DNA of 64,000 bases, from positions 34,967-98,966 of the forward strand of contig CAZXTN010000001.1 in the NCBI GenBank assembly GCA_964643685.1, given 5' to 3'. A model generated the notes under the pieces. That model did no database searches. It saw nothing but the letters and a program-made list of their open reading frames with translations, and was not told the DNA's origin. Origin of the DNA: Candidatus Micrarchaeota archaeon (GTDB lineage: Archaea > B1Sed10-29 > JAJRYS01). Position numbers and translations under genes: made by a program. Positions 1 to 64,000 of the stretch are shown piece by piece (within the stretch, counting starts at the first letter, position 1; each line of letters begins with the position of its first letter).

Positions 1-744
1 TCATTTACGCATGTAACAAACTGCCAGCAAGATCAAACAGGAGTGATAACCTGCGACTCCACGCCACAAGCACTTGAAAAACAAGAAATAGAATCACTGT
101 CCCTCCTAAAACCGCTTAAAACAAATTACATATTAATAGACAAAGAAATAGTAGCAGGAAGCACAGGTGGAAAATACGGAGCATTAAAAAGAATAGCTGG
201 AATAGAAACAGGATGCATACAAGAATTCACATGCAAACAGCAAGAAGATACAGTTGCATGCAATTTAGGTTACATAAACACTCAAAATGGACAGGAGGGA
301 ATTTACTTCAAATTCACGCAACAGCAATGGAATCAATTGACAAACATAACCTGGCCAGGAGTAACAATAAACATGCCAGTAATAACAAGCAGTGGACAGG
401 CAGTTGGGCAAATACCAACAAGGTACTTTGCTAAAAACATGAACTACAGCGGAAAAACACTTTACGCAACAGCCTTAAACTGCGGAAATTACTTCTTCAG
501 CGAACATGGTGCAAACCCAAACGCGCCTGCTCTCTATTCATTTGAAATGAGACTGTTCTTCAACGACCCTTCATTAAAACACGTGACAAAAGTTTATGAT
601 GACGGGTGGAACGTGATATACCAAGTAAACTGGAATGGAATACCCGACCCTGAAAAATACGACACTTGGACAAAAACACACTCTGTGCTTTGTACAGGAG
701 CAGCTGAAAAAATCTGCGAACAAAACCCAATTCAAACAAATTAA
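1..744 (+). CDS. Hypothetical Cys-containing secreted/surface protein, probably 5'-partial (frame open to window start; first Met at 43)
   Basis: ORF 43..744 has no upstream in-frame stop back to position 1. Composition is N/T/Q-rich with several N-x-S/T sequons. No recognisable catalytic motif. Confidence 0.45.
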   Translation, partial: SFTHVTNCQQDQTGVITCDSTPQALEKQEIESLSLLKPLKTNYILIDKEIVAGSTGGKYGALKRIAGIETGCIQEFTCKQQEDTVACNLGYINTQNGQEGIYFKFTQQQWNQLTNITWPGVTINMPVITSSGQAVGQIPTRYFAKNMNYSGKTLYATALNCGNYFFSEHGANPNAPALYSFEMRLFFNDPSLKHVTKVYDDGWNVIYQVNWNGIPDPEKYDTWTKTHSVLCTGAAEKICEQNPIQTN

Positions 745-753
745 AAAAAAAGA

Positions 754-1791
754 GTGCTTAAAATGTATGAGAGGATAATAATTTCAACTGGAGTGACAGC
801 TTTAACAGTACTATTACTAACACCTAAACTAATCAATAAGTTCAAATTAATTGGTTTGATTGGAATAGACCAAGCTAAGAAAGGAAAGCCAATAGTAGCT
901 GAGTCAGGCGGAACAGCAGTCGCAGCAGGGTTCTTCGCAGGCATAATGACTTACCTTGCAATAACAACATTCGCCATGCCAACACAAATAAACATAACAA
1001 TTCTCCTCGCAGCGCTTGTAACAGTGCAAACAATAGCTTTAATCGGATTCTTCGACGACATAATAACCAAAAAAACACTCACAAAAGACATACACGGAGA
1101 CAAAAACTACAGAATAGGCTTAAGGCAAAAAACAAAAGCACTCCTCGTCCTCCCAGCAGCTATTCCATTAATGGTAATCAATGCAGGACACTCTACAATG
1201 GCAATTCCATTCATAGGCATCATCAACTTCGGCATAATCTACCCATTAATACTAATACCCATTGGAGTACTTTGCGTAGCAAACGCAGTAAACATGCTCG
1301 CTGGACTCAACGGCTTAGAAACAGGAATGACAACAATAGCATTGACATCAATGGGCATCTACGCTTACTTGAACAACGCAATAGAAGCAAGCATAATAGC
1401 ATTCATAGGAGCAACAGCCTTCCTATCCTTCCTATACTACAACAAATACCCAGCAAAAGTATTCCCAGGGGACACAGGAACATACCTCGCAGGAGCACTA
1501 ATAGCAACAGTGACAATAACAGGAAACATGGAAAAATTCGCAATCATAATATTCACACCATGGATAATAGAAGCATTCATAAAACTCAAAACAAAATTCA
1601 AAGGAACAAGCTTCGGAAAACTAACAAAACAAGGACACCTCAAACCAAAAAACAACAAAACAGAATCACTAACACACGTGATAATGAACAGCGGAGATTA
1701 CACAGAAAAACAAGTCGTCTGGATATTCTGGCTAATAGAAGCAGCAATAGCAACAACAGCACTCATACTATGGAATACAGGGATAATTTAA
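754..1791 (+). CDS. UDP-HexNAc:polyprenyl-phosphate HexNAc-1-phosphate transferase (glycosyltransferase family 4, AglH/WecA/MraY-like)
   Basis: Polytopic membrane protein with DDxxT-like 'FFDDIITKK' and the family-typical 'NAVNMLAGLNGLETG' (NxxNxxDGxDGL-like) motif. Confidence 0.8.
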   Translation: MLKMYERIIISTGVTALTVLLLTPKLINKFKLIGLIGIDQAKKGKPIVAESGGTAVAAGFFAGIMTYLAITTFAMPTQINITILLAALVTVQTIALIGFFDDIITKKTLTKDIHGDKNYRIGLRQKTKALLVLPAAIPLMVINAGHSTMAIPFIGIINFGIIYPLILIPIGVLCVANAVNMLAGLNGLETGMTTIALTSMGIYAYLNNAIEASIIAFIGATAFLSFLYYNKYPAKVFPGDTGTYLAGALIATVTITGNMEKFAIIIFTPWIIEAFIKLKTKFKGTSFGKLTKQGHLKPKNNKTESLTHVIMNSGDYTEKQVVWIFWLIEAAIATTALILWNTGII

Positions 1792-1805
1792 AAGGATGTT
1801 AATAA

Positions 1806-2972
1806 ATGAAACTTCTTTATTTAGTACCTAAATTTGATATTTGTTATAATGAAAAAGGTTCAGCTGCAAAGCCCCATGGGGGAACTTCACATGCAAGAGG
1901 ATTCATATTCAATATAGCTAACTACTTTGAAGAAGTTCACGTTATTTGCAAAAAAGAAGGGAAAGGAAGAAACAAAATAAAAAAAGGTAATGTTACAATA
2001 CACAGAATTAACTTTTCAAACATAAAAGGAAACAAGACAAACCCCATATCTGCAATTATTAAAACATTTAAATATGCAAGACAGTTAGATAAAAAAAATA
2101 ATTTTGAAGTAATTTATGAAAGAGAGGAGTTCACTTCAGGAGCAGGTTCTCTTTTGAAATTGCTTAATTTTAAAAAAAAGCTAATTCTTGAAGTCAACAG
2201 CCCGCATGTCTCAGAAGCAGTTTGGAGAGGAGACTTGCCAAAAATTGCTTCTTTTCTGTTCAGAGCAATAGAAGAATTGCAATTTTTAATAGCAGATAGG
2301 ATAATAACAACAATACCTTCTCTTGTCCCAAAATGGGCAGTTAAAAAAACATTCCTCACAGAATGGAGCGGTGGGGAAAACATAAAACTAGTAAAAATGA
2401 AAAAGAGCAAAGGAAAAAAACTTGTCTTGTTCATAGGTTCTATGAGTTACTGGCACGGGGCTTACTTCTTTGCAAAAGCGGCTAAAAGAATACTGAAAAA
2501 AAGAAAAGATGTAAAATTTGTATTAATAGGAAAAGGAAGAGAATTTGAAAAAATAAAAAAAGAAATCAGAGGATTTGAAAAAAACATCATATTAACAGGA
2601 GGGGTAGATGATTCAAAAATTTCAGAATACTTGCAATTAGCAGACATATGCGTTGCTCCATTTGAATCAAAAAAATATCCTCCTTTGAAAAAATACGGCT
2701 TCTACTGGTCTCCAATAAAACTATGGGATTATATGAAAGCTGGAAAACCAATAATCTCATCAAAAATAGCAAAGAGAATAGTTGATGAAAAGATAGGGCT
2801 TACTTTCAAAGAGGGGGATTTGAAGGATTTTGAAAACAAAATAATTTATCTAATTGAAAACGAAGAATTAAGAAAAAGGATGAGCAAAGAAGCTCAAAAA
2901 AAATGGAAAGAAAACAATTGGAAAGAACACACAAAGAAAATTTACAAAAAAGTAATTAAAAAATTGGTTTAA
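1806..2972 (+). CDS. Glycosyltransferase, GT-B fold (family 1/4-like)
   Basis: C-terminal region resembles GT1 ('GKPIISSKIAKRIVDEKIGLTFKEGDLKDFENKIIYLIENEELRKRMSKEA'). Lies in the glycan cluster. Assignment from weak motif similarity only. Confidence 0.5.
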   Translation: MKLLYLVPKFDICYNEKGSAAKPHGGTSHARGFIFNIANYFEEVHVICKKEGKGRNKIKKGNVTIHRINFSNIKGNKTNPISAIIKTFKYARQLDKKNNFEVIYEREEFTSGAGSLLKLLNFKKKLILEVNSPHVSEAVWRGDLPKIASFLFRAIEELQFLIADRIITTIPSLVPKWAVKKTFLTEWSGGENIKLVKMKKSKGKKLVLFIGSMSYWHGAYFFAKAAKRILKKRKDVKFVLIGKGREFEKIKKEIRGFEKNIILTGGVDDSKISEYLQLADICVAPFESKKYPPLKKYGFYWSPIKLWDYMKAGKPIISSKIAKRIVDEKIGLTFKEGDLKDFENKIIYLIENEELRKRMSKEAQKKWKENNWKEHTKKIYKKVIKKLV

Positions 2973-3781
2973 GAGGTTGGATGTAAGTCGTGAAGTGAAA
3001 CTCCTTTATACTTCTCATTCTTTTTTATTGTTGTTTCAAGCAGTTCCATTTCGACACCAAGCTCTTTTGCCTTAAACAAAAGTGCTTTTGAATCTTTTGG
3101 CAAGCATGTTCCACCATAGCCTCTTGGACCACCACGAGCATGCCAAGGAGTAACCCTTTTATCTAAATCAAAAAACAAGTTGAATGCACTTGAATCATAA
3201 TTTATTCCAAGCTTTTCAGCTAAATCCTCTAGCTCAGAACACCATATTCTCTTAACTGCAAAAGAACTATTCTCCACATACTTTGCAAACTCAGCTTCTT
3301 TTGCACTGCACGTGATTATTCTTTGAGTAGGATTTATGAATTTCCTAATAAATTCAGATGCTTTTAAAGTGCTTTTCTTATCTCCACCAAAAATGAAAAA
3401 ATCTTGTTGTAAAAAAGACTTCCCTGCTATCGGATGATTAGCTGTTTCGCCATAATACTCAGGGCTAAAAACAATATTCTTATTAGGATACTTCTCAGCC
3501 AACTTATCAACAGTCCCTATCTTAATAGTCGAACCAATAACAATTAAGGGAGTATCAAGCCAACTTATCACTTCTTCAACTATTGAAGTATTACAATCTC
3601 CATTTTCTAAATCTGGAGTGGGAACACAAACAAAAGAAACATCACATTTATTAATTTCATCTTTTGAACCTATCCCTTTAGGTCCATCATAAGAAAAAAC
3701 AGTTACCTTTGGATTTTTCTCAAAAGACTCTTTAATCCAACTTCCCAAATGGCCTATTCCAACAATACCTACCTTCATCAA
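2969..3781 (-). CDS. Nucleotide-sugar (UDP-glucose/UDP-ManNAc) 6-dehydrogenase family protein, unusually short (270 aa)
   Basis: N-terminal Rossmann 'KVGIVGIGHLG' and the catalytic-cysteine motif 'GGTCLPKD' (cf. GGSCFPKD of Ugd/WecC). Ends about 130-150 aa before the usual C-terminal UDP-binding domain. Confidence 0.6.
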   Translation of the reverse strand: MMKVGIVGIGHLGSWIKESFEKNPKVTVFSYDGPKGIGSKDEINKCDVSFVCVPTPDLENGDCNTSIVEEVISWLDTPLIVIGSTIKIGTVDKLAEKYPNKNIVFSPEYYGETANHPIAGKSFLQQDFFIFGGDKKSTLKASEFIRKFINPTQRIITCSAKEAEFAKYVENSSFAVKRIWCSELEDLAEKLGINYDSSAFNLFFDLDKRVTPWHARGGPRGYGGTCLPKDSKALLFKAKELGVEMELLETTIKKNEKYKGVSLHDLHPTS

Positions 3782-3845
3782 AAACCAACCTCCTAAATTA
3801 TAAATTTAATGATTTTTTAAGCTTTAAAAGGATATGCCAACCAAA

Positions 3846-4589
3846 TTATTTAAATACAATTACAGTAAATGAAGGCATGAAAAAGTTAACCAAACCCAGC
3901 TTCTTAAAAAAGGAATAAAAAACACCCTTGATTCCGGTTAAATTATGATATTTAAGAAAATACCTGGAAAAACCAGCTTTTTTACACATCATCATTAAAC
4001 GAGGGTAACTAAATAAAAATTCAAAATCAGATTCTTTGGTTCCTTTTCCTCTTCTTATTCTATTTCTAATATGGCTATGTCCAGTCCAAAAAGCAAGAGT
4101 ATTTGCAGCTGAAAAGTAACCTCCACCTCCCTTTTTTAAAACTCTGCTCATTTCATTAAGCATTTTTTGGGGATTCTTAACATGTTCAAGCACATCAATA
4201 CTGACAACTAAATCAAAAGAACCATCTTCAAATGGAAGATTATCAGCACTTGCCTGTAAAAAAGTTCCTCTTAATTTACCGAATTTAAATCTTTCAATAG
4301 AATAATTAACTAGTTGCTTGTCTACTTCAATTCCAGTTAAAAAAGCACCCTTTCTCACTAATTCAGCAGCAAGCATACCTCTTCCTGAACCAATTTCTAA
4401 AATTTTTTTACCTGTTAAATCTCCAAAATACTTTTCAATCAAATCAGCTGTTTTTTTAACATGCCTTTTGTACCAAGAAACATACTCAGGCTTATTCTCA
4501 TAAGAATTCAAATAATAACTAAGCCAAGTTTCTTCTCCTAATTTGCCCTCTTTTTTTAACTTAGATAGATAATATTTATCAAAATCCAT
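3846..4589 (-). CDS. Class I SAM-dependent methyltransferase
   Basis: Motif I 'ILEIGSGRGMLAAEL', acidic 'GIEVD', and motif III-like 'GSFDLVVSIDVLEHV'. Confidence 0.7.
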   Translation of the reverse strand: MDFDKYYLSKLKKEGKLGEETWLSYYLNSYENKPEYVSWYKRHVKKTADLIEKYFGDLTGKKILEIGSGRGMLAAELVRKGAFLTGIEVDKQLVNYSIERFKFGKLRGTFLQASADNLPFEDGSFDLVVSIDVLEHVKNPQKMLNEMSRVLKKGGGGYFSAANTLAFWTGHSHIRNRIRRGKGTKESDFEFLFSYPRLMMMCKKAGFSRYFLKYHNLTGIKGVFYSFFKKLGLVNFFMPSFTVIVFK

Positions 4590-4634
4590 AAGATCACAAA
4601 CTAAGAATAATAAACAGTAGACATTAATAAATCT

Positions 4635-5537
4635 TTAATTATAAAAAATCAGACTTTTCCAAAAGCCAACTGTTTGAAACAAACCTCTTAAAAATTTTAA
4701 AACAGCAATTGAAAATGAAGAAGTTAAAAAAACAAGGAATAAAAGGTAAGCCAACCAAACAAAAAAAGCCAAAAGAAAATAATGGAAAAAGGCAAAAAAC
4801 AAGCTTAGTAAAGCCAAAAAAGAATTTATAATAATTGGTTTTGAAACCCATCCATAATACTTCAATGTATCAACATACCCCTTACCCCACCACACTTGTT
4901 GCCTAAACAATTGCTTAAGAGACTCTTTTTCATTATGATACCATAAAGCATCATCAGCATAGCCAATTTTAAATCCTCTTTTTTTCATAAGCCTTCCAAG
5001 AATAACTTCATCATGCGCTCTTAAACGAGAATCAAAACCACCTAACTCATCTAAAACTTTTTTTCTAAACAGCCAAGCTGAAATTGGGGTATAATTCTTA
5101 AATTTTTTCTCGCGTTCTAAAAAAGCAGTCTTAGAAAACCATGACTTATCCTTATTAGGGACTATCAAATGCCCAATTGCACCCCCAACCCCCTTTTTAT
5201 TCAAAAGAGGAAGAAGCTTTTCGAGATAATCACCTGCATAATAAGCATCAGCATCAGCTATGAAAACAAAATCGCCAGTAGCTTTTGAAAGAGCATAATT
5301 GATTGCTTTTGCTTTTCCTTTGCTTGGGTTCTTATACAATTGAATTTTTTTTCCGAAAGTTCTTTTCAACACTTCATAAGAATTATCAGTGCTCTTATCA
5401 TCAACACAAATAACCTCCTTATTTTTTATAGTTTGATTTAAAAGAGAATCAACACACCTTACAACCAATTTTTCATAATTAAAAACAGGCACAATAATAG
5501 ATACTTTGCCTATTTTTTTCAAATCTTTTCTTTTCAT
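4635..5537 (-). CDS. Glycosyltransferase family 2 with C-terminal transmembrane segments
   Basis: 'VSIIVPVFNYEKLVVRCVDSLLNQT' and 'EVICVDDKSTDNS' match GT2 (DxD-type). Hydrophobic C-terminus. Confidence 0.75.
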   Translation of the reverse strand: MKRKDLKKIGKVSIIVPVFNYEKLVVRCVDSLLNQTIKNKEVICVDDKSTDNSYEVLKRTFGKKIQLYKNPSKGKAKAINYALSKATGDFVFIADADAYYAGDYLEKLLPLLNKKGVGGAIGHLIVPNKDKSWFSKTAFLEREKKFKNYTPISAWLFRKKVLDELGGFDSRLRAHDEVILGRLMKKRGFKIGYADDALWYHNEKESLKQLFRQQVWWGKGYVDTLKYYGWVSKPIIINSFLALLSLFFAFFHYFLLAFFVWLAYLLFLVFLTSSFSIAVLKFLRGLFQTVGFWKSLIFYN

Positions 5538-5565
5538 AACAAAAACCTATAATCTTTTCAATTAT

Positions 5566-6306
5566 TTAAAACTCAGAATGGTATTTGAACTTAAACTTTT
5601 CGTTTGAAAGAACTTGCTTCAAATTTAAGTAAGTTTTTTCATCAATGCCGTTTCCTGTTTTTTCATCATAACAGTAGTTTTCAACATACCCGTGAAAAAC
5701 AACGTACTTCTCAACATTTTTAATTTGCTCATAAGATGTTTTCTTCACATCTGCGTTTATTTTCAAATTTTTAAGTTTCCTTGTCTCCCCTTTGATTGAA
5801 ACAACTTTGAATCCATTTGATTTTAAAACATCTTCTAAGTACTTATTCCAGCCCCAGCCAGGGGGGTGGAATACTTTTTTATAATTCAAGCCGACTTTTT
5901 CAAACAAGTCAAGAGAAGAGTTGATTCTCTCCTCTGTTTGCTTTTCGTTTAAAAAAGTGAATTCATCTGGGAATGGGTGTTTCAAGCCAAGGTGATAAAA
6001 ACCGTGAACGCCTACTTCAAACAAGTTATTTGAAATGCATTCATTCACCCAGTCAATCCAATCCAAATGCTTATCCAGCCTAAAGGGCTCTCCTTTCCAT
6101 TGATTTGCCTTGTGAAATCCTAAAAATTTGCTAAGCCCTTTTCTAATTTTAGATTGCGATTTATAAACCCAGTTTGGGGTTAAGTAGAAAGTAGCTTTTA
6201 GCTTTGGAAACTCTTCTTTTAATTTGAAGAAATAAAACAAATCCTCTTCAAAACCAAAAGCCTTCTCAGGATGTAAGTCATCAAAATCTAGAAAAAAAGA
6301 ACGCAA
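5566..6306 (-). CDS. Polysaccharide-deacetylase-like (CE4/DUF2334-like) hypothetical protein
   Basis: 'FDDLHP' and 'VGVHGFYH' resemble the Asp and His motifs of NodB-type deacetylases. Context is a glycan cluster. Weak. Confidence 0.35.
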   Translation of the reverse strand: MRSFFLDFDDLHPEKAFGFEEDLFYFFKLKEEFPKLKATFYLTPNWVYKSQSKIRKGLSKFLGFHKANQWKGEPFRLDKHLDWIDWVNECISNNLFEVGVHGFYHLGLKHPFPDEFTFLNEKQTEERINSSLDLFEKVGLNYKKVFHPPGWGWNKYLEDVLKSNGFKVVSIKGETRKLKNLKINADVKKTSYEQIKNVEKYVVFHGYVENYCYDEKTGNGIDEKTYLNLKQVLSNEKFKFKYHSEF

Positions 6307-6309
6307 AAT

Positions 6310-7218
6310 TCAATGCCCCCTGTGTTTTTTACTTTTACCTAGTAAATACTCCCATATCCCAATTGCCATTGCTGGGAAGCTGATTGCTTCAAGCAAGGGA
6401 ATTAAAATCACTCCTTGCGGGTACTGTTTTATCACCCTTAATGAGTAGATAAAGCCTCTTGCCATTGGAATTAATATTAAGGGAAAGAATGGAATTGAAA
6501 AAAAAGCAAGCAGCATTTTAAGCAGGTGAATTTTGTCTTTTGACTTGTTATAATAAAGCATTCCTGTTCTGCCATACCATTTATACCTCTTCCAAACTTC
6601 ACTTAAAGAAGAAGGACCTAGTACAAAATAAGACAGGGATATACTTGATTTTTTGAAGGGATGCTTTTTGAAAATTTTTCTTACTTCCTCTTGAATAAGC
6701 TTATCTTCACCATAACCCAAACTTGAATTTTGAAGTGGAACAAGCTCTTTCTTAAAAATAAACAATCTTGGATTTACAATCCAACGTGAATAATCACGCC
6801 AATAATAAACTTTTTGAATTAATGAAGAAAACTTTGTCAAAGAAAGAGGAATAACTTTAAATTTTATTATTTTCCTTTTTTTCTCCCTTTTAAATTCTTT
6901 TATTATTTTTTCTGTAAACTTTTTTTCAAAAATAGTATCAACATCCGCCAAATGGATAACTTCTCCTATTGCTTTTTTCACTCCAATGTTTCTAGCGTTA
7001 GCTGGACTCCTATACTCACCAGTTTCAAAATACAATTTTACATTCTTGTGCTTTTTCTGGTATTGCTTGATAAACTCAATTGTGCCATCAGTTGAACCAC
7101 CATCAACCAAGACAATCTCCGGCTTGACAGTTTGCTTTTCCAACCTTTTCAAATACTCCTCTATTCTTTTTCTTTCATTGAAAACAGGAGTGATGATAGA
7201 TAAGTTCATAGGAATCAT
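6310..7218 (-). CDS. Glycosyltransferase family 2
   Basis: 'LSIITPVFNERKRIEEYLKRLEKQT' and 'EIVLVDGGSTDGT'. C-terminal TM helices. Confidence 0.75.
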   Translation of the reverse strand: MIPMNLSIITPVFNERKRIEEYLKRLEKQTVKPEIVLVDGGSTDGTIEFIKQYQKKHKNVKLYFETGEYRSPANARNIGVKKAIGEVIHLADVDTIFEKKFTEKIIKEFKREKKRKIIKFKVIPLSLTKFSSLIQKVYYWRDYSRWIVNPRLFIFKKELVPLQNSSLGYGEDKLIQEEVRKIFKKHPFKKSSISLSYFVLGPSSLSEVWKRYKWYGRTGMLYYNKSKDKIHLLKMLLAFFSIPFFPLILIPMARGFIYSLRVIKQYPQGVILIPLLEAISFPAMAIGIWEYLLGKSKKHRGH

Positions 7219-8691
7219 TTATTTTAATTTTTCAATTAATTTCAAATCCTCTTTTGTCAAACCCTTTATTAAAAACAATGCTATGAAATAAAGCAAGGCG
7301 CTTGATGCTATTAAAACCAACCCGTTTATTAAAGAATTTGCTTTTATTACCCTGCTTAAAATGAACAAGGACATGATTATTGAAGCTACTGCTGGTTTCA
7401 AAAGCTGCCTTGTTAAATTTTCAAGAACCTTGGTTGAATTGAACATTAAAAGCATTAACATGTAATTTATTAAAACAAATGAAACTGCTCCTCCTTTTAA
7501 GCCAAAGAAAAAAGACAAAAGAAAAGTTAAAACTATGCCAGTGATAGTCATCGCTGAATAAATTTTAGTTGTTTTTCTAAGCTTGTTTGAAGAAACAAGA
7601 ACAGAAAAAAGGATTTTATTAGCAAATAGGGGGATTAGTGAAAAAGAGAGTATTGAAAGAGGCAAAGCTGCTCCTGTATAAGTAGAGCCGTAAACAAGCT
7701 TGATCATTTTTCCTCCTAGGAGAAACAAGCCGAATACAGCTGGCACTATGAAAATAAAACCATATTTTAAAACTTTTTCAACATATACTTTGAACTTCTT
7801 GCTGTCAGTCAACTTCAAGTTAACAAAGCTTGAGAACACCACTCCGTATGAAATTGGAACAACTGTTAAAACAGCTAAAATCCAGCTAAGCGAAATTTTG
7901 AAGAAAGCAACTTCAGTTGAAGAAGCAAACAAGCCAAGCACGAGCAAAACACCCCAGTTCAAAAAAATGTTTGAAAGAGATATTATTGAAAAACCTAAGA
8001 CATTGGTTAAAACTGGTTTTTTAACCTCCTTTCTTGTTTTTGCTTTTATTTTTTTCAATTCCTTGAATGCAAAAATTGAGATGAATACAACTGCTATGAA
8101 GTAAGCCAATACAACTGAAAAAATTATCCCATTTATTCTAAAGCCATTGAAGAAAAACAGTAACGGAAGGATGATTAAAAAGAAGGAGTTTAGGAATGTT
8201 GCTGCAAGAGAAACTTGATTTTTTTGAATTGCAGTGAAAAAAGATACGAAAAAAGTGAATATTGATGAAAAGATAATTAAGAATGAAGCTATTTGAATTC
8301 CAAGAACAGGAACGGAATAAGCTGATGAAAGCCAATTAGCTGAAAAAAACAAAGCAATCGAAAAAAGAGATGCTATCAATAATTTCAGTTCAAACAGGTA
8401 AAAAACAGTGTTTTTCATTTCTGAATATTTTTTCTCAGCGTAGCTTTTTGAAACAAGACGCACCATCGTGTTGTTAAAACCAGTGCTCACTAACCCAATT
8501 AGAAAGTAAGCGAACCCTAAGGTAATTGACAACTGCCCGAATACAGCTGCGCCTAGGAAGATTGGCAAGGCGATGTTGAAAATCAAATTTGACACAAAGC
8601 CAGAAGCTTCTGCCAAGTAGCCAAACAAGTTTTGTTTCACAAATGAAGATGTAGTGATTTTAGAGGACATGTTAATCATAGTTTCCAGCAA
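7219..8691 (-). CDS. Polysaccharide/oligosaccharide flippase (MOP superfamily, Wzx-like)
   Basis: 490 aa, about 12-14 predicted TM helices, abuts GT genes. Assigned from topology and context, not a sharp motif. Confidence 0.6.
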   Translation of the reverse strand: MLETMINMSSKITTSSFVKQNLFGYLAEASGFVSNLIFNIALPIFLGAAVFGQLSITLGFAYFLIGLVSTGFNNTMVRLVSKSYAEKKYSEMKNTVFYLFELKLLIASLFSIALFFSANWLSSAYSVPVLGIQIASFLIIFSSIFTFFVSFFTAIQKNQVSLAATFLNSFFLIILPLLFFFNGFRINGIIFSVVLAYFIAVVFISIFAFKELKKIKAKTRKEVKKPVLTNVLGFSIISLSNIFLNWGVLLVLGLFASSTEVAFFKISLSWILAVLTVVPISYGVVFSSFVNLKLTDSKKFKVYVEKVLKYGFIFIVPAVFGLFLLGGKMIKLVYGSTYTGAALPLSILSFSLIPLFANKILFSVLVSSNKLRKTTKIYSAMTITGIVLTFLLSFFFGLKGGAVSFVLINYMLMLLMFNSTKVLENLTRQLLKPAVASIIMSLFILSRVIKANSLINGLVLIASSALLYFIALFLIKGLTKEDLKLIEKLK

Positions 8692-9275
8692 TACCCTTTA
8701 TTTTATTATTATAAGTTATTATTGGTTTTAGTTTTAAAAAGTAATCACATATTTCCTTTGTTTTTTCATTGTAGGAATTATATTTATAAGAGCTGAAACA
8801 GAAGTAATCTGCTTTTTCATGCATAAAAGATAAGGGATTAGTTGAATTTAATAACTTGTTGGAAATTCTGTTTGGAACAGGAAGCATTCCAATTAATGTG
8901 CAATTTGTGTAAAAGCCTATTTCAGGGGCAAATGAGAAAACTTTTTTGTTATCAACCACTGGAGAAATTGCATTGAAATAACTGATATCTGTTCAAACGA
9001 GTGATAAACAAAAGCGTAACCAAATGAAGCAAGAACAAGAGAAAGTATGAAAAAGCCTAGAACAGAAAGCCAAAACAGCCTTGAATCAAAAAGCTTTCCA
9101 GCAAAAATAAGAGGCACAAAAACAATCAAATTTTTATACTACTGCTGAGGACGCATTAACTTAACATAATTAAAAAACATGAAAAACCAATCCCCCTTTA
9201 TTCAATTCAATAAAAAGAGATACTTTAATATAAAGCTTTATTCTCTTAATTATTCATAAAAAATGGGTAAAGAAA

Positions 9276-10391
9276 ATGAAAATTTTAATTGTTTCAAAAT
9301 ATTTCAAGCCATTTAAAGGGGGAATTGAAACAGTTGTGTATGAAAACGCTCGTTACTTAGTGCAAAAAGGGCATGAAGTTACTGTAATTGCCTCTGAGCA
9401 TATAAAAGGCTTGAAAAAAGAAGAAATGATTGAAGGAATTAAAGTTGTAAGAAGCAAAACTTTGTTTAATTTAAGCGCTGCTCCAATCAGTCCAGGAATG
9501 TTTCTTAAAATTTTAAAAAGAGAATTTGACATAGGTCAGCTTCACGCTCCAAACCCCTTCAACAATACTCTTGCAGTAATTGCCTTCCTCTTGAAAAGAA
9601 AGCCGTGGGTAGTGACTTACCATTCAGATGTTATTGGAAGAAAAGGAGTGTTTGGGCTGCTGTTTAAAATTTATAAAGATTTGATTCAAATTCCAGTTGT
9701 CTTGGGAAAAGCAAGGCAAGTAATGCCCACTTCCCCTCAGTACATTAAAATTTCAGACACTCTGCCTTTGATTGACAAAAACAAAATAACAATAATTCCA
9801 AATGGAGTTGACTTGTCAAAATTCAAACTGAAAAAAAAGAAAAGAAAAGAAAAAGAAGTATTTTATGTAGGCAGGCTGATTTACTACAAGGGGATTGATG
9901 TTTTAATAAAAGCAATGAAAAAAGTGATTCATGAAATTCCAGATGCTCACTTGTCAATAGGGGGCTCAGGAGAATTAAGAAAAGAGCTTGAAGACCTGGT
10001 TAAAAAAGAAGGACTTGAAAGAAGCATTTCCTTCCTTGGAAGAATTTCAAATGAAGAAATGGAAAAAAGATTCAATGAAAGCACAGTATTCGTGCTTCCT
10101 TCAGTTCACAGGTCAGAAGCTTTCGGCATAGTCATTCTAGAAGCAATGGCTGCAGGCTGCCCAGTAATAACAACAGACATTTCAGGAACAGTATACGCAG
10201 CTGGGAACGCTGGAATAGTTGTGAAAAACAAAAGCGTTGAAGAGCTAGCAGACGCCATTGTAAAAGTTTTGAAAAACAAGAAATTGCAAGAGGAAATGAG
10301 CAGGAAAGGACTTCAACATGTCAAGAAATTCCAATGGAAGAATATTGCAGAGATGACTGAAAAAATTTACAAAAAAGTCTTGGAAAAATAA
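9276..10391 (+). CDS. Glycosyltransferase family 1 (GT4-type, RfaG-like)
   Basis: Canonical 'EAFGIVILEAMAAGCPVITTDISG' E-x7-E region, with the N-terminal 'KILIVSKYFKPFKGGIE' GT-B start. Confidence 0.8.
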   Translation: MKILIVSKYFKPFKGGIETVVYENARYLVQKGHEVTVIASEHIKGLKKEEMIEGIKVVRSKTLFNLSAAPISPGMFLKILKREFDIGQLHAPNPFNNTLAVIAFLLKRKPWVVTYHSDVIGRKGVFGLLFKIYKDLIQIPVVLGKARQVMPTSPQYIKISDTLPLIDKNKITIIPNGVDLSKFKLKKKKRKEKEVFYVGRLIYYKGIDVLIKAMKKVIHEIPDAHLSIGGSGELRKELEDLVKKEGLERSISFLGRISNEEMEKRFNESTVFVLPSVHRSEAFGIVILEAMAAGCPVITTDISGTVYAAGNAGIVVKNKSVEELADAIVKVLKNKKLQEEMSRKGLQHVKKFQWKNIAEMTEKIYKKVLEK

Positions 10392-10395
10392 GAAT

Positions 10396-11628
10396 TTACT
10401 TCTCATCAGCCCATCTTATAAACTTCTTCCTTTTTTCAAGGACATCAAAAATTTTAGAAGCTGAATCCCCCTCTCCATAAAGAGAAGGAAATTTCTTCAC
10501 AGCAAGCGCTTTTTCAACAACTTTTTTTATATTCAAACTTTCATCAGGCTCAGCTAAAAAATTAATGCCAGCTTCAACTGTTTCAGGCCTGTCAGTCACA
10601 AACCTTAAAGTAATGCAAGGCTTTTTCAAAGCAGCCATCTCCTCCTGCATGCTGCCAGAATCAGTTACTATAAACTCAGAGTTATTCATCAGCCAAACAA
10701 TATCAGTATAATTAGGAATCTCCTCCACAGTCAAAATATTAGGATGACTAACGCTTATGCCATACTTCTCAAAATAAGTTTTAGTGCCTGTCCTAACAGA
10801 CCAAATAACCTGATAACCCATATCAGCTAAATCATAAGCAGCTTTCACAATCGCCTTGAATCTTTTTTCATGAATCAAATTTTCCCTCCTATGAGCTGAA
10901 AAATAAACCCATTTCTTGCTAGGATCAGCACCTAAATCTAAAAAAAACTGCTTATTCCCTTTATCCTTAGCCCATAAAACAGCATCAACAACAGAATTTC
11001 CAACAACAAAAATATCTCTCTCATCAAAACCTTCATTTTTCAAAAACCCTGCATTTTTTTCAGTCGCAGCAAACTTCAAATCAGCGCAAGCATCAGCAAT
11101 CCTAGTATTAGTCTGCTCTGGAAAAGGCTCCCTTGTTCCAGTCCTCAGCCCAGCTTCAATATGCCCGACTGGAATCAAATTCAAATGAGCAGCAAGAGAG
11201 CCAGCCATACAAGTCAAAGTATCACCATGAGTCAAGATAATATCAACATCCTTCAAATGATTCAAAAACAAGTCATTCAATCCAGAAATGATTTCAACAG
11301 CAGTCTTAGAAGCGTTAGGTCTGCTGCTTAAAATTTTAGAACCTGCTTTTTTAACCTTCTCGCTTAAACTTGTCCCATGCTTTAAGTCATACAAATAAAC
11401 TTTTTTTGAAACAATACGCGCCAATTTCTTAGCAACGCCGTCATTCAAAATGAAATGAGGAGGATAAGGCAAATCCAAATCCCTATAAACAGATTCAAAC
11501 AAGTCAAAAGGATAATGCTGGTTGCTGTGAACAAGAATAACTTCATGCCTCCTCTTTTTACCTTCCCAATACAAAGGAGCCATTTTAATAATATCAGGAC
11601 GGGTGCCAGTCAACAAAACAATCTTCAT
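10396..11628 (-). CDS. wecB: UDP-N-acetylglucosamine 2-epimerase (non-hydrolysing)
   Basis: 'MKIVLLTGTRPDIIKMAPL', 'ILTHGDTLT' and 'GHIEAGLRTG' match WecB/MnaA signature regions. Confidence 0.85.
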   Translation of the reverse strand: MKIVLLTGTRPDIIKMAPLYWEGKKRRHEVILVHSNQHYPFDLFESVYRDLDLPYPPHFILNDGVAKKLARIVSKKVYLYDLKHGTSLSEKVKKAGSKILSSRPNASKTAVEIISGLNDLFLNHLKDVDIILTHGDTLTCMAGSLAAHLNLIPVGHIEAGLRTGTREPFPEQTNTRIADACADLKFAATEKNAGFLKNEGFDERDIFVVGNSVVDAVLWAKDKGNKQFFLDLGADPSKKWVYFSAHRRENLIHEKRFKAIVKAAYDLADMGYQVIWSVRTGTKTYFEKYGISVSHPNILTVEEIPNYTDIVWLMNNSEFIVTDSGSMQEEMAALKKPCITLRFVTDRPETVEAGINFLAEPDESLNIKKVVEKALAVKKFPSLYGEGDSASKIFDVLEKRKKFIRWADEK

Positions 11629-11712
11629 AAAAAACCAATAAAGAATAAAAACAAAGGAGTATATATGATTTACTAATCTAAAAATTAAACAAAAACAGAG
11701 GCAAGATAAAAA

Positions 11713-13695
11713 ATGAAAAAACTAAAAGCACTACTATTCGACATAGACGGCACGCTGATTTCACTTGAACCTGCAATAAAATCAATACAAGACACCTGCA
11801 GAGAACTCGGCTACAGGGTGCTGACAGAAGAGGAAATCAAAAAAAACATAATCAGCAAGCCATTAGCACAGCAAATTAAAAAAATTTTCAACATCACAGA
11901 AGAAAAAGCAGAGGAATTTTACCAAAAACAGCATGAAAACATGAACAAAAACTACCCACCAATTTTAATCAAAAACTCCAAAGAAACTATTTCTTATTTT
12001 AAAAAACAAGGATACAAGATAGGGCTCGTGACAACTAAAAGAAAAAAATCAGCTTTGACTGCTCTTGAAAAAACAGGATTGGAATACGATGCACTTGTAA
12101 CTTCAGAAGACTGCGAGGAAAAAAAACCCTCAGCAGAGCCAATAATCAAAGCATGCAACTTGCTCGGAACAAAGCCAGAAGAAGTAATAATGATAGGAGA
12201 CCATGATTACGACGTAGAAGCTGGAAAAAAAGCAGGGTGCTTGACAATAGCAGTTACAACAGGAATCAAAACAGAAAAAGAACTAAGCAAACTACAGCCA
12301 GATTACTTGATTGAAAACCTTGAAGAACTGAAAAGCATAATCGGAAAAAAAAGTTATGATGAAAAGATATTCAGAGCATATGACATAAGAGGAAAATACC
12401 CTGAAGAATTTGACAGCGACTTTGCAGAAAAACTCGGAAAAATTTACGCTTCATACATGAAAGCAGAGGAAGTGATAGTAGGAAAAGACGTCAGAAAATC
12501 ATCTGAAGAACTATTCAAAAAACTAGCGCAAGGAATCACAGAAGTAGGCGCAAATGTCCTGGATATAGGGACAGTGCCGAGCCCAGTGCTTTACTTCACA
12601 GTAAGAACTCAAAATAAAAAAGCAGGAGTAATGATAACAGCTTCGCACAATCCACCTGAATACAACGGATTCAAGTTAAGCAATGGAAAATACGCCCTTA
12701 CGTCAGAAAAAATACTTGAATTAAAAAAAGAAATGGAAAAAAACAACTACGTCAAAGCAAATCAAAAAGGAAAAGTAATAAAAAAAGATGCAGTTGAAGG
12801 GTATAAAAAGTTCATGCTTGAAAACATAAAATTTGAAAAGCCCTTGAAAGTAGTTATTGACTCAGCAAATGGCACATGCGGAGCAATAGCTCCTGAAATA
12901 TTCAGAAAAAAAGGATGCCAAGTAATAGAGTTATATTCAGAGCCAAATGGCAGTTTCCCAAACCACGCGCCTGACCCGCAGCCATTTGAAAACAGGAAAA
13001 AATTAATTGAAAGAGTAATTGAAACAAAAGCAGACTTGGGAATAGCTTATGACGGAGACGGAGACAGAGTAGCTTTCGTAGACGAGCAGGGAAAACCATT
13101 AACAGGAGACGAAGCATTCGTAGTATTCATAAGAAGCATTTTAGAAAAAAAGAAAGGAAAAATAGTGTATGAAGGAAAAACATCAAAAGCAGTTATTGAT
13201 GTCATAAAAAAAGAAGGGGGAGAGCCTGTTTTGACAAGAACAGGAAACCCTTCAGTAAGGCAAGCAGTGCTGGATTCAAACGCCTTGCTTGGAGGAGAAA
13301 TAGGAGGGCATTTTTATTTCAATGACAAATACTTTGGCTACGATGACGGCATATACTCCTCACTGAGAATGGCTGAAATAATTTCAAAAGGAAAAAAGCT
13401 GTCAGAACTAACTCAAAACATTCCAAAATATTACACGACACCTGAAATAAGAATAAAATGCAACAAGGAAAAACAAGAAGAAGTTCTTAATGCAGTGAAA
13501 GAAAAGTATTCAAAAGAGAAAATGAACTTGCTTGACGGAGTAAGAGTAGAGTTTGAAAAAGAGTGGTTTTTAATAAGAAAATCAAACACAGAAAAAGCAT
13601 TGACGCTGAGAATAGAAGCGGAAACAAGAGAAGGAAAAGAAGCTTTAGAAAAGGAATTAGCAGAGCTTCTGAAAAAAGAAGGCTTAAGCATATGA
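11713..13695 (+). CDS. Bifunctional fusion: HAD-superfamily phosphatase (N-terminal) :: phosphomannomutase/phosphoglucomutase (C-terminal)
   Basis: HAD motif I 'LLFDIDGTLI' and motif III 'IMIGDHDYDVEAGKKAG'. PMM/PGM N-terminal 'RAYDIRGKYP', active-site 'TASHNPPEYNGFK', metal loop 'GIAYDGDGDRVAFVD' and sugar loop 'GGEIGGHFYF'. Confidence 0.8.
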   Translation: MKKLKALLFDIDGTLISLEPAIKSIQDTCRELGYRVLTEEEIKKNIISKPLAQQIKKIFNITEEKAEEFYQKQHENMNKNYPPILIKNSKETISYFKKQGYKIGLVTTKRKKSALTALEKTGLEYDALVTSEDCEEKKPSAEPIIKACNLLGTKPEEVIMIGDHDYDVEAGKKAGCLTIAVTTGIKTEKELSKLQPDYLIENLEELKSIIGKKSYDEKIFRAYDIRGKYPEEFDSDFAEKLGKIYASYMKAEEVIVGKDVRKSSEELFKKLAQGITEVGANVLDIGTVPSPVLYFTVRTQNKKAGVMITASHNPPEYNGFKLSNGKYALTSEKILELKKEMEKNNYVKANQKGKVIKKDAVEGYKKFMLENIKFEKPLKVVIDSANGTCGAIAPEIFRKKGCQVIELYSEPNGSFPNHAPDPQPFENRKKLIERVIETKADLGIAYDGDGDRVAFVDEQGKPLTGDEAFVVFIRSILEKKKGKIVYEGKTSKAVIDVIKKEGGEPVLTRTGNPSVRQAVLDSNALLGGEIGGHFYFNDKYFGYDDGIYSSLRMAEIISKGKKLSELTQNIPKYYTTPEIRIKCNKEKQEEVLNAVKEKYSKEKMNLLDGVRVEFEKEWFLIRKSNTEKALTLRIEAETREGKEALEKELAELLKKEGLSI

Positions 13696-14708
13696 TAATA
13701 GGAGCAGGGATTGTCGGCACTTACTTAGGTAAGATTCTCGGAAGCCAAGAAATATGGGAAGCGAAGGAAAAGCATTTTGAAAAAGCATGCGGCGGCTTGT
13801 TTTCAAAAAACATTAAAAAACTTGACGTGGATTTAAACGAAAGTTTGTTAAATGAAGTTAAAGGAGCAAAATTTTATTCAAACAAGGAAGAATTTGAAGT
13901 GAAGACAAATAAGACGCAGGCATTTGTAGTTGACAGGTACAAGTTCGAAGAAGGATTAATACAAGATGCTGTCAGCGCAGGAAGCAAAATAAGATATGGA
14001 AAAAGATGGAAAGGAGAAGACGACGAGTTCATAATAGGCGCTGACGGAGCCTTGTCCTCAGTAGCCAAATCAATGAACATCAAAAGAAATTACCTTTACA
14101 CTTACCAAGAAATAGTGGAATTAAATGAAAAAAAAGACCCTGACTTTGTCGAGCTTCATTTCAACGACAAATACGCGCCTGGATTCTTTGCCTGGTGGAT
14201 TCCCTTCAATGAAAAAAAAGGAAGACTGGGGCTCGGTACTACAACAGGAAACCCAGGAGAGGTGTACAAATTATTTTCAGAAAAGTTCAGCATCAAAAAA
14301 GTTGAGAAGAAACAAAGTGCATTAATTCCAATTTTCGACGGCAAAAAAACAGTGCAGGAAAACAAGGCCCTTGTAGGCGACGCTGCTGCCCAGGTGAAAG
14401 CAAGCACAGGAGGAGGAGTAGTGTTTGGATTGAAAGCAGCTGAACTGCTGAAAAAAGCAATTGACAGAAACAACTTGGACTACTATGAAAAAAAATGGAG
14501 AGAAGAATTGTTCAAAGATTTGAAAATGCATAAATTCATTTGGAAATATTACAAGAGAGTAAACAAGGACAAATTATTCGCATTGCTTAATGAAAAAAAA
14601 GTAAACAAGCTGGTTTCTGAATACGGGGACATGGAAGACACTTCGTTCATAAAAAACAAGCTAATGAAAAACCCATCCCTGATAATAAGGCTCGGGCTTC
14701 TTATTTAA
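13692..14708 (+). CDS. Geranylgeranyl reductase family FAD-dependent oxidoreductase
   Basis: Start chosen at ATG 13692, which overlaps the upstream stop (ATATGA). 'MIIGAGIVGTYLG' is the FAD GxGxxG. 'LVGDAAAQVKASTGGGVVFGLKAA' is typical of GGR-type reductases. Confidence 0.7.
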   Translation: MIIGAGIVGTYLGKILGSQEIWEAKEKHFEKACGGLFSKNIKKLDVDLNESLLNEVKGAKFYSNKEEFEVKTNKTQAFVVDRYKFEEGLIQDAVSAGSKIRYGKRWKGEDDEFIIGADGALSSVAKSMNIKRNYLYTYQEIVELNEKKDPDFVELHFNDKYAPGFFAWWIPFNEKKGRLGLGTTTGNPGEVYKLFSEKFSIKKVEKKQSALIPIFDGKKTVQENKALVGDAAAQVKASTGGGVVFGLKAAELLKKAIDRNNLDYYEKKWREELFKDLKMHKFIWKYYKRVNKDKLFALLNEKKVNKLVSEYGDMEDTSFIKNKLMKNPSLIIRLGLLI

Positions 14709-14714
14709 AAAAAA

Positions 14715-15314
14715 TTAAAGAATCCCCTCTTCTTTTAAAATTTCCAGGACACGTTCAAAAACATAATCAATCGAGCCATTAGCATTAACTTTTTTCCACC
14801 CTAACTTTTCACCTAATTCCAAATGAACTTGCCTGCATTTATTCATAAGCTCGTCATTTGATTCATGCAAATGATTCGCTTCCTTTGCTTGCATGAACCT
14901 CTCGCCGTCAAACAAAATAGCAACATCCTCTTTCAGCAAAGGCTTGTTCAAGTTAATAAGCCACTCTTCATCAGCTCCCTTCGCAGTGCCCCAAGCAACT
15001 CCAGTGCCAGAATAATCCTCAGCAACTACAAAAACACCTTGCTCCAGCTTGTTTTTCAAAACCGGCTCATACTGGAACCTGTTAAGCACATACCACAACT
15101 GCAACTCTTCTTCAGCAATCTCCTGCTTCTCACTTCCCCTCAAAACTTTGTTAATAAAAGGACCTGTTGGCTCCAAGTCATAAACAGGATACTTCAAATA
15201 CTCTGCTTCCAAACTCCTCTCGTTCAAGTAAGAAACAAGCTTTTTTGCCTGAGTTGTCTTGCCAAGATTATTAATGCCATAAAAAACAATGAACTTTCCT
15301 TTCATAAAAAACAC
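14715..15314 (-). CDS. tmk: Thymidylate (dTMP) kinase
   Basis: P-loop 'GKFIVFYGINNLGKTTQAKKL' (cf. FIVFEGIDGSGKTTQ) and DRY-region-like 'VFVVAEDYSGTGVAWGTAKG'. Confidence 0.6.
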   Translation of the reverse strand: MFFMKGKFIVFYGINNLGKTTQAKKLVSYLNERSLEAEYLKYPVYDLEPTGPFINKVLRGSEKQEIAEEELQLWYVLNRFQYEPVLKNKLEQGVFVVAEDYSGTGVAWGTAKGADEEWLINLNKPLLKEDVAILFDGERFMQAKEANHLHESNDELMNKCRQVHLELGEKLGWKKVNANGSIDYVFERVLEILKEEGIL

Positions 15315-15320
15315 CTTGGA

Positions 15321-15986
15321 TTATTTTCCAAAGTTTCTTTTAGTTGCTTTTAAAAATTCAAATGCTCTGTTGAATTCTTTTTTAGTCAGCTCAGGCCAAA
15401 GTTGTTTAGTGAAAAACAATTCAGCATAAGCACTCTGCCATAACAAGTAGCCGCTGAGACGCTGCACTCCTGAAGTTCTGATAATCAAGTCAACATCCCC
15501 TGGAATCATCAGGTTTTTTTCAACATCCTTTTCAGTTATTTTTTTCTTGCCTGCTAACTTGTTAAAAGCATTTAACAGCTCGTATTTTCCGCCATAAGCA
15601 AGAGCAATATTCAAATTGAACTTCCTGTGGCTCCTTGTTTTTTCATAAATTCCAGAAACAAGAGGCTCAAGTGTTTTCAGGAAATTAGGCTCACCAACTA
15701 CCCTTACCTTGACTTCATTAGAGTAAAGCTTTTCAGAATTCAAAAGCTCATTCAGCTTCTGCTTAAACATCTTGTTAAGAAGCTTCAACTGCTTCTTGTT
15801 TCTCCTGAAATTTTCAGTGCTCAAACCCCATAAAGTAACTTCTTCAACATCTCCTCTTTCAAGGCACCAGTCAAGAACCTGCTCTGCTTTTTTGAATCCA
15901 AGCTCATAAGCCTCTTTTAAAGAAATTTCTTTTTTCCTGGCATATCTCCTGTTGCCATCTGGAATAACTGCAATTTTATAACCCAT
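15321..15986 (-). CDS. uppS: cis-Prenyltransferase (undecaprenyl/di-trans,poly-cis-polyprenyl diphosphate synthase)
   Basis: 'KIAVIPDGNRRYARKK' (cf. HVAIIMDGNGRWAKK) and C-terminal 'RLSGYLLWQSAYAELFF' plus 'RNFGK'. The ORF extends to 16022, but the internal Met 'MGYKIAV' is the likely start. Confidence 0.85.
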   Translation of the reverse strand: MGYKIAVIPDGNRRYARKKEISLKEAYELGFKKAEQVLDWCLERGDVEEVTLWGLSTENFRRNKKQLKLLNKMFKQKLNELLNSEKLYSNEVKVRVVGEPNFLKTLEPLVSGIYEKTRSHRKFNLNIALAYGGKYELLNAFNKLAGKKKITEKDVEKNLMIPGDVDLIIRTSGVQRLSGYLLWQSAYAELFFTKQLWPELTKKEFNRAFEFLKATKRNFGK

Positions 15987-16028
15987 AATCAAAACCTGTG
16001 AGAGTAAAAAGAATAAAAACAATTCAAC

Positions 16029-16048
16029 ATTATATATCTTTTATATAT
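16029..16048 (+). promoter_or_regulatory. Tandem TATA-box-like elements (attatatat / tttatatat) 22-41 nt upstream of the pilin ATG
   Basis: Two AT-rich TATA-like octamers in the 48-nt intergenic spacer, positioned as expected for an archaeal BRE/TATA promoter with a short or leaderless transcript. Confidence 0.4.
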
Positions 16049-16069
16049 CCAGAGTTCTTTTTAAACGAT

Positions 16070-16657
16070 ATGGAAAAAGGCATATCCCCCATAGTTTCAT
16101 ACGTAATGGTAATAGCAATAGTGCTTACAACAACAATGGCAGCTTACATGTGGGCCCTGCCATTATCAAAAGAAATGGGAGAAAAAGGGAGAGTAACAAA
16201 CCTACAGAGCCAAATGATAGGACTTGATTACATAATAAGAACAACAGCACACGGAGACATCAACTTCCAGAACAAATACGAAATGTACCTACCTGACTGC
16301 TTCCTTCTGCTTGATGAAGGCAACAACTCAATAAAACTAAGGCTAAGTCAAAAAACAGGAGTAATTGGGACAAACACCACAGAAGTTGAAATAAGAACAG
16401 ACTGCAACGAAACAAGCCAATGGCTCATAGACAATGAAACAGGAATCAAAATGTACAGGCTCGGGAACAACTCAAATATCTTCAGGGGAGCAGTAGGGCC
16501 AGCAGCAGGAGACGCTGAAATAGCAATATGCTACCATAACATAAACTTAAGATACAGCGGAGACTGCACCAAAGGAAAAGGAGGGCCATTTGCAACAATC
16601 ATAACAAAAAAAACAGGATACGACACAAAACCAATAGTAGAAGTATCAATATGCTAA
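16070..16657 (+). CDS. Archaeal type IV pilin with class III signal peptide (Pilin_N-type)
   Basis: N-terminus 'MEKG/ISPIVSYVMVIAIVLTTTMAAY' matches the archaeal pilin N-domain consensus (K/R-G, then xSPVI and a hydrophobic stretch). Start set at the internal Met of ORF 15998..16657. Confidence 0.65.
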   Translation: MEKGISPIVSYVMVIAIVLTTTMAAYMWALPLSKEMGEKGRVTNLQSQMIGLDYIIRTTAHGDINFQNKYEMYLPDCFLLLDEGNNSIKLRLSQKTGVIGTNTTEVEIRTDCNETSQWLIDNETGIKMYRLGNNSNIFRGAVGPAAGDAEIAICYHNINLRYSGDCTKGKGGPFATIITKKTGYDTKPIVEVSIC

Positions 16658-16670
16658 AAGTGATTAAAAA

Positions 16671-17120
16671 ATGGGAACAGTAACAATAAGCTTTGTAATA
16701 AAAATAACAATACTGCTAGTTGCATTCGTAACAATATACTACTCAATATACGGCTATGTGAACACTGCAAAACAAGAATCATACTACCTGCAAATGAAAC
16801 AAGTAGGAGAATATGTTCAAGCAAAAGCAGAATACGGCTTGGAGAACACAAAATCGTACGGCAAAAACATGACGCAGAAACTTGACTTGCCTCAACTTGA
16901 CTTCATATACACAGTGAAAATAAGCTGCGGAGATAAGCTGAAAATAAGAACAAGTGCAGAAACAGCAACAAGCAGGTATTATGAAACAAACGATTACTTC
17001 AACTGCAGCAACATAAATGCTTCAGGAGAGATATACTCAGGAAAAAAATGCATGATAACAGAAAAAGTAAACGAGACATACATGAACATAAAACTGGTGA
17101 ATGACTGTGGCTTGGAATAA
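16671..17120 (+). CDS. Small N-terminally membrane-anchored protein, possible minor pilin
   Basis: 'MGTVTISFVIKITILLVAFVTIYY' hydrophobic N-terminus. Sits between a pilin and a pilus ATPase. No sharp motif. Confidence 0.35.
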   Translation: MGTVTISFVIKITILLVAFVTIYYSIYGYVNTAKQESYYLQMKQVGEYVQAKAEYGLENTKSYGKNMTQKLDLPQLDFIYTVKISCGDKLKIRTSAETATSRYYETNDYFNCSNINASGEIYSGKKCMITEKVNETYMNIKLVNDCGLE

Positions 17121-19095
17121 AAAAATACTCAGAAAATTATTCAAAAACTCTGTGAAAAAAGTAAGAGAAAAAGGAGGAAAAACAGCTTTTGAGCAATGGA
17201 AAAAAGAAGAAGAGGAGATTGAAAAAGCAACACCAACATACAAAGTAAAAGAAGTAGTTCACGAAACACCAGTAATCACACCAGTTGTAAAAACAGAAGG
17301 AGAGATGCCAATAAAATTAATAACACAAGCCCCAAGCCAAACAACAGTAGTGGAAAAATCAGGCGTAAAAAGAGTCATACAAAAACAAGAAAGCCAAACA
17401 GAAGAAACAAGCAAAAGCACAACACAAGCACCAATAATCCTCAACTTTCCTGACATATCAGAAGCGCTAAGCAGAGAAAAGCAAGTCATTTCAATAAACG
17501 AAGCCAAATCAAAAGTAAGAGGAATCCCCCTCATAGCTCACAAAATGCCAAAAGAAGAAGTATCTAAAAAAATATCAAGCGACTGGGAACCACCTAACTT
17601 AAAAGAAATAGACGTAAGATACCCATTAATAGAACCATACGCCTACGCAGTAATCAAATGGAACAAAGAACTGCAAGCACTAAGCTACACAGTAATAGAA
17701 CCGCCTCTTACAAAAAAAGAAAAAGAAAAACTAGAAACATTAAAAGAACTCATAATAGACCTGCTTGACGTCAACTTAATGGACGTAAAAAATATAAGAG
17801 AAGTGCAAAAATACCTAAAAGAAAAACTAAACCAAATGATAGCAGACTACGAAATAAACTTAACAGAAACAGAATACAACAAAATACTCTACTACATCTA
17901 CAGAAACTTTCTAGGACTAGACAAAATAGAACCGTTAATGCAAGACCCAGGAATAGAAGACATTTCATGCGACGGAGAAAAAATACCAATATTCATATAC
18001 CACAGAAAATACGGTTCCTTGAAAACAAACATAGTTTTCGAAACACAAGAAGAACTAAACAAATTCATCTCAAAACTAGCGCAAAGAAGCGGAAAACACA
18101 TATCAGTAGCAGAACCACTACTAGACGGGGCTCTTCCAGACGGAAGCCGTCTTCAAGCAACATTCTCATCAGGAAAAGACATTGCAATGAGAGGCTCCAC
18201 CTTCACAATCAGAAAATTCACAAAAGACCCCCTCACAATAACAGACTTCATAAACTTCGGAACAATCCCTCCATTAATAGCAGCATACCTATGGCTCATA
18301 ATAGAATACCACAACTCAATACTAATAGCAGGAGGAACAGCAACAGGAAAAACAAGCACATTGAACGCATTAAGCTTATTCCTGCCACCTGAAGCAAAAA
18401 TAGTTTCAATAGAAGACACTCCTGAACTAAGACTACCTCACGAACACTGGATAGCAAAAGTATCAAGGATGGGATACGGCCCAGAAGGAGCAACAGGAAA
18501 AAGAAAAGGAGAAGTGTCAATGTTCGACTTGCTGAAAGCAGCTTTGAGGGAAAGACCAGATGAGATAATAGTCGGAGAAGTAAGGGGAGCAGAAGCATAC
18601 GTCTTGTTCCAAGGAATGGCAACAGGACACGCAGGACTCGCAACTATACACGCAGAATCAATAGAAGCAGTAATAAACCGTCTAACAACCCCTCCGATAA
18701 ATTTGTCAGCAGGACTACTTCAACACCTAGACGTAGTAATGATAATGGGATTCTCAAGAATAAAAGGAATAGACGTAAGAAGAGTAAAAGCAGTAGTGGA
18801 AGTAATAGGAGTAGATGAAAAAACAAACAAGCCAATAACAAACACCTTATTCAGATGGATACCAGCAGGGGACTACTTCGAATTCGCTTCAGACAGAAGC
18901 TACATACTAAACGAAATAATAGAAGAAAAAGGAATACCTGAAAAAAGCGTATGGGAAGAAATACAAAGAAGAGTAACAATCCTAGAATGGATGAAAAAAG
19001 AAAACATCAGGTACTACAAAGATGTTGGAAAAATAATAGCCCATTACTACAAAAACCCAGAAGAAGTAATCAAAAAAATAAACGAATCAAAATAA
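17101..19095 (+). CDS. Type IV pilus/archaellum-family secretion ATPase (FlaI/TadA/VirB11-like) with about 230-aa low-complexity N-terminal extension
   Basis: Walker A 'GGTATGKTSTLNAL', Walker B/Asp box 'IVSIEDTPEL', 'IIVGEVRGAEAYVLFQGMATGHAGLATIHA' (His box). Confidence 0.85.
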   Translation: MTVAWNKKILRKLFKNSVKKVREKGGKTAFEQWKKEEEEIEKATPTYKVKEVVHETPVITPVVKTEGEMPIKLITQAPSQTTVVEKSGVKRVIQKQESQTEETSKSTTQAPIILNFPDISEALSREKQVISINEAKSKVRGIPLIAHKMPKEEVSKKISSDWEPPNLKEIDVRYPLIEPYAYAVIKWNKELQALSYTVIEPPLTKKEKEKLETLKELIIDLLDVNLMDVKNIREVQKYLKEKLNQMIADYEINLTETEYNKILYYIYRNFLGLDKIEPLMQDPGIEDISCDGEKIPIFIYHRKYGSLKTNIVFETQEELNKFISKLAQRSGKHISVAEPLLDGALPDGSRLQATFSSGKDIAMRGSTFTIRKFTKDPLTITDFINFGTIPPLIAAYLWLIIEYHNSILIAGGTATGKTSTLNALSLFLPPEAKIVSIEDTPELRLPHEHWIAKVSRMGYGPEGATGKRKGEVSMFDLLKAALRERPDEIIVGEVRGAEAYVLFQGMATGHAGLATIHAESIEAVINRLTTPPINLSAGLLQHLDVVMIMGFSRIKGIDVRRVKAVVEVIGVDEKTNKPITNTLFRWIPAGDYFEFASDRSYILNEIIEEKGIPEKSVWEEIQRRVTILEWMKKENIRYYKDVGKIIAHYYKNPEEVIKKINESK

Positions 19096-19107
19096 AGGTA
19101 GGCAAAA

Positions 19108-20007
19108 ATGTTCGAATCAATAATATTTAAAAGAAGCTACAGGCTCCTAGCATACAAAATATTCCACAAGCTAGGAATAACAAAATACTTCAAGCCATTA
19201 TTCAAAGACACAAAACAAATGCTGCATAAAGCAGAACTATACATGCCAGTTGAAGAATACATAGCAACAGCCCTCCTCACAATAACCCTCTCCTTCCCAT
19301 TCATCTTCCTCATAAGCAGATTAATACTCATAAACATATACGAATTAATACCGCTGGCAGCAACAATAATCAGCTTTCTCATATCAACATTCACAGGCCT
19401 TGGAATCTTCCTCGCTTTCATGATCTACCCATCATACGAAGTAGACAACATAAAAAGAAACATAGAACTGAACATCCCATACGCAGCAACACACATGGCA
19501 ACAGTATCAGGAACAGGAGTGCCAATATACCTCGTATTCAAAATAATAGGAGACTTTCCAGAATACGGAGAACTTGCAAAACAATGCAGAAGAATAGCAA
19601 GAAACATAGAAGTATTCGGCTACGACACAGTAAGCGCCTTATCAGAAGTAGCAACAGAAACACCCTCTCCTTCATTCAAAGACTTACTATGGGGAATTGT
19701 TTCAATAACAAGAACAGGAGGAGACATGAGAGAATTTTTAATAGACAGGGCAAGAAAATACATGGACAACCAAAAAAACATGGAATCAGAATACCTCGAC
19801 TCACTTGAACTAATGGCAGAATTATACACAACACTATTCGTAGCAGGACCAGTGCTAGTAGTAATCATGGCAACAATAATGGGATCCATAGGCTCACTGC
19901 CAATAGGACTTGAAATCATCTTCCCATTATTCATTTACATAATGATGCCCCTCATGGCAATAGGATTCATGATACTAATAGAAAGCTCAAAACCAGTAGG
20001 AGCATGA
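19108..20007 (+). CDS. Pilus platform protein, single T2SSF domain (TadB-like / FlaJ N-half)
   Basis: TM helices flanking the cytoplasmic T2SSF-like segment 'MATVSGTGVPIYLVFKIIGDFPEYGELAKQCRRIARNIEVFGYDTVSALSEVA'. Confidence 0.65.
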   Translation: MFESIIFKRSYRLLAYKIFHKLGITKYFKPLFKDTKQMLHKAELYMPVEEYIATALLTITLSFPFIFLISRLILINIYELIPLAATIISFLISTFTGLGIFLAFMIYPSYEVDNIKRNIELNIPYAATHMATVSGTGVPIYLVFKIIGDFPEYGELAKQCRRIARNIEVFGYDTVSALSEVATETPSPSFKDLLWGIVSITRTGGDMREFLIDRARKYMDNQKNMESEYLDSLELMAELYTTLFVAGPVLVVIMATIMGSIGSLPIGLEIIFPLFIYIMMPLMAIGFMILIESSKPVGA

Positions 20008-20014
20008 TAAAAAA

Positions 20015-21196
20015 ATGAAGAAAAAAATCAAACTCACTCAAAAAGACGAAGCATTAATAGCAATCTCATTAATAGGCTTCCTCTTGCTAGTTATAAGCAT
20101 ACTTTTCCTGCAAGAAACAACCTACTTCGAAACAACAGCAATAATTTCAATAATAATAATCGGACTACCTTTCCTAATAAACCAATACTTGATATTCAAA
20201 AAAGCAAAAGAAATAGAGGAATACCTCCCTGACTTCCTAAGAGACGTGGCAGAATCAATAAGAGCAGGCATGCCCTTGTCAAAAGCAATTGAAAACGCTT
20301 CACACGGAACCTATGGAGCGCTTACAGATGAAATGAAAATAACCTCAGCTCAAATATCCTGGGGAGTAGACTTCGAAGAAGCCCTGCGAAAATTTGCAGA
20401 AAGAGTAAAAAGCAAACTAGTAAGACAAGCCATCTTAATAATCATCGAATCACATAAATCAGGAGGAGAAGTAGCAGACATACTTGAAACAGTATCCACT
20501 GACATCAAAACACTTAAAAGTATAGAACAAGAGAGAAAATCAAAACTAAAAGTATACCTCGTTTCAATGTACTTCATTTTCCTCCTATTCCTCGGAATAA
20601 TAGTAGCCTTGACACAAGCATTCATACCAGCAACCCCTCAATTAAACCAAGCAGCAGGACTACTAGGAGGACACCCTTCAAAACTAAGCGAAGAAGACTT
20701 CAAAACATACTTCTTCCACTTGACACTAATACAAGCATTCTTTGCAGGATTAATCGCAGGACAAATGGGAGAAGGAAGCGTAATTTCAGGGATAAAACAC
20801 TCAATAACACTCGTAGTAGTAACCCTTGTAGTCTTCCAAATTTTCCTCCCTCCAATAACACTCGAACAAAAAATAGCTGACTTAATAACCAGGACACCTC
20901 CAACAGCAACAAAAATAGAATCAGCAGCAAACGCCTTCACAATATACAAGACAACAACCACAAACGACGTCATAAGAGAAGTTAAGAAAAAAGCATCTTC
21001 ATCAGAAAGGCTTAAAATGTACGAGAACATGACAGCAAGCCAAATAAGCTTTGATAAAATGCCAGACTGCAAGCCATGCGAAAGGGGAGATATAGTCGTT
21101 TCAAACAATTCAGTAGTAGTAAACAACCCAGTGAAAATAACTTACTCAGTATTCATCTCAAACAAAAGATACTTAGTGAAAATAGGAGGGGACTGA
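20015..21196 (+). CDS. Pilus platform protein, single T2SSF domain (TadC-like / FlaJ C-half)
   Basis: 'PDFLRDVAESIRAGMPLSKAIENASHGTYGALTDEM...LVRQAILIIIESHKSGGEVADILETVSTDI' is a typical T2SSF domain, followed by TM helices. Lies 8 nt after the preceding platform gene in a different frame. Confidence 0.65.
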   Translation: MKKKIKLTQKDEALIAISLIGFLLLVISILFLQETTYFETTAIISIIIIGLPFLINQYLIFKKAKEIEEYLPDFLRDVAESIRAGMPLSKAIENASHGTYGALTDEMKITSAQISWGVDFEEALRKFAERVKSKLVRQAILIIIESHKSGGEVADILETVSTDIKTLKSIEQERKSKLKVYLVSMYFIFLLFLGIIVALTQAFIPATPQLNQAAGLLGGHPSKLSEEDFKTYFFHLTLIQAFFAGLIAGQMGEGSVISGIKHSITLVVVTLVVFQIFLPPITLEQKIADLITRTPPTATKIESAANAFTIYKTTTTNDVIREVKKKASSSERLKMYENMTASQISFDKMPDCKPCERGDIVVSNNSVVVNNPVKITYSVFISNKRYLVKIGGD

Positions 21197-21202
21197 TAAA
21201 AA

Positions 21203-21685
21203 ATGAAAGGAACAGTTGACTACGACTTCATACTCTCAATAGGACTGTTTGCAGTAGCCTACATCAGCCTGTTCACACTCCTCCCTTACATAAACATAAG
21301 TTCAACAGACACGCAAGACACTTTCCTGCAAGAAACAGATTACCTATCAACAGTGCTTGTAAAATACCCAGGATACCCAAAAAACTGGACAGCAACAGTA
21401 GACATGAAATCAATAGGACTCGCTTACTACGACAACACAACAACTTACCCAAACGTACTTGAACTGACAAAAATAAAAGCAATAACAAGCACTTCCTGCG
21501 AATCACTCAAACCAAAAACAGGAACCACGATGAACTTCATAATAAACATAAAACTAAACAATGGCAGCAATTACAACTGCACAGGAACAAAACCAAACTA
21601 CTCACGTGAAATACAAAGACCAATAACAGCATATGACGGAAACGGAAACTACTACCCAGGCACACTTCAGCTATACTGCTGGTAA
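21203..21685 (+). CDS. Small secreted/pilin-like protein
   Basis: 'MKG/TVDYDFILSIGLFAVAYISLF' is a KG-plus-hydrophobic N-terminus. N-x-S/T-rich. Confidence 0.35.
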   Translation: MKGTVDYDFILSIGLFAVAYISLFTLLPYINISSTDTQDTFLQETDYLSTVLVKYPGYPKNWTATVDMKSIGLAYYDNTTTYPNVLELTKIKAITSTSCESLKPKTGTTMNFIINIKLNNGSNYNCTGTKPNYSREIQRPITAYDGNGNYYPGTLQLYCW

Positions 21686-21708
21686 AAAAACAACAGAGGC
21701 AAATTGCA

Positions 21709-22620
21709 ATGAATAAAGGATTTGTAAAAATATTCGAAGTGATACTTGCAATAAGCATAATATTCATAGTAATAAACAACATCTACTCCGCACTGCCACC
21801 AGCATACCAAGACGCACAGGGAATAAACCGCCTGCAAAGATACGCAGGAGACATAGCATCCTCAATATGCTACAGCCAAACATTCAGAGAAAATACAATC
21901 AAAGGATACATACCAATAAACCTTACATTATACGCTGACGCCTGGAACAAAAGCAATTCAAGCAGATACTATGATACTTCAGCTGATTTAGAAGGAACAG
22001 CAAGGCAGACAACCTACTTCAACAGAAGCGCAAGCAAAATAAAAATATGCATTGAAACAGACGGAGCCATGAATTCAGACATTGAATTCTCAATATGCGA
22101 AAAAGACACTTCAAGCAACTACTACTGCAAAATAAACACACTATCAGAAGACCATGTAATAAGCGCGCCCACCTCAGCTGGATTATGGTGCACTGAATGG
22201 TTCAACTACTCAGTAAACAAAAACAAAGTATACCTAGTTAATGACTACGTTACAGACGGCGATTACCTTGCTTATTACACTAATGGACAAAATGGCTTCT
22301 GGTGGTGCGACGGAGCAGACACCACGCAACAAAGAGCCCCTTTAACCACTTGCTACGATTACAGCACATACCCTGAAACAATACACGTATACGGCTACTA
22401 CGACTTAGGATTAAACCAAACACTCGCCAATGACCTAAACTACCACATCTGGCTTTACTCAAACAATTCAGCAGACGGAAAACTAGATGATTTAATAAAC
22501 GAAAGCGGAAAAGAAACAAGCTCTACACTGGCAACAGCATCCTGCTTGATAAGCAGCTATGAAAAAGAATACTCTCCTAAAAAAATAGTAGTGGGAATAT
22601 GGAACAGGAACGAAGAATAA
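21709..22620 (+). CDS. Pilin-like secreted protein
   Basis: 'MNKG/FVKIFEVILAISIIFIVINN' N-terminus. Cys- and sequon-rich body. Confidence 0.4.
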   Translation: MNKGFVKIFEVILAISIIFIVINNIYSALPPAYQDAQGINRLQRYAGDIASSICYSQTFRENTIKGYIPINLTLYADAWNKSNSSRYYDTSADLEGTARQTTYFNRSASKIKICIETDGAMNSDIEFSICEKDTSSNYYCKINTLSEDHVISAPTSAGLWCTEWFNYSVNKNKVYLVNDYVTDGDYLAYYTNGQNGFWWCDGADTTQQRAPLTTCYDYSTYPETIHVYGYYDLGLNQTLANDLNYHIWLYSNNSADGKLDDLINESGKETSSTLATASCLISSYEKEYSPKKIVVGIWNRNEE

Positions 22621-22916
22621 TGAAAAAAAACAAAACAAGCAAAAGAAAAGGACAAATTTACTTACTAATAGCAGGCATGATAATACTAGCAATAAGCACT
22701 CTCGCAAACATAGCAATACACACCTCAATGCCAGTCGAGCAGAAGCAGATAAAAACAACAAGCATAGGAGAAATGGCAATGAACTTGAAGATAGAAATGA
22801 GTATGATGAAAAGGAACAACATCAGCTCAAGCAACATAACAGACTTCCTGAACATTTTCAACAACTACTCAGCTGAAAAAAACTACGAATCACAAACAAG
22901 CGAAATAGATTCATGA
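22620..22916 (+). CDS. Small pilin-like protein (class III signal candidate)
   Basis: 'MKKNKTSKRKGQ/IYLLIAGMIILAISTLANIAI'. Start ATG overlaps the upstream stop (TAATG). Confidence 0.4.
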   Translation: MKKNKTSKRKGQIYLLIAGMIILAISTLANIAIHTSMPVEQKQIKTTSIGEMAMNLKIEMSMMKRNNISSSNITDFLNIFNNYSAEKNYESQTSEIDS

Positions 22917-22971
22917 AATCAGTTAAAATTTTAAAACAAAAACGATTGAACATAAAAAGAGGAGCTAAAAA

Positions 22972-25395
22972 ATGAAAATAACTTTAAAGGCAATAGCAGT
23001 TCTTGCAGTGATAATAGCAGCTGGATTCTCAACAGCAAACGTAACTTATACCCATAATAGGCAGTATGGATATTATCATATTTACATTAATTCAACAACT
23101 GGTGAGGGAATTTATAACAACCCCTATGATTTTGATGATTTAGCTGAAAAAATAAACTCAATGAATAAAGTATTTCAACAGCCATGGAATTCAAGCATGG
23201 AAGGGGATGTCTGGACAGAATCAGCAACAGGAACAGATGCTTACAACACTGACTCAATAGGCTGGATATGGGAAGGCAACAATGTAAGCTGTTCAACTGA
23301 AACAACAGATGTAATAGAAAACACAGGAAGTGTAAAATGCACTGTAAACGGAACAAGCCCATACATTCAACTAAGATTCACAGACTCAACAGTAAACTCA
23401 AGATACATAGAAGCAATAAGAATATCAGAAGGAAGATACTTAAATGCAAGCCTAAAATCAAGCAATAACTTAAATGTAAGCAAGATATACATTTATACTT
23501 CCTATAATACTCCTCCTTCATCAACAAAACCCTCAATGGAAGTAGATATGATTGGCAGTTTTAGACACAACCCAAACTGGGAACTAAACACATCATGGCA
23601 GACATTCACACTTGACAGGTACAACATGTCAACATTAGAAAGCGTCTGCAGTTACAGAGCATCATACGGGGGAGAAAACTGCAACGACTCAAAAAACTTC
23701 ATGAACCACTTCTTTTTGTTAGGAGTGAGATTTTATCTTGAAGGAGCAAACATAGGAGACAATGTAACAATAGACGGACTAAGATTCTGGCAAAAATTAA
23801 ACATTGACCACACTGATTATGGAACTTATTTTGTAAACGCAAAAATATATAACCAAGAAGGAGCATGGATAAAAGACAAAAGAAAAGAAATATACTTCCT
23901 AGAATCAAATGAAATACACAACTTCATATGCGGAGAATACAACAGCACATACGACACAACAAAAAACGGATGCACAATAGGACTACAATCAATAAGCCCA
24001 GCAACATACTACACCTATCAACAAATAATACTATCAAATTCAAGCTTCTACGACACTCTATTCAGGAACTACGAAATATACAGAAAATTCGGAGAAACAG
24101 CAATGAACATAATGGGAATGATACAACACAGCTCATCTTCTTTAACAGACACCTTTATTGACTGCACTTTCGAAAACTCAAGAGGAGAAAGAGGATTTTT
24201 TACAATCTATAACCCTAATATTTTATTAAAAAGAGTTATTTTTAAAGCAATGTATGGGGAATCACAAGTATTCTTCCAAACAGAAGGAAAAATAACAGCA
24301 AGCAACATTAACATTTATTCTAATTTCAATGCTTCCTCTTCTAAGGGAATTAATTTGCATCATGGGTATTTTGACTTATACAACATAACAAAAAACGACG
24401 ACATAAACTACATGTGGTACAACTATTACGGGCCAACAGCAGCAAACATAACAGACTACGAACTAAAAAAAGAACTAACAAACGAAGAATCAAACAGTTA
24501 CAACACAAACACATACGCATTATGGAACAACAAAACTTACTTCCAATCAATTGAATTTGAAGTAACAGACGAAGAAGGAAACCCACTGAATGTAACAGCT
24601 ACAGCTACAAACGCCTTTGGAGAAAACGAGACATTTGAAATAAACGGTAGTTTAAGAAAAAGATTCAAAACAGCGCAATTGCTTCATTCAAAAGTATACA
24701 GTTTTCTAACACAAGACGCTGTAAGCGGAAGCAACATAGTCTACGTCCAAGATAACAGCCAATTTACAAGCGGCATGACAGTAAGCTTAATCGATTCAAA
24801 ACCAGAATACTACTTATCAGGAAGCTACAGATACGCAAGCTTAACAGTTGATTCAACAGGAGAAAACGCCACTGGAAAATGGGTAAACTTCACAAGCACT
24901 TACTCAGGCTCATACTGGAAAACAGCATGGGGAGCAGTCCTTGTAAAACGCCCTGTTGACTACGACGAAACAGATTACGCTCCTTACAACATTACAATAA
25001 CAAAAAACGGCTACGAGCCATACAAAATACTAAACTTGACTCCAACAGCAAACTACAAACTAAGAATAAAAATGCACGGCTCACGCAATCTCTATCCAAT
25101 AAACGCAAGGATAATCAGCGGAACAGAATACTCTACAGGAGACACAGCAGACTTAGAAGTTGAAGTGCTCGACGCCTACGGACAGCCAGTTGACTCAGCA
25201 ACATGCACTTTCACAGCCTACTACCCTGACAAAACAACCTGGCTAAGCGGAATAAGCACCACATACCTCAACTACGGAGTATACTACAACAACTCAAACA
25301 CAGTGCCTTCAACAACAGGAGTATACACTTACTCAGCCAAATGCGACTACAACGGCTACTCAGCATACGCAAGCAAATACTTCCAAGTAAGGTGA
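22972..25395 (+). CDS. Large secreted, heavily N-x-S/T-sequon-rich surface protein (807 aa)
   Basis: Signal-peptide-like 'MKITLKAIAVLAVIIAAGFSTA'. Dozens of NxS/T sequons. Its C-terminal roughly 80-aa domain is shared with the next gene. Confidence 0.5.
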   Translation: MKITLKAIAVLAVIIAAGFSTANVTYTHNRQYGYYHIYINSTTGEGIYNNPYDFDDLAEKINSMNKVFQQPWNSSMEGDVWTESATGTDAYNTDSIGWIWEGNNVSCSTETTDVIENTGSVKCTVNGTSPYIQLRFTDSTVNSRYIEAIRISEGRYLNASLKSSNNLNVSKIYIYTSYNTPPSSTKPSMEVDMIGSFRHNPNWELNTSWQTFTLDRYNMSTLESVCSYRASYGGENCNDSKNFMNHFFLLGVRFYLEGANIGDNVTIDGLRFWQKLNIDHTDYGTYFVNAKIYNQEGAWIKDKRKEIYFLESNEIHNFICGEYNSTYDTTKNGCTIGLQSISPATYYTYQQIILSNSSFYDTLFRNYEIYRKFGETAMNIMGMIQHSSSSLTDTFIDCTFENSRGERGFFTIYNPNILLKRVIFKAMYGESQVFFQTEGKITASNINIYSNFNASSSKGINLHHGYFDLYNITKNDDINYMWYNYYGPTAANITDYELKKELTNEESNSYNTNTYALWNNKTYFQSIEFEVTDEEGNPLNVTATATNAFGENETFEINGSLRKRFKTAQLLHSKVYSFLTQDAVSGSNIVYVQDNSQFTSGMTVSLIDSKPEYYLSGSYRYASLTVDSTGENATGKWVNFTSTYSGSYWKTAWGAVLVKRPVDYDETDYAPYNITITKNGYEPYKILNLTPTANYKLRIKMHGSRNLYPINARIISGTEYSTGDTADLEVEVLDAYGQPVDSATCTFTAYYPDKTTWLSGISTTYLNYGVYYNNSNTVPSTTGVYTYSAKCDYNGYSAYASKYFQVR

Positions 25396-25406
25396 AAATA
25401 AAAAAA

Positions 25407-25991
25407 ATGAACAAAAAAACAGCTTTCATAATCTCATTGCTTCTTTTCTCTAGCACTGCCTTTACAACCAGCTTATGGAACTACAAAAACCCATACTCTT
25501 CATTTCTAGAAAAACAAGACGTAAAAGCAAATGCACTGAAAGTAAAAATAACAAGCGGAACAAAATATGCAGTAAGCGACTACATGGACTTAGAAGTGCA
25601 ATTGACAAACGAGTTAGGAGAACCTGTTTCAAACGCAAACTGCCAATTCAACTTGTACTACCCAAACAAAACACTATTCAAGCAAATGACCTCAACTTAC
25701 CTAGCTTACGGAGTATACTACAACAACTCAATAAAAGCACCAAGCCCAACAGGAACATACACCTACTCAGTAAACTGCGCATACAATTCAAAAAACGCCT
25801 ACACTTCAAAATGCCTGCAAATCACAGGAACAACAACCCCCTTTTCAGGAGCAGTTGTAGCCCCATGCGATTTCTACTTAAACGGCTCAGAACAAGACTA
25901 CAACACATACAAAGAATACATAACAACAATAAAAAACAAAGAAAACAACGCAAAAGAAACAATAATCCTAAAAATATGCTGGAAGGAATAA
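25407..25991 (+). CDS. Secreted protein carrying the same C-terminal-type domain as the upstream 807-aa protein
   Basis: Signal-like 'MNKKTAFIISLLLFSSTAFT'. 'YMDLEVQLTNELGEPVSNANCQFNLYYPNKT...YLAYGVYYNNS...PTGTYTYSVNC' parallels 'TADLEVEVLDAYGQPVDSATCTFTAYYPDKT...YLNYGVYYNNS...TTGVYTYSAKC'. Confidence 0.5.
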   Translation: MNKKTAFIISLLLFSSTAFTTSLWNYKNPYSSFLEKQDVKANALKVKITSGTKYAVSDYMDLEVQLTNELGEPVSNANCQFNLYYPNKTLFKQMTSTYLAYGVYYNNSIKAPSPTGTYTYSVNCAYNSKNAYTSKCLQITGTTTPFSGAVVAPCDFYLNGSEQDYNTYKEYITTIKNKENNAKETIILKICWKE

Positions 25992-25994
25992 AAA

Positions 25995-26360
25995 ATGAAA
26001 AAAAAAGAAAAAATAAAAGTAAAAATAGAACTCGCAGACACAATGCTCAAAAAACTAAAAGGACTGATGTTCAGAAAAAACCTCAACCACGCCCTAGTTT
26101 TCATCCTTAACAAAAAAACAAGAATAGGAGCAAGCATACACTCCTTCTTCGTCTTCTTCCCATTTGACATAATCTGGCTGGACAACGAGAAAATAGTTGA
26201 CTTGAAAGAAAAAGTAAAACCATTCACATTCAACATAACTCCTGAAAAACCAAGCAACATATTCATAGAACTGCCAGCAGGCACCATAAAAAAAGCAGGA
26301 TTGAAAAAAGGAATGAAAATCAAACACAATGAAGAATACCTAAAACTAAGTAAAAAATAA
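25995..26360 (+). CDS. DUF192 (COG1430) family protein
   Basis: 'KGLMFRKNL', 'HSFFVFFPFDIIWLD' and 'ELPAGTIKKAGLKKG' match the DUF192 pattern. Confidence 0.7.
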   Translation: MKKKEKIKVKIELADTMLKKLKGLMFRKNLNHALVFILNKKTRIGASIHSFFVFFPFDIIWLDNEKIVDLKEKVKPFTFNITPEKPSNIFIELPAGTIKKAGLKKGMKIKHNEEYLKLSKK

Positions 26361-26395
26361 CATTTTATTAACTTAAAAAAACAATAAAAAAAGCA

Positions 26396-27211
26396 ATGGG
26401 ATTCCTTCAAAACTTACGTAGAAAAAGAGCACAGAAAAAACAACTAGGAAAAATGCCTAAAGAAATCAACTTCTTATTCGAAAGACACTCAGCTAAAGGA
26501 GTAGCAGACAAAACAATAAAAGCAATGAAGGAACATGACATAATCTTACTAGAGTACACTCCAGAAACTATGAAATTAATTGAAAACCTAGGACCTACAA
26601 AAGCAGCTTCTCATGTAAGATACCCAGAGGAAGAAAACAAGTTATTCAGAGAAGTGCTAAAACAAAAAAGACTCCACGGCAAAAAAATAATTTTTTACGA
26701 CAAGTGGAACAGGAAAATGAAAAGAAAAATGGAGGAAATAGAACAAAAAGCAGATGAAGGAGACATAATAGGCATGCAGAAAGCAATGGCTGAATTTGCT
26801 GAAATGCGAGACAAAGAAAACATAAAAAGAATAAGAAAAGCAATAGAAGAAAACCCAGAAAAAAAGATATTGATTTCAGCAGGAGCAACTCACAGCCCCC
26901 TTTACCACGAATTAAAAAAAGAACTAAAACCCTATGAAAAACAAGGAAAAGTAAAAATAAACAGGTCATTTTCAGGAGGCAAATCAGAAAGAGAAATGAA
27001 GTTTAATCCATTAGAACAAATAGTAAGAATGTTCAGGTTCAAAAAAAACATAACACCAGAAGACTGGAAAAAAATACACCAAATGGAAAAAGAAGCAAGA
27101 AAATTAATAGAAAAACAAGAAAAATTAATTGAAAAGTATATGAAAGAAGAAGGATTAAGTAAAAAACAAGCAATTGCAAAAGCCCACTGGGAAACAATAA
27201 AAGAAGAATAA
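26396..27211 (+). CDS. Lys/Glu-rich hypothetical protein
   Basis: ORF only. No recognisable motif. Confidence 0.35.
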   Translation: MGFLQNLRRKRAQKKQLGKMPKEINFLFERHSAKGVADKTIKAMKEHDIILLEYTPETMKLIENLGPTKAASHVRYPEEENKLFREVLKQKRLHGKKIIFYDKWNRKMKRKMEEIEQKADEGDIIGMQKAMAEFAEMRDKENIKRIRKAIEENPEKKILISAGATHSPLYHELKKELKPYEKQGKVKINRSFSGGKSEREMKFNPLEQIVRMFRFKKNITPEDWKKIHQMEKEARKLIEKQEKLIEKYMKEEGLSKKQAIAKAHWETIKEE

Positions 27212-27301
27212 CAACTAACTTTAAAAGAATTGATTAAAACCAGTTAAAACCAAGCAAGGTTTGAATTTTTTTAAAAACTAATTCTTTCATCAAATTAATT
27301 A

Positions 27302-29014
27302 ATGAAAATTGAACTTGATAAAAACAAATGCGTGAACTGCGGAGAATGCATGAAAAACTGCCCTTACATGACAGACACTTACTCCTCAAACATTTTCAAA
27401 TGCGACAACTGCGGAATATGCGCGAACGTATGCCCTGAAAAAGCAATATACCAAGTCAACGGAATATACAAAATAGACTATGACAAATGCACCAACTGCG
27501 GAATCTGCGTGGAAGCCTGCCCAAAAAACGCAATCATACCCCAGAAAAACGGAAAGCCGGCAAAATGCGACTTGTGCATGGACAAAGGAAAACCACAATG
27601 CATGGCAGTATGCCCATACAATGCATTAAGCCTCTCTTACTCTGAAACAGAAAAAAAATTCATTGAAAAAATAATAGGCTGGAAAAAACTGAAAAAAGAA
27701 CAAGGCACTTTAGTTGCAATTTATGAAAACAATGAAATCATAAAAATAGGAGAAGAAAGGCATTACATCACTCAATTAAAAGAAGTCAACTACGACGAAG
27801 CACTGTTAATTGAAAAAGCATTAAACGCATTCAGAAAAGAAAAAAACCCAGATGAAGCAACAGCAGAGGAAATAATAGAGCAATACTGCGACTTGAACAA
27901 CATCACAATAACCCAGAAGCAAATTGAAAAACTAACCAAAATAATAAAACAAGAAACAAAAGGATACTCAGCACTAGACCCCTTACTTGAAGATGAAAAC
28001 CTTGAAGAAATAGCAATAGTTGGAAAACAAAAACCAGTATTCGTCTACCACAAGCAATTCGGATGGCTGGAAACAGACATAATGTTCGCAAGCGACGACA
28101 AAATAAAAAACATAATAAACAAAATAGGAAGAAAACTAGGGAGAAGAGTAAGCACAAGCAATCCAAGAATAAACGCAGACGTGGAATTCGGAAGAATACA
28201 CGCTGCAATACCCCCAGCAAGCGAAGAGCCTTCAATAACAATAAGAAAATTCAACTCAAAACCCTTTACCACCACAGAACTAGCTGAAAAAACAATAACC
28301 CCTGAAGCACTCGCATTCTTAAAAATGGCTTTAAACAGCGACGCAAACCTGCTAATATGCGGAAACACAGGAAGCGGAAAAACAAGCACCTTAAACACCC
28401 TCTTATCCTTCCTTCCTGAAAAAGACAGAGTAATAGCAATAGAAGAAACACCTGAACTGAAATTCTCAAACAAGAACGCAGTGAGGCTAATCGCAGATGA
28501 AAAAAACACAATGGCAGAACTCGTAGCAGACTCACTGAGAATGCGACCAGACAGAGTAATAGTAGGGGAAGTTAGAAAACCAAGCGAAGCAAAAGCGCTT
28601 GTAAACACAATGCTTGCAGGGCAAGGCAAAAGCAGCTTCGCAACATTCCACGCTCAAAACTCAGAAGAAGCGCTGATAAGAATGAAAACAATGGGCATAA
28701 GCGACGTCGACTTAAACGCCTTCGACTTAATACTTGTCCAAAAAAGATGGACGAACGCTGGAAAAAACAAGATAGAGAGAAAAGTAACTGAAATTTCATA
28801 CGTCAAAAAAAATTACAACAGCAAGCCGTCGATTGAAAAAATATTCAAATACGACTATGAAAAAGAGAAACTGCAAAGAACAGAATCAGAACCCAAAGAA
28901 CTCATTGAGAGAATATGCAACTCATACGAGATAAAAAAAGATGAATTCAAAAAACAATTAGAAAAAGAAAAACAGGAGATTGAAAAAAATGCATTCATTA
29001 GAAAACTGGCTTGA
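27302..29014 (+). CDS. Poly-ferredoxin (3-4x [4Fe-4S] CxxCxxCxxxCP) domain fused to FlaI/TadA-like pilus secretion ATPase
   Basis: N-terminus has 'CVNCGECMKNCP', 'CDNCGICANVCP', 'CTNCGICVEACP' and 'CDLCMDKGKPQCMAVCP'. C-terminal ATPase has 'ICGNTGSGKTSTLNTL' (Walker A), 'VIAIEETPEL' and 'RVIVGEVRKPSEAKALVNTMLAGQGKSSFATFHA'. Confidence 0.8.
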   Translation: MKIELDKNKCVNCGECMKNCPYMTDTYSSNIFKCDNCGICANVCPEKAIYQVNGIYKIDYDKCTNCGICVEACPKNAIIPQKNGKPAKCDLCMDKGKPQCMAVCPYNALSLSYSETEKKFIEKIIGWKKLKKEQGTLVAIYENNEIIKIGEERHYITQLKEVNYDEALLIEKALNAFRKEKNPDEATAEEIIEQYCDLNNITITQKQIEKLTKIIKQETKGYSALDPLLEDENLEEIAIVGKQKPVFVYHKQFGWLETDIMFASDDKIKNIINKIGRKLGRRVSTSNPRINADVEFGRIHAAIPPASEEPSITIRKFNSKPFTTTELAEKTITPEALAFLKMALNSDANLLICGNTGSGKTSTLNTLLSFLPEKDRVIAIEETPELKFSNKNAVRLIADEKNTMAELVADSLRMRPDRVIVGEVRKPSEAKALVNTMLAGQGKSSFATFHAQNSEEALIRMKTMGISDVDLNAFDLILVQKRWTNAGKNKIERKVTEISYVKKNYNSKPSIEKIFKYDYEKEKLQRTESEPKELIERICNSYEIKKDEFKKQLEKEKQEIEKNAFIRKLA

Positions 29015-29567
29015 GAAAAAAAGAAAAGAAAAGAGAATAAAAGAAATGGAAAAAGAAACTCCTTTCATAATGAAAAGCTTCGCCACTTTATTGAATGCAG
29101 GAATGAGCTTTGAAAAAGCAATGGAAGAAATATCAAAAAAAGAATACGTTTCATCAAAAGAATTTGAAAAAACACTGAATGAAATAAGACTCGGCGAAAG
29201 CGTTGAAAACGCGCTATACAAATTCAAAGAAAGGAACAAGTCAAAGCAAATTGCAAAAATGACAAACCTATTAACAAGCGCATACGCAAACGGAGAAAAC
29301 ATTGAAATGATAAAAAAATCAGCTGAAGAGCAAAGAGAAATCATAAAAAACAAAATGAAAGAATACAATGAAAAAGCAGTGCTTTACTCCTTGGCAATAA
29401 TAGGCGTATCAGCAATACTACCAGCATTCACTCAGGGATTCCTAATAATAGGCTCAGCATTCATGGACCTCGGAATAAGCGACATGCAAGCAATATTCCT
29501 AATCACAGTGGTTTTCCCACTGCTAAACGCGGTGATATTTTGGATATCAGCATCAAAAAAACCTTGA
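28989..29567 (+). CDS. Pilus platform protein, single T2SSF domain (TadB-like)
   Basis: 'SFATLLNAGMSFEKAMEEIS...LGESVENALYKF...MTNLLTSAYANGENIEMI' is a T2SSF domain, then 2 TM helices. The ORF caller starts at TTG 28980; ATG 28989 is preferred. Confidence 0.6.
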   Translation: MHSLENWLEKKRKEKRIKEMEKETPFIMKSFATLLNAGMSFEKAMEEISKKEYVSSKEFEKTLNEIRLGESVENALYKFKERNKSKQIAKMTNLLTSAYANGENIEMIKKSAEEQREIIKNKMKEYNEKAVLYSLAIIGVSAILPAFTQGFLIIGSAFMDLGISDMQAIFLITVVFPLLNAVIFWISASKKP

Positions 29568-30241
29568 AAAAAATAAAACAAGCAAAAAAAGAACATGAAA
29601 TAGAAAACAACCTGCCAGACGCCTTGTTTCAAATGAGCGCATCCTCCTACTACCTCCCTCCAGAACAAATGCTCCTTGACATCATAAAATCAGACTACGG
29701 GCAACTAAGCAAAGAATTTGAAAAAGCCTACACTGCAATAGAAAACGGCGAAAGCTGGAAAAACGCGCTTGAAAAATTAAAAAAAGACACAAAAAACAAG
29801 CACTTTGCAAAAGCAATAAACATGCTCACCCTAACATATGAAACAGGAAAAGAAGCAGGAACAGCATTAAGAGAAACAGCTGAAGAAATCGCAGAAGAAA
29901 TGAGAATACAAAGACAGAAAAACACTGCAATGACAATACAAAAAATAACACTAATCGCCGCAGGCGCTTTCATAATCCCCTTAATACTAGGAGTGCTAAT
30001 TTCAATGATAAACAACTTTGACTTCACAGGAATAACTGAATTTGGAATGACTCAAATGAACTTAAAAACAATAACAAAAGCAAACCAAGCATACTTAATA
30101 GAATACGGATTGCTCACAGCAGGCTTCATCTCATACCAAGAAAATAGAAAAGAAAAATTCCTAAAATACGCAGCATTAATCATAATCCCCTCACTAATAA
30201 TCTTCAACCTCGCAAAAATAGGCGCAATAAGTTTAATTTAA
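29540..30241 (+). CDS. Pilus platform protein, single T2SSF domain (TadC-like)
   Basis: 'PDALFQMSASSYY...YTAIENGESWKNALEKL...AINMLTLTYETGKEAGTALRETAEEI', then TM helices. TTG start. Overlaps the previous gene by 28 nt, so it is either a genuine split or a frameshift. Confidence 0.55.
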   Translation: MDISIKKTLKKIKQAKKEHEIENNLPDALFQMSASSYYLPPEQMLLDIIKSDYGQLSKEFEKAYTAIENGESWKNALEKLKKDTKNKHFAKAINMLTLTYETGKEAGTALRETAEEIAEEMRIQRQKNTAMTIQKITLIAAGAFIIPLILGVLISMINNFDFTGITEFGMTQMNLKTITKANQAYLIEYGLLTAGFISYQENRKEKFLKYAALIIIPSLIIFNLAKIGAISLI

Positions 30242-30267
30242 ATACTTGTTTTGAATTACATGAAATC

Positions 30268-31011
30268 ATGTGGGGAAGCAAAGTAAAAATAATCCTAGAT
30301 AAAAAAACAAACCTAAAAAACTACACGTTAATAGAAGGATTTCCGGGAATAGGACTAGTCGGCACAATAGCAGCAGGATACATAATAGAAAAAAGAAAAA
30401 TGGAACCAATAGGGCACATTGAAAGTGAATACTTCCCACCAATGGCAGCAATACACCAAGGCAAACCATACTTCCCAGCAAGAATATACAAAGACAAAAC
30501 AAGCGACTTCTGCATACTCCTATCAGAATTCATAATCCCCTCAAACATCATTTACGACTTATCAGGACAAATACTAAAATTCGCAAAAAAACAAAAAATA
30601 AGACAAATAATCTCACTAGCAGGAATGAGCTCAACAATAAAAACAAAAGAAAAAATATTCGGAATAGCATCAAACGACGAAATGCTAAACTACTTAAAAA
30701 TAAAAAAAATACCCCTAATCAACGAAGGAATAACAACAGGAATAAGCGGAGTACTCCTAGCAAAAGCAAGCTCAATAGACTACCCAGTAACAAGCCTACT
30801 CATCAAATCAAGCATAGAATACCCAGACCCAAGAGCAGCAGCAGAACTAATACAAAAACTAGGAGACGTAATAGGACTAGAAGTAGACACAAAAGAACTG
30901 CTAAAAGAAGCCAAAACAATAGAAACAAAATTCAAAGGAATGATACAAAACATACAACAAATGAAAAACTACAAAAAAGCAGAACAAGGCGAACTACCAA
31001 TGTACGGCTGA
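30268..31011 (+). CDS. PAC2 (proteasome assembly chaperone 2) family protein
   Basis: 'LIEGFPGIGLVGTIAAGYII' glycine-rich motif and the overall approximately 250-aa architecture of archaeal PAC2/COG1938 proteins. Confidence 0.6.
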   Translation: MWGSKVKIILDKKTNLKNYTLIEGFPGIGLVGTIAAGYIIEKRKMEPIGHIESEYFPPMAAIHQGKPYFPARIYKDKTSDFCILLSEFIIPSNIIYDLSGQILKFAKKQKIRQIISLAGMSSTIKTKEKIFGIASNDEMLNYLKIKKIPLINEGITTGISGVLLAKASSIDYPVTSLLIKSSIEYPDPRAAAELIQKLGDVIGLEVDTKELLKEAKTIETKFKGMIQNIQQMKNYKKAEQGELPMYG

Positions 31012-31285
31012 ACAAACTTTTGAAAAGGTTGTATCAAACAAGCCACCTGCACTTTGCTTGGTGACTTAATTCAAAAACCAAAGGTTTTTGAAAATGTTTT
31101 GCTTTCGGCAAAAATGACAACTGAACAAACTTTTGAAAAGTCAATCACAACTTTCAGTTGCTCAAACCTTTACTTTTGACAAAGCAAAGTTTGTATCAAA
31201 CAGATCATCTTCGGTGCAAAGCACCTCGATGCTCTTGTTCAAACTTCTCTGAAGTTTGAAATGTTTTGCCTTTAACAAGGCAAAA
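31008..31285. repeat. Intergenic direct repeats plus two copies of a conserved hairpin element
   Basis: Identical 20-mer 'ctgaacaaacttttgaaaag' at 31008-31027 and 31121-31140. 17-mer 'aaag(g/t)ttgtatcaaaca' at 31024-31040 and 31186-31202. 'tttgaaa(a)tg' followed by the hairpin ttttgc-tttcg-gcaaaa (31097-31113) and ttttgcc-tttaacaa-ggcaaaa (31264-31285). Confidence 0.5.
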
Positions 31286-31472
31286 AAAGCCAATCATAAC
31301 TCAACCTGTCTCAAACTACTTTTTTTCACTTCAACTCATGAAACAACCAATACTTATTTAATACCTAAAAGAGTTAATACTAAATGCGGAGGAAAAAAAG
31401 CATTCCAAAAAACACCAAACAAAACATTATTCAAACGCAATTAGCAAATTAATCTCAAAAAGGTTCTTAAAA

Positions 31473-32012
31473 ATGACTGAATTACAAGACTTCTGGAAAC
31501 TAATGTCACCAAGATTCACAGCACTAGTTACAACAATGGACGCAAAAGGAAGAGCAGACGTAAGCCCATTCTCATGGATAACACCAGTCAGCTTCAACCC
31601 CCCATTACTAATGATAGCAGTAGGGCCAAACAAGCACTCATACTGGAACCTCACTCAGAAAAAAGAATTCGTAGTAAACATACCAACTGAAAAAATGCTT
31701 GAAAAAATATGGACAGCAGGAGAAAAATGGGACCCTGAAATATCAAAAATAGAAAGAGCAGGGCTAAAAACAGGAAAATCAGAAAAAGTAGGCCCGCCTC
31801 GATTAACAGAATGCGTAGCAAACATAGAATGCTACCTAGAAGAAGCTAAAAAAGCAGGAGACCACATAATAATCATAGGCAGAATAGTTGCAATACACGT
31901 CAAAGAAGATTACTTAGACGACGAAGGCAGGCTAAAAGTCGACTTAATCAGAAACCCACTGCACATCGCAGACAACTTATTCGCATTCCCCTACGTGACA
32001 AAAGAAGCTTAA
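31473..32012 (+). CDS. Flavin reductase-like (FMN-binding split-barrel) domain protein
   Basis: 'PRFTALVTTMDAKGRADVSPFSW...PPLLMIAVGPNKHSYWNLTQKKEFVVNIP' matches the flavin reductase-like domain family. Confidence 0.65.
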   Translation: MTELQDFWKLMSPRFTALVTTMDAKGRADVSPFSWITPVSFNPPLLMIAVGPNKHSYWNLTQKKEFVVNIPTEKMLEKIWTAGEKWDPEISKIERAGLKTGKSEKVGPPRLTECVANIECYLEEAKKAGDHIIIIGRIVAIHVKEDYLDDEGRLKVDLIRNPLHIADNLFAFPYVTKEA

Positions 32013-32105
32013 AAAAAGCAGACAATAACTTTTTAATAAGCAAAACCCTCTTAACAACATAATAAACTAACTCAAAAAAAAATAAGAAGAGGGAAGAAAA
32101 ATAAA

Positions 32106-33278
32106 ATGCTCAACTTCTGGATTTACTCATACATAGGAAGCTTTTTCGGAAGCATAAGCTTCGGATACTTTCTGCTGAGATACGGCTTGCCTGACATCAG
32201 AACACTTCCACAGCAAATAAAATTAGGATTAAGCGGATTCGCAGGACTCCTAATCTTCACAATAAGCGCGTTAATTTCATACTTCCTACTGACACCAATG
32301 TTTACCTATGCATTAATGCCAATACTTACTTTCATAGCACTAATAGGCATAACAGTAAAAAACAAACTCTTCTCACCTAAAACAATAAAAATAGCAGTGC
32401 CAGTAGTGAAAATAAAACAAAAAAAACAAGAAATGAAACAAGCACAACCTCCTGCTAAAAAGCAAAAAACTGAAAAAATAAACGTAAAACAAGTGCTTCA
32501 GAAAATTGCTGAAAAAACAAAAAAGAAACCAGAACAAAAAACTGAAACTAAAAAAGAACAACACAAAATAGAAAAAGAACAGCAGAAAACAGAAGAAGTT
32601 AAAAAACCAGTCAAGCTTGAAATACAGCCAGAGAAACACGAACAAGGAAAGCCGAAAGCAGAAGTGCCTAAAGAATCGCCTTACCTGCTTCACAGAAGAA
32701 AAGAAAAAACAGAGGAAAAAACAACTGAAAAACAAGAAGCACCAAGCAAAACTGAAGAAAAGAGAGGAGAGAAAGAGTTATCTCGTCGTGAAAGGTACTT
32801 GAAAAGAAGAGGGTTGTTAATAGAACAAGCAAAAGCTGACTTGACAAAACCAAAAGAACTTAAGAAAGAAAGCGCGCCTCTTCCAATCATTCCAGAAGAA
32901 GAAGTGCAGCTTGAATTCGGAGAAGGGCTTGACTTAAGTGACTTAGAATCAGTTGACTCATTAAGCGAACTAAGTTCACTAGACGAAGACACTTCACTTG
33001 AAGGGTTAGGGGGATTAGATGAATTAAGCTCCCTTGACTCTGAAGACTTAAGCAACTTAGGAGGCTTAAGCATAGAACAGGAGGTTAAAAAAGAAAAAGG
33101 AATGAGCTGCCCAACATGCGGCGCAAAAAACGCCAAGATAATATACTGCCCGTACTGCGGAAAAGGATTCTGTTCAAACTGTTCATTGAAAGTGCAGAGA
33201 AAAGGAGACTTGGTAATATACCAATGTCCTAACTGCAAAAAAGAAGTCATAGTAAAAGAAGAAAAAAAAGGTATATAA
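32106..33278 (+). CDS. Membrane protein with Lys/Glu-rich linker, acidic 'SLD/ELS' repeats and C-terminal double zinc ribbon
   Basis: 2-3 N-terminal TM helices. 'LDLSDLESVDSLSELSSLDEDTSLEGLGGLDELSSLDSEDLSNLGGL'. 'CPTCGAKNAKIIYCPYCGKGFCSNCSLKVQRKGDLVIYQCPNCKK'. Confidence 0.5.
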   Translation: MLNFWIYSYIGSFFGSISFGYFLLRYGLPDIRTLPQQIKLGLSGFAGLLIFTISALISYFLLTPMFTYALMPILTFIALIGITVKNKLFSPKTIKIAVPVVKIKQKKQEMKQAQPPAKKQKTEKINVKQVLQKIAEKTKKKPEQKTETKKEQHKIEKEQQKTEEVKKPVKLEIQPEKHEQGKPKAEVPKESPYLLHRRKEKTEEKTTEKQEAPSKTEEKRGEKELSRRERYLKRRGLLIEQAKADLTKPKELKKESAPLPIIPEEEVQLEFGEGLDLSDLESVDSLSELSSLDEDTSLEGLGGLDELSSLDSEDLSNLGGLSIEQEVKKEKGMSCPTCGAKNAKIIYCPYCGKGFCSNCSLKVQRKGDLVIYQCPNCKKEVIVKEEKKGI

Positions 33279-33304
33279 ACAAAAACTGATTTTAAAAAAA
33301 ACAT

Positions 33305-33745
33305 ATGAACCTTAATTTTCTCAGCACTTTCCTGCTGTACCTCTGGTTTAACATAAACAATTTCAAAATATTTGTCATAGGAGGAACAGCAGCAGTATCA
33401 ACAATCGCCTTCTTATTCATTTACTTCCAAGACAAGTACACAAACAAAAAGCAGCCTACAGCAGTGAAAATACTCATAGCTTTTACAATCTACTGGGTAA
33501 TAAACCAAGTGCTGAACATCCTATCAGGAACATTCACAATAAACCTAAAAGCAATAATCATAAATTACATCTACTACTTCATAATAATTTACATCGGAAC
33601 AATCATATACTCTAGAATAAAACAAGCAGCAAGCGAATGGGAAATGCCAAAAGCAATCAAAACATACTTAATTACCCTTGCAACAACTTTAATAATAATG
33701 ACAGCCATTTACTTAATATCGCAAATAGGAGCAAGTTACATATGA
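33305..33745 (+). CDS. Small polytopic membrane protein
   Basis: Hydrophobic ORF. Its stop overlaps the next start (ATATGA). Confidence 0.4.
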   Translation: MNLNFLSTFLLYLWFNINNFKIFVIGGTAAVSTIAFLFIYFQDKYTNKKQPTAVKILIAFTIYWVINQVLNILSGTFTINLKAIIINYIYYFIIIYIGTIIYSRIKQAASEWEMPKAIKTYLITLATTLIIMTAIYLISQIGASYI

Positions 33746-34413
33746 AAACAAGACAATTAACCACAATCATACTAGCAATTGCAGTAATAACAACAATATT
33801 CACAGCAACAGCAAACTCCTACCAAAAATCAGCAAAATACGGCTGCTGGACAAACGACAACCAAACATACTACTGCCCAAAAGCAACAACAGTAAGAGAC
33901 AAACAAATCACATTCTACACTCCAATAACCTGCTACATCCTTAATTCAAGCGTGCAATGCTCAAGCGACTGCGGGCAATACGTGGACTACGGATGCTACG
34001 CATACATCTCATTCGAAGAAGCATTCAAAGTAAACACATGCGAAAAAAAATACACAAACGAAACACTAGGAGAAGACGTAAACTGCAAAGACACTTTAAT
34101 CAACCCAACTGACTTGCACTTGACAGCAGTTAATGTCAATGAAATTGACTACTCAAAATGCACTCAAAGAGTGAATGAAAGCGTGCTGGTAATAGAATGC
34201 CCACAGTATAATGGAAAAACAGCACAGGCAATCCTTCAAACAACAGACGCTGAAATGTTCGACATAATCGACTTCAAAACACAACCAAGCTTAATTGACT
34301 TAATAACTCAAAACTTAATTTATTTAATCCTCCTTGCAGTAATAATAATACTAGCAAAAACAAATTTTATAAAGCCAAGCAAGATGAAAAAATCTAAAAA
34401 AAGGAAGAGTTGA
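33743..34413 (+). CDS. Secreted Cys-rich protein with C-terminal TM anchor and basic tail
   Basis: Signal-like 'MKTRQLTTIILAIAVITTIFTATA', about 16 Cys, C-terminal 'LIYLILLAVIIILAKTNFIKPSKMKKSKKRKS'. Confidence 0.45.
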
Positions 34414-34416
34414 AAA

Positions 34417-37400
34417 ATGAAAATAAAGAAAAAAGCAAAATTCAGCTATGAAAAAGCATCCTTGTTCTTAATCATAATACTAATAGGCACTTCATTAACT
34501 CCTTTTGCTTACTCCATAAAGCCAGCAGAACAACAAACAGACAAACTAAACTTGTTTGTAAAAATAGGAGCAGGAGGAGAAGCATGCAAAGACAAAGTCT
34601 GGATAGACAAACTTGACTGGAACGAATACCACAAACTAGTCAACGACACAATAACACAAGTAGACGCCTTCGGAAACAAAGAAGCCGGCGAAAGAGAACA
34701 AAACATGGAAAACGCTGGAATACCCTCAAACCCAGATGCAATTGGAATGGACAAGCAGTACATACCAGGAGTAGACGGCAAACCAGCTCTCTTATACGAC
34801 GTCATTGGAAAAAAAGCAGTGAACACAAACGACTACTGCTACTTAAACAACTTAGTGACAACAGGAAGAATATCCTACGCAACAAGACTAAAAGGATTCA
34901 TAAGATACTGCTCAAACAACTCAGCAGAATGCGAACAAAGAATAACAAAAGACGAACAAAGTGAAATAGAAGACGCTATAAAAAACGAACTCAAGCCATT
35001 AAAAGAACAAATAGACAAAGACAACCCAGACTGGGAAAAAATAAAAGAAAACATTAACAAATACAAAAACGAAAACACGCAATTCAAAGAAGCACTCTCA
35101 CAAACAAACTTAATAAAAGAACTTGACAAAACAGAACCAGACAAAGCAACAGTATCAAAAGAAATGGCAAACCTAGGCTCAGTGCTTGTAATAAAACAAG
35201 CAAGCACAGAAACACCAGAATCCTACGTAGAAAGCCCATCAATAGAACTAACAGTAAACGCAGACCAATTCCTACTAAGCCCAAAAACACTTCAAAACTG
35301 GCTCGCCTTCCTAAAATCATTTGCATCATTAGATACTGTAGTAACTGCAATGAATGTGCTTAACATGGCATCAATTGGAAGAGGAGGGAAAGGAGCAGCA
35401 GAGGTTATAGAAGGAGCTGAAACAGCTGCAAAAGCAGAGAAAGTAAGTTGGGTTACAAAATGGGGAAGAAGGTTATTTGGAACAACAGAGGGGGTTAATG
35501 CTGGAAGAGCAACAGAATTAATGAAAATAGGGGAAGCAGCAGAAATGGACGCACAAGTCCTAAAAAATGCGGAAAGGATAGCTAAAGCAACAGAAGAACT
35601 TAAAGGAGTAAATAAAGCAGATGAGATATTGAGTATATTAAAAAAAAGATCAAATACAATAAGAGAGGCAATAGAAGATACAAATAAGGGATTAAGTAAG
35701 AACATAGAAGAATTAGAGAAAATTAAAAATCCCTCAAACGAAGTAAAGAGTTTGATAAAACAACAAAAGGATATTTTGAAAGATGGAGAGAGCCTAGTAA
35801 AAAGGTTAGAAGTTTTAGAAGGAGGAAGTAATACAATCACAGATCCTTCGCTATTCGTAGGAGCCATTAACAAATTTGAAGAAGGGGTTAAAAATCTTAA
35901 AAATCCATCTCGTTCTTGGGAATGGTATGAAAAAATGAAAGCATTAGAAACTGCAGGAAGCTTAAAAGGAAAAGTAGGGGTAAAAGTTTTTGAATTTATA
36001 CAAGCAGTGTTCCAAAGTAAATTTTTAAATCCATTAAAATTAATGATTAGATTTCAAAAAGTAACATGGATAACATATGGTTTAATGTGGATAAACGATC
36101 AAGCATTAAGGCAACCAATTTATGAATCAAATGGAGCATTAATGATAATAAATGAAAAAACAACAAAAACAGCACATATGAGAGAAGCACAATCTTACTT
36201 AGATATTAAAAAAACAGTAGATTCAAGAGCGTACGCTCAACATTTAAGTGGATTAGTTGATACTTTCTGGAATTTGATAGGAGTCAAAACAGAATCAAAA
36301 CTAACTAGAAAATTAAAGACAATTCAAGACATTGTATTTATTTACGACCAAGATGCTTATGCTTCAAAAATAACAGGAAACAATCCAATAAACATTGTAT
36401 CAAGTCCTCTTGAAACAGGAAGCGAGTGGAAATTCTTCTCAACAGTAAATGACAAAGCAGTAGTATACAACTTCGAACACCCGAATGGATACAAAGGAGG
36501 AGGAAAATACTCAGCATTAGCATTTGAAATAAAAAACATAAATTTAGGGGCAGTAATAGCAGAGTCAAGTAATAAATTTAACACGCCATTAACAGGCCCG
36601 GTAAGAGCAATAGGAGTAATAAGAGATTTAATAGGGGCAACAATGCTATTTAGTTTTGCACCAGCATCAGCAACAGCAGCAGTGACAACAGCAGGAAAAG
36701 TTTTTTACGCATTGCCTGCAATGGCAGTAGCAGGAGTGTCAACTTATGGTGTAATTAAAGGAGCTTTCCCAATGTATACTCAAGAAATGTATGATATTAC
36801 ACAAGAAACAACAGCAAATGTAAACAGTTTAGAAGAGATATATGATAATCCAGATGCAACACTCTGTTCAGATGCAATTAATAAAGGAACATTTGGAGAC
36901 AAGAATGCAGTAACAGCTTTAAAATGGGCTATTGCAGCAACAGCTTTCATTTCACTTGTTGCATCAGATTCAGGAATAGGAAAACCAATAGGAATAGTTT
37001 CTGATTTAATAAATATGGGATTAAGTTGGAAAGAAGAGAAGATAGAGGAGGAGGTAAATGAAAAATTAAGCAATTGTGTTGAAACTGAATTTGATGCAGT
37101 GGCTTACAAGGACATGTTAAGTGACACTGAACTTCAGCAGAATTCAGCGCAGGCTTTACAGCCTCTTCAAGAAGAAATGTTTAACTTAATGGGAAGCATG
37201 AGCCCGCAGGCAACTGAAGCTCTTCAAAGCATTACAACCAACATTGTACAGAACACTTTAAGTGTCACAGGAGAATTATATGACAAGAATATTGTAACAA
37301 CAACAGGAAAAGAAATTTACAATATTCACTTCAAAGACGGGGCTATAAAATGGTTCCAAAGCGACAACTGCAAGATACAATTATGCCAGCAGGAAGAAGG

Positions 37401-38772
37401 CACTACAAGGTATAAATGTGATACTCAGCAAGGTTACATGTTATATGATGAAAATGGAGAATTAGTTCTGGATGGCGCTCCGCAGGCATTGAGTTTATAC
37501 ACTGATTTTGAAACAGGAAACATGAACATAGTTCAGAAAGTAATTGAAATAGCCAAGGATTCAGAAAACCCTTCAACGCAGTTTGAAATAACAAAAGATG
37601 GAATAAAAGTTAAAAGCACTTGCTTGAAGTCAAATATTAAAAAATTACTTGGCTTGACAGGAGACAACATGGAAAGAGTTTCAGAAAATGACATTGACTC
37701 TAAAATTGAAACAAGCCTCGGTAACTTAGAAGCAATATATACTGAAGATGCTAACTTGTGGTTTGATGAAAACGGCTTGCTTTCAATTCAATTTACAAAA
37801 GACACTGGCAGTTACGCTGCAGGGGAAATACAAAGAGTGAAAAAGGCAAAAATAGAGTTTGAAAACACTAACAATGGATTGATGAAAATAACAGGAGATG
37901 ACGGCTATTCATTAAGCCTTGAATTAGGTTCAAAAGGAGTCATTTCATTCAAAAACGGAATGCTGAGGTCAGGTTTGATTCAAACAAAAGAAGATGGAGA
38001 CAAAGTTGATTTTTCAAACCAGTTCCACTTGTTCATATACGGCTTAACTGAATTCACAGTGTCAGATATTAACAGCATAAACATAAGCGATTACTGCAAT
38101 GAAGACGGCACTTTAAACGGAGTCAAGCTTCAAGCTGACTTGGCATTAGGAGACCTTGACGCAAGCCAAGTTAACAACGTATTAAGTGACATTTGCTTCA
38201 GTGAATTTGAAACTGCAAATGGAGGACACGTGTCAATAAGAAACGGGCAATTATGCATACAAAAGCCAAATGGAGAAGAAGAATGCACTGACGTAACTGA
38301 AACAGATGAGGGCTTGAAAGCAGCAGACGGCAGCATTTGGAAAATAGAAAACGGCCCAAACGGACCTGAATGGTGGCAGTACATAAACGGCAAAAGAACA
38401 GGCAATCCTCTTCCAATACTAAACATGAACGGCTTAGGAGGAAGCTGGACAACAGGAGCAGACGGCAGAATAAGCATTAAAAACACTTTCCCATTCGCAT
38501 TAAACCCTTCATTCAACCAATACGGAGCAGGAGGACTTGGTTTAATGACTCCTCAACTGCCTCCATGGGGAGGAAGAGTAGAAGCAAAACAAGCAACGCA
38601 AGGAACAGGAGGACAAGGAACTCAAAACAATGTAATTGCACAGTTGCCTGGATTACCTGAAAACCCATACTGGTTTGCCTTGTTCATAATCACTTTAATC
38701 AGCAGCTTGATAATCATAAGAATAAAATACTCAGATGAAGAAGTAAAGCAAATAATTAAAAAACAAGAATAA
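34417..38772 (+). CDS. Giant (1451 aa) cell-surface protein with N-terminal signal and C-terminal TM anchor
   Basis: 'MKIKKKAKFSYEKASLFLIIILIGTSLTPFAYS' signal. C-terminal 'PYWFALFIITLISSLIIIRIKY' plus charged tail. No enzymatic motifs. Synonymous-codon style changes inside the gene. Confidence 0.6.
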   Translation: MKIKKKAKFSYEKASLFLIIILIGTSLTPFAYSIKPAEQQTDKLNLFVKIGAGGEACKDKVWIDKLDWNEYHKLVNDTITQVDAFGNKEAGEREQNMENAGIPSNPDAIGMDKQYIPGVDGKPALLYDVIGKKAVNTNDYCYLNNLVTTGRISYATRLKGFIRYCSNNSAECEQRITKDEQSEIEDAIKNELKPLKEQIDKDNPDWEKIKENINKYKNENTQFKEALSQTNLIKELDKTEPDKATVSKEMANLGSVLVIKQASTETPESYVESPSIELTVNADQFLLSPKTLQNWLAFLKSFASLDTVVTAMNVLNMASIGRGGKGAAEVIEGAETAAKAEKVSWVTKWGRRLFGTTEGVNAGRATELMKIGEAAEMDAQVLKNAERIAKATEELKGVNKADEILSILKKRSNTIREAIEDTNKGLSKNIEELEKIKNPSNEVKSLIKQQKDILKDGESLVKRLEVLEGGSNTITDPSLFVGAINKFEEGVKNLKNPSRSWEWYEKMKALETAGSLKGKVGVKVFEFIQAVFQSKFLNPLKLMIRFQKVTWITYGLMWINDQALRQPIYESNGALMIINEKTTKTAHMREAQSYLDIKKTVDSRAYAQHLSGLVDTFWNLIGVKTESKLTRKLKTIQDIVFIYDQDAYASKITGNNPINIVSSPLETGSEWKFFSTVNDKAVVYNFEHPNGYKGGGKYSALAFEIKNINLGAVIAESSNKFNTPLTGPVRAIGVIRDLIGATMLFSFAPASATAAVTTAGKVFYALPAMAVAGVSTYGVIKGAFPMYTQEMYDITQETTANVNSLEEIYDNPDATLCSDAINKGTFGDKNAVTALKWAIAATAFISLVASDSGIGKPIGIVSDLINMGLSWKEEKIEEEVNEKLSNCVETEFDAVAYKDMLSDTELQQNSAQALQPLQEEMFNLMGSMSPQATEALQSITTNIVQNTLSVTGELYDKNIVTTTGKEIYNIHFKDGAIKWFQSDNCKIQLCQQEEGTTRYKCDTQQGYMLYDENGELVLDGAPQALSLYTDFETGNMNIVQKVIEIAKDSENPSTQFEITKDGIKVKSTCLKSNIKKLLGLTGDNMERVSENDIDSKIETSLGNLEAIYTEDANLWFDENGLLSIQFTKDTGSYAAGEIQRVKKAKIEFENTNNGLMKITGDDGYSLSLELGSKGVISFKNGMLRSGLIQTKEDGDKVDFSNQFHLFIYGLTEFTVSDINSINISDYCNEDGTLNGVKLQADLALGDLDASQVNNVLSDICFSEFETANGGHVSIRNGQLCIQKPNGEEECTDVTETDEGLKAADGSIWKIENGPNGPEWWQYINGKRTGNPLPILNMNGLGGSWTTGADGRISIKNTFPFALNPSFNQYGAGGLGLMTPQLPPWGGRVEAKQATQGTGGQGTQNNVIAQLPGLPENPYWFALFIITLISSLIIIRIKYSDEEVKQIIKKQE

Positions 38773-38822
38773 GAAAAGAAATACTTCAGTTTTTTATACT
38801 CCTTGTTCTTTACTCTAATTTA

Positions 38823-39380
38823 ATGAAATTGCAGAAAAAAGGCCAGGAATCAGCGCCTATTGAATTGTTAATAGGAGTAACTATCCTAACATTCGTGTTA
38901 ATTATTGGGTTTTATGTCCTGCAACAAGCATCTTCACAGCAATACGAGCAAAAACTAAAAGCAAGTTTCAGCAACTTTGCAAGAGACATAGAAGCAGTTT
39001 ATTTAGGAAGTGTAGGCACAAGTTTCAGGACACAAGTTGACTTCACGCCCTCTGGAAGCGGAAACGACTTTGTAATTTCATCAATTCAATTAAAACAAGG
39101 ACTCTCTCCTACGTGCAGTGCCCAAACTGGAAGAAGCGACTGCATGGAATTATATGCTTACAAGAGAGACAAGTACGGCAATGAAAACTTGTTCCTAGCA
39201 GAAGTCATAAACATTCCAAGCAGCGTAAGCATAATAGGAAGCTTTTCAAACTGCCAAGGAGGAAATTTAAGTGAAATAGGAAGTAGAGAGAGTAACCCAG
39301 ATTGCTTCATTACCCCTACAAGCCACTCTTTTATTTTGACAAAAACAGGACCTAATGAAATCACTATAAGCGAAGGATGA
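38823..39380 (+). CDS. Pilin-like protein with class III (KGQ) signal peptide
   Basis: 'MKLQKKGQ/ESAPIELLIGVTILTFVLIIGFYVL'. Confidence 0.5.
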   Translation: MKLQKKGQESAPIELLIGVTILTFVLIIGFYVLQQASSQQYEQKLKASFSNFARDIEAVYLGSVGTSFRTQVDFTPSGSGNDFVISSIQLKQGLSPTCSAQTGRSDCMELYAYKRDKYGNENLFLAEVINIPSSVSIIGSFSNCQGGNLSEIGSRESNPDCFITPTSHSFILTKTGPNEITISEG

Positions 39381-39387
39381 ATTTAAA

Positions 39388-39942
39388 ATGAACAAAGGAT
39401 TAAGCGCTTGGCTGTTCAGCAAAATGGTAATGCTTTCATTTCTGTTAATTGTATTCAGCATCATGGGAGGGTTTCTTACAATATTAAACGAAAGAGCATT
39501 CAATGATTCAGCTTCAATACTCTGCCTTCAAGCAAGAGAATACTTGTCAGGGGTAGTGAATTCAAACGTAATAAGCGTTGAAAAAATAATGCCAATTCCA
39601 AAAGTGCTGCCAAGCGAAACAAATCAAAAAAGAAGAATGTATTACTTAGTAATAAGTTATTCCAGTTCAGACAATTCAGTTTCATTTGCAGTCACGCATG
39701 ACTTGTATCATGACCAGACATATGTCTCCTCTTCCTTGCTTTACCTGCCAAGCAATTCAGGAATACAATGGGGAAGTGGAGACTTGAGAATAAGCTCAGA
39801 TAAATACAGGTACTTAGTTATTCAAAAAAAACAAGGAGAAACCACAATTTACGCTTGCAAAGGAATAAACCCAACTACATTAAAAAACTGCATTTCAAGC
39901 CAAAGCCCTTCAGCTGAAAGTGATTCAATTGAAAGAGTTTAA
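39388..39942 (+). CDS. Pilin-like protein
   Basis: 'MNKG/LSAWLFSKMVMLSFLLIVFSIMGGFL'. Confidence 0.4.
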   Translation: MNKGLSAWLFSKMVMLSFLLIVFSIMGGFLTILNERAFNDSASILCLQAREYLSGVVNSNVISVEKIMPIPKVLPSETNQKRRMYYLVISYSSSDNSVSFAVTHDLYHDQTYVSSSLLYLPSNSGIQWGSGDLRISSDKYRYLVIQKKQGETTIYACKGINPTTLKNCISSQSPSAESDSIERV

Positions 39943-40351
39943 AAGCAAATCAAGGGGGTTCATAGGCCCGATTGGCGACGACTTGCCAAGCATAATAGCA
40001 ATATTGCTAGGCTTGTCTTTATTTTTCAGCGCATTAAGCTTTACGTTAAATGTTTACAATAACAAACTGACAGCATACAACATACTAAAAGGCACAATGG
40101 AAATAGCACATAAAGTCAACGAAAAAGGAGTAATAACTGAAAGCGCAAGCGACTTAATGCATTCAGCTGAAAAAATAGCTGAGTCATATGGGCTTGACTT
40201 CTGCATAAAAACAAAAGTAGGAAACACTAATGGAAAATCATGCACTACAGGAAACGACTGTCAAACAAGCTGGCTTCATTTCAAATACTTCACGGCATTT
40301 GAAACAAGCAACGGCATAAAACCAGGCACTTTGGAGGTATGCGCAGGATGA
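39920..40351 (+). CDS. Pilin-like protein (GTG start)
   Basis: '...KSKSRG/FIGPIGDDLPSIIAILLGLSLFFSALSF'. GTG start overlapping the upstream gene end. Confidence 0.35.
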   Translation: MIQLKEFKSKSRGFIGPIGDDLPSIIAILLGLSLFFSALSFTLNVYNNKLTAYNILKGTMEIAHKVNEKGVITESASDLMHSAEKIAESYGLDFCIKTKVGNTNGKSCTTGNDCQTSWLHFKYFTAFETSNGIKPGTLEVCAG

Positions 40352-40890
40352 ACAAAAGCAAAAGAAGAAAAGGGCAGTCTTCAATAATAGACGCTTTCTT
40401 ATTTATAATGATCTGCTCAAGCGCGGCAGTGCTAATGATTTACACAGCAGGGTTATATGGATTGAATAATTCAAAACAAGTTAGCATGGCATACAATTTT
40501 GAATTCATTAACAATGCTTTGATTTCAATGCATTACATGCAAGACAACCAGGGTGATTTTTTCTGGAGCAAGTTAAGTGAAAAGTTAATATGCGATGGAA
40601 ACACACCATGTGATGAAAAAATAGATGTTCAATCTTATTTGAATGGAGATGCTAAAGCAATTTGGGGTAACTTAACAACAGCTTCTCCTTCTTCAAAAAT
40701 ATCACTGGAATTTAAGTCAGAGGAGGACAGCAGAGACTTTTACTGCCACCCCTCATCTTCAGCAACTTTAACAGTAGCATGCACTGACTCTGACAATTAT
40801 GCAGATTACACTACTATTTTTTCAAGCTCAAGCGGATTAAAAGACAAAAACGCAGACAGTTGGAAAATAACCTTAAGAATATACTACTAA
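40339..40890 (+). CDS. Pilin-like protein with class III (KGQ) signal peptide
   Basis: 'MRRMNKSKRRKGQ/SSIIDAFLFIMICSSAAVLMIYTAGLYGL'. Confidence 0.45.
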   Translation: MRRMNKSKRRKGQSSIIDAFLFIMICSSAAVLMIYTAGLYGLNNSKQVSMAYNFEFINNALISMHYMQDNQGDFFWSKLSEKLICDGNTPCDEKIDVQSYLNGDAKAIWGNLTTASPSSKISLEFKSEEDSRDFYCHPSSSATLTVACTDSDNYADYTTIFSSSSGLKDKNADSWKITLRIYY

Positions 40891-40962
40891 AGAAAAAAAA
40901 GATAAACCTAAACAAAAACAAACGCCCTAAAAGAAAAAAAAAGACACAAGTTAATAACAAAA

Positions 40963-41106
40963 TCAGAGCAACAACATGCCTATTTGATTTACTGAGAATT
41001 CAGCTGCATTTTGAAACATCGGCTTAATAATAGCCAACAGCAAAATAGCTGCAATTGCTACAATCACAGCCAAGTAAATAGGCGTCCAATTCTGTCCCTT
41101 CATCAT
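40963..41106 (-). CDS. Miniature (47 aa) pilin-like protein with KGQ class III signal. Not in the supplied ORF track (<60 aa).
   Basis: Reverse strand translates to 'MMKGQ/NWTPIYLAVIVAIAAILLLAIIKPMFQNAAEFSVNQIGMLLL'. Same MM(K/R)GQ start as the adjacent 41188..41664 gene. Confidence 0.4.
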   Translation of the reverse strand: MMKGQNWTPIYLAVIVAIAAILLLAIIKPMFQNAAEFSVNQIGMLLL

Positions 41107-41187
41107 AAACAAATCACTTCAAGTAATAACAAAAGAAAAACAAGTATAAAAACCTTTAACAAAAACAAAAAAAAGAAAAAGAAGGAT

Positions 41188-41664
41188 TTAACTCATAGAG
41201 GCATCAGGACCGATACCTACTATACAATCTTTATTTTCATCACATGTAGCTTTAATAACTGTTTTAAAAGTGCTTGAGATAGCAACAGTATCTCCAGAAG
41301 CTGAACATCCTCCAAGTGCTGCATCACAACTAAATTTAACACTTCCTGTTCCTCCTAAAATATCTTTAAAAGAATTGCTTGAATACACAACACCTGGCTT
41401 GAAGCTTGCTTCAGTTTGGCTTACAAAAGTAGAACCAGGGTACTGAACTGCCTGCTGCAATTGCCCTTTAATCATAGTAGCTGGGTCTTGTCCAGGCAAG
41501 CTGATTCCCCCGAGAATAGCTAATAAAATTCCAAGAATAGCAACTGCTACTACAGCTGCAATCATTAATTTAAAAGTATCAAATGCTTGTCCTCTCATCA
41601 TACAAAAAACCACCTCTTTAAGATTAATTAAAAAAAAGAAACAAAAGTATAAAAAGCTTTTCAC
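41188..41664 (-). CDS. Type IV pilin-like protein with class III (RGQ) signal peptide
   Basis: 'MMRGQ/AFDTFKLMIAAVVAVAILGILLAILGGISL'. Confidence 0.55.
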   Translation of the reverse strand: MKSFLYFCFFFLINLKEVVFCMMRGQAFDTFKLMIAAVVAVAILGILLAILGGISLPGQDPATMIKGQLQQAVQYPGSTFVSQTEASFKPGVVYSSNSFKDILGGTGSVKFSCDAALGGCSASGDTVAISSTFKTVIKATCDENKDCIVGIGPDASMS

Positions 41665-41686
41665 GCAAAAAGTTAATCAAATAATT

Positions 41687-42097
41687 TTACGAAGAACAGG
41701 ATTCACCTAAGTAAACATTGCAAAGAGAATGAGAAGAACAAGTTACACTTACAGGAGTGCTTAATTTCCTAGGGAAACTGCAAGAACTACCACTGCAAAT
41801 ACGAGGATGAAAAGCATCATCATGAAAAGAAACACTTACTCCAATACTTGACTGGTAATAATTTTTTTCAATTAAAGCATGCTTGTCAAAGCAAATTGTT
41901 CTTTCAAAGCACTTGTCAGGGGCCCTTGACGCCTGCAGGACAAGAGTTTCAAGTTCTTTAAAACCAGGCGAAGGGCAGGTAATGTTAGAAGTTGCTTGGT
42001 AAATCAAGCCAAGCAAAGCCATTGCAAAAGCCAGGCCAATGAGCATTTTGAAGACAGTGAACGCTTGCCCCTTGTTATTAATTAATTTTAATTTCAT
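41687..42097 (-). CDS. Type IV pilin-like protein with class III (KGQ) signal peptide
   Basis: 'MKLKLINNKGQ/AFTVFKMLIGLAFAMALLGLIYQ'. Start overlaps the FlaJ stop (ATGA). Confidence 0.55.
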   Translation of the reverse strand: MKLKLINNKGQAFTVFKMLIGLAFAMALLGLIYQATSNITCPSPGFKELETLVLQASRAPDKCFERTICFDKHALIEKNYYQSSIGVSVSFHDDAFHPRICSGSSCSFPRKLSTPVSVTCSSHSLCNVYLGESCSS

Positions 42098-44175
42098 CCG
42101 AGAACACCTGACATTTTAGAAGCAAAGAAAGCTGAAATGAAAAAGAAAAGCAGGGCAATAGGCAGACTCTTGGCTATCACTGACTTCACTGTCAGGTCAT
42201 TGTCCCCTTCTTCTATTTTAGAAGTGAAGAATAAGAGAATTAAAGTCACTTGAATTACGTAAATTGCTATGATTATAAGGAAAGTCTGTGAAGAGGGGAT
42301 TTGTGCAAGGGCTTCTGGATTCGAGCATAAATTAACTGAACTCATGCCTCCTTCTGCCATTCCAGCACTTGAGCCAAGTTGTCCTGTTTTTCCACATGCT
42401 GATTTCATAGCGTCAATTATTATCTTCTGCAAGGCTGTTGTTATTCCAAGCACAAGAGGGCCTATGAAAAAAGCAATTGACTTCATCATTGAAGTGATTT
42501 CATCTAGTAATGACTTTATTTTTTCATTGATTTTCTGAGAATCTCTTAATTGCAGTGAAAGGGAAATAAGCGAACGCGCCGCGTGTTGAACTCCTAAGCT
42601 GATTGAATCCACTATTATTTTAAAACCTCCCCTGATAAGAGTCGAAGGCACATTTTTTAATGCGCCGTAAACAGGGTCAAACAAAGCTCCTTCTACAGTC
42701 ATTCCCATGTTGTTAATGTTTTCATCTGCCTTGTTGAAAACATCTGCTATTTCATTTCCTTTCATGAACTGGGCAGTGTAACCCATTGCTTCTTCCATTG
42801 GACGGTTTTCGCCTAAACGAGAAGCAAGGATGTAAATGGAATCCTGGAATCCTTTCTCCATTTTCATTATTTTCAATTGAATTTTTCTCTTAGCACTGAC
42901 TTGCCCAAGCAAGTAAATAGACAAGAAAGCGCTGAAGCCGAAGAAAACTCCAGCTATTCTGAAGAAATGAAAGTAAGCAGTGACAGCTTCCTTGTTCCAA
43001 GCTTCAGGAGGGGGGTTAAGCAAAGGATCTACTACAAAAGCAGACAAGGCGAAGACAATCAAGCCAACTGCAAGCGCAACTGCTATTGTAGGTACTGAAA
43101 TTTTGCCTATTTTCATAAATCCTTTTTTAGGAAGACCAGGATAATTATCTGGAATTTTAGGAGGGGTGTAGACAGGAGGGCGTTTTGCAAGGATGGTGCG
43201 AGCGAACATTACAGTCATTAAGGGAATTGCAATGTTGTACATGAGAATCAAATAAATTGTTTTTCCAAGAGGAAGGCCAGCCATGGCAGAGCCGATTGGA
43301 AGCATTATGATGAGAAGAAGAGGAAGGAGAACTCCTACATAGTAAAGGTAGACACTTGGTTGCCTCATTTCAGCAGCGTATTTTCCCATGTTTTCTTTCA
43401 AGCTTTCAAGAGTGTCGCTTACTGCTTTTTCTAATAAAATTTCTCTTTTTGCTTCGTCGACTTCAATAACTGAAGAGCGAATAACCATTAACGCGTGCTT
43501 GAATTCATCAGAGTACTTTCCCCACTTGTAAGCAAGTTCATCAAGCCCTTCTTCAATTGTGTTGAATTCCCCTACTTTTGTCTTCCATGATATTTTTTTC
43601 AAGTCATCTGCTATTTTTCCCTTACCGTGTTCAGCTGCGAAGTCAACTGCTTTCTCCAAGTTCGGCGAAAGTTTCATTGACATAACCATGTAATTGATTA
43701 TTTCAGGAATGTATGTGACTGACTTCATTTTCAAGTCCTTGGCAGCTGAAACAGGGTAGTTCTGCAAGTAAAAGGAAATGAAAAAAGGAAGAAGCAAAGC
43801 AGGCATGCCCACATACACTAAGTAAATGGTTGCGCCTGGAGGAATTACTCCGAAAACTTGGAAGAAAAGGTCAATTATTACAAATAAGAACAAGGGAATT
43901 GAAATCAAAGCACCTATGAACAAGCCAAGCATTGGAGCTGCATTAACTTCCCTTGGCTTTAAGTCCCAGCCGAGAAAATCAAGAGCAAGCTTGTAATCTT
44001 CCTTTTGAAACACGTTAGGTGCTTTGAACATTTTGCCTGCTTTTCGGCATAACTTGACATACCAGTTGCTGGATTTTCCCCTGCTTGGAGAATCTGCTCC
44101 GAAGTCGCTTTGTATTTTTTTAAGAAAATCATCTTCTTCTTGCTGCGGCGATTTTCTTTTGCTTGATTGCTTCAA
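42094..44175 (-). CDS. FlaJ/TadC-like polytopic pilus platform protein (fused two-domain form, 693 aa)
   Basis: T2SSF-like cytoplasmic domain 'MKSVTYIPEIINYMVMSMKLSPNLEKAVDFAAEHGKGKIADDLKK...LESLKENMGKYAAEM', flanked by multiple TM helices. Adjacent to an ATPase. Confidence 0.75.
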   Translation of the reverse strand: MKQSSKRKSPQQEEDDFLKKIQSDFGADSPSRGKSSNWYVKLCRKAGKMFKAPNVFQKEDYKLALDFLGWDLKPREVNAAPMLGLFIGALISIPLFLFVIIDLFFQVFGVIPPGATIYLVYVGMPALLLPFFISFYLQNYPVSAAKDLKMKSVTYIPEIINYMVMSMKLSPNLEKAVDFAAEHGKGKIADDLKKISWKTKVGEFNTIEEGLDELAYKWGKYSDEFKHALMVIRSSVIEVDEAKREILLEKAVSDTLESLKENMGKYAAEMRQPSVYLYYVGVLLPLLLIIMLPIGSAMAGLPLGKTIYLILMYNIAIPLMTVMFARTILAKRPPVYTPPKIPDNYPGLPKKGFMKIGKISVPTIAVALAVGLIVFALSAFVVDPLLNPPPEAWNKEAVTAYFHFFRIAGVFFGFSAFLSIYLLGQVSAKRKIQLKIMKMEKGFQDSIYILASRLGENRPMEEAMGYTAQFMKGNEIADVFNKADENINNMGMTVEGALFDPVYGALKNVPSTLIRGGFKIIVDSISLGVQHAARSLISLSLQLRDSQKINEKIKSLLDEITSMMKSIAFFIGPLVLGITTALQKIIIDAMKSACGKTGQLGSSAGMAEGGMSSVNLCSNPEALAQIPSSQTFLIIIAIYVIQVTLILLFFTSKIEEGDNDLTVKSVIAKSLPIALLFFFISAFFASKMSGVLG

Positions 44176-46417
44176 TTTGCCTCCTCCTCTGCACTAGTCT
44201 TTCAACCTGCTCTTTTAAAACCCATTCTTTCCAGTCTTTTTTCGCCTGCTCCCAGTCAACAAAACCCTGCGCTTGCCTCTGGTCTTCTAAAATAAGCAGC
44301 CACTTGTCATTAGCAGGCACTGTGAATTCAGCTTCAAGCAGCTGCGGAATGTTGTATTTTCTTTTCATTTCAACTAAGAAGTTCTTGGTTTCAGCGCGTG
44401 CATGAATGTCATCCCATAAGTCACTGACTTTCAAACCACGTTTTTTTGCTATGCGTGGGAACAATTCAGAACGCTTCAACTCCTCTTGGTTTATGTAATG
44501 AGTGTCTTTTTCAGCGTCAAATTGAAGAATGTTAATAAGCCCTCCTTCTTTTTCAGGGTCCTCGTACCAGTGTTTTCCAATTTCAGTTATTTCAACTAGC
44601 CTCCTGTTTCTTTTAAGAGAACCTTTGAATCTCACTGGAGCTGAAGTGACTACTACGTCAGTTGCTTTGAATGAGGTGTTAGGCACTCCCAAGTCATTTA
44701 CTATCCTGTCCCATACTGAGTAAGCGTTTTCACCGTGAATTGTTCCCATTACAACGTTTCCAACAGCACCTACTCTCATTGCTTCATACAAAACTTGGGC
44801 TTCTTTTGAACGCACTTCTCCTACTATCAATACAGAGTCACCGAGACGCAAAGCAGTTCTTAATGCTTCTTCAGGTGGCACTTCTGCGCTTGTTCTTGAA
44901 ACACTTATTGCTGACTGCGTTTTCAGCCTTTGAATGTTGTAACCTAGTTTTTTCATGTAAGGCACTGGAATTTCAAGAGTGTCTTCTTGTACAATTATTC
45001 TCGCTGATGGCAGTATTTCCAGCATTAAAGCCATGAGCATTGAAGTCTTACCAGCTCCCCTAGAGCCGTTGACTAGAGTTGATGCCTGCGCGTCTATTAG
45101 GAAAGACAGCAAGCCAGCTGCAAGTGGATTAACCATTTTAACGTCAATGAATTGAGGCAGAGTCCAAGGCGTCTGCTTGTGTAATCTTAAAGCAAGTGCT
45201 ATGCCGTCAGGGGATAAAGGAGGACCTATTACAGCTACTCTTGTTTGAAGAGCGTTTAAGTCCAAGTCCATTACTGGATGCGCTTCGTCAAAAGGCCTTC
45301 CTGAAAGCGAACGGAATCTTGAGATTATTCCCTTTGCTTCTTGTTCAGTGAAAAGCACGTTTGTCTGGCAGCTGCCATATTCTCCATGCACGACGTAAAC
45401 TGGTTTTGTGCCGAGAGGAGCGTCCATGTAAACGTCTGTGAGCTTCCTGTCTCTTAAAAGCAGTTCCATCATGCCGTAGCCGACAGTGTAACGGGTTACT
45501 ATTTTAGCTAATTGCTGTGTTTCTTTTCCTGTTATTATTATTTTGTTTTTCTGAGCTAAGTCAGAGATTGTTCTTTCGTAAATTTTAGCAAAGTAGTTTC
45601 TGATGTCTTCTGGTGTCATGAACCTGATTCCTTTCGGGCGGTAGGATGAAACAAGTTCTCTTGTCTTGGTTAGCAGGAAGTATTTTTCAGGGGACAAGTT
45701 GAATTCAGGTGGGTTGATGTAGTAGAGGAATTGTATTTTTTCAGGGTGCTTGTAAATGTTGACAGTCGCGTCTTCAACTATGTATTGGTCAACTAGTTCC
45801 ACGTTTGCAGGAGTGTGGAAAAAGACATTTGAAGATACAAACGCCGGTTTTATTTGAACTTGAAACAAGGAGTGGTAAATTGCTCTTCCTTTCGGCACTT
45901 TTCCAAGTTTTTTAAGAATAAGCTTTACTTTTTTAATCAAGGTTGTTCTTTCAAAAGCGTTGTACATGAAAGCAAGGGTTCTTAAGAAGCCGTCGTCTCC
46001 TCCTGAAGCTATTCTCTGCTTTTCTTTCTTGATTAATTCAACTAACTGCAAGTAAGCTTGAATAGGGTCTGTTCTAAGAAGCTCCTGTGCTATCATTAAA
46101 ACTTGCTGATTTCTTTCTTTAAGCACTTCTTCGCTCGCTTTTCCAAGACGGGATGGAGTCCACACTCCTTCTCTTAAGAACAAGTCATATAATTCAGCTA
46201 TTTCTTTAATCATTTTTGTCTGTTTTTCATCGTAAATGTTTTCATAAACATCTGACAAGACAATTATGTCAGGATCAGTTTTGCCTGCTTTTTCAATGAC
46301 TTCGCTCATCACTGAAGGAAAATCAGCTATGCTTGCAGAAGCTCCTTCGCCTCTGTAATCTATTATTAAATACCTCTTTCCCCCTTCTACTTTTATGGTG
46401 TAATCATGCCCAGACAT
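44129..46417 (-). CDS. FlaI/TadA/VirB11-like pilus secretion ATPase with Arg/Lys/Glu-rich C-terminal extension (762 aa)
   Basis: Walker A 'LVNGSRGAGKTSMLMAL', Asp box 'RIIVQEDTLEIP', 'VLIVGEVRSKEAQVLYEAMRVGAVGNVVMGTIHG'. Confidence 0.8.
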   Translation of the reverse strand: MSGHDYTIKVEGGKRYLIIDYRGEGASASIADFPSVMSEVIEKAGKTDPDIIVLSDVYENIYDEKQTKMIKEIAELYDLFLREGVWTPSRLGKASEEVLKERNQQVLMIAQELLRTDPIQAYLQLVELIKKEKQRIASGGDDGFLRTLAFMYNAFERTTLIKKVKLILKKLGKVPKGRAIYHSLFQVQIKPAFVSSNVFFHTPANVELVDQYIVEDATVNIYKHPEKIQFLYYINPPEFNLSPEKYFLLTKTRELVSSYRPKGIRFMTPEDIRNYFAKIYERTISDLAQKNKIIITGKETQQLAKIVTRYTVGYGMMELLLRDRKLTDVYMDAPLGTKPVYVVHGEYGSCQTNVLFTEQEAKGIISRFRSLSGRPFDEAHPVMDLDLNALQTRVAVIGPPLSPDGIALALRLHKQTPWTLPQFIDVKMVNPLAAGLLSFLIDAQASTLVNGSRGAGKTSMLMALMLEILPSARIIVQEDTLEIPVPYMKKLGYNIQRLKTQSAISVSRTSAEVPPEEALRTALRLGDSVLIVGEVRSKEAQVLYEAMRVGAVGNVVMGTIHGENAYSVWDRIVNDLGVPNTSFKATDVVVTSAPVRFKGSLKRNRRLVEITEIGKHWYEDPEKEGGLINILQFDAEKDTHYINQEELKRSELFPRIAKKRGLKVSDLWDDIHARAETKNFLVEMKRKYNIPQLLEAEFTVPANDKWLLILEDQRQAQGFVDWEQAKKDWKEWVLKEQVERLVQRRRQIEAIKQKKIAAARRR

Positions 46418-46978
46418 AAAACCACTGCATTCAAAAAACAGTTGAAAACTGCCTTGATATTCATACTAAGCATAAGTGCTTTTTATACCTTATTCTGGTT
46501 AATTTTAAAAAATTTGAATCTGTACCCATTGAAAAAAGCGACTGCAATAGCAGCTTATAAAATGCTTGAATTAATTGGAGTTAAAGCAGGTTTGGTTTTA
46601 ACAGCAGAGCCTTCAATAACAGTTGGGAAAGTGACTGCGCAGATAACTAACTTATGCGCAGGAGACTTAGAAATAGCTTTGATTACAGCTATTATTTTGT
46701 CAACTTTTGACAGGACATGGAAAAACAGGGCTTGGGGAGTCTTGTTTGCATGGCTTTTAATTTTAATTATCAACCCATTGAGGATATTTGCTGTGCTTGC
46801 TGTCGGTTACTATACTTCCTGGCAGTGGGCTGACTTCACTCATGACGTGCTGTTCAGGCTGACTTTGCTTGTCGTGATAGTTTTTTATTACTTCATTTGG
46901 TATGTAAAAAATGAAAAAATAAAGAAAAAGGTATTGAAATGGGCAGAGAAAAAGGGTTTTCATTATTCACTCCATTAA
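46406..46978 (+). CDS. Small polytopic membrane protein, possible exosortase/archaeosortase-family core
   Basis: 'NLCAGDLEIALITAIIL' resembles the exosortase 'CSG' region. 'NPLRIFAVLA' resembles the conserved N..R motif. Lacks the two-Asp pattern of prepilin peptidases. Confidence 0.35.
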   Translation: MPRHKTTAFKKQLKTALIFILSISAFYTLFWLILKNLNLYPLKKATAIAAYKMLELIGVKAGLVLTAEPSITVGKVTAQITNLCAGDLEIALITAIILSTFDRTWKNRAWGVLFAWLLILIINPLRIFAVLAVGYYTSWQWADFTHDVLFRLTLLVVIVFYYFIWYVKNEKIKKKVLKWAEKKGFHYSLH

Positions 46979-47907
46979 TCGGAACTACAATAATAGTAAT
47001 AGCAGCTGTAGTAAGCGCCATGATGCTTCAAAATGACGTGAGGATAAGCAGGGCTTTGTCAGATAGCTTCGAGCAAGCAAACCAGCAGAATGCAGCCAAG
47101 CTAGTTAAAGCAACTGCTGAAGTGACAATAAGAAAAGGAGTTGAACAGGGATTCAAAAAAACACTGGAAAAAGGCATAACAATTAATTATGAAAGTAGCA
47201 GCATTGAAGATTCTTTCAAGCAAGCAATTGAAAAAGGGATAAAGGATTACTTATCAACTGACTTATACAGCAATATGCTTGATGAAATTTCAACAAGCAC
47301 TGGATACGACGCTCAACACATTGATTGCACTGATTACGGCGGAGAAGCTGACAGCACGCCTGAAAATTGCCTTGCAAAAGGAATAAGCCACACTTCAATC
47401 ACTCTTGTAGACGACTCCTCTAATGGAAACAGGTACATGGCAGAGTTTGACATAGACAGGGACTATGAAGGAGCTTATGCTGTCCGTTTCAAAAACTCTG
47501 AAAACCAGTTTGTTATTCTTTCTTTAGAGCCTGATACAAGCGAAAGCTACCCAATTGCAATTGACGCTAAAACAATGATAGGAAACGTCAAGCAAATCAA
47601 GCAAAAGCTCGCTGTGAAAGGAGATGAAAGTTATAGGAATTTGCTTACAGGATTAAGGGACGGCGGTTTTTTCAGTGGAGTAAAGGAAGTTGACATTTAC
47701 AAAAAAGAAGGCTCAGATAAGAGGTTAATACAAATTATTTTCAAAGGAACAGAATGGGGGTTAGAGAAGGACTTTGTAATTAACTTAAAACCAAATGGAG
47801 ACAGAACTGATTACCATGTTCCTGAATGCAAATGGGATGAATCAAATGGAGTGCCAAGCTTATCAAGCTTAGATCCAAATGCTATTTTATGGAATGAATG
47901 TGATTAG
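46939..47907 (+). CDS. Pilin-like/secreted protein (322 aa)
   Basis: 'MGREKG/FSLFTPLIGTTIIVIAAVVSAMMLQ' is a class III-like N-terminus. Confidence 0.4.
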   Translation: MGREKGFSLFTPLIGTTIIVIAAVVSAMMLQNDVRISRALSDSFEQANQQNAAKLVKATAEVTIRKGVEQGFKKTLEKGITINYESSSIEDSFKQAIEKGIKDYLSTDLYSNMLDEISTSTGYDAQHIDCTDYGGEADSTPENCLAKGISHTSITLVDDSSNGNRYMAEFDIDRDYEGAYAVRFKNSENQFVILSLEPDTSESYPIAIDAKTMIGNVKQIKQKLAVKGDESYRNLLTGLRDGGFFSGVKEVDIYKKEGSDKRLIQIIFKGTEWGLEKDFVINLKPNGDRTDYHVPECKWDESNGVPSLSSLDPNAILWNECD

Positions 47908-47989
47908 TTTTAAATAAAAATACTGATTGATTAATTAAATTAAAAGCATTGAAGAAGTTTTTAAAAAAAGCAAAGGAGGAGTTTTGAAA

Positions 47990-50900
47990 ATGAATTTAAA
48001 AGAAATTTATTTGAAAATTGAAGACAAGTGGTTTGACTTGCTTGATTCTCTTGATGAAAAAGGAGTGCCTGTTTACAAGGCAGTGGATCCTCTTGAAAAA
48101 AAAGGCATACCTACCTTGCCTGTTTTCATAGCTCTTCTTCTTGCTTTTACTTTCTTAATAACTTCTCCTATGACTTCTTCTCCTTCAATGCTTAAAATAA
48201 CAGTAATTAACCAAGAAGGACAGCCACTGGCAAATGCCAATATTACTTTGCTTGATTCACAGTTAAACCAAGTTGCTTCGCTTCAAACAGACGCGTCAGG
48301 GCAAGTTGAATTGAATTTGAAAAAAGGAACTTATTACAGCAACATAAGAGCAGAGGACTGCGACAGCGCCATTAATGAAGAAATTTACTTCGTGTCAAAC
48401 ATGCAGGAAAAAGAAATTGAGTTAACATGCCAAGGGGTTTCACTTGCTGGAAATCAAAGCAGTTTCTGCTTCAATCCATCTGAAGTAGGGGATGTTGAAG
48501 TTAAAAAATACCATTTAGGAGTTGAAGCAAGCAGTGAAGACTGCGGAACTGACGAATGCGTTTTTTCCCCTGAACCTGGAAACACTTACATTTTTTCAAC
48601 GCCTGATTACGTGTCAAGGCAATTGACTTACGTTAACTTGATGAATTACTTAAACAGCGAAGAATGCATTGACATGGATGAAAGGATAACTGTCCCTGAA
48701 AACCCTCAGCCTGTTTTAGTTGAAGTTAAAAACAGCGACGGGAACCTGCTTTCATTTGCAACAGTCCAGCTAGTTAACCCGAATGACACAAGCGTTGCAT
48801 TGTATGAAAAAATGACAAGCGAGAATGGAACAGCTCTTTTCAAAGTAGAGCTTGGAACTGTTTTCAAAGTAAAAGTAAGCGGAACAGAAGAAACCCTAAC
48901 TTACATTGATTCAAAAGCTTATGAAACGCCATTAGGAGGGCTTAACGTAAGCGTAAAAGTAGATTTAAGCGCGTCAAGCCACATTAAAATTTACGAAAAA
49001 ACAGAACTTGGAAAAGTAGATTCAAAAAACACGCAAGTAACAGTCATAGACAAAGAATTAAAGCAAATTGTGGCAAGCAAGCAGACAAATTCAACAGGAG
49101 AAGTCGTGCTTGGTGTGGAAAAGAACAAGGAGTACAAGCTTGCAATATGGAAAAAAGGATTTAATTACACTGAAACTGAATTGACAGGAGGAGAAGATAA
49201 GGAGATAACTCTCCATCCTGTTCTTGAAAACCAAGTTGGAGCAATAAGAGTAAAAGTAATGCTTGAAGATGAAAAATTAGGAGGAGCAACAGTGCATTTG
49301 AAAACAAGCGACGGAATGCCAACAGGAATATTCGCTCCTCCAACAAGATCAAACGGTTACACTTCATTCAGTAACGTGCCTGCAGGAAGCTACTGCCTCA
49401 CAGTAAGCAGGAAGATAGGAAAAGAAAGCGACTGCGAAGCAGTTACAGTAACAGCAGGTGAAACAAGCGATGTTGAAATAAAACTTGAAAAAAGAAAGTA
49501 TCAAGTGACAGTAAAGGTAACAGATGAAAGCGGAAGCCCAATAGACGAAGCAAGCGTAAAATTAATTGATGAAAAAGGAGAAGAAGTATGCAGCAGCACA
49601 AGCGAGTTGTTTGAAGGAGAATTTACATGCGACGTCAAAGAAGCAACTAAAATAAAAGCAACTGCAAGATATGAAGATAATGGAAAAATATACTCTGCTT
49701 CTGCTTATCTTGGAAAAATAGAGCAACCAGTAGAACAAAAACTAGTTTTAAGAGAGCTTACAACAGATGTGAAAATAATTGGAATAAAAGCACCTGATGG
49801 AACAGAATTAAATTTAGGTTCAGATAAGATTAAAGCAGGGGTAACAGGTTACAAGGCGATAGTGTCAATTGGATTGCCTAATTACTCTGATTCAAAATGG
49901 AGCAATGTTGAATTCACTATAAACGAAGACACAGGGACATTCGAGTTCTACTCAGGACAAGATGACTACTTCGAAGCCTCAAGCACTGATGAAAAAGCAA
50001 GCACAAGAACATTCAATTTAAAAGCATCTAAAAAAGACTATGAAATAGGAAATCATCAGCTTGAAATTCCATTCAGAGTAAAAACAATAAACGCTGAAAC
50101 AGGAGAATATGAATTAAAAATTTCAGGAAAATGGGAAGCACCTAACGGCGATTCATTCAATTATCCTCCAGGAGATGAAGAGGAAAAATTAAAAGTTAAT
50201 GTGACAGCCGAGCAATGCGAGCAAGTTGGAGACTTCAGCGTATGCTATTCAATACAGCAAGGGGAGAATTGGGTCAACCCAGTTGCACAAGGAAGCCTTT
50301 CTTTTGAAACAGGAGACAAGATAAACATTTCAATGAAGATAACAAACGAAGGAAGCGATTTCAAAGGAGAAATTCAAGTAAATGATGATTACTATAAAGG
50401 CAGCTTGTTCTCAGAAGTAAGCTCAATAAAAAAGCAAGGAAGCAGCCAAAACCTGATGCTAGGAAGAGATTATCAATTAAACAACTATGCTTTAAGCATA
50501 GAGGAAAACCCTAACACAGAGCTTAAAAACGGAGAAACAATGCTTTTAAACTTTTCATTAAAAGCAATAAAGCCAGATGCAACTCAGCTTACAGTGAAAA
50601 TAGGAAGCGGGGAACAAGCTCTTCCTTTGATAATAATAACAGGTGAACAAGATGCAAGACTTGTTATTGACAGTGACATTTATGACTTAAGCAATAACAT
50701 CAGCTTCCATTTAGAATCAGTTGACGGAAGCAAAGTGCCAATAGGAGAGTATTACGGTTCAGGTTCCTGCGTGAAAGGATTATCAGGCTCTGACATCTGC
50801 CTTACTTCAACAAATTACCAGCTAGGGTTAATTAGTTTAGATTATGAAAACAATGAAGTGACAGTGACATTAACAGCAGACAATAACTTAGTGGGCATGA

Positions 50901-53900
50901 ACAAAGTGCATTTTTCAATAACAGGAACTAGGATAAAAGACATTGATGAATACAAGGATGTTGAATCATGCATTCAAGACGTTACAATCTACCCTATAAT
51001 TGCTTATCAAACAGTTCCATGCAGCATTTACTTGAAAACAGGAGAAGCTTCAAGATTTGAATCAAAAAACAACCCAGACAGCACTGGCTTAGCTGCATGC
51101 ACAACTGAAACTTACCCTTCTTCAAGCGATTCTCAAAACAGTCCTTACCAAATTATTTTCGGAAGCAAATGCGGAGCTGAAATAAAGGATATCAAGTACA
51201 TAATAAACCCAGAGCAAGAGGACAACTTCAATCCAGGAATACTCACAGACCACTTCAACGAAGCAGCAGACTTATACTTTGATTACACACCTCCTTTCTC
51301 AGAAGGAACAGTATCAAACCAAGATATTTACAGACAAATCAACTTAACCATCACATTTTCAAATGGAGAAGTTGAGAAAAAACTAAAACTCGCGCTGCCA
51401 TTAACTTTAATAAACCAGGACATAAGCGCTTTCAATGAAAACAGCATATTCCATGCATTTAAAACAACAAGTTTGGACAACCCTGACTGCTCAACAAATT
51501 ACTGCACATTAGAACAATTTTTCAAGTCACTAACAGAAAAATTAAACGCAAACCAGCAGATAGGAACAATAACAGTTAATTTAATAGGAGCAAATGACAG
51601 GATAAACGAGATAGAATTAAAAGAGATAATTCAAAAAGCAACAGGAGCAGATGTTCACTCTGGAGAACCAAGCGAAGACGTAAGCACAGGAACTAGCCTT
51701 CAAATTTACGTACCTGATCAATTGCTAAGCAATTCCATAAGCGATGGAAAATACGCTTTTTCAATCATTAAAAAAGCAGACAACATTTACGAAATAACAG
51801 GAGTAAGAGCAATAACCCAAATCAAAACAGGAGACATTGACAAAATCGAGTCACACTTAACTTACTCAAAAACAGATTATACAGACATCATAGATAATAA
51901 GATGAAAACAGGATGGAAAATAAAAACAGAAGGAACAAGCTTAACAGACACAAAAAAACAAGAAATAAACAATCACTTCAAAAGTGTTTTAAGAGCAATG
52001 TATGAAGATGAGGACAACTTGAATGAAGATGGAACAGTTTCAGGAAGCCTTACAATAAACAATCAGGGAAGCGAAGCTAGGAACCAAGTGACTCTTGGAA
52101 TCTGCAACACTTCAGATGATTCATTCGAAACTAACAAAAAAGACATCACTACTTTATGCGGAAAATACTTCCTTTACTCAGGAGAATCAGCTGACTACAG
52201 TGGAATAATATTTGAAGAAACAGTAGGAGGAAAAGGAGTTTACTTCATAGCAACTAATGAAACAAACTTAATCACTTTACTGGACAATTACAAGAAAGCA
52301 ATAATAAACACAAGAATAGGAGGAGTAACAGGAGGAAGTTCCTTAAAAATTTACAAAGGAGAAGCATGCTCTAACGGAGAAGAAGTAGGAAGTGACAATT
52401 GCGACGTGCAGTTTGAATCTAAGATACTAGCAAGAGCTCCTTCAACAATACATGTTTACTGCGGAGGAAGCATAACATGTAACCTCGATGACACAAGTGA
52501 CGAGCTAACAAAAGCATTGAAAGAATACGGAGCAAAGGCAATTGGTTACGGAGAAGCTGAAATAAACCTAATTGAAGAAACAAACAAAGATGATGCTGAC
52601 GTGATTATAACAACAAGAGACTCTGATGAATTTGAAGCATTGCAAAATAACTTCAGAGCAGTTGAAGGAATTCCAACAACCATTGAATTGCCTGACAATT
52701 ACACTTTCACTGACATCAAAGGAGCAAAAGTAGTCATAGCTGAAAATGCAGAAGACGCTGCAAAAGTGCTTGAAAACAACGGAGCTCCATTGCAGTTGAC
52801 AATGCAAGAACTTGACTCTGCATTAAAACAAGCAATTTCAGACATAAGCAGCAGCGAAGATGAAGACAGCACAGAAGCAGTTACAAGAACAATGTTTGTA
52901 AATATTACAGACGCAAGCTGCTACATTGACTTACAAAGCAGTTTAGAAGATGAAAAAGCAGGGTTAAAGATAATAAAGGGAGGGTTAAATAAGGATTACT
53001 TTGGAGAGGATTCTTTCAAAGAAAACTCAGAAAACTGTAACTGGGTAACTAGCAGCGACATAAACTTACTTCCAGCAGAGTATTTGATTGAAATAACAAA
53101 TAGTTTTACAGATTGCAATGCAAATAAGGATTATCTTATTTATGCTTATCCATTAACAAGAAAGTATGATAACTTACTAAAAGAAAATGGTTATGACGTG
53201 TCAAAAGAAACTGACTTATGCGGAGCAGACATTATAATGCCAACAACAAAACCAACTTCAATAACTCTTGCAGAACTAGTGCAAAAAATTTGGGGGGTTG
53301 AAATAGATGAGAACACTCCGCTTCCTTACAATTTAGGCACTTTTTATATAACTGATGAAAAATTAAAAATAATTGATAATGATGACCCAGAATTGAATAC
53401 TGGAGCACTCATTGGACTAACTGACTGGTACAAAGAAGCTGCTTGGAATGATGAACCTTTAGCTAAAAGTCCAATATGCAATCTTGGGCCAGGTGGCCAG
53501 GATGAGGGAGACATAGGCACAGAAAAAGGAGGAAATTGGGAAGTAATCTCTTGGAATGATGGAAATGAAATTCATAAAACTAATCCTGAAATTCTGGAAA
53601 AAAGTTATTGTATTAACTTGTGGCCAGAAGACAATCCTAGCCCTGCTAAAAAAGGAGACATTGTCACTATCCAAATATTGGCTGATTGGCATTTAGCACA
53701 AGGAAGATTAAATACAAGGCATAAAACTCAAGTAAGAAATGTCTTTATATCAGATATCTCAAATGTTTGCCCTGAAGGTTATGATTTCAAGCCAGCTGAA
53801 TTAGGACAAACAGGAGGAGTATGCATAAAAGAAGCTTCAGGAAGCAATTCAGAAAAATCAAGAGAGTATGTTGCTGCAAGTGGAACAATTTGCAGAACAA

Positions 53901-54136
53901 GTTCTGCATTTAATGAGTGTAAGGATGCAAGCAATTTGGATGTAACAGATTACAATCCAGAAAATTGTGGCACTTCTAAAGAAATAACAACTTTAACCAC
54001 AATTACCAACTACTACCATTGCCCATCTAATTACATTTGCACTGAAGAAGCTAATTATATTGGAGGAGGGATATGCTGTCCTAATGACCATCCTAATTAT
54101 GATCCAACAACAGAACAATGTTACTCTGAAAGTTAA
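47990..54136 (+). CDS. Giant (about 2050 aa) surface protein with multiple CarboxypepD_reg/Ig-like beta-sandwich repeats and Cys-rich C-terminus
   Basis: Repeats such as 'ITVINQEGQPLANANITLLD...TDASGQVEL', 'VLVEVKNSDGNLLSFATVQLVNPND', 'IRVKVMLEDEKLGGATVHLKTSDG...GSYCLTVS' and 'VTVKVTDESGSPIDEASVKLIDEKGE'. N-terminal 'KKG/IPTLPVFIALLLAFTFLI'. C-terminal 'CPSNYICTEE...GICCPNDHP'. ATG 47990 preferred over TTG 47984. 'aggagga' lies 10 nt upstream. Confidence 0.6.
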   Translation: MNLKEIYLKIEDKWFDLLDSLDEKGVPVYKAVDPLEKKGIPTLPVFIALLLAFTFLITSPMTSSPSMLKITVINQEGQPLANANITLLDSQLNQVASLQTDASGQVELNLKKGTYYSNIRAEDCDSAINEEIYFVSNMQEKEIELTCQGVSLAGNQSSFCFNPSEVGDVEVKKYHLGVEASSEDCGTDECVFSPEPGNTYIFSTPDYVSRQLTYVNLMNYLNSEECIDMDERITVPENPQPVLVEVKNSDGNLLSFATVQLVNPNDTSVALYEKMTSENGTALFKVELGTVFKVKVSGTEETLTYIDSKAYETPLGGLNVSVKVDLSASSHIKIYEKTELGKVDSKNTQVTVIDKELKQIVASKQTNSTGEVVLGVEKNKEYKLAIWKKGFNYTETELTGGEDKEITLHPVLENQVGAIRVKVMLEDEKLGGATVHLKTSDGMPTGIFAPPTRSNGYTSFSNVPAGSYCLTVSRKIGKESDCEAVTVTAGETSDVEIKLEKRKYQVTVKVTDESGSPIDEASVKLIDEKGEEVCSSTSELFEGEFTCDVKEATKIKATARYEDNGKIYSASAYLGKIEQPVEQKLVLRELTTDVKIIGIKAPDGTELNLGSDKIKAGVTGYKAIVSIGLPNYSDSKWSNVEFTINEDTGTFEFYSGQDDYFEASSTDEKASTRTFNLKASKKDYEIGNHQLEIPFRVKTINAETGEYELKISGKWEAPNGDSFNYPPGDEEEKLKVNVTAEQCEQVGDFSVCYSIQQGENWVNPVAQGSLSFETGDKINISMKITNEGSDFKGEIQVNDDYYKGSLFSEVSSIKKQGSSQNLMLGRDYQLNNYALSIEENPNTELKNGETMLLNFSLKAIKPDATQLTVKIGSGEQALPLIIITGEQDARLVIDSDIYDLSNNISFHLESVDGSKVPIGEYYGSGSCVKGLSGSDICLTSTNYQLGLISLDYENNEVTVTLTADNNLVGMNKVHFSITGTRIKDIDEYKDVESCIQDVTIYPIIAYQTVPCSIYLKTGEASRFESKNNPDSTGLAACTTETYPSSSDSQNSPYQIIFGSKCGAEIKDIKYIINPEQEDNFNPGILTDHFNEAADLYFDYTPPFSEGTVSNQDIYRQINLTITFSNGEVEKKLKLALPLTLINQDISAFNENSIFHAFKTTSLDNPDCSTNYCTLEQFFKSLTEKLNANQQIGTITVNLIGANDRINEIELKEIIQKATGADVHSGEPSEDVSTGTSLQIYVPDQLLSNSISDGKYAFSIIKKADNIYEITGVRAITQIKTGDIDKIESHLTYSKTDYTDIIDNKMKTGWKIKTEGTSLTDTKKQEINNHFKSVLRAMYEDEDNLNEDGTVSGSLTINNQGSEARNQVTLGICNTSDDSFETNKKDITTLCGKYFLYSGESADYSGIIFEETVGGKGVYFIATNETNLITLLDNYKKAIINTRIGGVTGGSSLKIYKGEACSNGEEVGSDNCDVQFESKILARAPSTIHVYCGGSITCNLDDTSDELTKALKEYGAKAIGYGEAEINLIEETNKDDADVIITTRDSDEFEALQNNFRAVEGIPTTIELPDNYTFTDIKGAKVVIAENAEDAAKVLENNGAPLQLTMQELDSALKQAISDISSSEDEDSTEAVTRTMFVNITDASCYIDLQSSLEDEKAGLKIIKGGLNKDYFGEDSFKENSENCNWVTSSDINLLPAEYLIEITNSFTDCNANKDYLIYAYPLTRKYDNLLKENGYDVSKETDLCGADIIMPTTKPTSITLAELVQKIWGVEIDENTPLPYNLGTFYITDEKLKIIDNDDPELNTGALIGLTDWYKEAAWNDEPLAKSPICNLGPGGQDEGDIGTEKGGNWEVISWNDGNEIHKTNPEILEKSYCINLWPEDNPSPAKKGDIVTIQILADWHLAQGRLNTRHKTQVRNVFISDISNVCPEGYDFKPAELGQTGGVCIKEASGSNSEKSREYVAASGTICRTSSAFNECKDASNLDVTDYNPENCGTSKEITTLTTITNYYHCPSNYICTEEANYIGGGICCPNDHPNYDPTTEQCYSES

Positions 54137-54145
54137 CCCTCTCCT

Positions 54146-54166
54146 TATTTCTTTTCTTTTTTTTCC
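54146..54166 (+). terminator. Oligo-T tract downstream of the giant gene (archaeal-type terminator candidate)
   Basis: 'tatttcttttcttttttttcc' begins 10 nt after the stop codon at 54134-54136. Confidence 0.4.
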
Positions 54167-54216
54167 TTAATGTTTTTATATCTTGTTTGTTTTTGTTTTA
54201 ATTAGAAATTAGAGGC

Positions 54217-54639
54217 TTGTTGAAAATGTTTGTTTTAGGTTTGTTTGATTCCATGTTTAATGCAATGGGCGTTGGGCAAGACTTTAACTTGCTGATGCTT
54301 GGTTTTAAAATTGTTATTCTGCTTTACATTATTCAGTTTTTTAAAAACAGGTTCGGTGAATCGCCAGTAGTTACTTTGCTAGTGGCTGGAGTGGCTTACT
54401 TGTTCCTGTTCACAAGTTATTTCAAAATATTCGGGCCAATGATGTTTGTTTACTTGTTTGTGATATTTGGCTTTACTTCAATTTTGTTTGACTTGGCTAT
54501 TGCAAAGCCGTGGAAAAGCATGGATATGCATGGTGAAATGGAAGCAGGGGAAGAAGAAGGAGGGCATGGTGTTCATCACAGTTTTAAAGAAGCTCAGCAT
54601 CAGCAGCATAGTTTAAGGAAAATGAGAGCAAGGTATTGA
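54217..54639 (+). CDS. Small polytopic membrane protein with His/Glu-rich C-terminal tail
   Basis: 3-4 TM helices, tail 'HGEMEAGEEEGGHGVHHSFKEAQHQQH'. Confidence 0.45.
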   Translation: MLKMFVLGLFDSMFNAMGVGQDFNLLMLGFKIVILLYIIQFFKNRFGESPVVTLLVAGVAYLFLFTSYFKIFGPMMFVYLFVIFGFTSILFDLAIAKPWKSMDMHGEMEAGEEEGGHGVHHSFKEAQHQQHSLRKMRARY

Positions 54640-54646
54640 AAGGTGT

Positions 54647-54991
54647 TTGAAAGAAATGAAGTTGAAAGCAGTTGAAAAGAGGGGTTTTTTGAATACGAAT
54701 TTTTTAACCATTATCCTCGTGTTTGTTTTGATAATGCTTTTGCCTATTGTGTTTTCAGTTAGTTTTCCTATTATCAAGCTTATTATTATGGCTTATTTTG
54801 CTTTGCTTATCTTTATTTTTGTCAGGAATATTCTTGGAAATTCTATTCTTACTTATGTTATCAGCGGTTTGTTGATTTACATTTTAGTTGTTAAGTTCTG
54901 GTACTTGTTTGCGCCTGCTTACATGCTTTATTTGATTGGAAGCATGTTTTTAAGCGGTTTGATAATCTTTGGTTTACAAAAAGGACCGTAA
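54647..54991 (+). CDS. Small polytopic membrane protein
   Basis: Hydrophobic ORF. 'EKRG/FLNTNFLTIILVFVLIML' N-terminus. Confidence 0.4.
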   Translation: MKEMKLKAVEKRGFLNTNFLTIILVFVLIMLLPIVFSVSFPIIKLIIMAYFALLIFIFVRNILGNSILTYVISGLLIYILVVKFWYLFAPAYMLYLIGSMFLSGLIIFGLQKGP

Positions 54992-55090
54992 AGTCAATTT
55001 AATAAGCTTAGAAGCAGGGTGTTTTGCAGGGAGTGTAGTTATTTTAGTTTTCAATAAAGCTTAAAAACAAGGAGTTGTTTAATTAAAAAC

Positions 55091-55315
55091 ATGGGTTTGC
55101 TTTGGAGCGATGTTAGAATTGCTTTAATGATAATTGTTTTTATTTATTTGTTGCAGTGGACTGTTGATTTTACTAAGTCTAAGGCTTTGGGTTTGATTTT
55201 AGCTTCTGTTATTGCTTATTTGACTTTTTATCAGCATTATGAAATTTTGGTGTTTATTTTGGTTTTCTTTTTCGGTTATCCTTTTTTTGAAAAATTGGCA
55301 GAGGGTTTTGATTAA
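55091..55315 (+). CDS. Small (74 aa) two-TM membrane protein
   Basis: ORF only. Stop is 2 nt before the next start. Confidence 0.35.
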   Translation: MGLLWSDVRIALMIIVFIYLLQWTVDFTKSKALGLILASVIAYLTFYQHYEILVFILVFFFGYPFFEKLAEGFD

Positions 55316-55317
55316 TT

Positions 55318-55617
55318 ATGGATACTTTTACGACTGTTGTGATGTTGTTGATTGCTTTCATGGCTTGGAGCATGGGTTTTGATTACATTTTTTTAGGCTT
55401 AGCTGCTTTTACTATTTTGTTGAGTCACAGTTGGGGCATGGCTAGTATTTTGATTTTGGGAATTGGCGCTGTTTATTTGTTTGGCTTGAAGGAGTATTGG
55501 TTTGTTTTGTTTATTATTATAATTGCTTTTGTTTTGATTAAGAATGAGAAGCAGGGGAGTAATGCTGGAGGGGGAAGTTATTCGCCTGAGTTGATGAACT
55601 TGCTTGGCGGTTATTGA
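55318..55617 (+). CDS. Small (99 aa) multi-TM membrane protein with Gly-rich tail
   Basis: ORF only. 'GSNAGGGSYSPELMNLLGGY' C-terminus. Confidence 0.4.
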   Translation: MDTFTTVVMLLIAFMAWSMGFDYIFLGLAAFTILLSHSWGMASILILGIGAVYLFGLKEYWFVLFIIIIAFVLIKNEKQGSNAGGGSYSPELMNLLGGY

Positions 55618-55639
55618 TTTAAAAAATTGGGTTTTTTGA

Positions 55640-55972
55640 ATGGCAAGTGATTCGCAGTTGTTTATTGGTTTTTTAGTTGTTGTTTTGCTTGGTTTTGTTT
55701 ACAATCAAATTTGGCTGAGTTTTGTAATTGGAGCTGTGTTGTTTTTAATGTTGTTTTTACAGGAGGAGCCTGTGAAAAAAAGTTCTTCTTCTAGTGTGAT
55801 TGTCAGGCCTATTAAAGTTCAGAGGAAGTATGAGGAAGGTGCTTCGATTTACCCTAAGAAGATGGAGATTCATTTAGCTGAAAGAGGCCCTCCTAAAGCT
55901 TGGGAGAGGGGGCCTGAGCCTATTGGAAAGGCAGTTGGTAAGGGTTTGAAGTGGTTGTTTAATCATTTTTGA
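55640..55972 (+). CDS. Two-TM small membrane protein, paralog family member (YPxKM and C-terminal GKG-L motifs)
   Basis: '...IYPKKMEIHL...IGKAVGKGLKWLFNHF'. Confidence 0.45.
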   Translation: MASDSQLFIGFLVVVLLGFVYNQIWLSFVIGAVLFLMLFLQEEPVKKSSSSSVIVRPIKVQRKYEEGASIYPKKMEIHLAERGPPKAWERGPEPIGKAVGKGLKWLFNHF

Positions 55973-56023
55973 AGGTGTTTTGGCATTTGAAATGGAAAAA
56001 GCCTTGTTTTTTTAAAGTTTGAA

Positions 56024-56377
56024 TTGCTTAATATAAAGTTGATGGACAGTAGAAGTATTGTTTTGATACTCGCTTTGGTTATTTTTTCTTATTACTTAGG
56101 CTTGAATTGGCTTGTGTTGCTGTTGTCAATTGTATTGTTTTTAATTGGGCTTGGTTCTGTTAAGAGAAGTTCAGGTGAAGTTAAGAAAGAAGTTAACAAG
56201 AACCCTGATGTGATTTATCCTGTGATTTACGAGGATGTTGGAGAGCCTCCTTTGCTTTATCCTGAAAAAATGGGGGTTAAAATTTACGATGCTTCTAAGA
56301 AGACAAGTGCTTTGGAAGATGCTTTAAGGGGCATTGGTTCAGGAGCAAAGGCTTTGATTAAATTTTTAACAAAGTGA
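56024..56377 (+). CDS. Two-TM small membrane protein, paralog family member
   Basis: '...LYPEKMGVKIY...GIGSGAKALIKFLTK'. Confidence 0.45.
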   Translation: MLNIKLMDSRSIVLILALVIFSYYLGLNWLVLLLSIVLFLIGLGSVKRSSGEVKKEVNKNPDVIYPVIYEDVGEPPLLYPEKMGVKIYDASKKTSALEDALRGIGSGAKALIKFLTK

Positions 56378-56390
56378 ATGAAAGAGTTGA

Positions 56391-56738
56391 GTGAAAATGA
56401 ATTCAAGGACAGTTTTGTTAGTGAGTTTAATTGCAGGTGTTGCTGTTTATTCTTCAATGCCTTCAATTGGATTCTTGATAATTGTGTTTAGTTTGATTGG
56501 CTTGCTTGCAACTGTTTTTTCAAAAAAGCAGGAGGCGAAGAGCGGAAGCAGTTATAAGATGGGTGAGGAGATTGTTATTGAGTCAACAAAGCAGCTTCCT
56601 TACAGGATTCCATCTAAAATGAATTTGACTTACTCTCCTAATTCAAAGCAAAGGAAGCCGTGGTGGACTAAAGTTACAAGCAAGGGCATTTTGCCTAATG
56701 TTGCTAAAGGCATTGGAAAGTTGTTGAAAGAGTTGTGA
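56391..56738 (+). CDS. Two-TM small membrane protein, paralog family member
   Basis: '...RIPSKMNLTY...VAKGIGKLLKEL'. Confidence 0.45.
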   Translation: MKMNSRTVLLVSLIAGVAVYSSMPSIGFLIIVFSLIGLLATVFSKKQEAKSGSSYKMGEEIVIESTKQLPYRIPSKMNLTYSPNSKQRKPWWTKVTSKGILPNVAKGIGKLLKEL

Positions 56739-56759
56739 GAGAACTATTTTTTTAAGTGG

Positions 56760-57272
56760 TTGCTGATGAGAAGTTTGCTTATTGGACTTGTGCTTGTTTT
56801 AGTAGGTTGGGTTACTGGAAGCAGTGTTCTTGTTTTTTTAGGTGTTGTTTTGACAGCTGTTGTTGTTTTTCTTGAAAAAGAAGAGAAAGTTGTTTATGAG
56901 TATGTGGATAACAAGCCGAAGCATGTTGTTATTCAATCAAAGCCAGTTGAAACCAAGGCTCCTCTTCCAAATGAAGTGCTTTCGCCTGTTGGCAGGGCTA
57001 TTTATGACAAGGAAGTTAAGCCGTTGGAGGATAAGGTTAAGAAGTTGAGAGTGGATTCTCTTGTTGCAAAAGGAGAAGTAAAGGAGAAGCTGTTGAAAGA
57101 GTTGAAGGATGCTGAGAAGGAGTATGAGGAGAAATTAAATAAAGTGTCTGCTCTTCCTTTCGGAGTTAGGAAAGAGGCTTCTAATCCTGTTTACAGTTTG
57201 TTTAAGGGAATTGGAATAAACTTGAGTGTTAAGATTGTTTCTAAGTTGTTTGATAAGAAAGACAAGAAGTAG
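56760..57272 (+). CDS. Two-TM membrane protein with longer tail, distant paralog family member
   Basis: C-terminal '...SLFKGIGINLSVKIVSKLFDKKDKK' shares the G-I-G/K...L motif. Confidence 0.4.
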   Translation: MLMRSLLIGLVLVLVGWVTGSSVLVFLGVVLTAVVVFLEKEEKVVYEYVDNKPKHVVIQSKPVETKAPLPNEVLSPVGRAIYDKEVKPLEDKVKKLRVDSLVAKGEVKEKLLKELKDAEKEYEEKLNKVSALPFGVRKEASNPVYSLFKGIGINLSVKIVSKLFDKKDKK

Positions 57273-57282
57273 GAGAGTTTTT

Positions 57283-57858
57283 TTATTTTTTTTCAAGTTT
57301 TAAGAGCATTTTTTTGTTTATTTCAATTAACTGCTGCTGCAGGTCAGCCATGCCTTTGATTAATGGCTTGAGTTCAATAAGCATTTCTTTGACTTCTCTT
57401 ATTTCGCTTTTAAGGAAGGAAGTTTCGTTTAAGTTTTTTTCAATTTCTTCGTGTTTAGTGTGCAGGGTGTTTATTTTTTGATTTATTGTTTCAAGTGTCT
57501 GCGCGTGTTGTGAAAATTTGTCATTCAGGGAATTTAAGGAAGAGGAGTGTTCAGTTACTTTTCCGTGTATTTCATTGACTTCTTGTTTTATGCCTTTTGT
57601 TTCTTCAGTTGCTTTTTTAACTTCTTCAACTGCTGGGTTAAAAGCGCTTCCGCTTAGCACGACTTCGTGGACGTCATTAACTTTTTCATGAATGTCTTTC
57701 AAGTTAGGCTGAGCTGATACAGAGCCGATGAGCTCGTCTACCTCAAGTGAAGATAAGCCTATTGCTGTTAAGGTGCTTTTGATTTCTGCTGTTGAGCTTC
57801 CTTCTTTTTTCATTGATTTTATTATGTTTAAAATCTTGTTTTTCTTATCCTCGTCCAT
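57283..57858 (-). CDS. Coiled-coil hypothetical protein
   Basis: Heptad-rich, E/K/N/L-rich, no motifs. Confidence 0.4.
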   Translation of the reverse strand: MDEDKKNKILNIIKSMKKEGSSTAEIKSTLTAIGLSSLEVDELIGSVSAQPNLKDIHEKVNDVHEVVLSGSAFNPAVEEVKKATEETKGIKQEVNEIHGKVTEHSSSLNSLNDKFSQHAQTLETINQKINTLHTKHEEIEKNLNETSFLKSEIREVKEMLIELKPLIKGMADLQQQLIEINKKMLLKLEKK

Positions 57859-57915
57859 TATTCATAGTTAAAAACATTTAAGTTTAAATACCCATCCTAT
57901 GTAAATTAACAAATA

Positions 57916-59376
57916 ATGGAGTTAATCAGGGGCCCTTGGAAAAATTTATTCAAAGGCAATTGGGATGGTTATGAAATAGAGGTTAAGGAGAATCCTGAAA
58001 AGGAGATTCTTACTTTGATTTATGAAAAAGAAAAGGCAGGGGCAGTGAGTTTAGTAACTAGGTTTTATCACGTTCAGGGAAATGCGCATAGGTTAACTGA
58101 AGAGTTTAAAAATTACTCAACTATCATTGAAAAGCAGTTTCCAACTCATAAGACTGTTTTTTTCAGCATATCTTCTGGCCCAAGTTACAGTTCGCTTGAA
58201 CTCTTAAATCAGGTTGTTGAAGAGCAGTTTAAAAAAATAGAGGCAGAAGCAGAGGATTTGAATGAAAAAACAAGACTTTTTTCCCTGACTTTGACTGAAT
58301 TGAAAAGAGCAGGCAAGGATGTTCAAAGAGAGTTGCTGTCAGATCCTCTTTTAATGACTTCTCTGATAACAGGAGAGGGAAAAGGAGTAGAGCCTGTAAG
58401 GGCAAGCGTAAAAGTTCCTCTTGGAAAAACGCTTGAAGGAGTGGAGAAGGAAGAGGATATTAATTCTTTCTTAAGCACTTTAATTATAGGAAATGAAGTT
58501 GAAGTTGAAAAAGCAGTGCATGTTATTCTTGAAAACGCGGTGCTTGCTGGAAAAATAGGCATAGTGTTTGATTATGACGGAAGTTTTTCAAAAATGAATT
58601 ACCCTAACAGGAATTTTGATTACCAGAAAGAACAGCAGGTGCAACCAATCGGGCTTCCTATTAAGCATGCTGAGATAAGTGAACTTGGCATTGATTTGAA
58701 GCTGCTGGATAAGAAAATGCTTGCTGAAATTTTTTCAATTGACTCTGAAGGTTTCATAGCAGAAGAAGCAAGGGAAGTGATGGCAACTGCTTTTGAAAAA
58801 AACAAGGAGGAGATTAATTCTCTTGAGGATCTTGAACAGAAAGTGATGATGACAAGCGATGAAACTAAAAAGTTTCATGTTTACAGGGCTGTGAGGTGGT
58901 TGAAGGTTCTTGGAAAAAAGTACCCTGGTTATTTCAAAGGAGAAACAAGTTACAGGAAATTCATACCTCCTTATTCCAAATCAATGGGTTCGATAATAAG
59001 AGTGAATGTAAGCGGAGAAAAGAGCATGGTAAAAAAAGCTCTTCTTTATTCTCTTGTAAAAACAATGGAAAAAGATTATGAAAAAACATTCTCTTCATTT
59101 CAATTGAAATCAATAGCATGCTTGGTTAAAGGAAAAGATTACTTTCCAACTGAGCCTGTGAAGGAAATTGAAAAAGAGTTGATTAAAACTTATTCAAAGG
59201 CTCTTGAAAAAGGAATTGGAGTGGCAGCTGGTTTTGAATCAGAAGCAGAAGCTAATGAATTCATGCTTGACACTGAAACAATCAGAATAAGCTTTATTTC
59301 GCAATCAGAAGCAGCTGTTAAGGAAAGGAACTCACGCCCTTACAGGATAAAATTAAGGCAGAACATGTCTTCTTGA
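57916..59376 (+). CDS. Hypothetical protein (486 aa)
   Basis: ORF only. No Walker or catalytic motifs recognised. Confidence 0.4.
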   Translation: MELIRGPWKNLFKGNWDGYEIEVKENPEKEILTLIYEKEKAGAVSLVTRFYHVQGNAHRLTEEFKNYSTIIEKQFPTHKTVFFSISSGPSYSSLELLNQVVEEQFKKIEAEAEDLNEKTRLFSLTLTELKRAGKDVQRELLSDPLLMTSLITGEGKGVEPVRASVKVPLGKTLEGVEKEEDINSFLSTLIIGNEVEVEKAVHVILENAVLAGKIGIVFDYDGSFSKMNYPNRNFDYQKEQQVQPIGLPIKHAEISELGIDLKLLDKKMLAEIFSIDSEGFIAEEAREVMATAFEKNKEEINSLEDLEQKVMMTSDETKKFHVYRAVRWLKVLGKKYPGYFKGETSYRKFIPPYSKSMGSIIRVNVSGEKSMVKKALLYSLVKTMEKDYEKTFSSFQLKSIACLVKGKDYFPTEPVKEIEKELIKTYSKALEKGIGVAAGFESEAEANEFMLDTETIRISFISQSEAAVKERNSRPYRIKLRQNMSS

Positions 59377-59406
59377 AACGAGGAGGAGTGAAAAGAAGAA
59401 AGTTTG

Positions 59407-59853
59407 TTATTTATTAAGATTGTCTTTGATTAATTCTTTTACTTGGTTTAAAGTAACGTATTCCATTGGGTTTACAGTGTCTAACACGTATTTCATTTCA
59501 TTAATGTCTTGGCGCATGGAGTCAATTAATTCCCTGTTGTAGTTAATTTCCTTGACTAAGTCTTTTACAAGAGAATTAAGTTCTTCAATTTGGGAAACTA
59601 TTTTAGAGTCAATTTGCGGCTGAGTAGAGACAAGCTCATGGCTTTGCATGGTGGAGCTTCCTGTCCTTTCAAGTTCTTTAAGCTTCTTGTTGTGGTTGAC
59701 AAGAGTTTTTCCAATAATCTGCTCGTTTTTCTCAATTACTCTCATTCTCTGAGCAACTACTCTTATTTTAGAATCAAGGGATTGAATTTCTGTTTTCAAT
59801 TGCCTTAAAACTGCTTGCCATTCCTTGTCAGCCATTAATTCAAATAAAAACAA
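59407..59853 (-). CDS. Coiled-coil hypothetical protein
   Basis: Heptad-rich ORF. Confidence 0.4.
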   Translation of the reverse strand: MFLFELMADKEWQAVLRQLKTEIQSLDSKIRVVAQRMRVIEKNEQIIGKTLVNHNKKLKELERTGSSTMQSHELVSTQPQIDSKIVSQIEELNSLVKDLVKEINYNRELIDSMRQDINEMKYVLDTVNPMEYVTLNQVKELIKDNLNK

Positions 59854-59887
59854 GGGTTAAATAAAAAGCTTACTTAAAAAACAATTA

Positions 59888-62182
59888 ATGAAAGGATTCA
59901 TATTTGACTTGAAAAGCGAAGGAGAAAAGATAAAAATTCTTTTCAAAAACAAGGAACAGGAAAAATTAATAGTAAAGGAATTTCCTCCTTATTTTTATTT
60001 GAAAAAATACGAGAAAGGCATAGAACAAATACCTGAAGTGAAAAAAGTTGAAAAAGAAAAAAAGGAAAAACAAGTTCTTTACAAGATAACAGTGGATAAT
60101 CCTGGTTCTGTGATTAAGCTAAGAGAGGACTTGAAAGAATTTGAGCCAATTGAAGCTAACATTCCACACGTTTATCGTTTTTTAATTGACAACAACTTGT
60201 ACGCCACAAGGACATATGAGTACGATGAGAAAAAAGCAGAGTTTAAAGAAGTTGAAAAGGAGGAAACGTATTTGAAAATGGCTTCTTTTGACTTGGAGGT
60301 TTACAACAAGGAAGGCATGCCTAACCCTGGAAAAGACCCTATTTTGATGATAAGCTACTGCGATGGAAAAGAGTCGAGAGTGTTTTACTGGAAGAAAAAC
60401 AAGGGAACTGAAAAGGAGATGATTCTTGACTTCTTATCCAAGTTGAAGAAGGAGAAAATTGATGTGCTGACTGGTTACAATTCCTCTGGTTTTGACTTGC
60501 CTTATTTGAAAAAAAGATGCAGTGTCTTGGGAATAGAACTTGACTTGTCAAAAGACGGTTCGCCTGTGCAGATTAAAAGAGGAGCGTTCAGCACAAAAGC
60601 AGATATTTTTGGCTTGCTTCACTTCGATGCTTATGATGGAGTGGCTTTTCTGAACAAAGTTGGGGCAATGAACATTCCTAAAAAAGACTTAGAAGCAGTT
60701 TACAAGGAGATGTTTGGCAAGGAAAAGCTTGACATAGAGCCGTGGAAGATATGGAGCATGTGGGAAAAAGGAGGAAAAGAGCTTGAAACCCTTATTCAAT
60801 ACAATAAGGAAGATGCAATAGCTGGTTATGAAATAGCAAAGGAGTTGCTTCCTCTTTATGTTGAAATCAGCAAACTAGTTGGGCTTCCGATATACGAAGT
60901 TACTAGAATGAGCACTTCTCAGATGGTGGAATGGCTTCTTATAAGAGAAGCAGTGCAAAGAAAGTTAATAATTCCAAACACTCCAAGTGAAAAAGAAGTC
61001 AAGCAAAGGATGATGAGGGGAATTGAAGGTGGTTTTGTAAAGCAGCCTGAGAAGGGACTGCATGAAAAAATTGCAGTATGCGACTTCCGTTCCTTATACC
61101 CTACTTTGATAATTGCTTATAACATTGACAAGACAACCTATAACAAGCCATGTAAGGATTACAACGTGTCTCCTAAAGGGCATAGGTTCTGCAAGAAGCC
61201 AATTGGCTTGATTCCAAAAATGCTTAAAGAATTTCTTGAAAAGAGAATAGAAATAAAAAAGGAGATGAAAAAGTACAAGAAAGGAACTCCTCAATACAAG
61301 TTTAATTATTATAGGCAATGGGCTTTGAAAATAATAGCTAATTCTTCTTATGGTTACATGGTTTACGCTCGCGCCAAGTGGTACTCACGTGAAGCAGGTG
61401 AATCAGTTACTTCATGGGCGCGTGAAAAAATTCATGAGACAATAAAAAAAGCTGAACAAGAAGGATTCAGCGTCTTGTACGCTGACACTGACTCTGTTTT
61501 TTTAAAACTCGGTGACAGAAAAACCAAGCAGGATGTGTTTGATTTTGTTGAAAAAATAAATGCGAGTTTGCCAGAGGGAATGGAGCTTGAATTTGAAGGC
61601 TACTTCCCAAGAGGAATTTTTGTAAGCGGAAAAGAAGGCAAGAGAGCTGTTAAGAAAAAATACGCTTTGATAAGAGAAGACGGCGGGCTTGAAATAAAAG
61701 GATTTGAATTAGTGAGAAGAGACTGGAGCAACATAGCAAAGGAAACGCAGAGGAAAGTAATCAAGGCAATTCTTGAACAAGGAAGCCCTGAAAAAGCAAA
61801 AGAGATTGTGAAAAAAACAATACAGGATATTAGGGACAGGAAAATTGACTTGAAAGAATTTGTAATTTACACTCAGATTAAAAGAAAAATTGACAAGTAT
61901 GAACAGCAGGCTCCTCATGTAAAAGCAGCTAAGAAGCTGATTAAAGCAGGTTATAAAGTGAAAACAGGAACTATGCTTGAGTACGTGATAGTGCAGGGTT
62001 CAGGCAACATTTCAGACAGGGCAATTCCAATTCAATTAATTGGAAACAAGAAGTATGACGCTGAGTATTACATTGAAAACCAAGTGCTTCCAGCTGTCAT
62101 GAAGATAATAAGAGAAGTTGGGGTAACTGAAGATGAGTTGAGGTACAAAGGCAAGCAAGAAGGGTTGAACAAATGGTTTTAA
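59888..62182 (+). CDS. polB: Family B DNA polymerase
   Basis: Exo I 'ASFDLEVYN', motif A 'DFRSLYPTLII', motif C 'YADTDSVFL', 'KIIANSSYGYM' (KxxxNSxYG). Confidence 0.9.
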   Translation: MKGFIFDLKSEGEKIKILFKNKEQEKLIVKEFPPYFYLKKYEKGIEQIPEVKKVEKEKKEKQVLYKITVDNPGSVIKLREDLKEFEPIEANIPHVYRFLIDNNLYATRTYEYDEKKAEFKEVEKEETYLKMASFDLEVYNKEGMPNPGKDPILMISYCDGKESRVFYWKKNKGTEKEMILDFLSKLKKEKIDVLTGYNSSGFDLPYLKKRCSVLGIELDLSKDGSPVQIKRGAFSTKADIFGLLHFDAYDGVAFLNKVGAMNIPKKDLEAVYKEMFGKEKLDIEPWKIWSMWEKGGKELETLIQYNKEDAIAGYEIAKELLPLYVEISKLVGLPIYEVTRMSTSQMVEWLLIREAVQRKLIIPNTPSEKEVKQRMMRGIEGGFVKQPEKGLHEKIAVCDFRSLYPTLIIAYNIDKTTYNKPCKDYNVSPKGHRFCKKPIGLIPKMLKEFLEKRIEIKKEMKKYKKGTPQYKFNYYRQWALKIIANSSYGYMVYARAKWYSREAGESVTSWAREKIHETIKKAEQEGFSVLYADTDSVFLKLGDRKTKQDVFDFVEKINASLPEGMELEFEGYFPRGIFVSGKEGKRAVKKKYALIREDGGLEIKGFELVRRDWSNIAKETQRKVIKAILEQGSPEKAKEIVKKTIQDIRDRKIDLKEFVIYTQIKRKIDKYEQQAPHVKAAKKLIKAGYKVKTGTMLEYVIVQGSGNISDRAIPIQLIGNKKYDAEYYIENQVLPAVMKIIREVGVTEDELRYKGKQEGLNKWF

Positions 62183-62225
62183 AACAAAAAGGATTAAAAA
62201 GAAATTGAAAAGGAGATAATTGCAA

Positions 62226-63158
62226 ATGAACGAAGAGGAAATTGAATGGATTGAAGAAGAAGATCCTAACAGGTTTGATTATTACTTGAAAGCAGGTAAA
62301 GTAGCAGGTGAAGCTAGGAAAAAAGCAGCTTCTCTTGTCAAGCCAGGTAAGAGTGTTTACGAGTTAGTTGAAGAGGTTGAGCAATGGATTTTGAAACAGG
62401 ACTGTGGTTGGAGCTTTCCAATTAACATTTCAATAAACCACCAGGCAGCGCATTATACCCCTAAACTGAATGATGAATTGACATTCGGCGAAAATGATGT
62501 AGTGAAAGTTGATGTAGGAACTCATTACAAGGGTTATATTGGAGACACTGCTGAAACAGTTGACTTAAGCGGAGAAAATGGAAAGCTTGTTGAAGCAACT
62601 GAACAGGCGCTTGAAAATGCTTTGTCAGTGATAAAAGCAGGCATAGGCAGCCATGAAATAAGCAGGGAAATAGAGGAAACAATTAAAGAGTATGGTTTTA
62701 AGCCAGTTGAAAATTTAGGTGGGCATATGCTTGAACAGTATGAGCTTCATGCTGGTTACTTCGTGCCTAATGTGGAGCAACAGGATTCATGGGAGTTGGA
62801 AGAAGGTTTTGCAATTGCGATTGAACCTTTTGCATCAACTGGAAAAGGGCATGTAAGCGAAGGAAGTTACACTGAAATATTCACTTATGAGGGGGATGTG
62901 CTTACAAGAAACAGCACTGCAAGACAAGTTCTTGAAATTATAAGAAATGATTACCCTTCATTGCCTTTTGCTGAAAGATGGCTGGCTAAAAAATTCAAAG
63001 ACAATGAATTTCAATTCAAGCTTGCTGTAAGGGAGTTAATGAAACTAGGTGCTTTGAAAGGATACCCAGTGCTTCAAGATGAAAAAAAATCGCTAGTAAG
63101 CCAAGCTGAAAAGACAATAATAGTTGAAAAAGATTCATGCAGGATTACAACGCCTTAA
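62226..63158 (+). CDS. map: Methionine aminopeptidase, type 2 (archaeal-type)
   Basis: 'VKVDVGTHYKGYIGDTAETV' (metal-binding D/D), 'GGHMLEQYELHAG' and 'AIAIEPFAS' (E ligand). ATG 62226 with 'aaggagat' upstream is preferred over TTG 62220. Confidence 0.8.
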   Translation: MNEEEIEWIEEEDPNRFDYYLKAGKVAGEARKKAASLVKPGKSVYELVEEVEQWILKQDCGWSFPINISINHQAAHYTPKLNDELTFGENDVVKVDVGTHYKGYIGDTAETVDLSGENGKLVEATEQALENALSVIKAGIGSHEISREIEETIKEYGFKPVENLGGHMLEQYELHAGYFVPNVEQQDSWELEEGFAIAIEPFASTGKGHVSEGSYTEIFTYEGDVLTRNSTARQVLEIIRNDYPSLPFAERWLAKKFKDNEFQFKLAVRELMKLGALKGYPVLQDEKKSLVSQAEKTIIVEKDSCRITTP

Positions 63159-63180
63159 AAAGAAACAGGTGTTTTGAAAA

Positions 63181-64000
63181 ATGAATTCAGATGAAAAAAA
63201 AGAAATGGTTCTTGAAATCTTTTTCCTGACTGCTTCAACTTTTTTATTCCTTTACTTTTTTTCAAAAACAGGCATAAGCTTTGACTACTCCTTTGACTTG
63301 ACAAAAATGCAGGAGTTAGCAAGCACGGAGCTTGTTAAAAACTTAGCAGCTTCTGTTTTTTTCATTTCTTTCAGCATTTTTTTAATTAATTACTTCGCAA
63401 GAGGAATTGTAAAAAAAGAAAGAGCAGTGACTATTACTTTAAGCATACTAACTGCCTCTCTTCTTTTTTATTACTTCAATGGATTGACAGAAGTAGGCAT
63501 TGCAATGATTTTGTTCTACTGGATTGGGTTAATGTTCATCTCTGTCAAGACGCATAAGAAGCCGAAGAATGTCTGGGAAAAAATAGGAATTGGCTGGAGC
63601 CATTCCAAGAACATCACTCTTGCTCTTGCAATAGGAGGGCTTGTTGTTGGCTTGTATTTCACTAATGTTAACCTAAGCGAGTACCAGAATCTTGTTAAAG
63701 AATCAATAATAACAGTTTCAGTTGAAGCTTCTCAGCAGTTCATGCCTGAAGGCTATGAGTTAGATTCTTCAATTGCTTCAACGCAAAGAGCCTTGTTTGC
63801 TAGTTTAATTGAAGACATGCCCTTGTTTCAAAGTTTTTTAGACTCTCTTCCTTTGTTAACTGGCTTGATGCTGGCAAGCATAATTTACACAATAGGCAAC
63901 ATGACAATTCCCTTCATTACTTCTTTCCTGTGCTTGTTTTTAAAAACAGAAAAAGAACCTGAAGTGAAGTTAAAGCATAGGAAAGGATTGTTTGACAACG
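63181..64000 (+). CDS. Polytopic membrane protein, 3'-partial (runs off window end)
   Basis: Open frame from ATG 63181 to the window end without a stop. Multiple hydrophobic helices. Confidence 0.45.
   Translation, partial: MNSDEKKEMVLEIFFLTASTFLFLYFFSKTGISFDYSFDLTKMQELASTELVKNLAASVFFISFSIFLINYFARGIVKKERAVTITLSILTASLLFYYFNGLTEVGIAMILFYWIGLMFISVKTHKKPKNVWEKIGIGWSHSKNITLALAIGGLVVGLYFTNVNLSEYQNLVKESIITVSVEASQQFMPEGYELDSSIASTQRALFASLIEDMPLFQSFLDSLPLLTGLMLASIIYTIGNMTIPFITSFLCLFLKTEKEPEVKLKHRKGLFDN

Follow-up and report, generated by a model that had tools for sequence, protein, structure and literature searches.

Eight small membrane-protein genes beside a giant surface-protein gene in a DPANN archaeal lineage

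Host attachment and exchange in DPANN archaea, which are tiny symbionts, are an open question, and most membrane proteins specific to these lineages are unannotated. The window analysed here, 64,000 nucleotides of a contig from a Candidatus Micrarchaeota archaeon, offers a specific candidate in the form of small membrane proteins, eight in number (S1 to S8), that are inherited together and are always paired with a giant surface protein. We tentatively propose that they form a hitherto undescribed complex in the membrane beneath the giant. Short, TM-rich, lineage-confined archaeal 'hypothetical' families that have no Pfam or KEGG annotation have been reported before (Meheust et al., 2022, PMC9258230). 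The present case differs: eight such families stand in an array of fixed order, some of them paralogous to one another, and the partner gene beside them is constant. The cluster is not described in that work, and literature searches found no description of it elsewhere.

The eight genes and their products

Eight plus-strand open reading frames, encoding 140, 114, 74, 99, 110, 117, 115 and 170 residues, were verified between positions 54217 and 57272 (Table 1), where a preliminary description had placed them. The spacers had been given as 2-50 nt; they range from 2 to 99 nt, the gap between S2 and S3 being 99 nt. Gene calls in public assemblies and ortholog alignments favour later starts for S1 (54226), S2 (~54656), S6 (56042), S7 (56397) and S8 (56766). 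The N-terminal hydrophobic helices ascribed to the eight proteins are present in all of them, and every protein has its transmembrane helices at the N-terminus and a soluble or amphipathic C-terminus.

Table 1. Features of the locus, in positions of the window.
Feature	Position	Strand	Content
Type IV pilus-like machinery	42094..46417	-	divergently transcribed from the plus-strand unit
FlaJ/T2SSF-like platform	42094-44175	-	693 aa
FlaI/TadA-like ATPase	44129-46417	-	762 aa
Archaeosortase/exosortase-family membrane protein	46406..46978	+	190 aa; first gene of the plus-strand unit
Pilin-like protein	46939..47907	+	322 aa; class III N-terminus KGF/SLFTPLIG
Giant surface protein	47984..54136	+	2050 aa; N-terminally anchored
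Giant-S1 spacer	54137..54216	+	T8 tract, TATA-like TTTTTATAT, GAGG before ATG 54226
S1	54217..54639	+	~137 aa from likely start 54226; three TM helices
S2	54647..54991	+	~106-114 aa; four TM helices; dN/dS 0.11
S3	55091..55315	+	74 aa; two or three TM helices; conserved C-terminal FFGYPFF
S4	55318..55617	+	99 aa; three TM helices; C-terminal YSPELMxLLGG nearly invariant
S5	55640..55972	+	110 aa; two-TM hairpin and basic tail
S6	56024..56377	+	111 aa from 56042; hairpin and tail; C-terminal amphipathic helix
S7	56391..56738	+	113 aa from 56397; hairpin and tail
S8	56760..57272	+	168 aa from 56766; hairpin and longer tail
cc191 (coiled-coil protein)	57283..57858	-	191 aa; convergent with S8; orthologs carry Pfam DUF7121
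p486	57916..59376	+	486-aa soluble protein; HerA/FtsK-superfamily fold (predicted)

S1, which has orthologs in 20 loci (dN/dS 0.11), combines a conserved FxxRFGxxP loop on the cytoplasmic side with the sequence DLAIAKPW at the end of TM3 and a charged C-terminal tail; S2 carries an FVRxILGxG loop and a C-terminal LSGIIIFGL. S3 is the most conserved of the eight, with 95% identity to its counterpart in locus L009 and 44-64% in distant loci. Among the hairpin proteins, S5 has the tail motif VRPIxVxRKYxxxxSIYPxKMxI and a C-terminal GKxxGKxLKWL, S6 an invariant YPVIYEDVGxPPxLY, S7 the motif IxIESTxxxPYxIP and a C-terminal KGIGKLLKEL, and S8 a KHxVIxSxPP at the start of the tail and a conserved LFKGIGINLSxK at its end. 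The S8 tail contains a lineage-specific coiled-coil insert, and the S8 orthologs span 114-181 residues. The C-terminal strings quoted earlier for the last four proteins are found verbatim. Of the YP-x-KM box that had been assigned to three of them, S5 (IYPKKM) and S6 (LYPEKM) bear it, and S7 reads IPSKM; in the wider family only the proline and the flanking pattern are conserved in this region.

In S5 to S8 the loops between the two helices are uncharged, two to five Lys/Arg residues follow TM2, and the tails are basic, with a net positive charge; by the positive-inside rule, the tails are predicted to be cytoplasmic. An AlphaFold2 model of S6 shows hairpin, coil and helix only, with pLDDT values above 90 for the hairpin, ~60 for the tail and ~75 for the C-terminal helix, and a Foldseek search of the PDB with this model returned 0 matches.

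The preliminary description recognised no known family, a judgement that the database searches bear out. None of the eight proteins reaches a curated cutoff in Pfam-A or NCBIfam (best scores 10-15 bits, cutoffs 22-127), none matches a PHROG family below E 0.02, and when the whole set of PDB sequences was searched with profiles of S1, S2, S3, S4 and the S5-S7 family, the matches stayed at chance level (E >0.2). With the PADLOC models of anti-phage defence systems, HerA-containing ones included, S1 to S8 and p486 gave no matches and cc191 only coiled-coil noise. We also rejected S1 to S8 as archaeosortase/exosortase substrates, since they lack the C-terminal tripartite signal (motif, TM helix, basic cluster). 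A type IV pilin or class III signal identity does not fit S5 to S8, which are two-helix hairpins with Lys/Arg-rich tails; no Class_IIIsignal Pfam match was obtained in S1 to S8, and the residue before the hydrophobic run of S5 to S8 varies among orthologs (G, A, T, S, N, V). Membership of the S proteins in VirB3/TraL was likewise discarded, with the TraL match below its cutoff, no VirB3 or TrwM chain recovered, and degenerate Walker motifs in the putative partner. Rfam identified no RNA family and ARAGORN no tRNA in the window.

Conservation, selection and paralogy

S1 to S8 have position-specific orthologs, in identical order, in all related loci of sufficient extent. These loci, all from archaeal metagenomes or MAGs, number more than 25 that are non-identical, one of them labelled Candidatus Micrarchaeota, and they reach down to a PolB identity of 44% (44-60% for the deepest loci). 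The dN/dS values of S1 to S8 against the closest relative are 0.06-0.19. The genes are genuine and ancient, belong to a single lineage of DPANN archaea and are under purifying selection, and the earlier concern that the reading frames might be absent from or unconserved in relatives did not materialize. The order of the housekeeping genes for PolB and an M24 peptidase is preserved at the same depth as the array, and adjacency alone is therefore weak evidence of a functional tie.

An exhaustive search of 1.84 billion proteins returned about 100 relatives (101 representatives), all of 63-146 residues with the sole exception of one unrelated repeat protein. Word-indexed homolog searches badly underestimated the family size, with 5 and 26 matches versus the 101 representatives, and a scan of a genome collection returned one locus only. 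Two further contigs with relatives were too short to add information.

Within the window, all-versus-all BLASTP of S1 to S8 gave nothing significant (best pair S6-S7, E=0.03). Profile-profile comparison, in contrast, links S5, S6 and S7 with 96-99% probability (hhalign, S5-S6 98.7%, E 3e-16; S5-S7 95.8%). The signal holds under tail-only (z ~9), column-shuffle and reversal controls. BLASTP alone would have led to a wrong dismissal of the paralogy; ortholog profiles were needed. S8 is a more distant relative: with shallow 4-sequence profiles its comparison with S5-S7 was not significant, and with deep profiles it is linked to S5 (95.6%, E 1e-8, z=17.6) and S6 (80%). This kinship, seen with deep profiles only, is carried by the hairpin and the first part of the tail; the C-terminal motif does not contribute to it. 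The proposal that the last four proteins form one paralog family thus stands, robustly for S5-S6-S7 and distantly for S8. The three-helix cores of S1 and S2 are also homologous (hhalign 93.9%, E 1.6e-7, z=12 versus column shuffles), and S3 and S4 are singletons. The family had been described as locally amplified; each paralog, however, has its own ortholog line throughout the clade, at PolB identities down to 44%, which implies that the duplications are ancient and the copies non-redundant.

The giant surface protein and the flanking genes

The giant opens with a cytoplasmic N-domain of ~45 residues, from which the motif GIPxLPVF and a TM helix lead to an ectodomain with CarboxypepD_reg/Ig-like domains; a Cys-rich soluble sequence ends the protein. 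The N-domain, which occurs only in these giants, is strongly conserved together with the TM helix (~62 residues). The ectodomain is hypervariable; the sole conserved part of the giant is thus the N-domain with its anchor, located where the small proteins sit. Overall, the giant retains 36% identity where PolB retains 86%, with a dN/dS of 0.44, and its domain content shifts between loci from CarboxypepD_reg to PKD. The rates of evolution are decoupled, the small proteins being slow and the giant fast. The Micrarchaeota S-layer protein known from the literature is a different protein, which carries PF05123.

We found 14 distinct giants directly upstream of S1. In none of them is the unit of giant and S1 to S5 separated, despite rearrangements in loci L007, L022 and L048: in L007 the PolB block is relocated with the giant and S1 to S8 intact, and in L022 the giant and S1 to S5 are intact with S6 to S8 ~2 kb away. 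The position of the array downstream of the giant, as first described, is thus a tight and persistent linkage. The oligo-T terminator proposed after the giant gene is also there, as a T8 run followed by TATA-like TTTTTATAT. The tract resembles archaeal terminators and may function as one. Since both elements fall within the ~80 nt that separate S1 from the giant, the array may be transcribed on its own. A scan for sigma-70 promoters and hairpin terminators, which is not meaningful for an archaeon, gave nothing above shuffles.

Upstream of the giant, the 190-aa archaeosortase-like protein matches Pfam Exosortase_EpsH (8e-10) and TIGR04178 (45.8 bits, cutoff 23), and the class III signal of the 322-aa protein was spotted by eye; the positions of both are conserved among the loci. 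Downstream, the AlphaFold2 model of p486 (pLDDT 74, pTM 0.62) has its best Foldseek match in HerA of S. solfataricus (4d2i, probability 1.00, E 2e-10), with VirB4 and TrwB next among the top matches inspected, and displays the HAS-barrel and RecA-like fold of the HerA/FtsK superfamily. The fold is revealed by the predicted structure only: in PDB searches a sequence profile built from 6 sequences reached HerA at E=0.14, and one built from 15 recovered nothing. The canonical Walker A (GxxxxGK[ST]) and Walker B (hhhhDE) motifs are lacking; the Walker A site reads GNEVEVEKA in the window and GSRQDRKT in other loci, and Walker B reads LVKGKD or IVDGD. Judged from the model, p486 is a pseudo-ATPase of HerA-like fold.

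A membrane base for the giant and its alternatives

We tentatively favour the possibility that S1 to S8 are a hetero-oligomeric membrane base for the anchor of the giant. The eight proteins would assemble into one complex with about twenty TM helices in the cytoplasmic membrane, which would receive, insert or hold the conserved N-domain and membrane anchor of the giant, and would thereby form an invariant base beneath a rapidly diversifying ectodomain. S5 to S8 would each contribute a helical hairpin whose two ends face the cytoplasm and a basic tail, in which a strand-like motif punctuated by prolines is combined with an amphipathic helix at the C-terminus, and the four tails would make up the cytoplasmic face of the complex. 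Several observations sit uneasily with such a base: the slow evolution of the array versus the fast evolution of the giant, the pLDDT of ~60 in the modelled tail, the possible separate transcription unit, and the equally deep synteny of unrelated housekeeping genes. The idea of a dedicated accessory set, voiced in the preliminary description, survives as the leading hypothesis, its basis being purely the gene neighbourhood. Chaperoning of the adhesin outside the cell, one of the functions suggested there, is unlikely, given that the basic tails should lie in the cytoplasm under the positive-inside rule. In Gram-positive accessory Sec loci, the gene for a giant serine-rich adhesin is followed by those for SecY2, Asp1-5 and SecA2. 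The likeness is one of logic only, in that a fixed, dedicated accessory set follows a giant adhesin-like gene; here the organism is an archaeon, the accessory proteins are tiny and membrane-embedded, and no SecY, SecA or Asp homology was detected.

Fast diversification, as seen in the outer part of the giant, is what host recognition would lead one to expect; the cytoplasmic anchor of the protein stays fixed. If the link to the giant is real, the array would be the invariant base of a variable attachment device, and YPVIYEDVGxPPxLY, YSPELMxLLGG and FFGYPFF could serve as metagenome markers for it. If it is not, the archaeal catalogue would still gain six membrane-protein families (or families plus singletons) that lack annotation and are strongly constrained.

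The array might instead be an independent housekeeping complex (such as a transporter or channel specific to the lineage, or an envelope-biogenesis factor) that adjoins the giant only because gene order is inherited in genomes that are small and stable. PolB and the M24 peptidase, with no evident functional tie, have equally deep order conservation, and the terminator- and promoter-like signals before S1, the decoupled rates, and the conserved loop and conserved Asp near the membrane boundary in the S1/S2 core all agree with such a complex. We nevertheless regard it as somewhat unlikely: the region does rearrange (L007, L022, L048), yet the giant and S1 to S5 remain together in 14 distinct giants, and no transporter or channel family was recovered by sequence. 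An unlikely role, in our estimate, is that of a membrane tether or adaptor for cc191 and p486, with the tails of S5 to S8 docking on a HerA-like ring. The model for this would be VirB3/TraL with VirB4 in bacterial type IV secretion and CedA1/CedA2 with CedB in archaeal DNA import, in which hairpin proteins are likewise encoded beside a soluble HerA/FtsK-superfamily protein in a cluster of small membrane-protein genes. The predicted fold of p486 is HerA/VirB4/TrwB-like and the protein itself lacks a TM segment, S5 to S8 are hairpins with predicted cytoplasmic tails, and cc191 and p486 come after S8 in almost every locus, a linkage that outlasted the relocation of the PolB block in L007. The S5 hairpin, moreover, has a sub-threshold match to TraL (TIGR02762, E 0.063). 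This match, however, scores 13.9 bits where the cutoff is 30.95, and it is confined to the hydrophobic hairpin; the family profile recovers no VirB3 or TrwM chain from the PDB at E up to 10, and the S6 model finds nothing with Foldseek. The S proteins thus show no significant sequence or fold match to these systems, and differ from them in comprising four paralogous hairpins with 60-130-residue tails. Their putative partner has degenerate Walker A and B motifs throughout its family and is not always adjacent: the array of L022 has no cc191/p486 nearby, and L048 holds a distant p486 and coiled-coil pair that has neither the array nor a giant within 21 kb.

The neighbouring type IV pilus-like machinery suggests another role, in which S1 to S8 would be its accessory membrane subunits, much like the small Bas proteins in the bindosome of Sulfolobus, and the giant and the 322-aa protein would be its cargo or tip. 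As in the bindosome (BasABC with BasE/BasF) and other archaeal type IV pilus-like assemblies, a FlaI-like ATPase and a platform protein are encoded beside surface-protein and small membrane-protein genes, and the plus-strand unit includes a protein with a pilin-like class III N-terminus. The ATPase gene adjoins the unit divergently in the window and holds the same position in six other loci (L007, L018, L019, L021, L027, L032), its product has a weak BasE match, and pilin genes flank the platform gene. BasABC are pilin-like proteins with class III signal peptides and one helix; S1 to S8, on the other hand, lack this signal and have two to four helices (two in S5 to S8, where a Gly/Ala residue before the helix is not conserved). 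Pfam and NCBIfam searches matched none of them to an accessory family of pili or archaella, and the window holds two further T2SSE/T2SSF sets without such an array. A pilin reading of S1 to S8 was rejected on the missing signal, and an accessory role seems quite doubtful. That they are holins, toxins or virus/mobile-element remnants is extremely improbable. Small size, TM helices and charged tails are all that recommends the holin-like function once suggested; there is no PHROG or PADLOC match, no phage context, and no lysin, integrase or repeat boundary, and the genes occupy a chromosomal site beside PolB that is fixed across a deep clade, under strong purifying selection.

A broader and very doubtful reading joins several of these elements: the whole block would be one undescribed envelope-spanning organelle of the DPANN lineage, for host attachment or exchange, with S1 to S4 as its membrane core and the S5 to S8 tails as VirB3-analogous adaptors that couple the N-domain of the giant to a HerA-like ring. 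So delimited, the block comprises the short archaeosortase, the pilin-like protein, the giant, S1 to S8, the coiled-coil protein and the HerA-like pseudo-ATPase, and it lies beside a type IV pilus-like motor.

An array of eight small membrane proteins

Directly after the gene of a 2050-aa, N-terminally anchored surface protein (the giant) lie all eight of the plus-strand ORFs listed in the preliminary description (S1 to S8, see table), and each of them opens with hydrophobic helices, as it had stated. Slightly later starts for S1, S2, S6, S7 and S8 agree better with public gene calls and with ortholog alignments. The spacers measure 2-99 nt, so that the lower bound given earlier holds but the upper bound of 50 nt does not. 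The quoted C-terminal strings are found in the window sequence; the YP-x-KM box ascribed to three ORFs is exact in S5 and S6, whereas S7 reads IPSKM. As a whole, the earlier observation was confirmed with these minor corrections, and its interpretation was supported in part.

Features of the window and of related loci (L-numbers)
Feature	Position	Strand	Length (aa)	Favoured start
T2SSE-type ATPase	17101-19095
T2SSF-like gene	19108-20007
T2SSE-type ATPase	27302-29014
Pilin-like ORFs, KGQ/RGQ leaders	38823-40890; 41188-42097
Dense surface-filament genes	16000-31000; 38800-46417
FlaJ/T2SSF-like platform	42094-44175	-	693
FlaI/TadA-like (T2SSE-type) ATPase	44129-46417	-	762
Short archaeosortase-family protein		+	190
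Pilin-like protein	46939-47907	+	322
Giant	47984-54136	+	2050
Giant, N-terminal anchor	47984-48170	+	~62
S1 to S8	54217-57272	+	140, 114, 74, 99, 110, 117, 115, 170	S1 54226; S2 ~54656; S6 56042; S7 56397; S8 56766
S1/S2 pair	54226-54991	+
S5-S6 spacer	55973-56041
S8	56760-57272	+	170
Coiled-coil protein cc191	57283-57858	-	191
HerA-like protein p486	57916-59376	+	486
Skew shift	54001-58000
L012, S8	2354-2698
L022, split array	8573-14976
L013, extra gene	3899-4516		205-207
L050, extra gene	10881-11504		205-207

Related loci in public metagenomes and genomes were gathered via S7 homologs, the family profile, one genome scan and one metagenome scan. With per-position HMMs, the order S1 to S8 is kept in every related locus that reaches far enough, also in L050, the most divergent family member traced (PolB 44% identical to that of the window). 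Five public contigs carry the exact S5 protein, and two of these fall in the 0.2-1 Mb class; the exact sequence is also contained in the sequencing runs SRR35108318 and SRR7051160. One genome record carries the taxon label 'Candidatus Micrarchaeota archaeon'; the other NCBI members are labelled no further than 'archaeon'. Relative to the closest relative, L009 (PolB 86% identical), dN/dS is 0.06-0.19 for S1-S8, 0.04 for PolB and 0.44 for the giant, values that are rough because dS is near saturation. In distant loci the identity of S1-S3 (44-64%) is similar to that of PolB, and that of S4-S8 is 23-45%. S8 orthologs range from 114 to 181 aa (among them those of L012, L021 and L029), and whether they contain a Lys/Glu-rich coiled-coil insert depends on the lineage; the S8 of the window has it. 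S1-S8 are new, strongly constrained families.

Paralogy and the limits of the family

Pfam, NCBIfam, PHROG and PADLOC models gave no significant match to S1-S8, and searches of PDB sequences with profiles of S1, S2, S3, S4 and S5-S7 returned nothing below E 0.2, in agreement with the earlier statement that no known family was recognised. Judged by each family's own defining tests, S1-S8 belong to none of the known families considered. A word-indexed search of 5.8 billion clusters yielded 26 relatives of S5-S7, and exhaustive HMMER searching of 1.84 billion representatives yielded 101 with a cutoff of E 1e-3 and 43 with one of E 1e-10. The relatives from the exhaustive search are 63-146 aa long and nearly all matched over most of their length, with the sole exception of P0111, a 523-aa repeat protein matching only the family's C-terminal amphipathic helix. 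P0111 contains five repeats of a unit with AKGVAKGVGKVAKGALKLLFRD, separated by acidic spacers; it is probably unrelated to the family, with a layout like that of a repeat-peptide precursor.

The last four ORFs had been described as one locally amplified family. BLASTP within the window detects no significant pair among S1-S8, whereas profile-profile comparison joins S5, S6 and S7 and, with deep profiles, S8. We measured paralogy by hhalign of ortholog profiles, either of four sequences or of 20-37 sequences.

Profile-profile comparison (hhalign) of S5-S8
Pair	Four-sequence profiles	Deep profiles
S5-S6	94.8%	98.7% (E 3e-16)
S6-S7	96.1%	97.9% (E 6e-13)
S5-S7	14.4%, not significant	95.8%
S5-S8	not significant	95.6% (E 1e-8, 70 columns)
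S6-S8	not significant	80%
S7-S8	not significant	41%

Tail-only profiles compared with column shuffles gave z of about 9 (S5-S6), 5 (S6-S7) and 3 (S5-S7). For S5-S8, z is 17.6 against shuffles and falls to background once the profile is reversed. S8 aligns along the hairpin and the opening motif of the tail; its membership stands on deep profiles, not on the C-terminal motif that had been invoked. Across the clade the paralogs form separate ortholog lines, and the duplications are therefore older than the clade, which contradicts local amplification. S3 and S4 have no paralog in the array by hhalign. S1 and S2 form an unexpected second pair, absent from the preliminary description, with a common three-helix core of 60 columns (93.9%, E 1.6e-7, z=12) that includes a conserved, putatively cytoplasmic loop, FVRxxxGxG.

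The S5-S7 core opens with a short N-terminus that has a single basic residue, continues with a hairpin and a linker rich in Lys, Ser and Pro, and ends with the tail motif h-h-x-P-[VI]-[VI]-[VIY]-x-x-x-G-x-x-P-x-[LI]-Y-P-x-x-[MF]-x-[IV]-[KR] and a basic amphipathic C-terminal helix with a conserved Gly. In the AF2 model of S6, pLDDT is above 90 for the hairpin, about 60 for the tail coil and about 75 for the helix of the last 20 residues; Foldseek found no match to this model. The hairpin loops of S5-S8 are uncharged and 1-5 residues long, 2-5 Lys/Arg lie within 15 residues after TM2, and the tails are net positive. By the positive-inside rule, we infer that both ends of the hairpin proteins are cytoplasmic; the same rule would place the FVRxRFG loop and C-tail of S1 inside and its N-terminus outside.

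The giant, the flanking genes and the possible role of the array

Across the loci, 14 distinct giants lie directly upstream of S1. In the giant, an N-terminal TM helix precedes CarboxypepD_reg/Ig-like domains. It evolves faster than any other gene of the block, with identities of 26-36% even in comparisons in which PolB reaches 86%. Its C-termini are unalignable among orthologs, and L050 has PKD domains in place of CarboxypepD_reg. The first ~62 residues are strongly conserved (YYKIEDKWFDLLDWLExxxIPVYKxVDPLEKxGIPSLPVF and the TM helix; orthologs in L005, L007, L009, L017-L021, L027, L032 and L041). Residues 1-62 match no Pfam model, and in the window and all loci examined an HMM of this anchor detects no ORF apart from these giants. 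The giant's sole conserved part is thus a putatively cytoplasmic N-domain of ~45 residues, ending [KR/A]-G-I-P-[ST]-[LF]-P-[VI]-F immediately ahead of the TM helix. With K-G leading into a hydrophobic stretch, this end resembles a class III (prepilin) cleavage site whose leader would be unusually long.

We tentatively hypothesize that S1-S8 would assemble as a hetero-oligomeric membrane complex, a base that would insert or hold the giant's conserved N-terminal anchor, with S5-S8 supplying its cytoplasmic face. The array could instead be an unrelated complex, its adjacency to the giant being inherited synteny, which we consider rather unlikely. In L007, cc148-PolB-M24 has moved away and the block from the ATPase, sortase, pilin-like gene and giant through S1-S8 to cc191 and p486 is retained. 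An adaptor function for the HerA-like pseudo-ATPase is unlikely. Downstream of the array follow the convergent cc191 gene (whose orthologs carry DUF7121), p486, a second coiled-coil gene, PolB and an M24 peptidase, and cc191 and p486 follow S8 in nearly all loci. Sequence searches assign p486 to no family; HerA hexameric translocases come first among the structural matches of its AF2 model (pLDDT 74, pTM 0.62), at E 2e-10, ahead of VirB4 and TrwB. Because Walker A and B are degenerate family-wide, we read p486, with its predicted HerA/VirB4-like fold, as a pseudo-ATPase. In L022, S6-S8 are followed by a radical SAM gene and a TlyA-like methyltransferase gene, after which S5-S1 and the giant lie in convergent orientation; neither cc191 nor p486 is nearby. 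The distant p486 and coiled-coil pair of L048 has no array and no giant within 21 kb. From the layouts of L007, L022 and L048, the link between the giant and S1-S5 is never seen broken, and that to p486 is breakable in both directions.

An accessory of a type IV pilus-like motor is more doubtful still. The ATPase and platform genes lie upstream of the array, with pilin genes beyond them, and are divergent from the plus-strand unit of archaeosortase-family protein, pilin-like protein, giant and S1-S8. The pilin-like protein has the N-terminus MGREKGF/SLFTPLIGTTIIVIAAVV (KGF/SLFTPLIG), and its gene keeps its position between those of the short archaeosortase and the giant in related loci. VirB3-VirB4, the bindosome and accessory Sec loci resemble the array by analogy of gene organisation only. 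A holin function, raised earlier, or a phage origin is rejected as highly improbable. The function of the array is now testable.

Transcription signals and further features

The giant's stop codon is followed by a T8 tract, then TTTTTATAT, then GAGG ahead of ATG; the S5-S6 spacer, the very point at which L022 is split, contains a T7 tract, and T7AT8 follows S8. Since oligo-T tracts are archaeal termination signals, transcription of the array may be in part independent, perhaps divided into S1-S5 and S6-S8; the split in L022 together with the spacer tract suggests two such units.

The window is AT-rich (GC ~36%), with no tRNA and no Rfam match over its whole length. Over the skew shift, AT skew is -0.25 and -0.16 and GC skew +0.34 and +0.30, and the coding strand elsewhere is A-rich; the codon usage of T-rich genes for hydrophobic membrane proteins probably explains the shift. 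A divergent coiled-coil gene always precedes p486, even in the distant lineage L048. Two distant lineages, L013 and L050, carry an extra gene between S8 and the coiled-coil gene that is not in the window. The one copy translated, that of L050, encodes a Cys-rich protein with a signal-like helix at its N-terminus and a TM helix plus basic tail at its C-terminus, a possible substrate of the archaeosortase-like protein. The window also holds three T2SSE-type ATPases, T2SSF-like genes and many pilin-like ORFs, an unusually dense load of surface-filament genes in two stretches.
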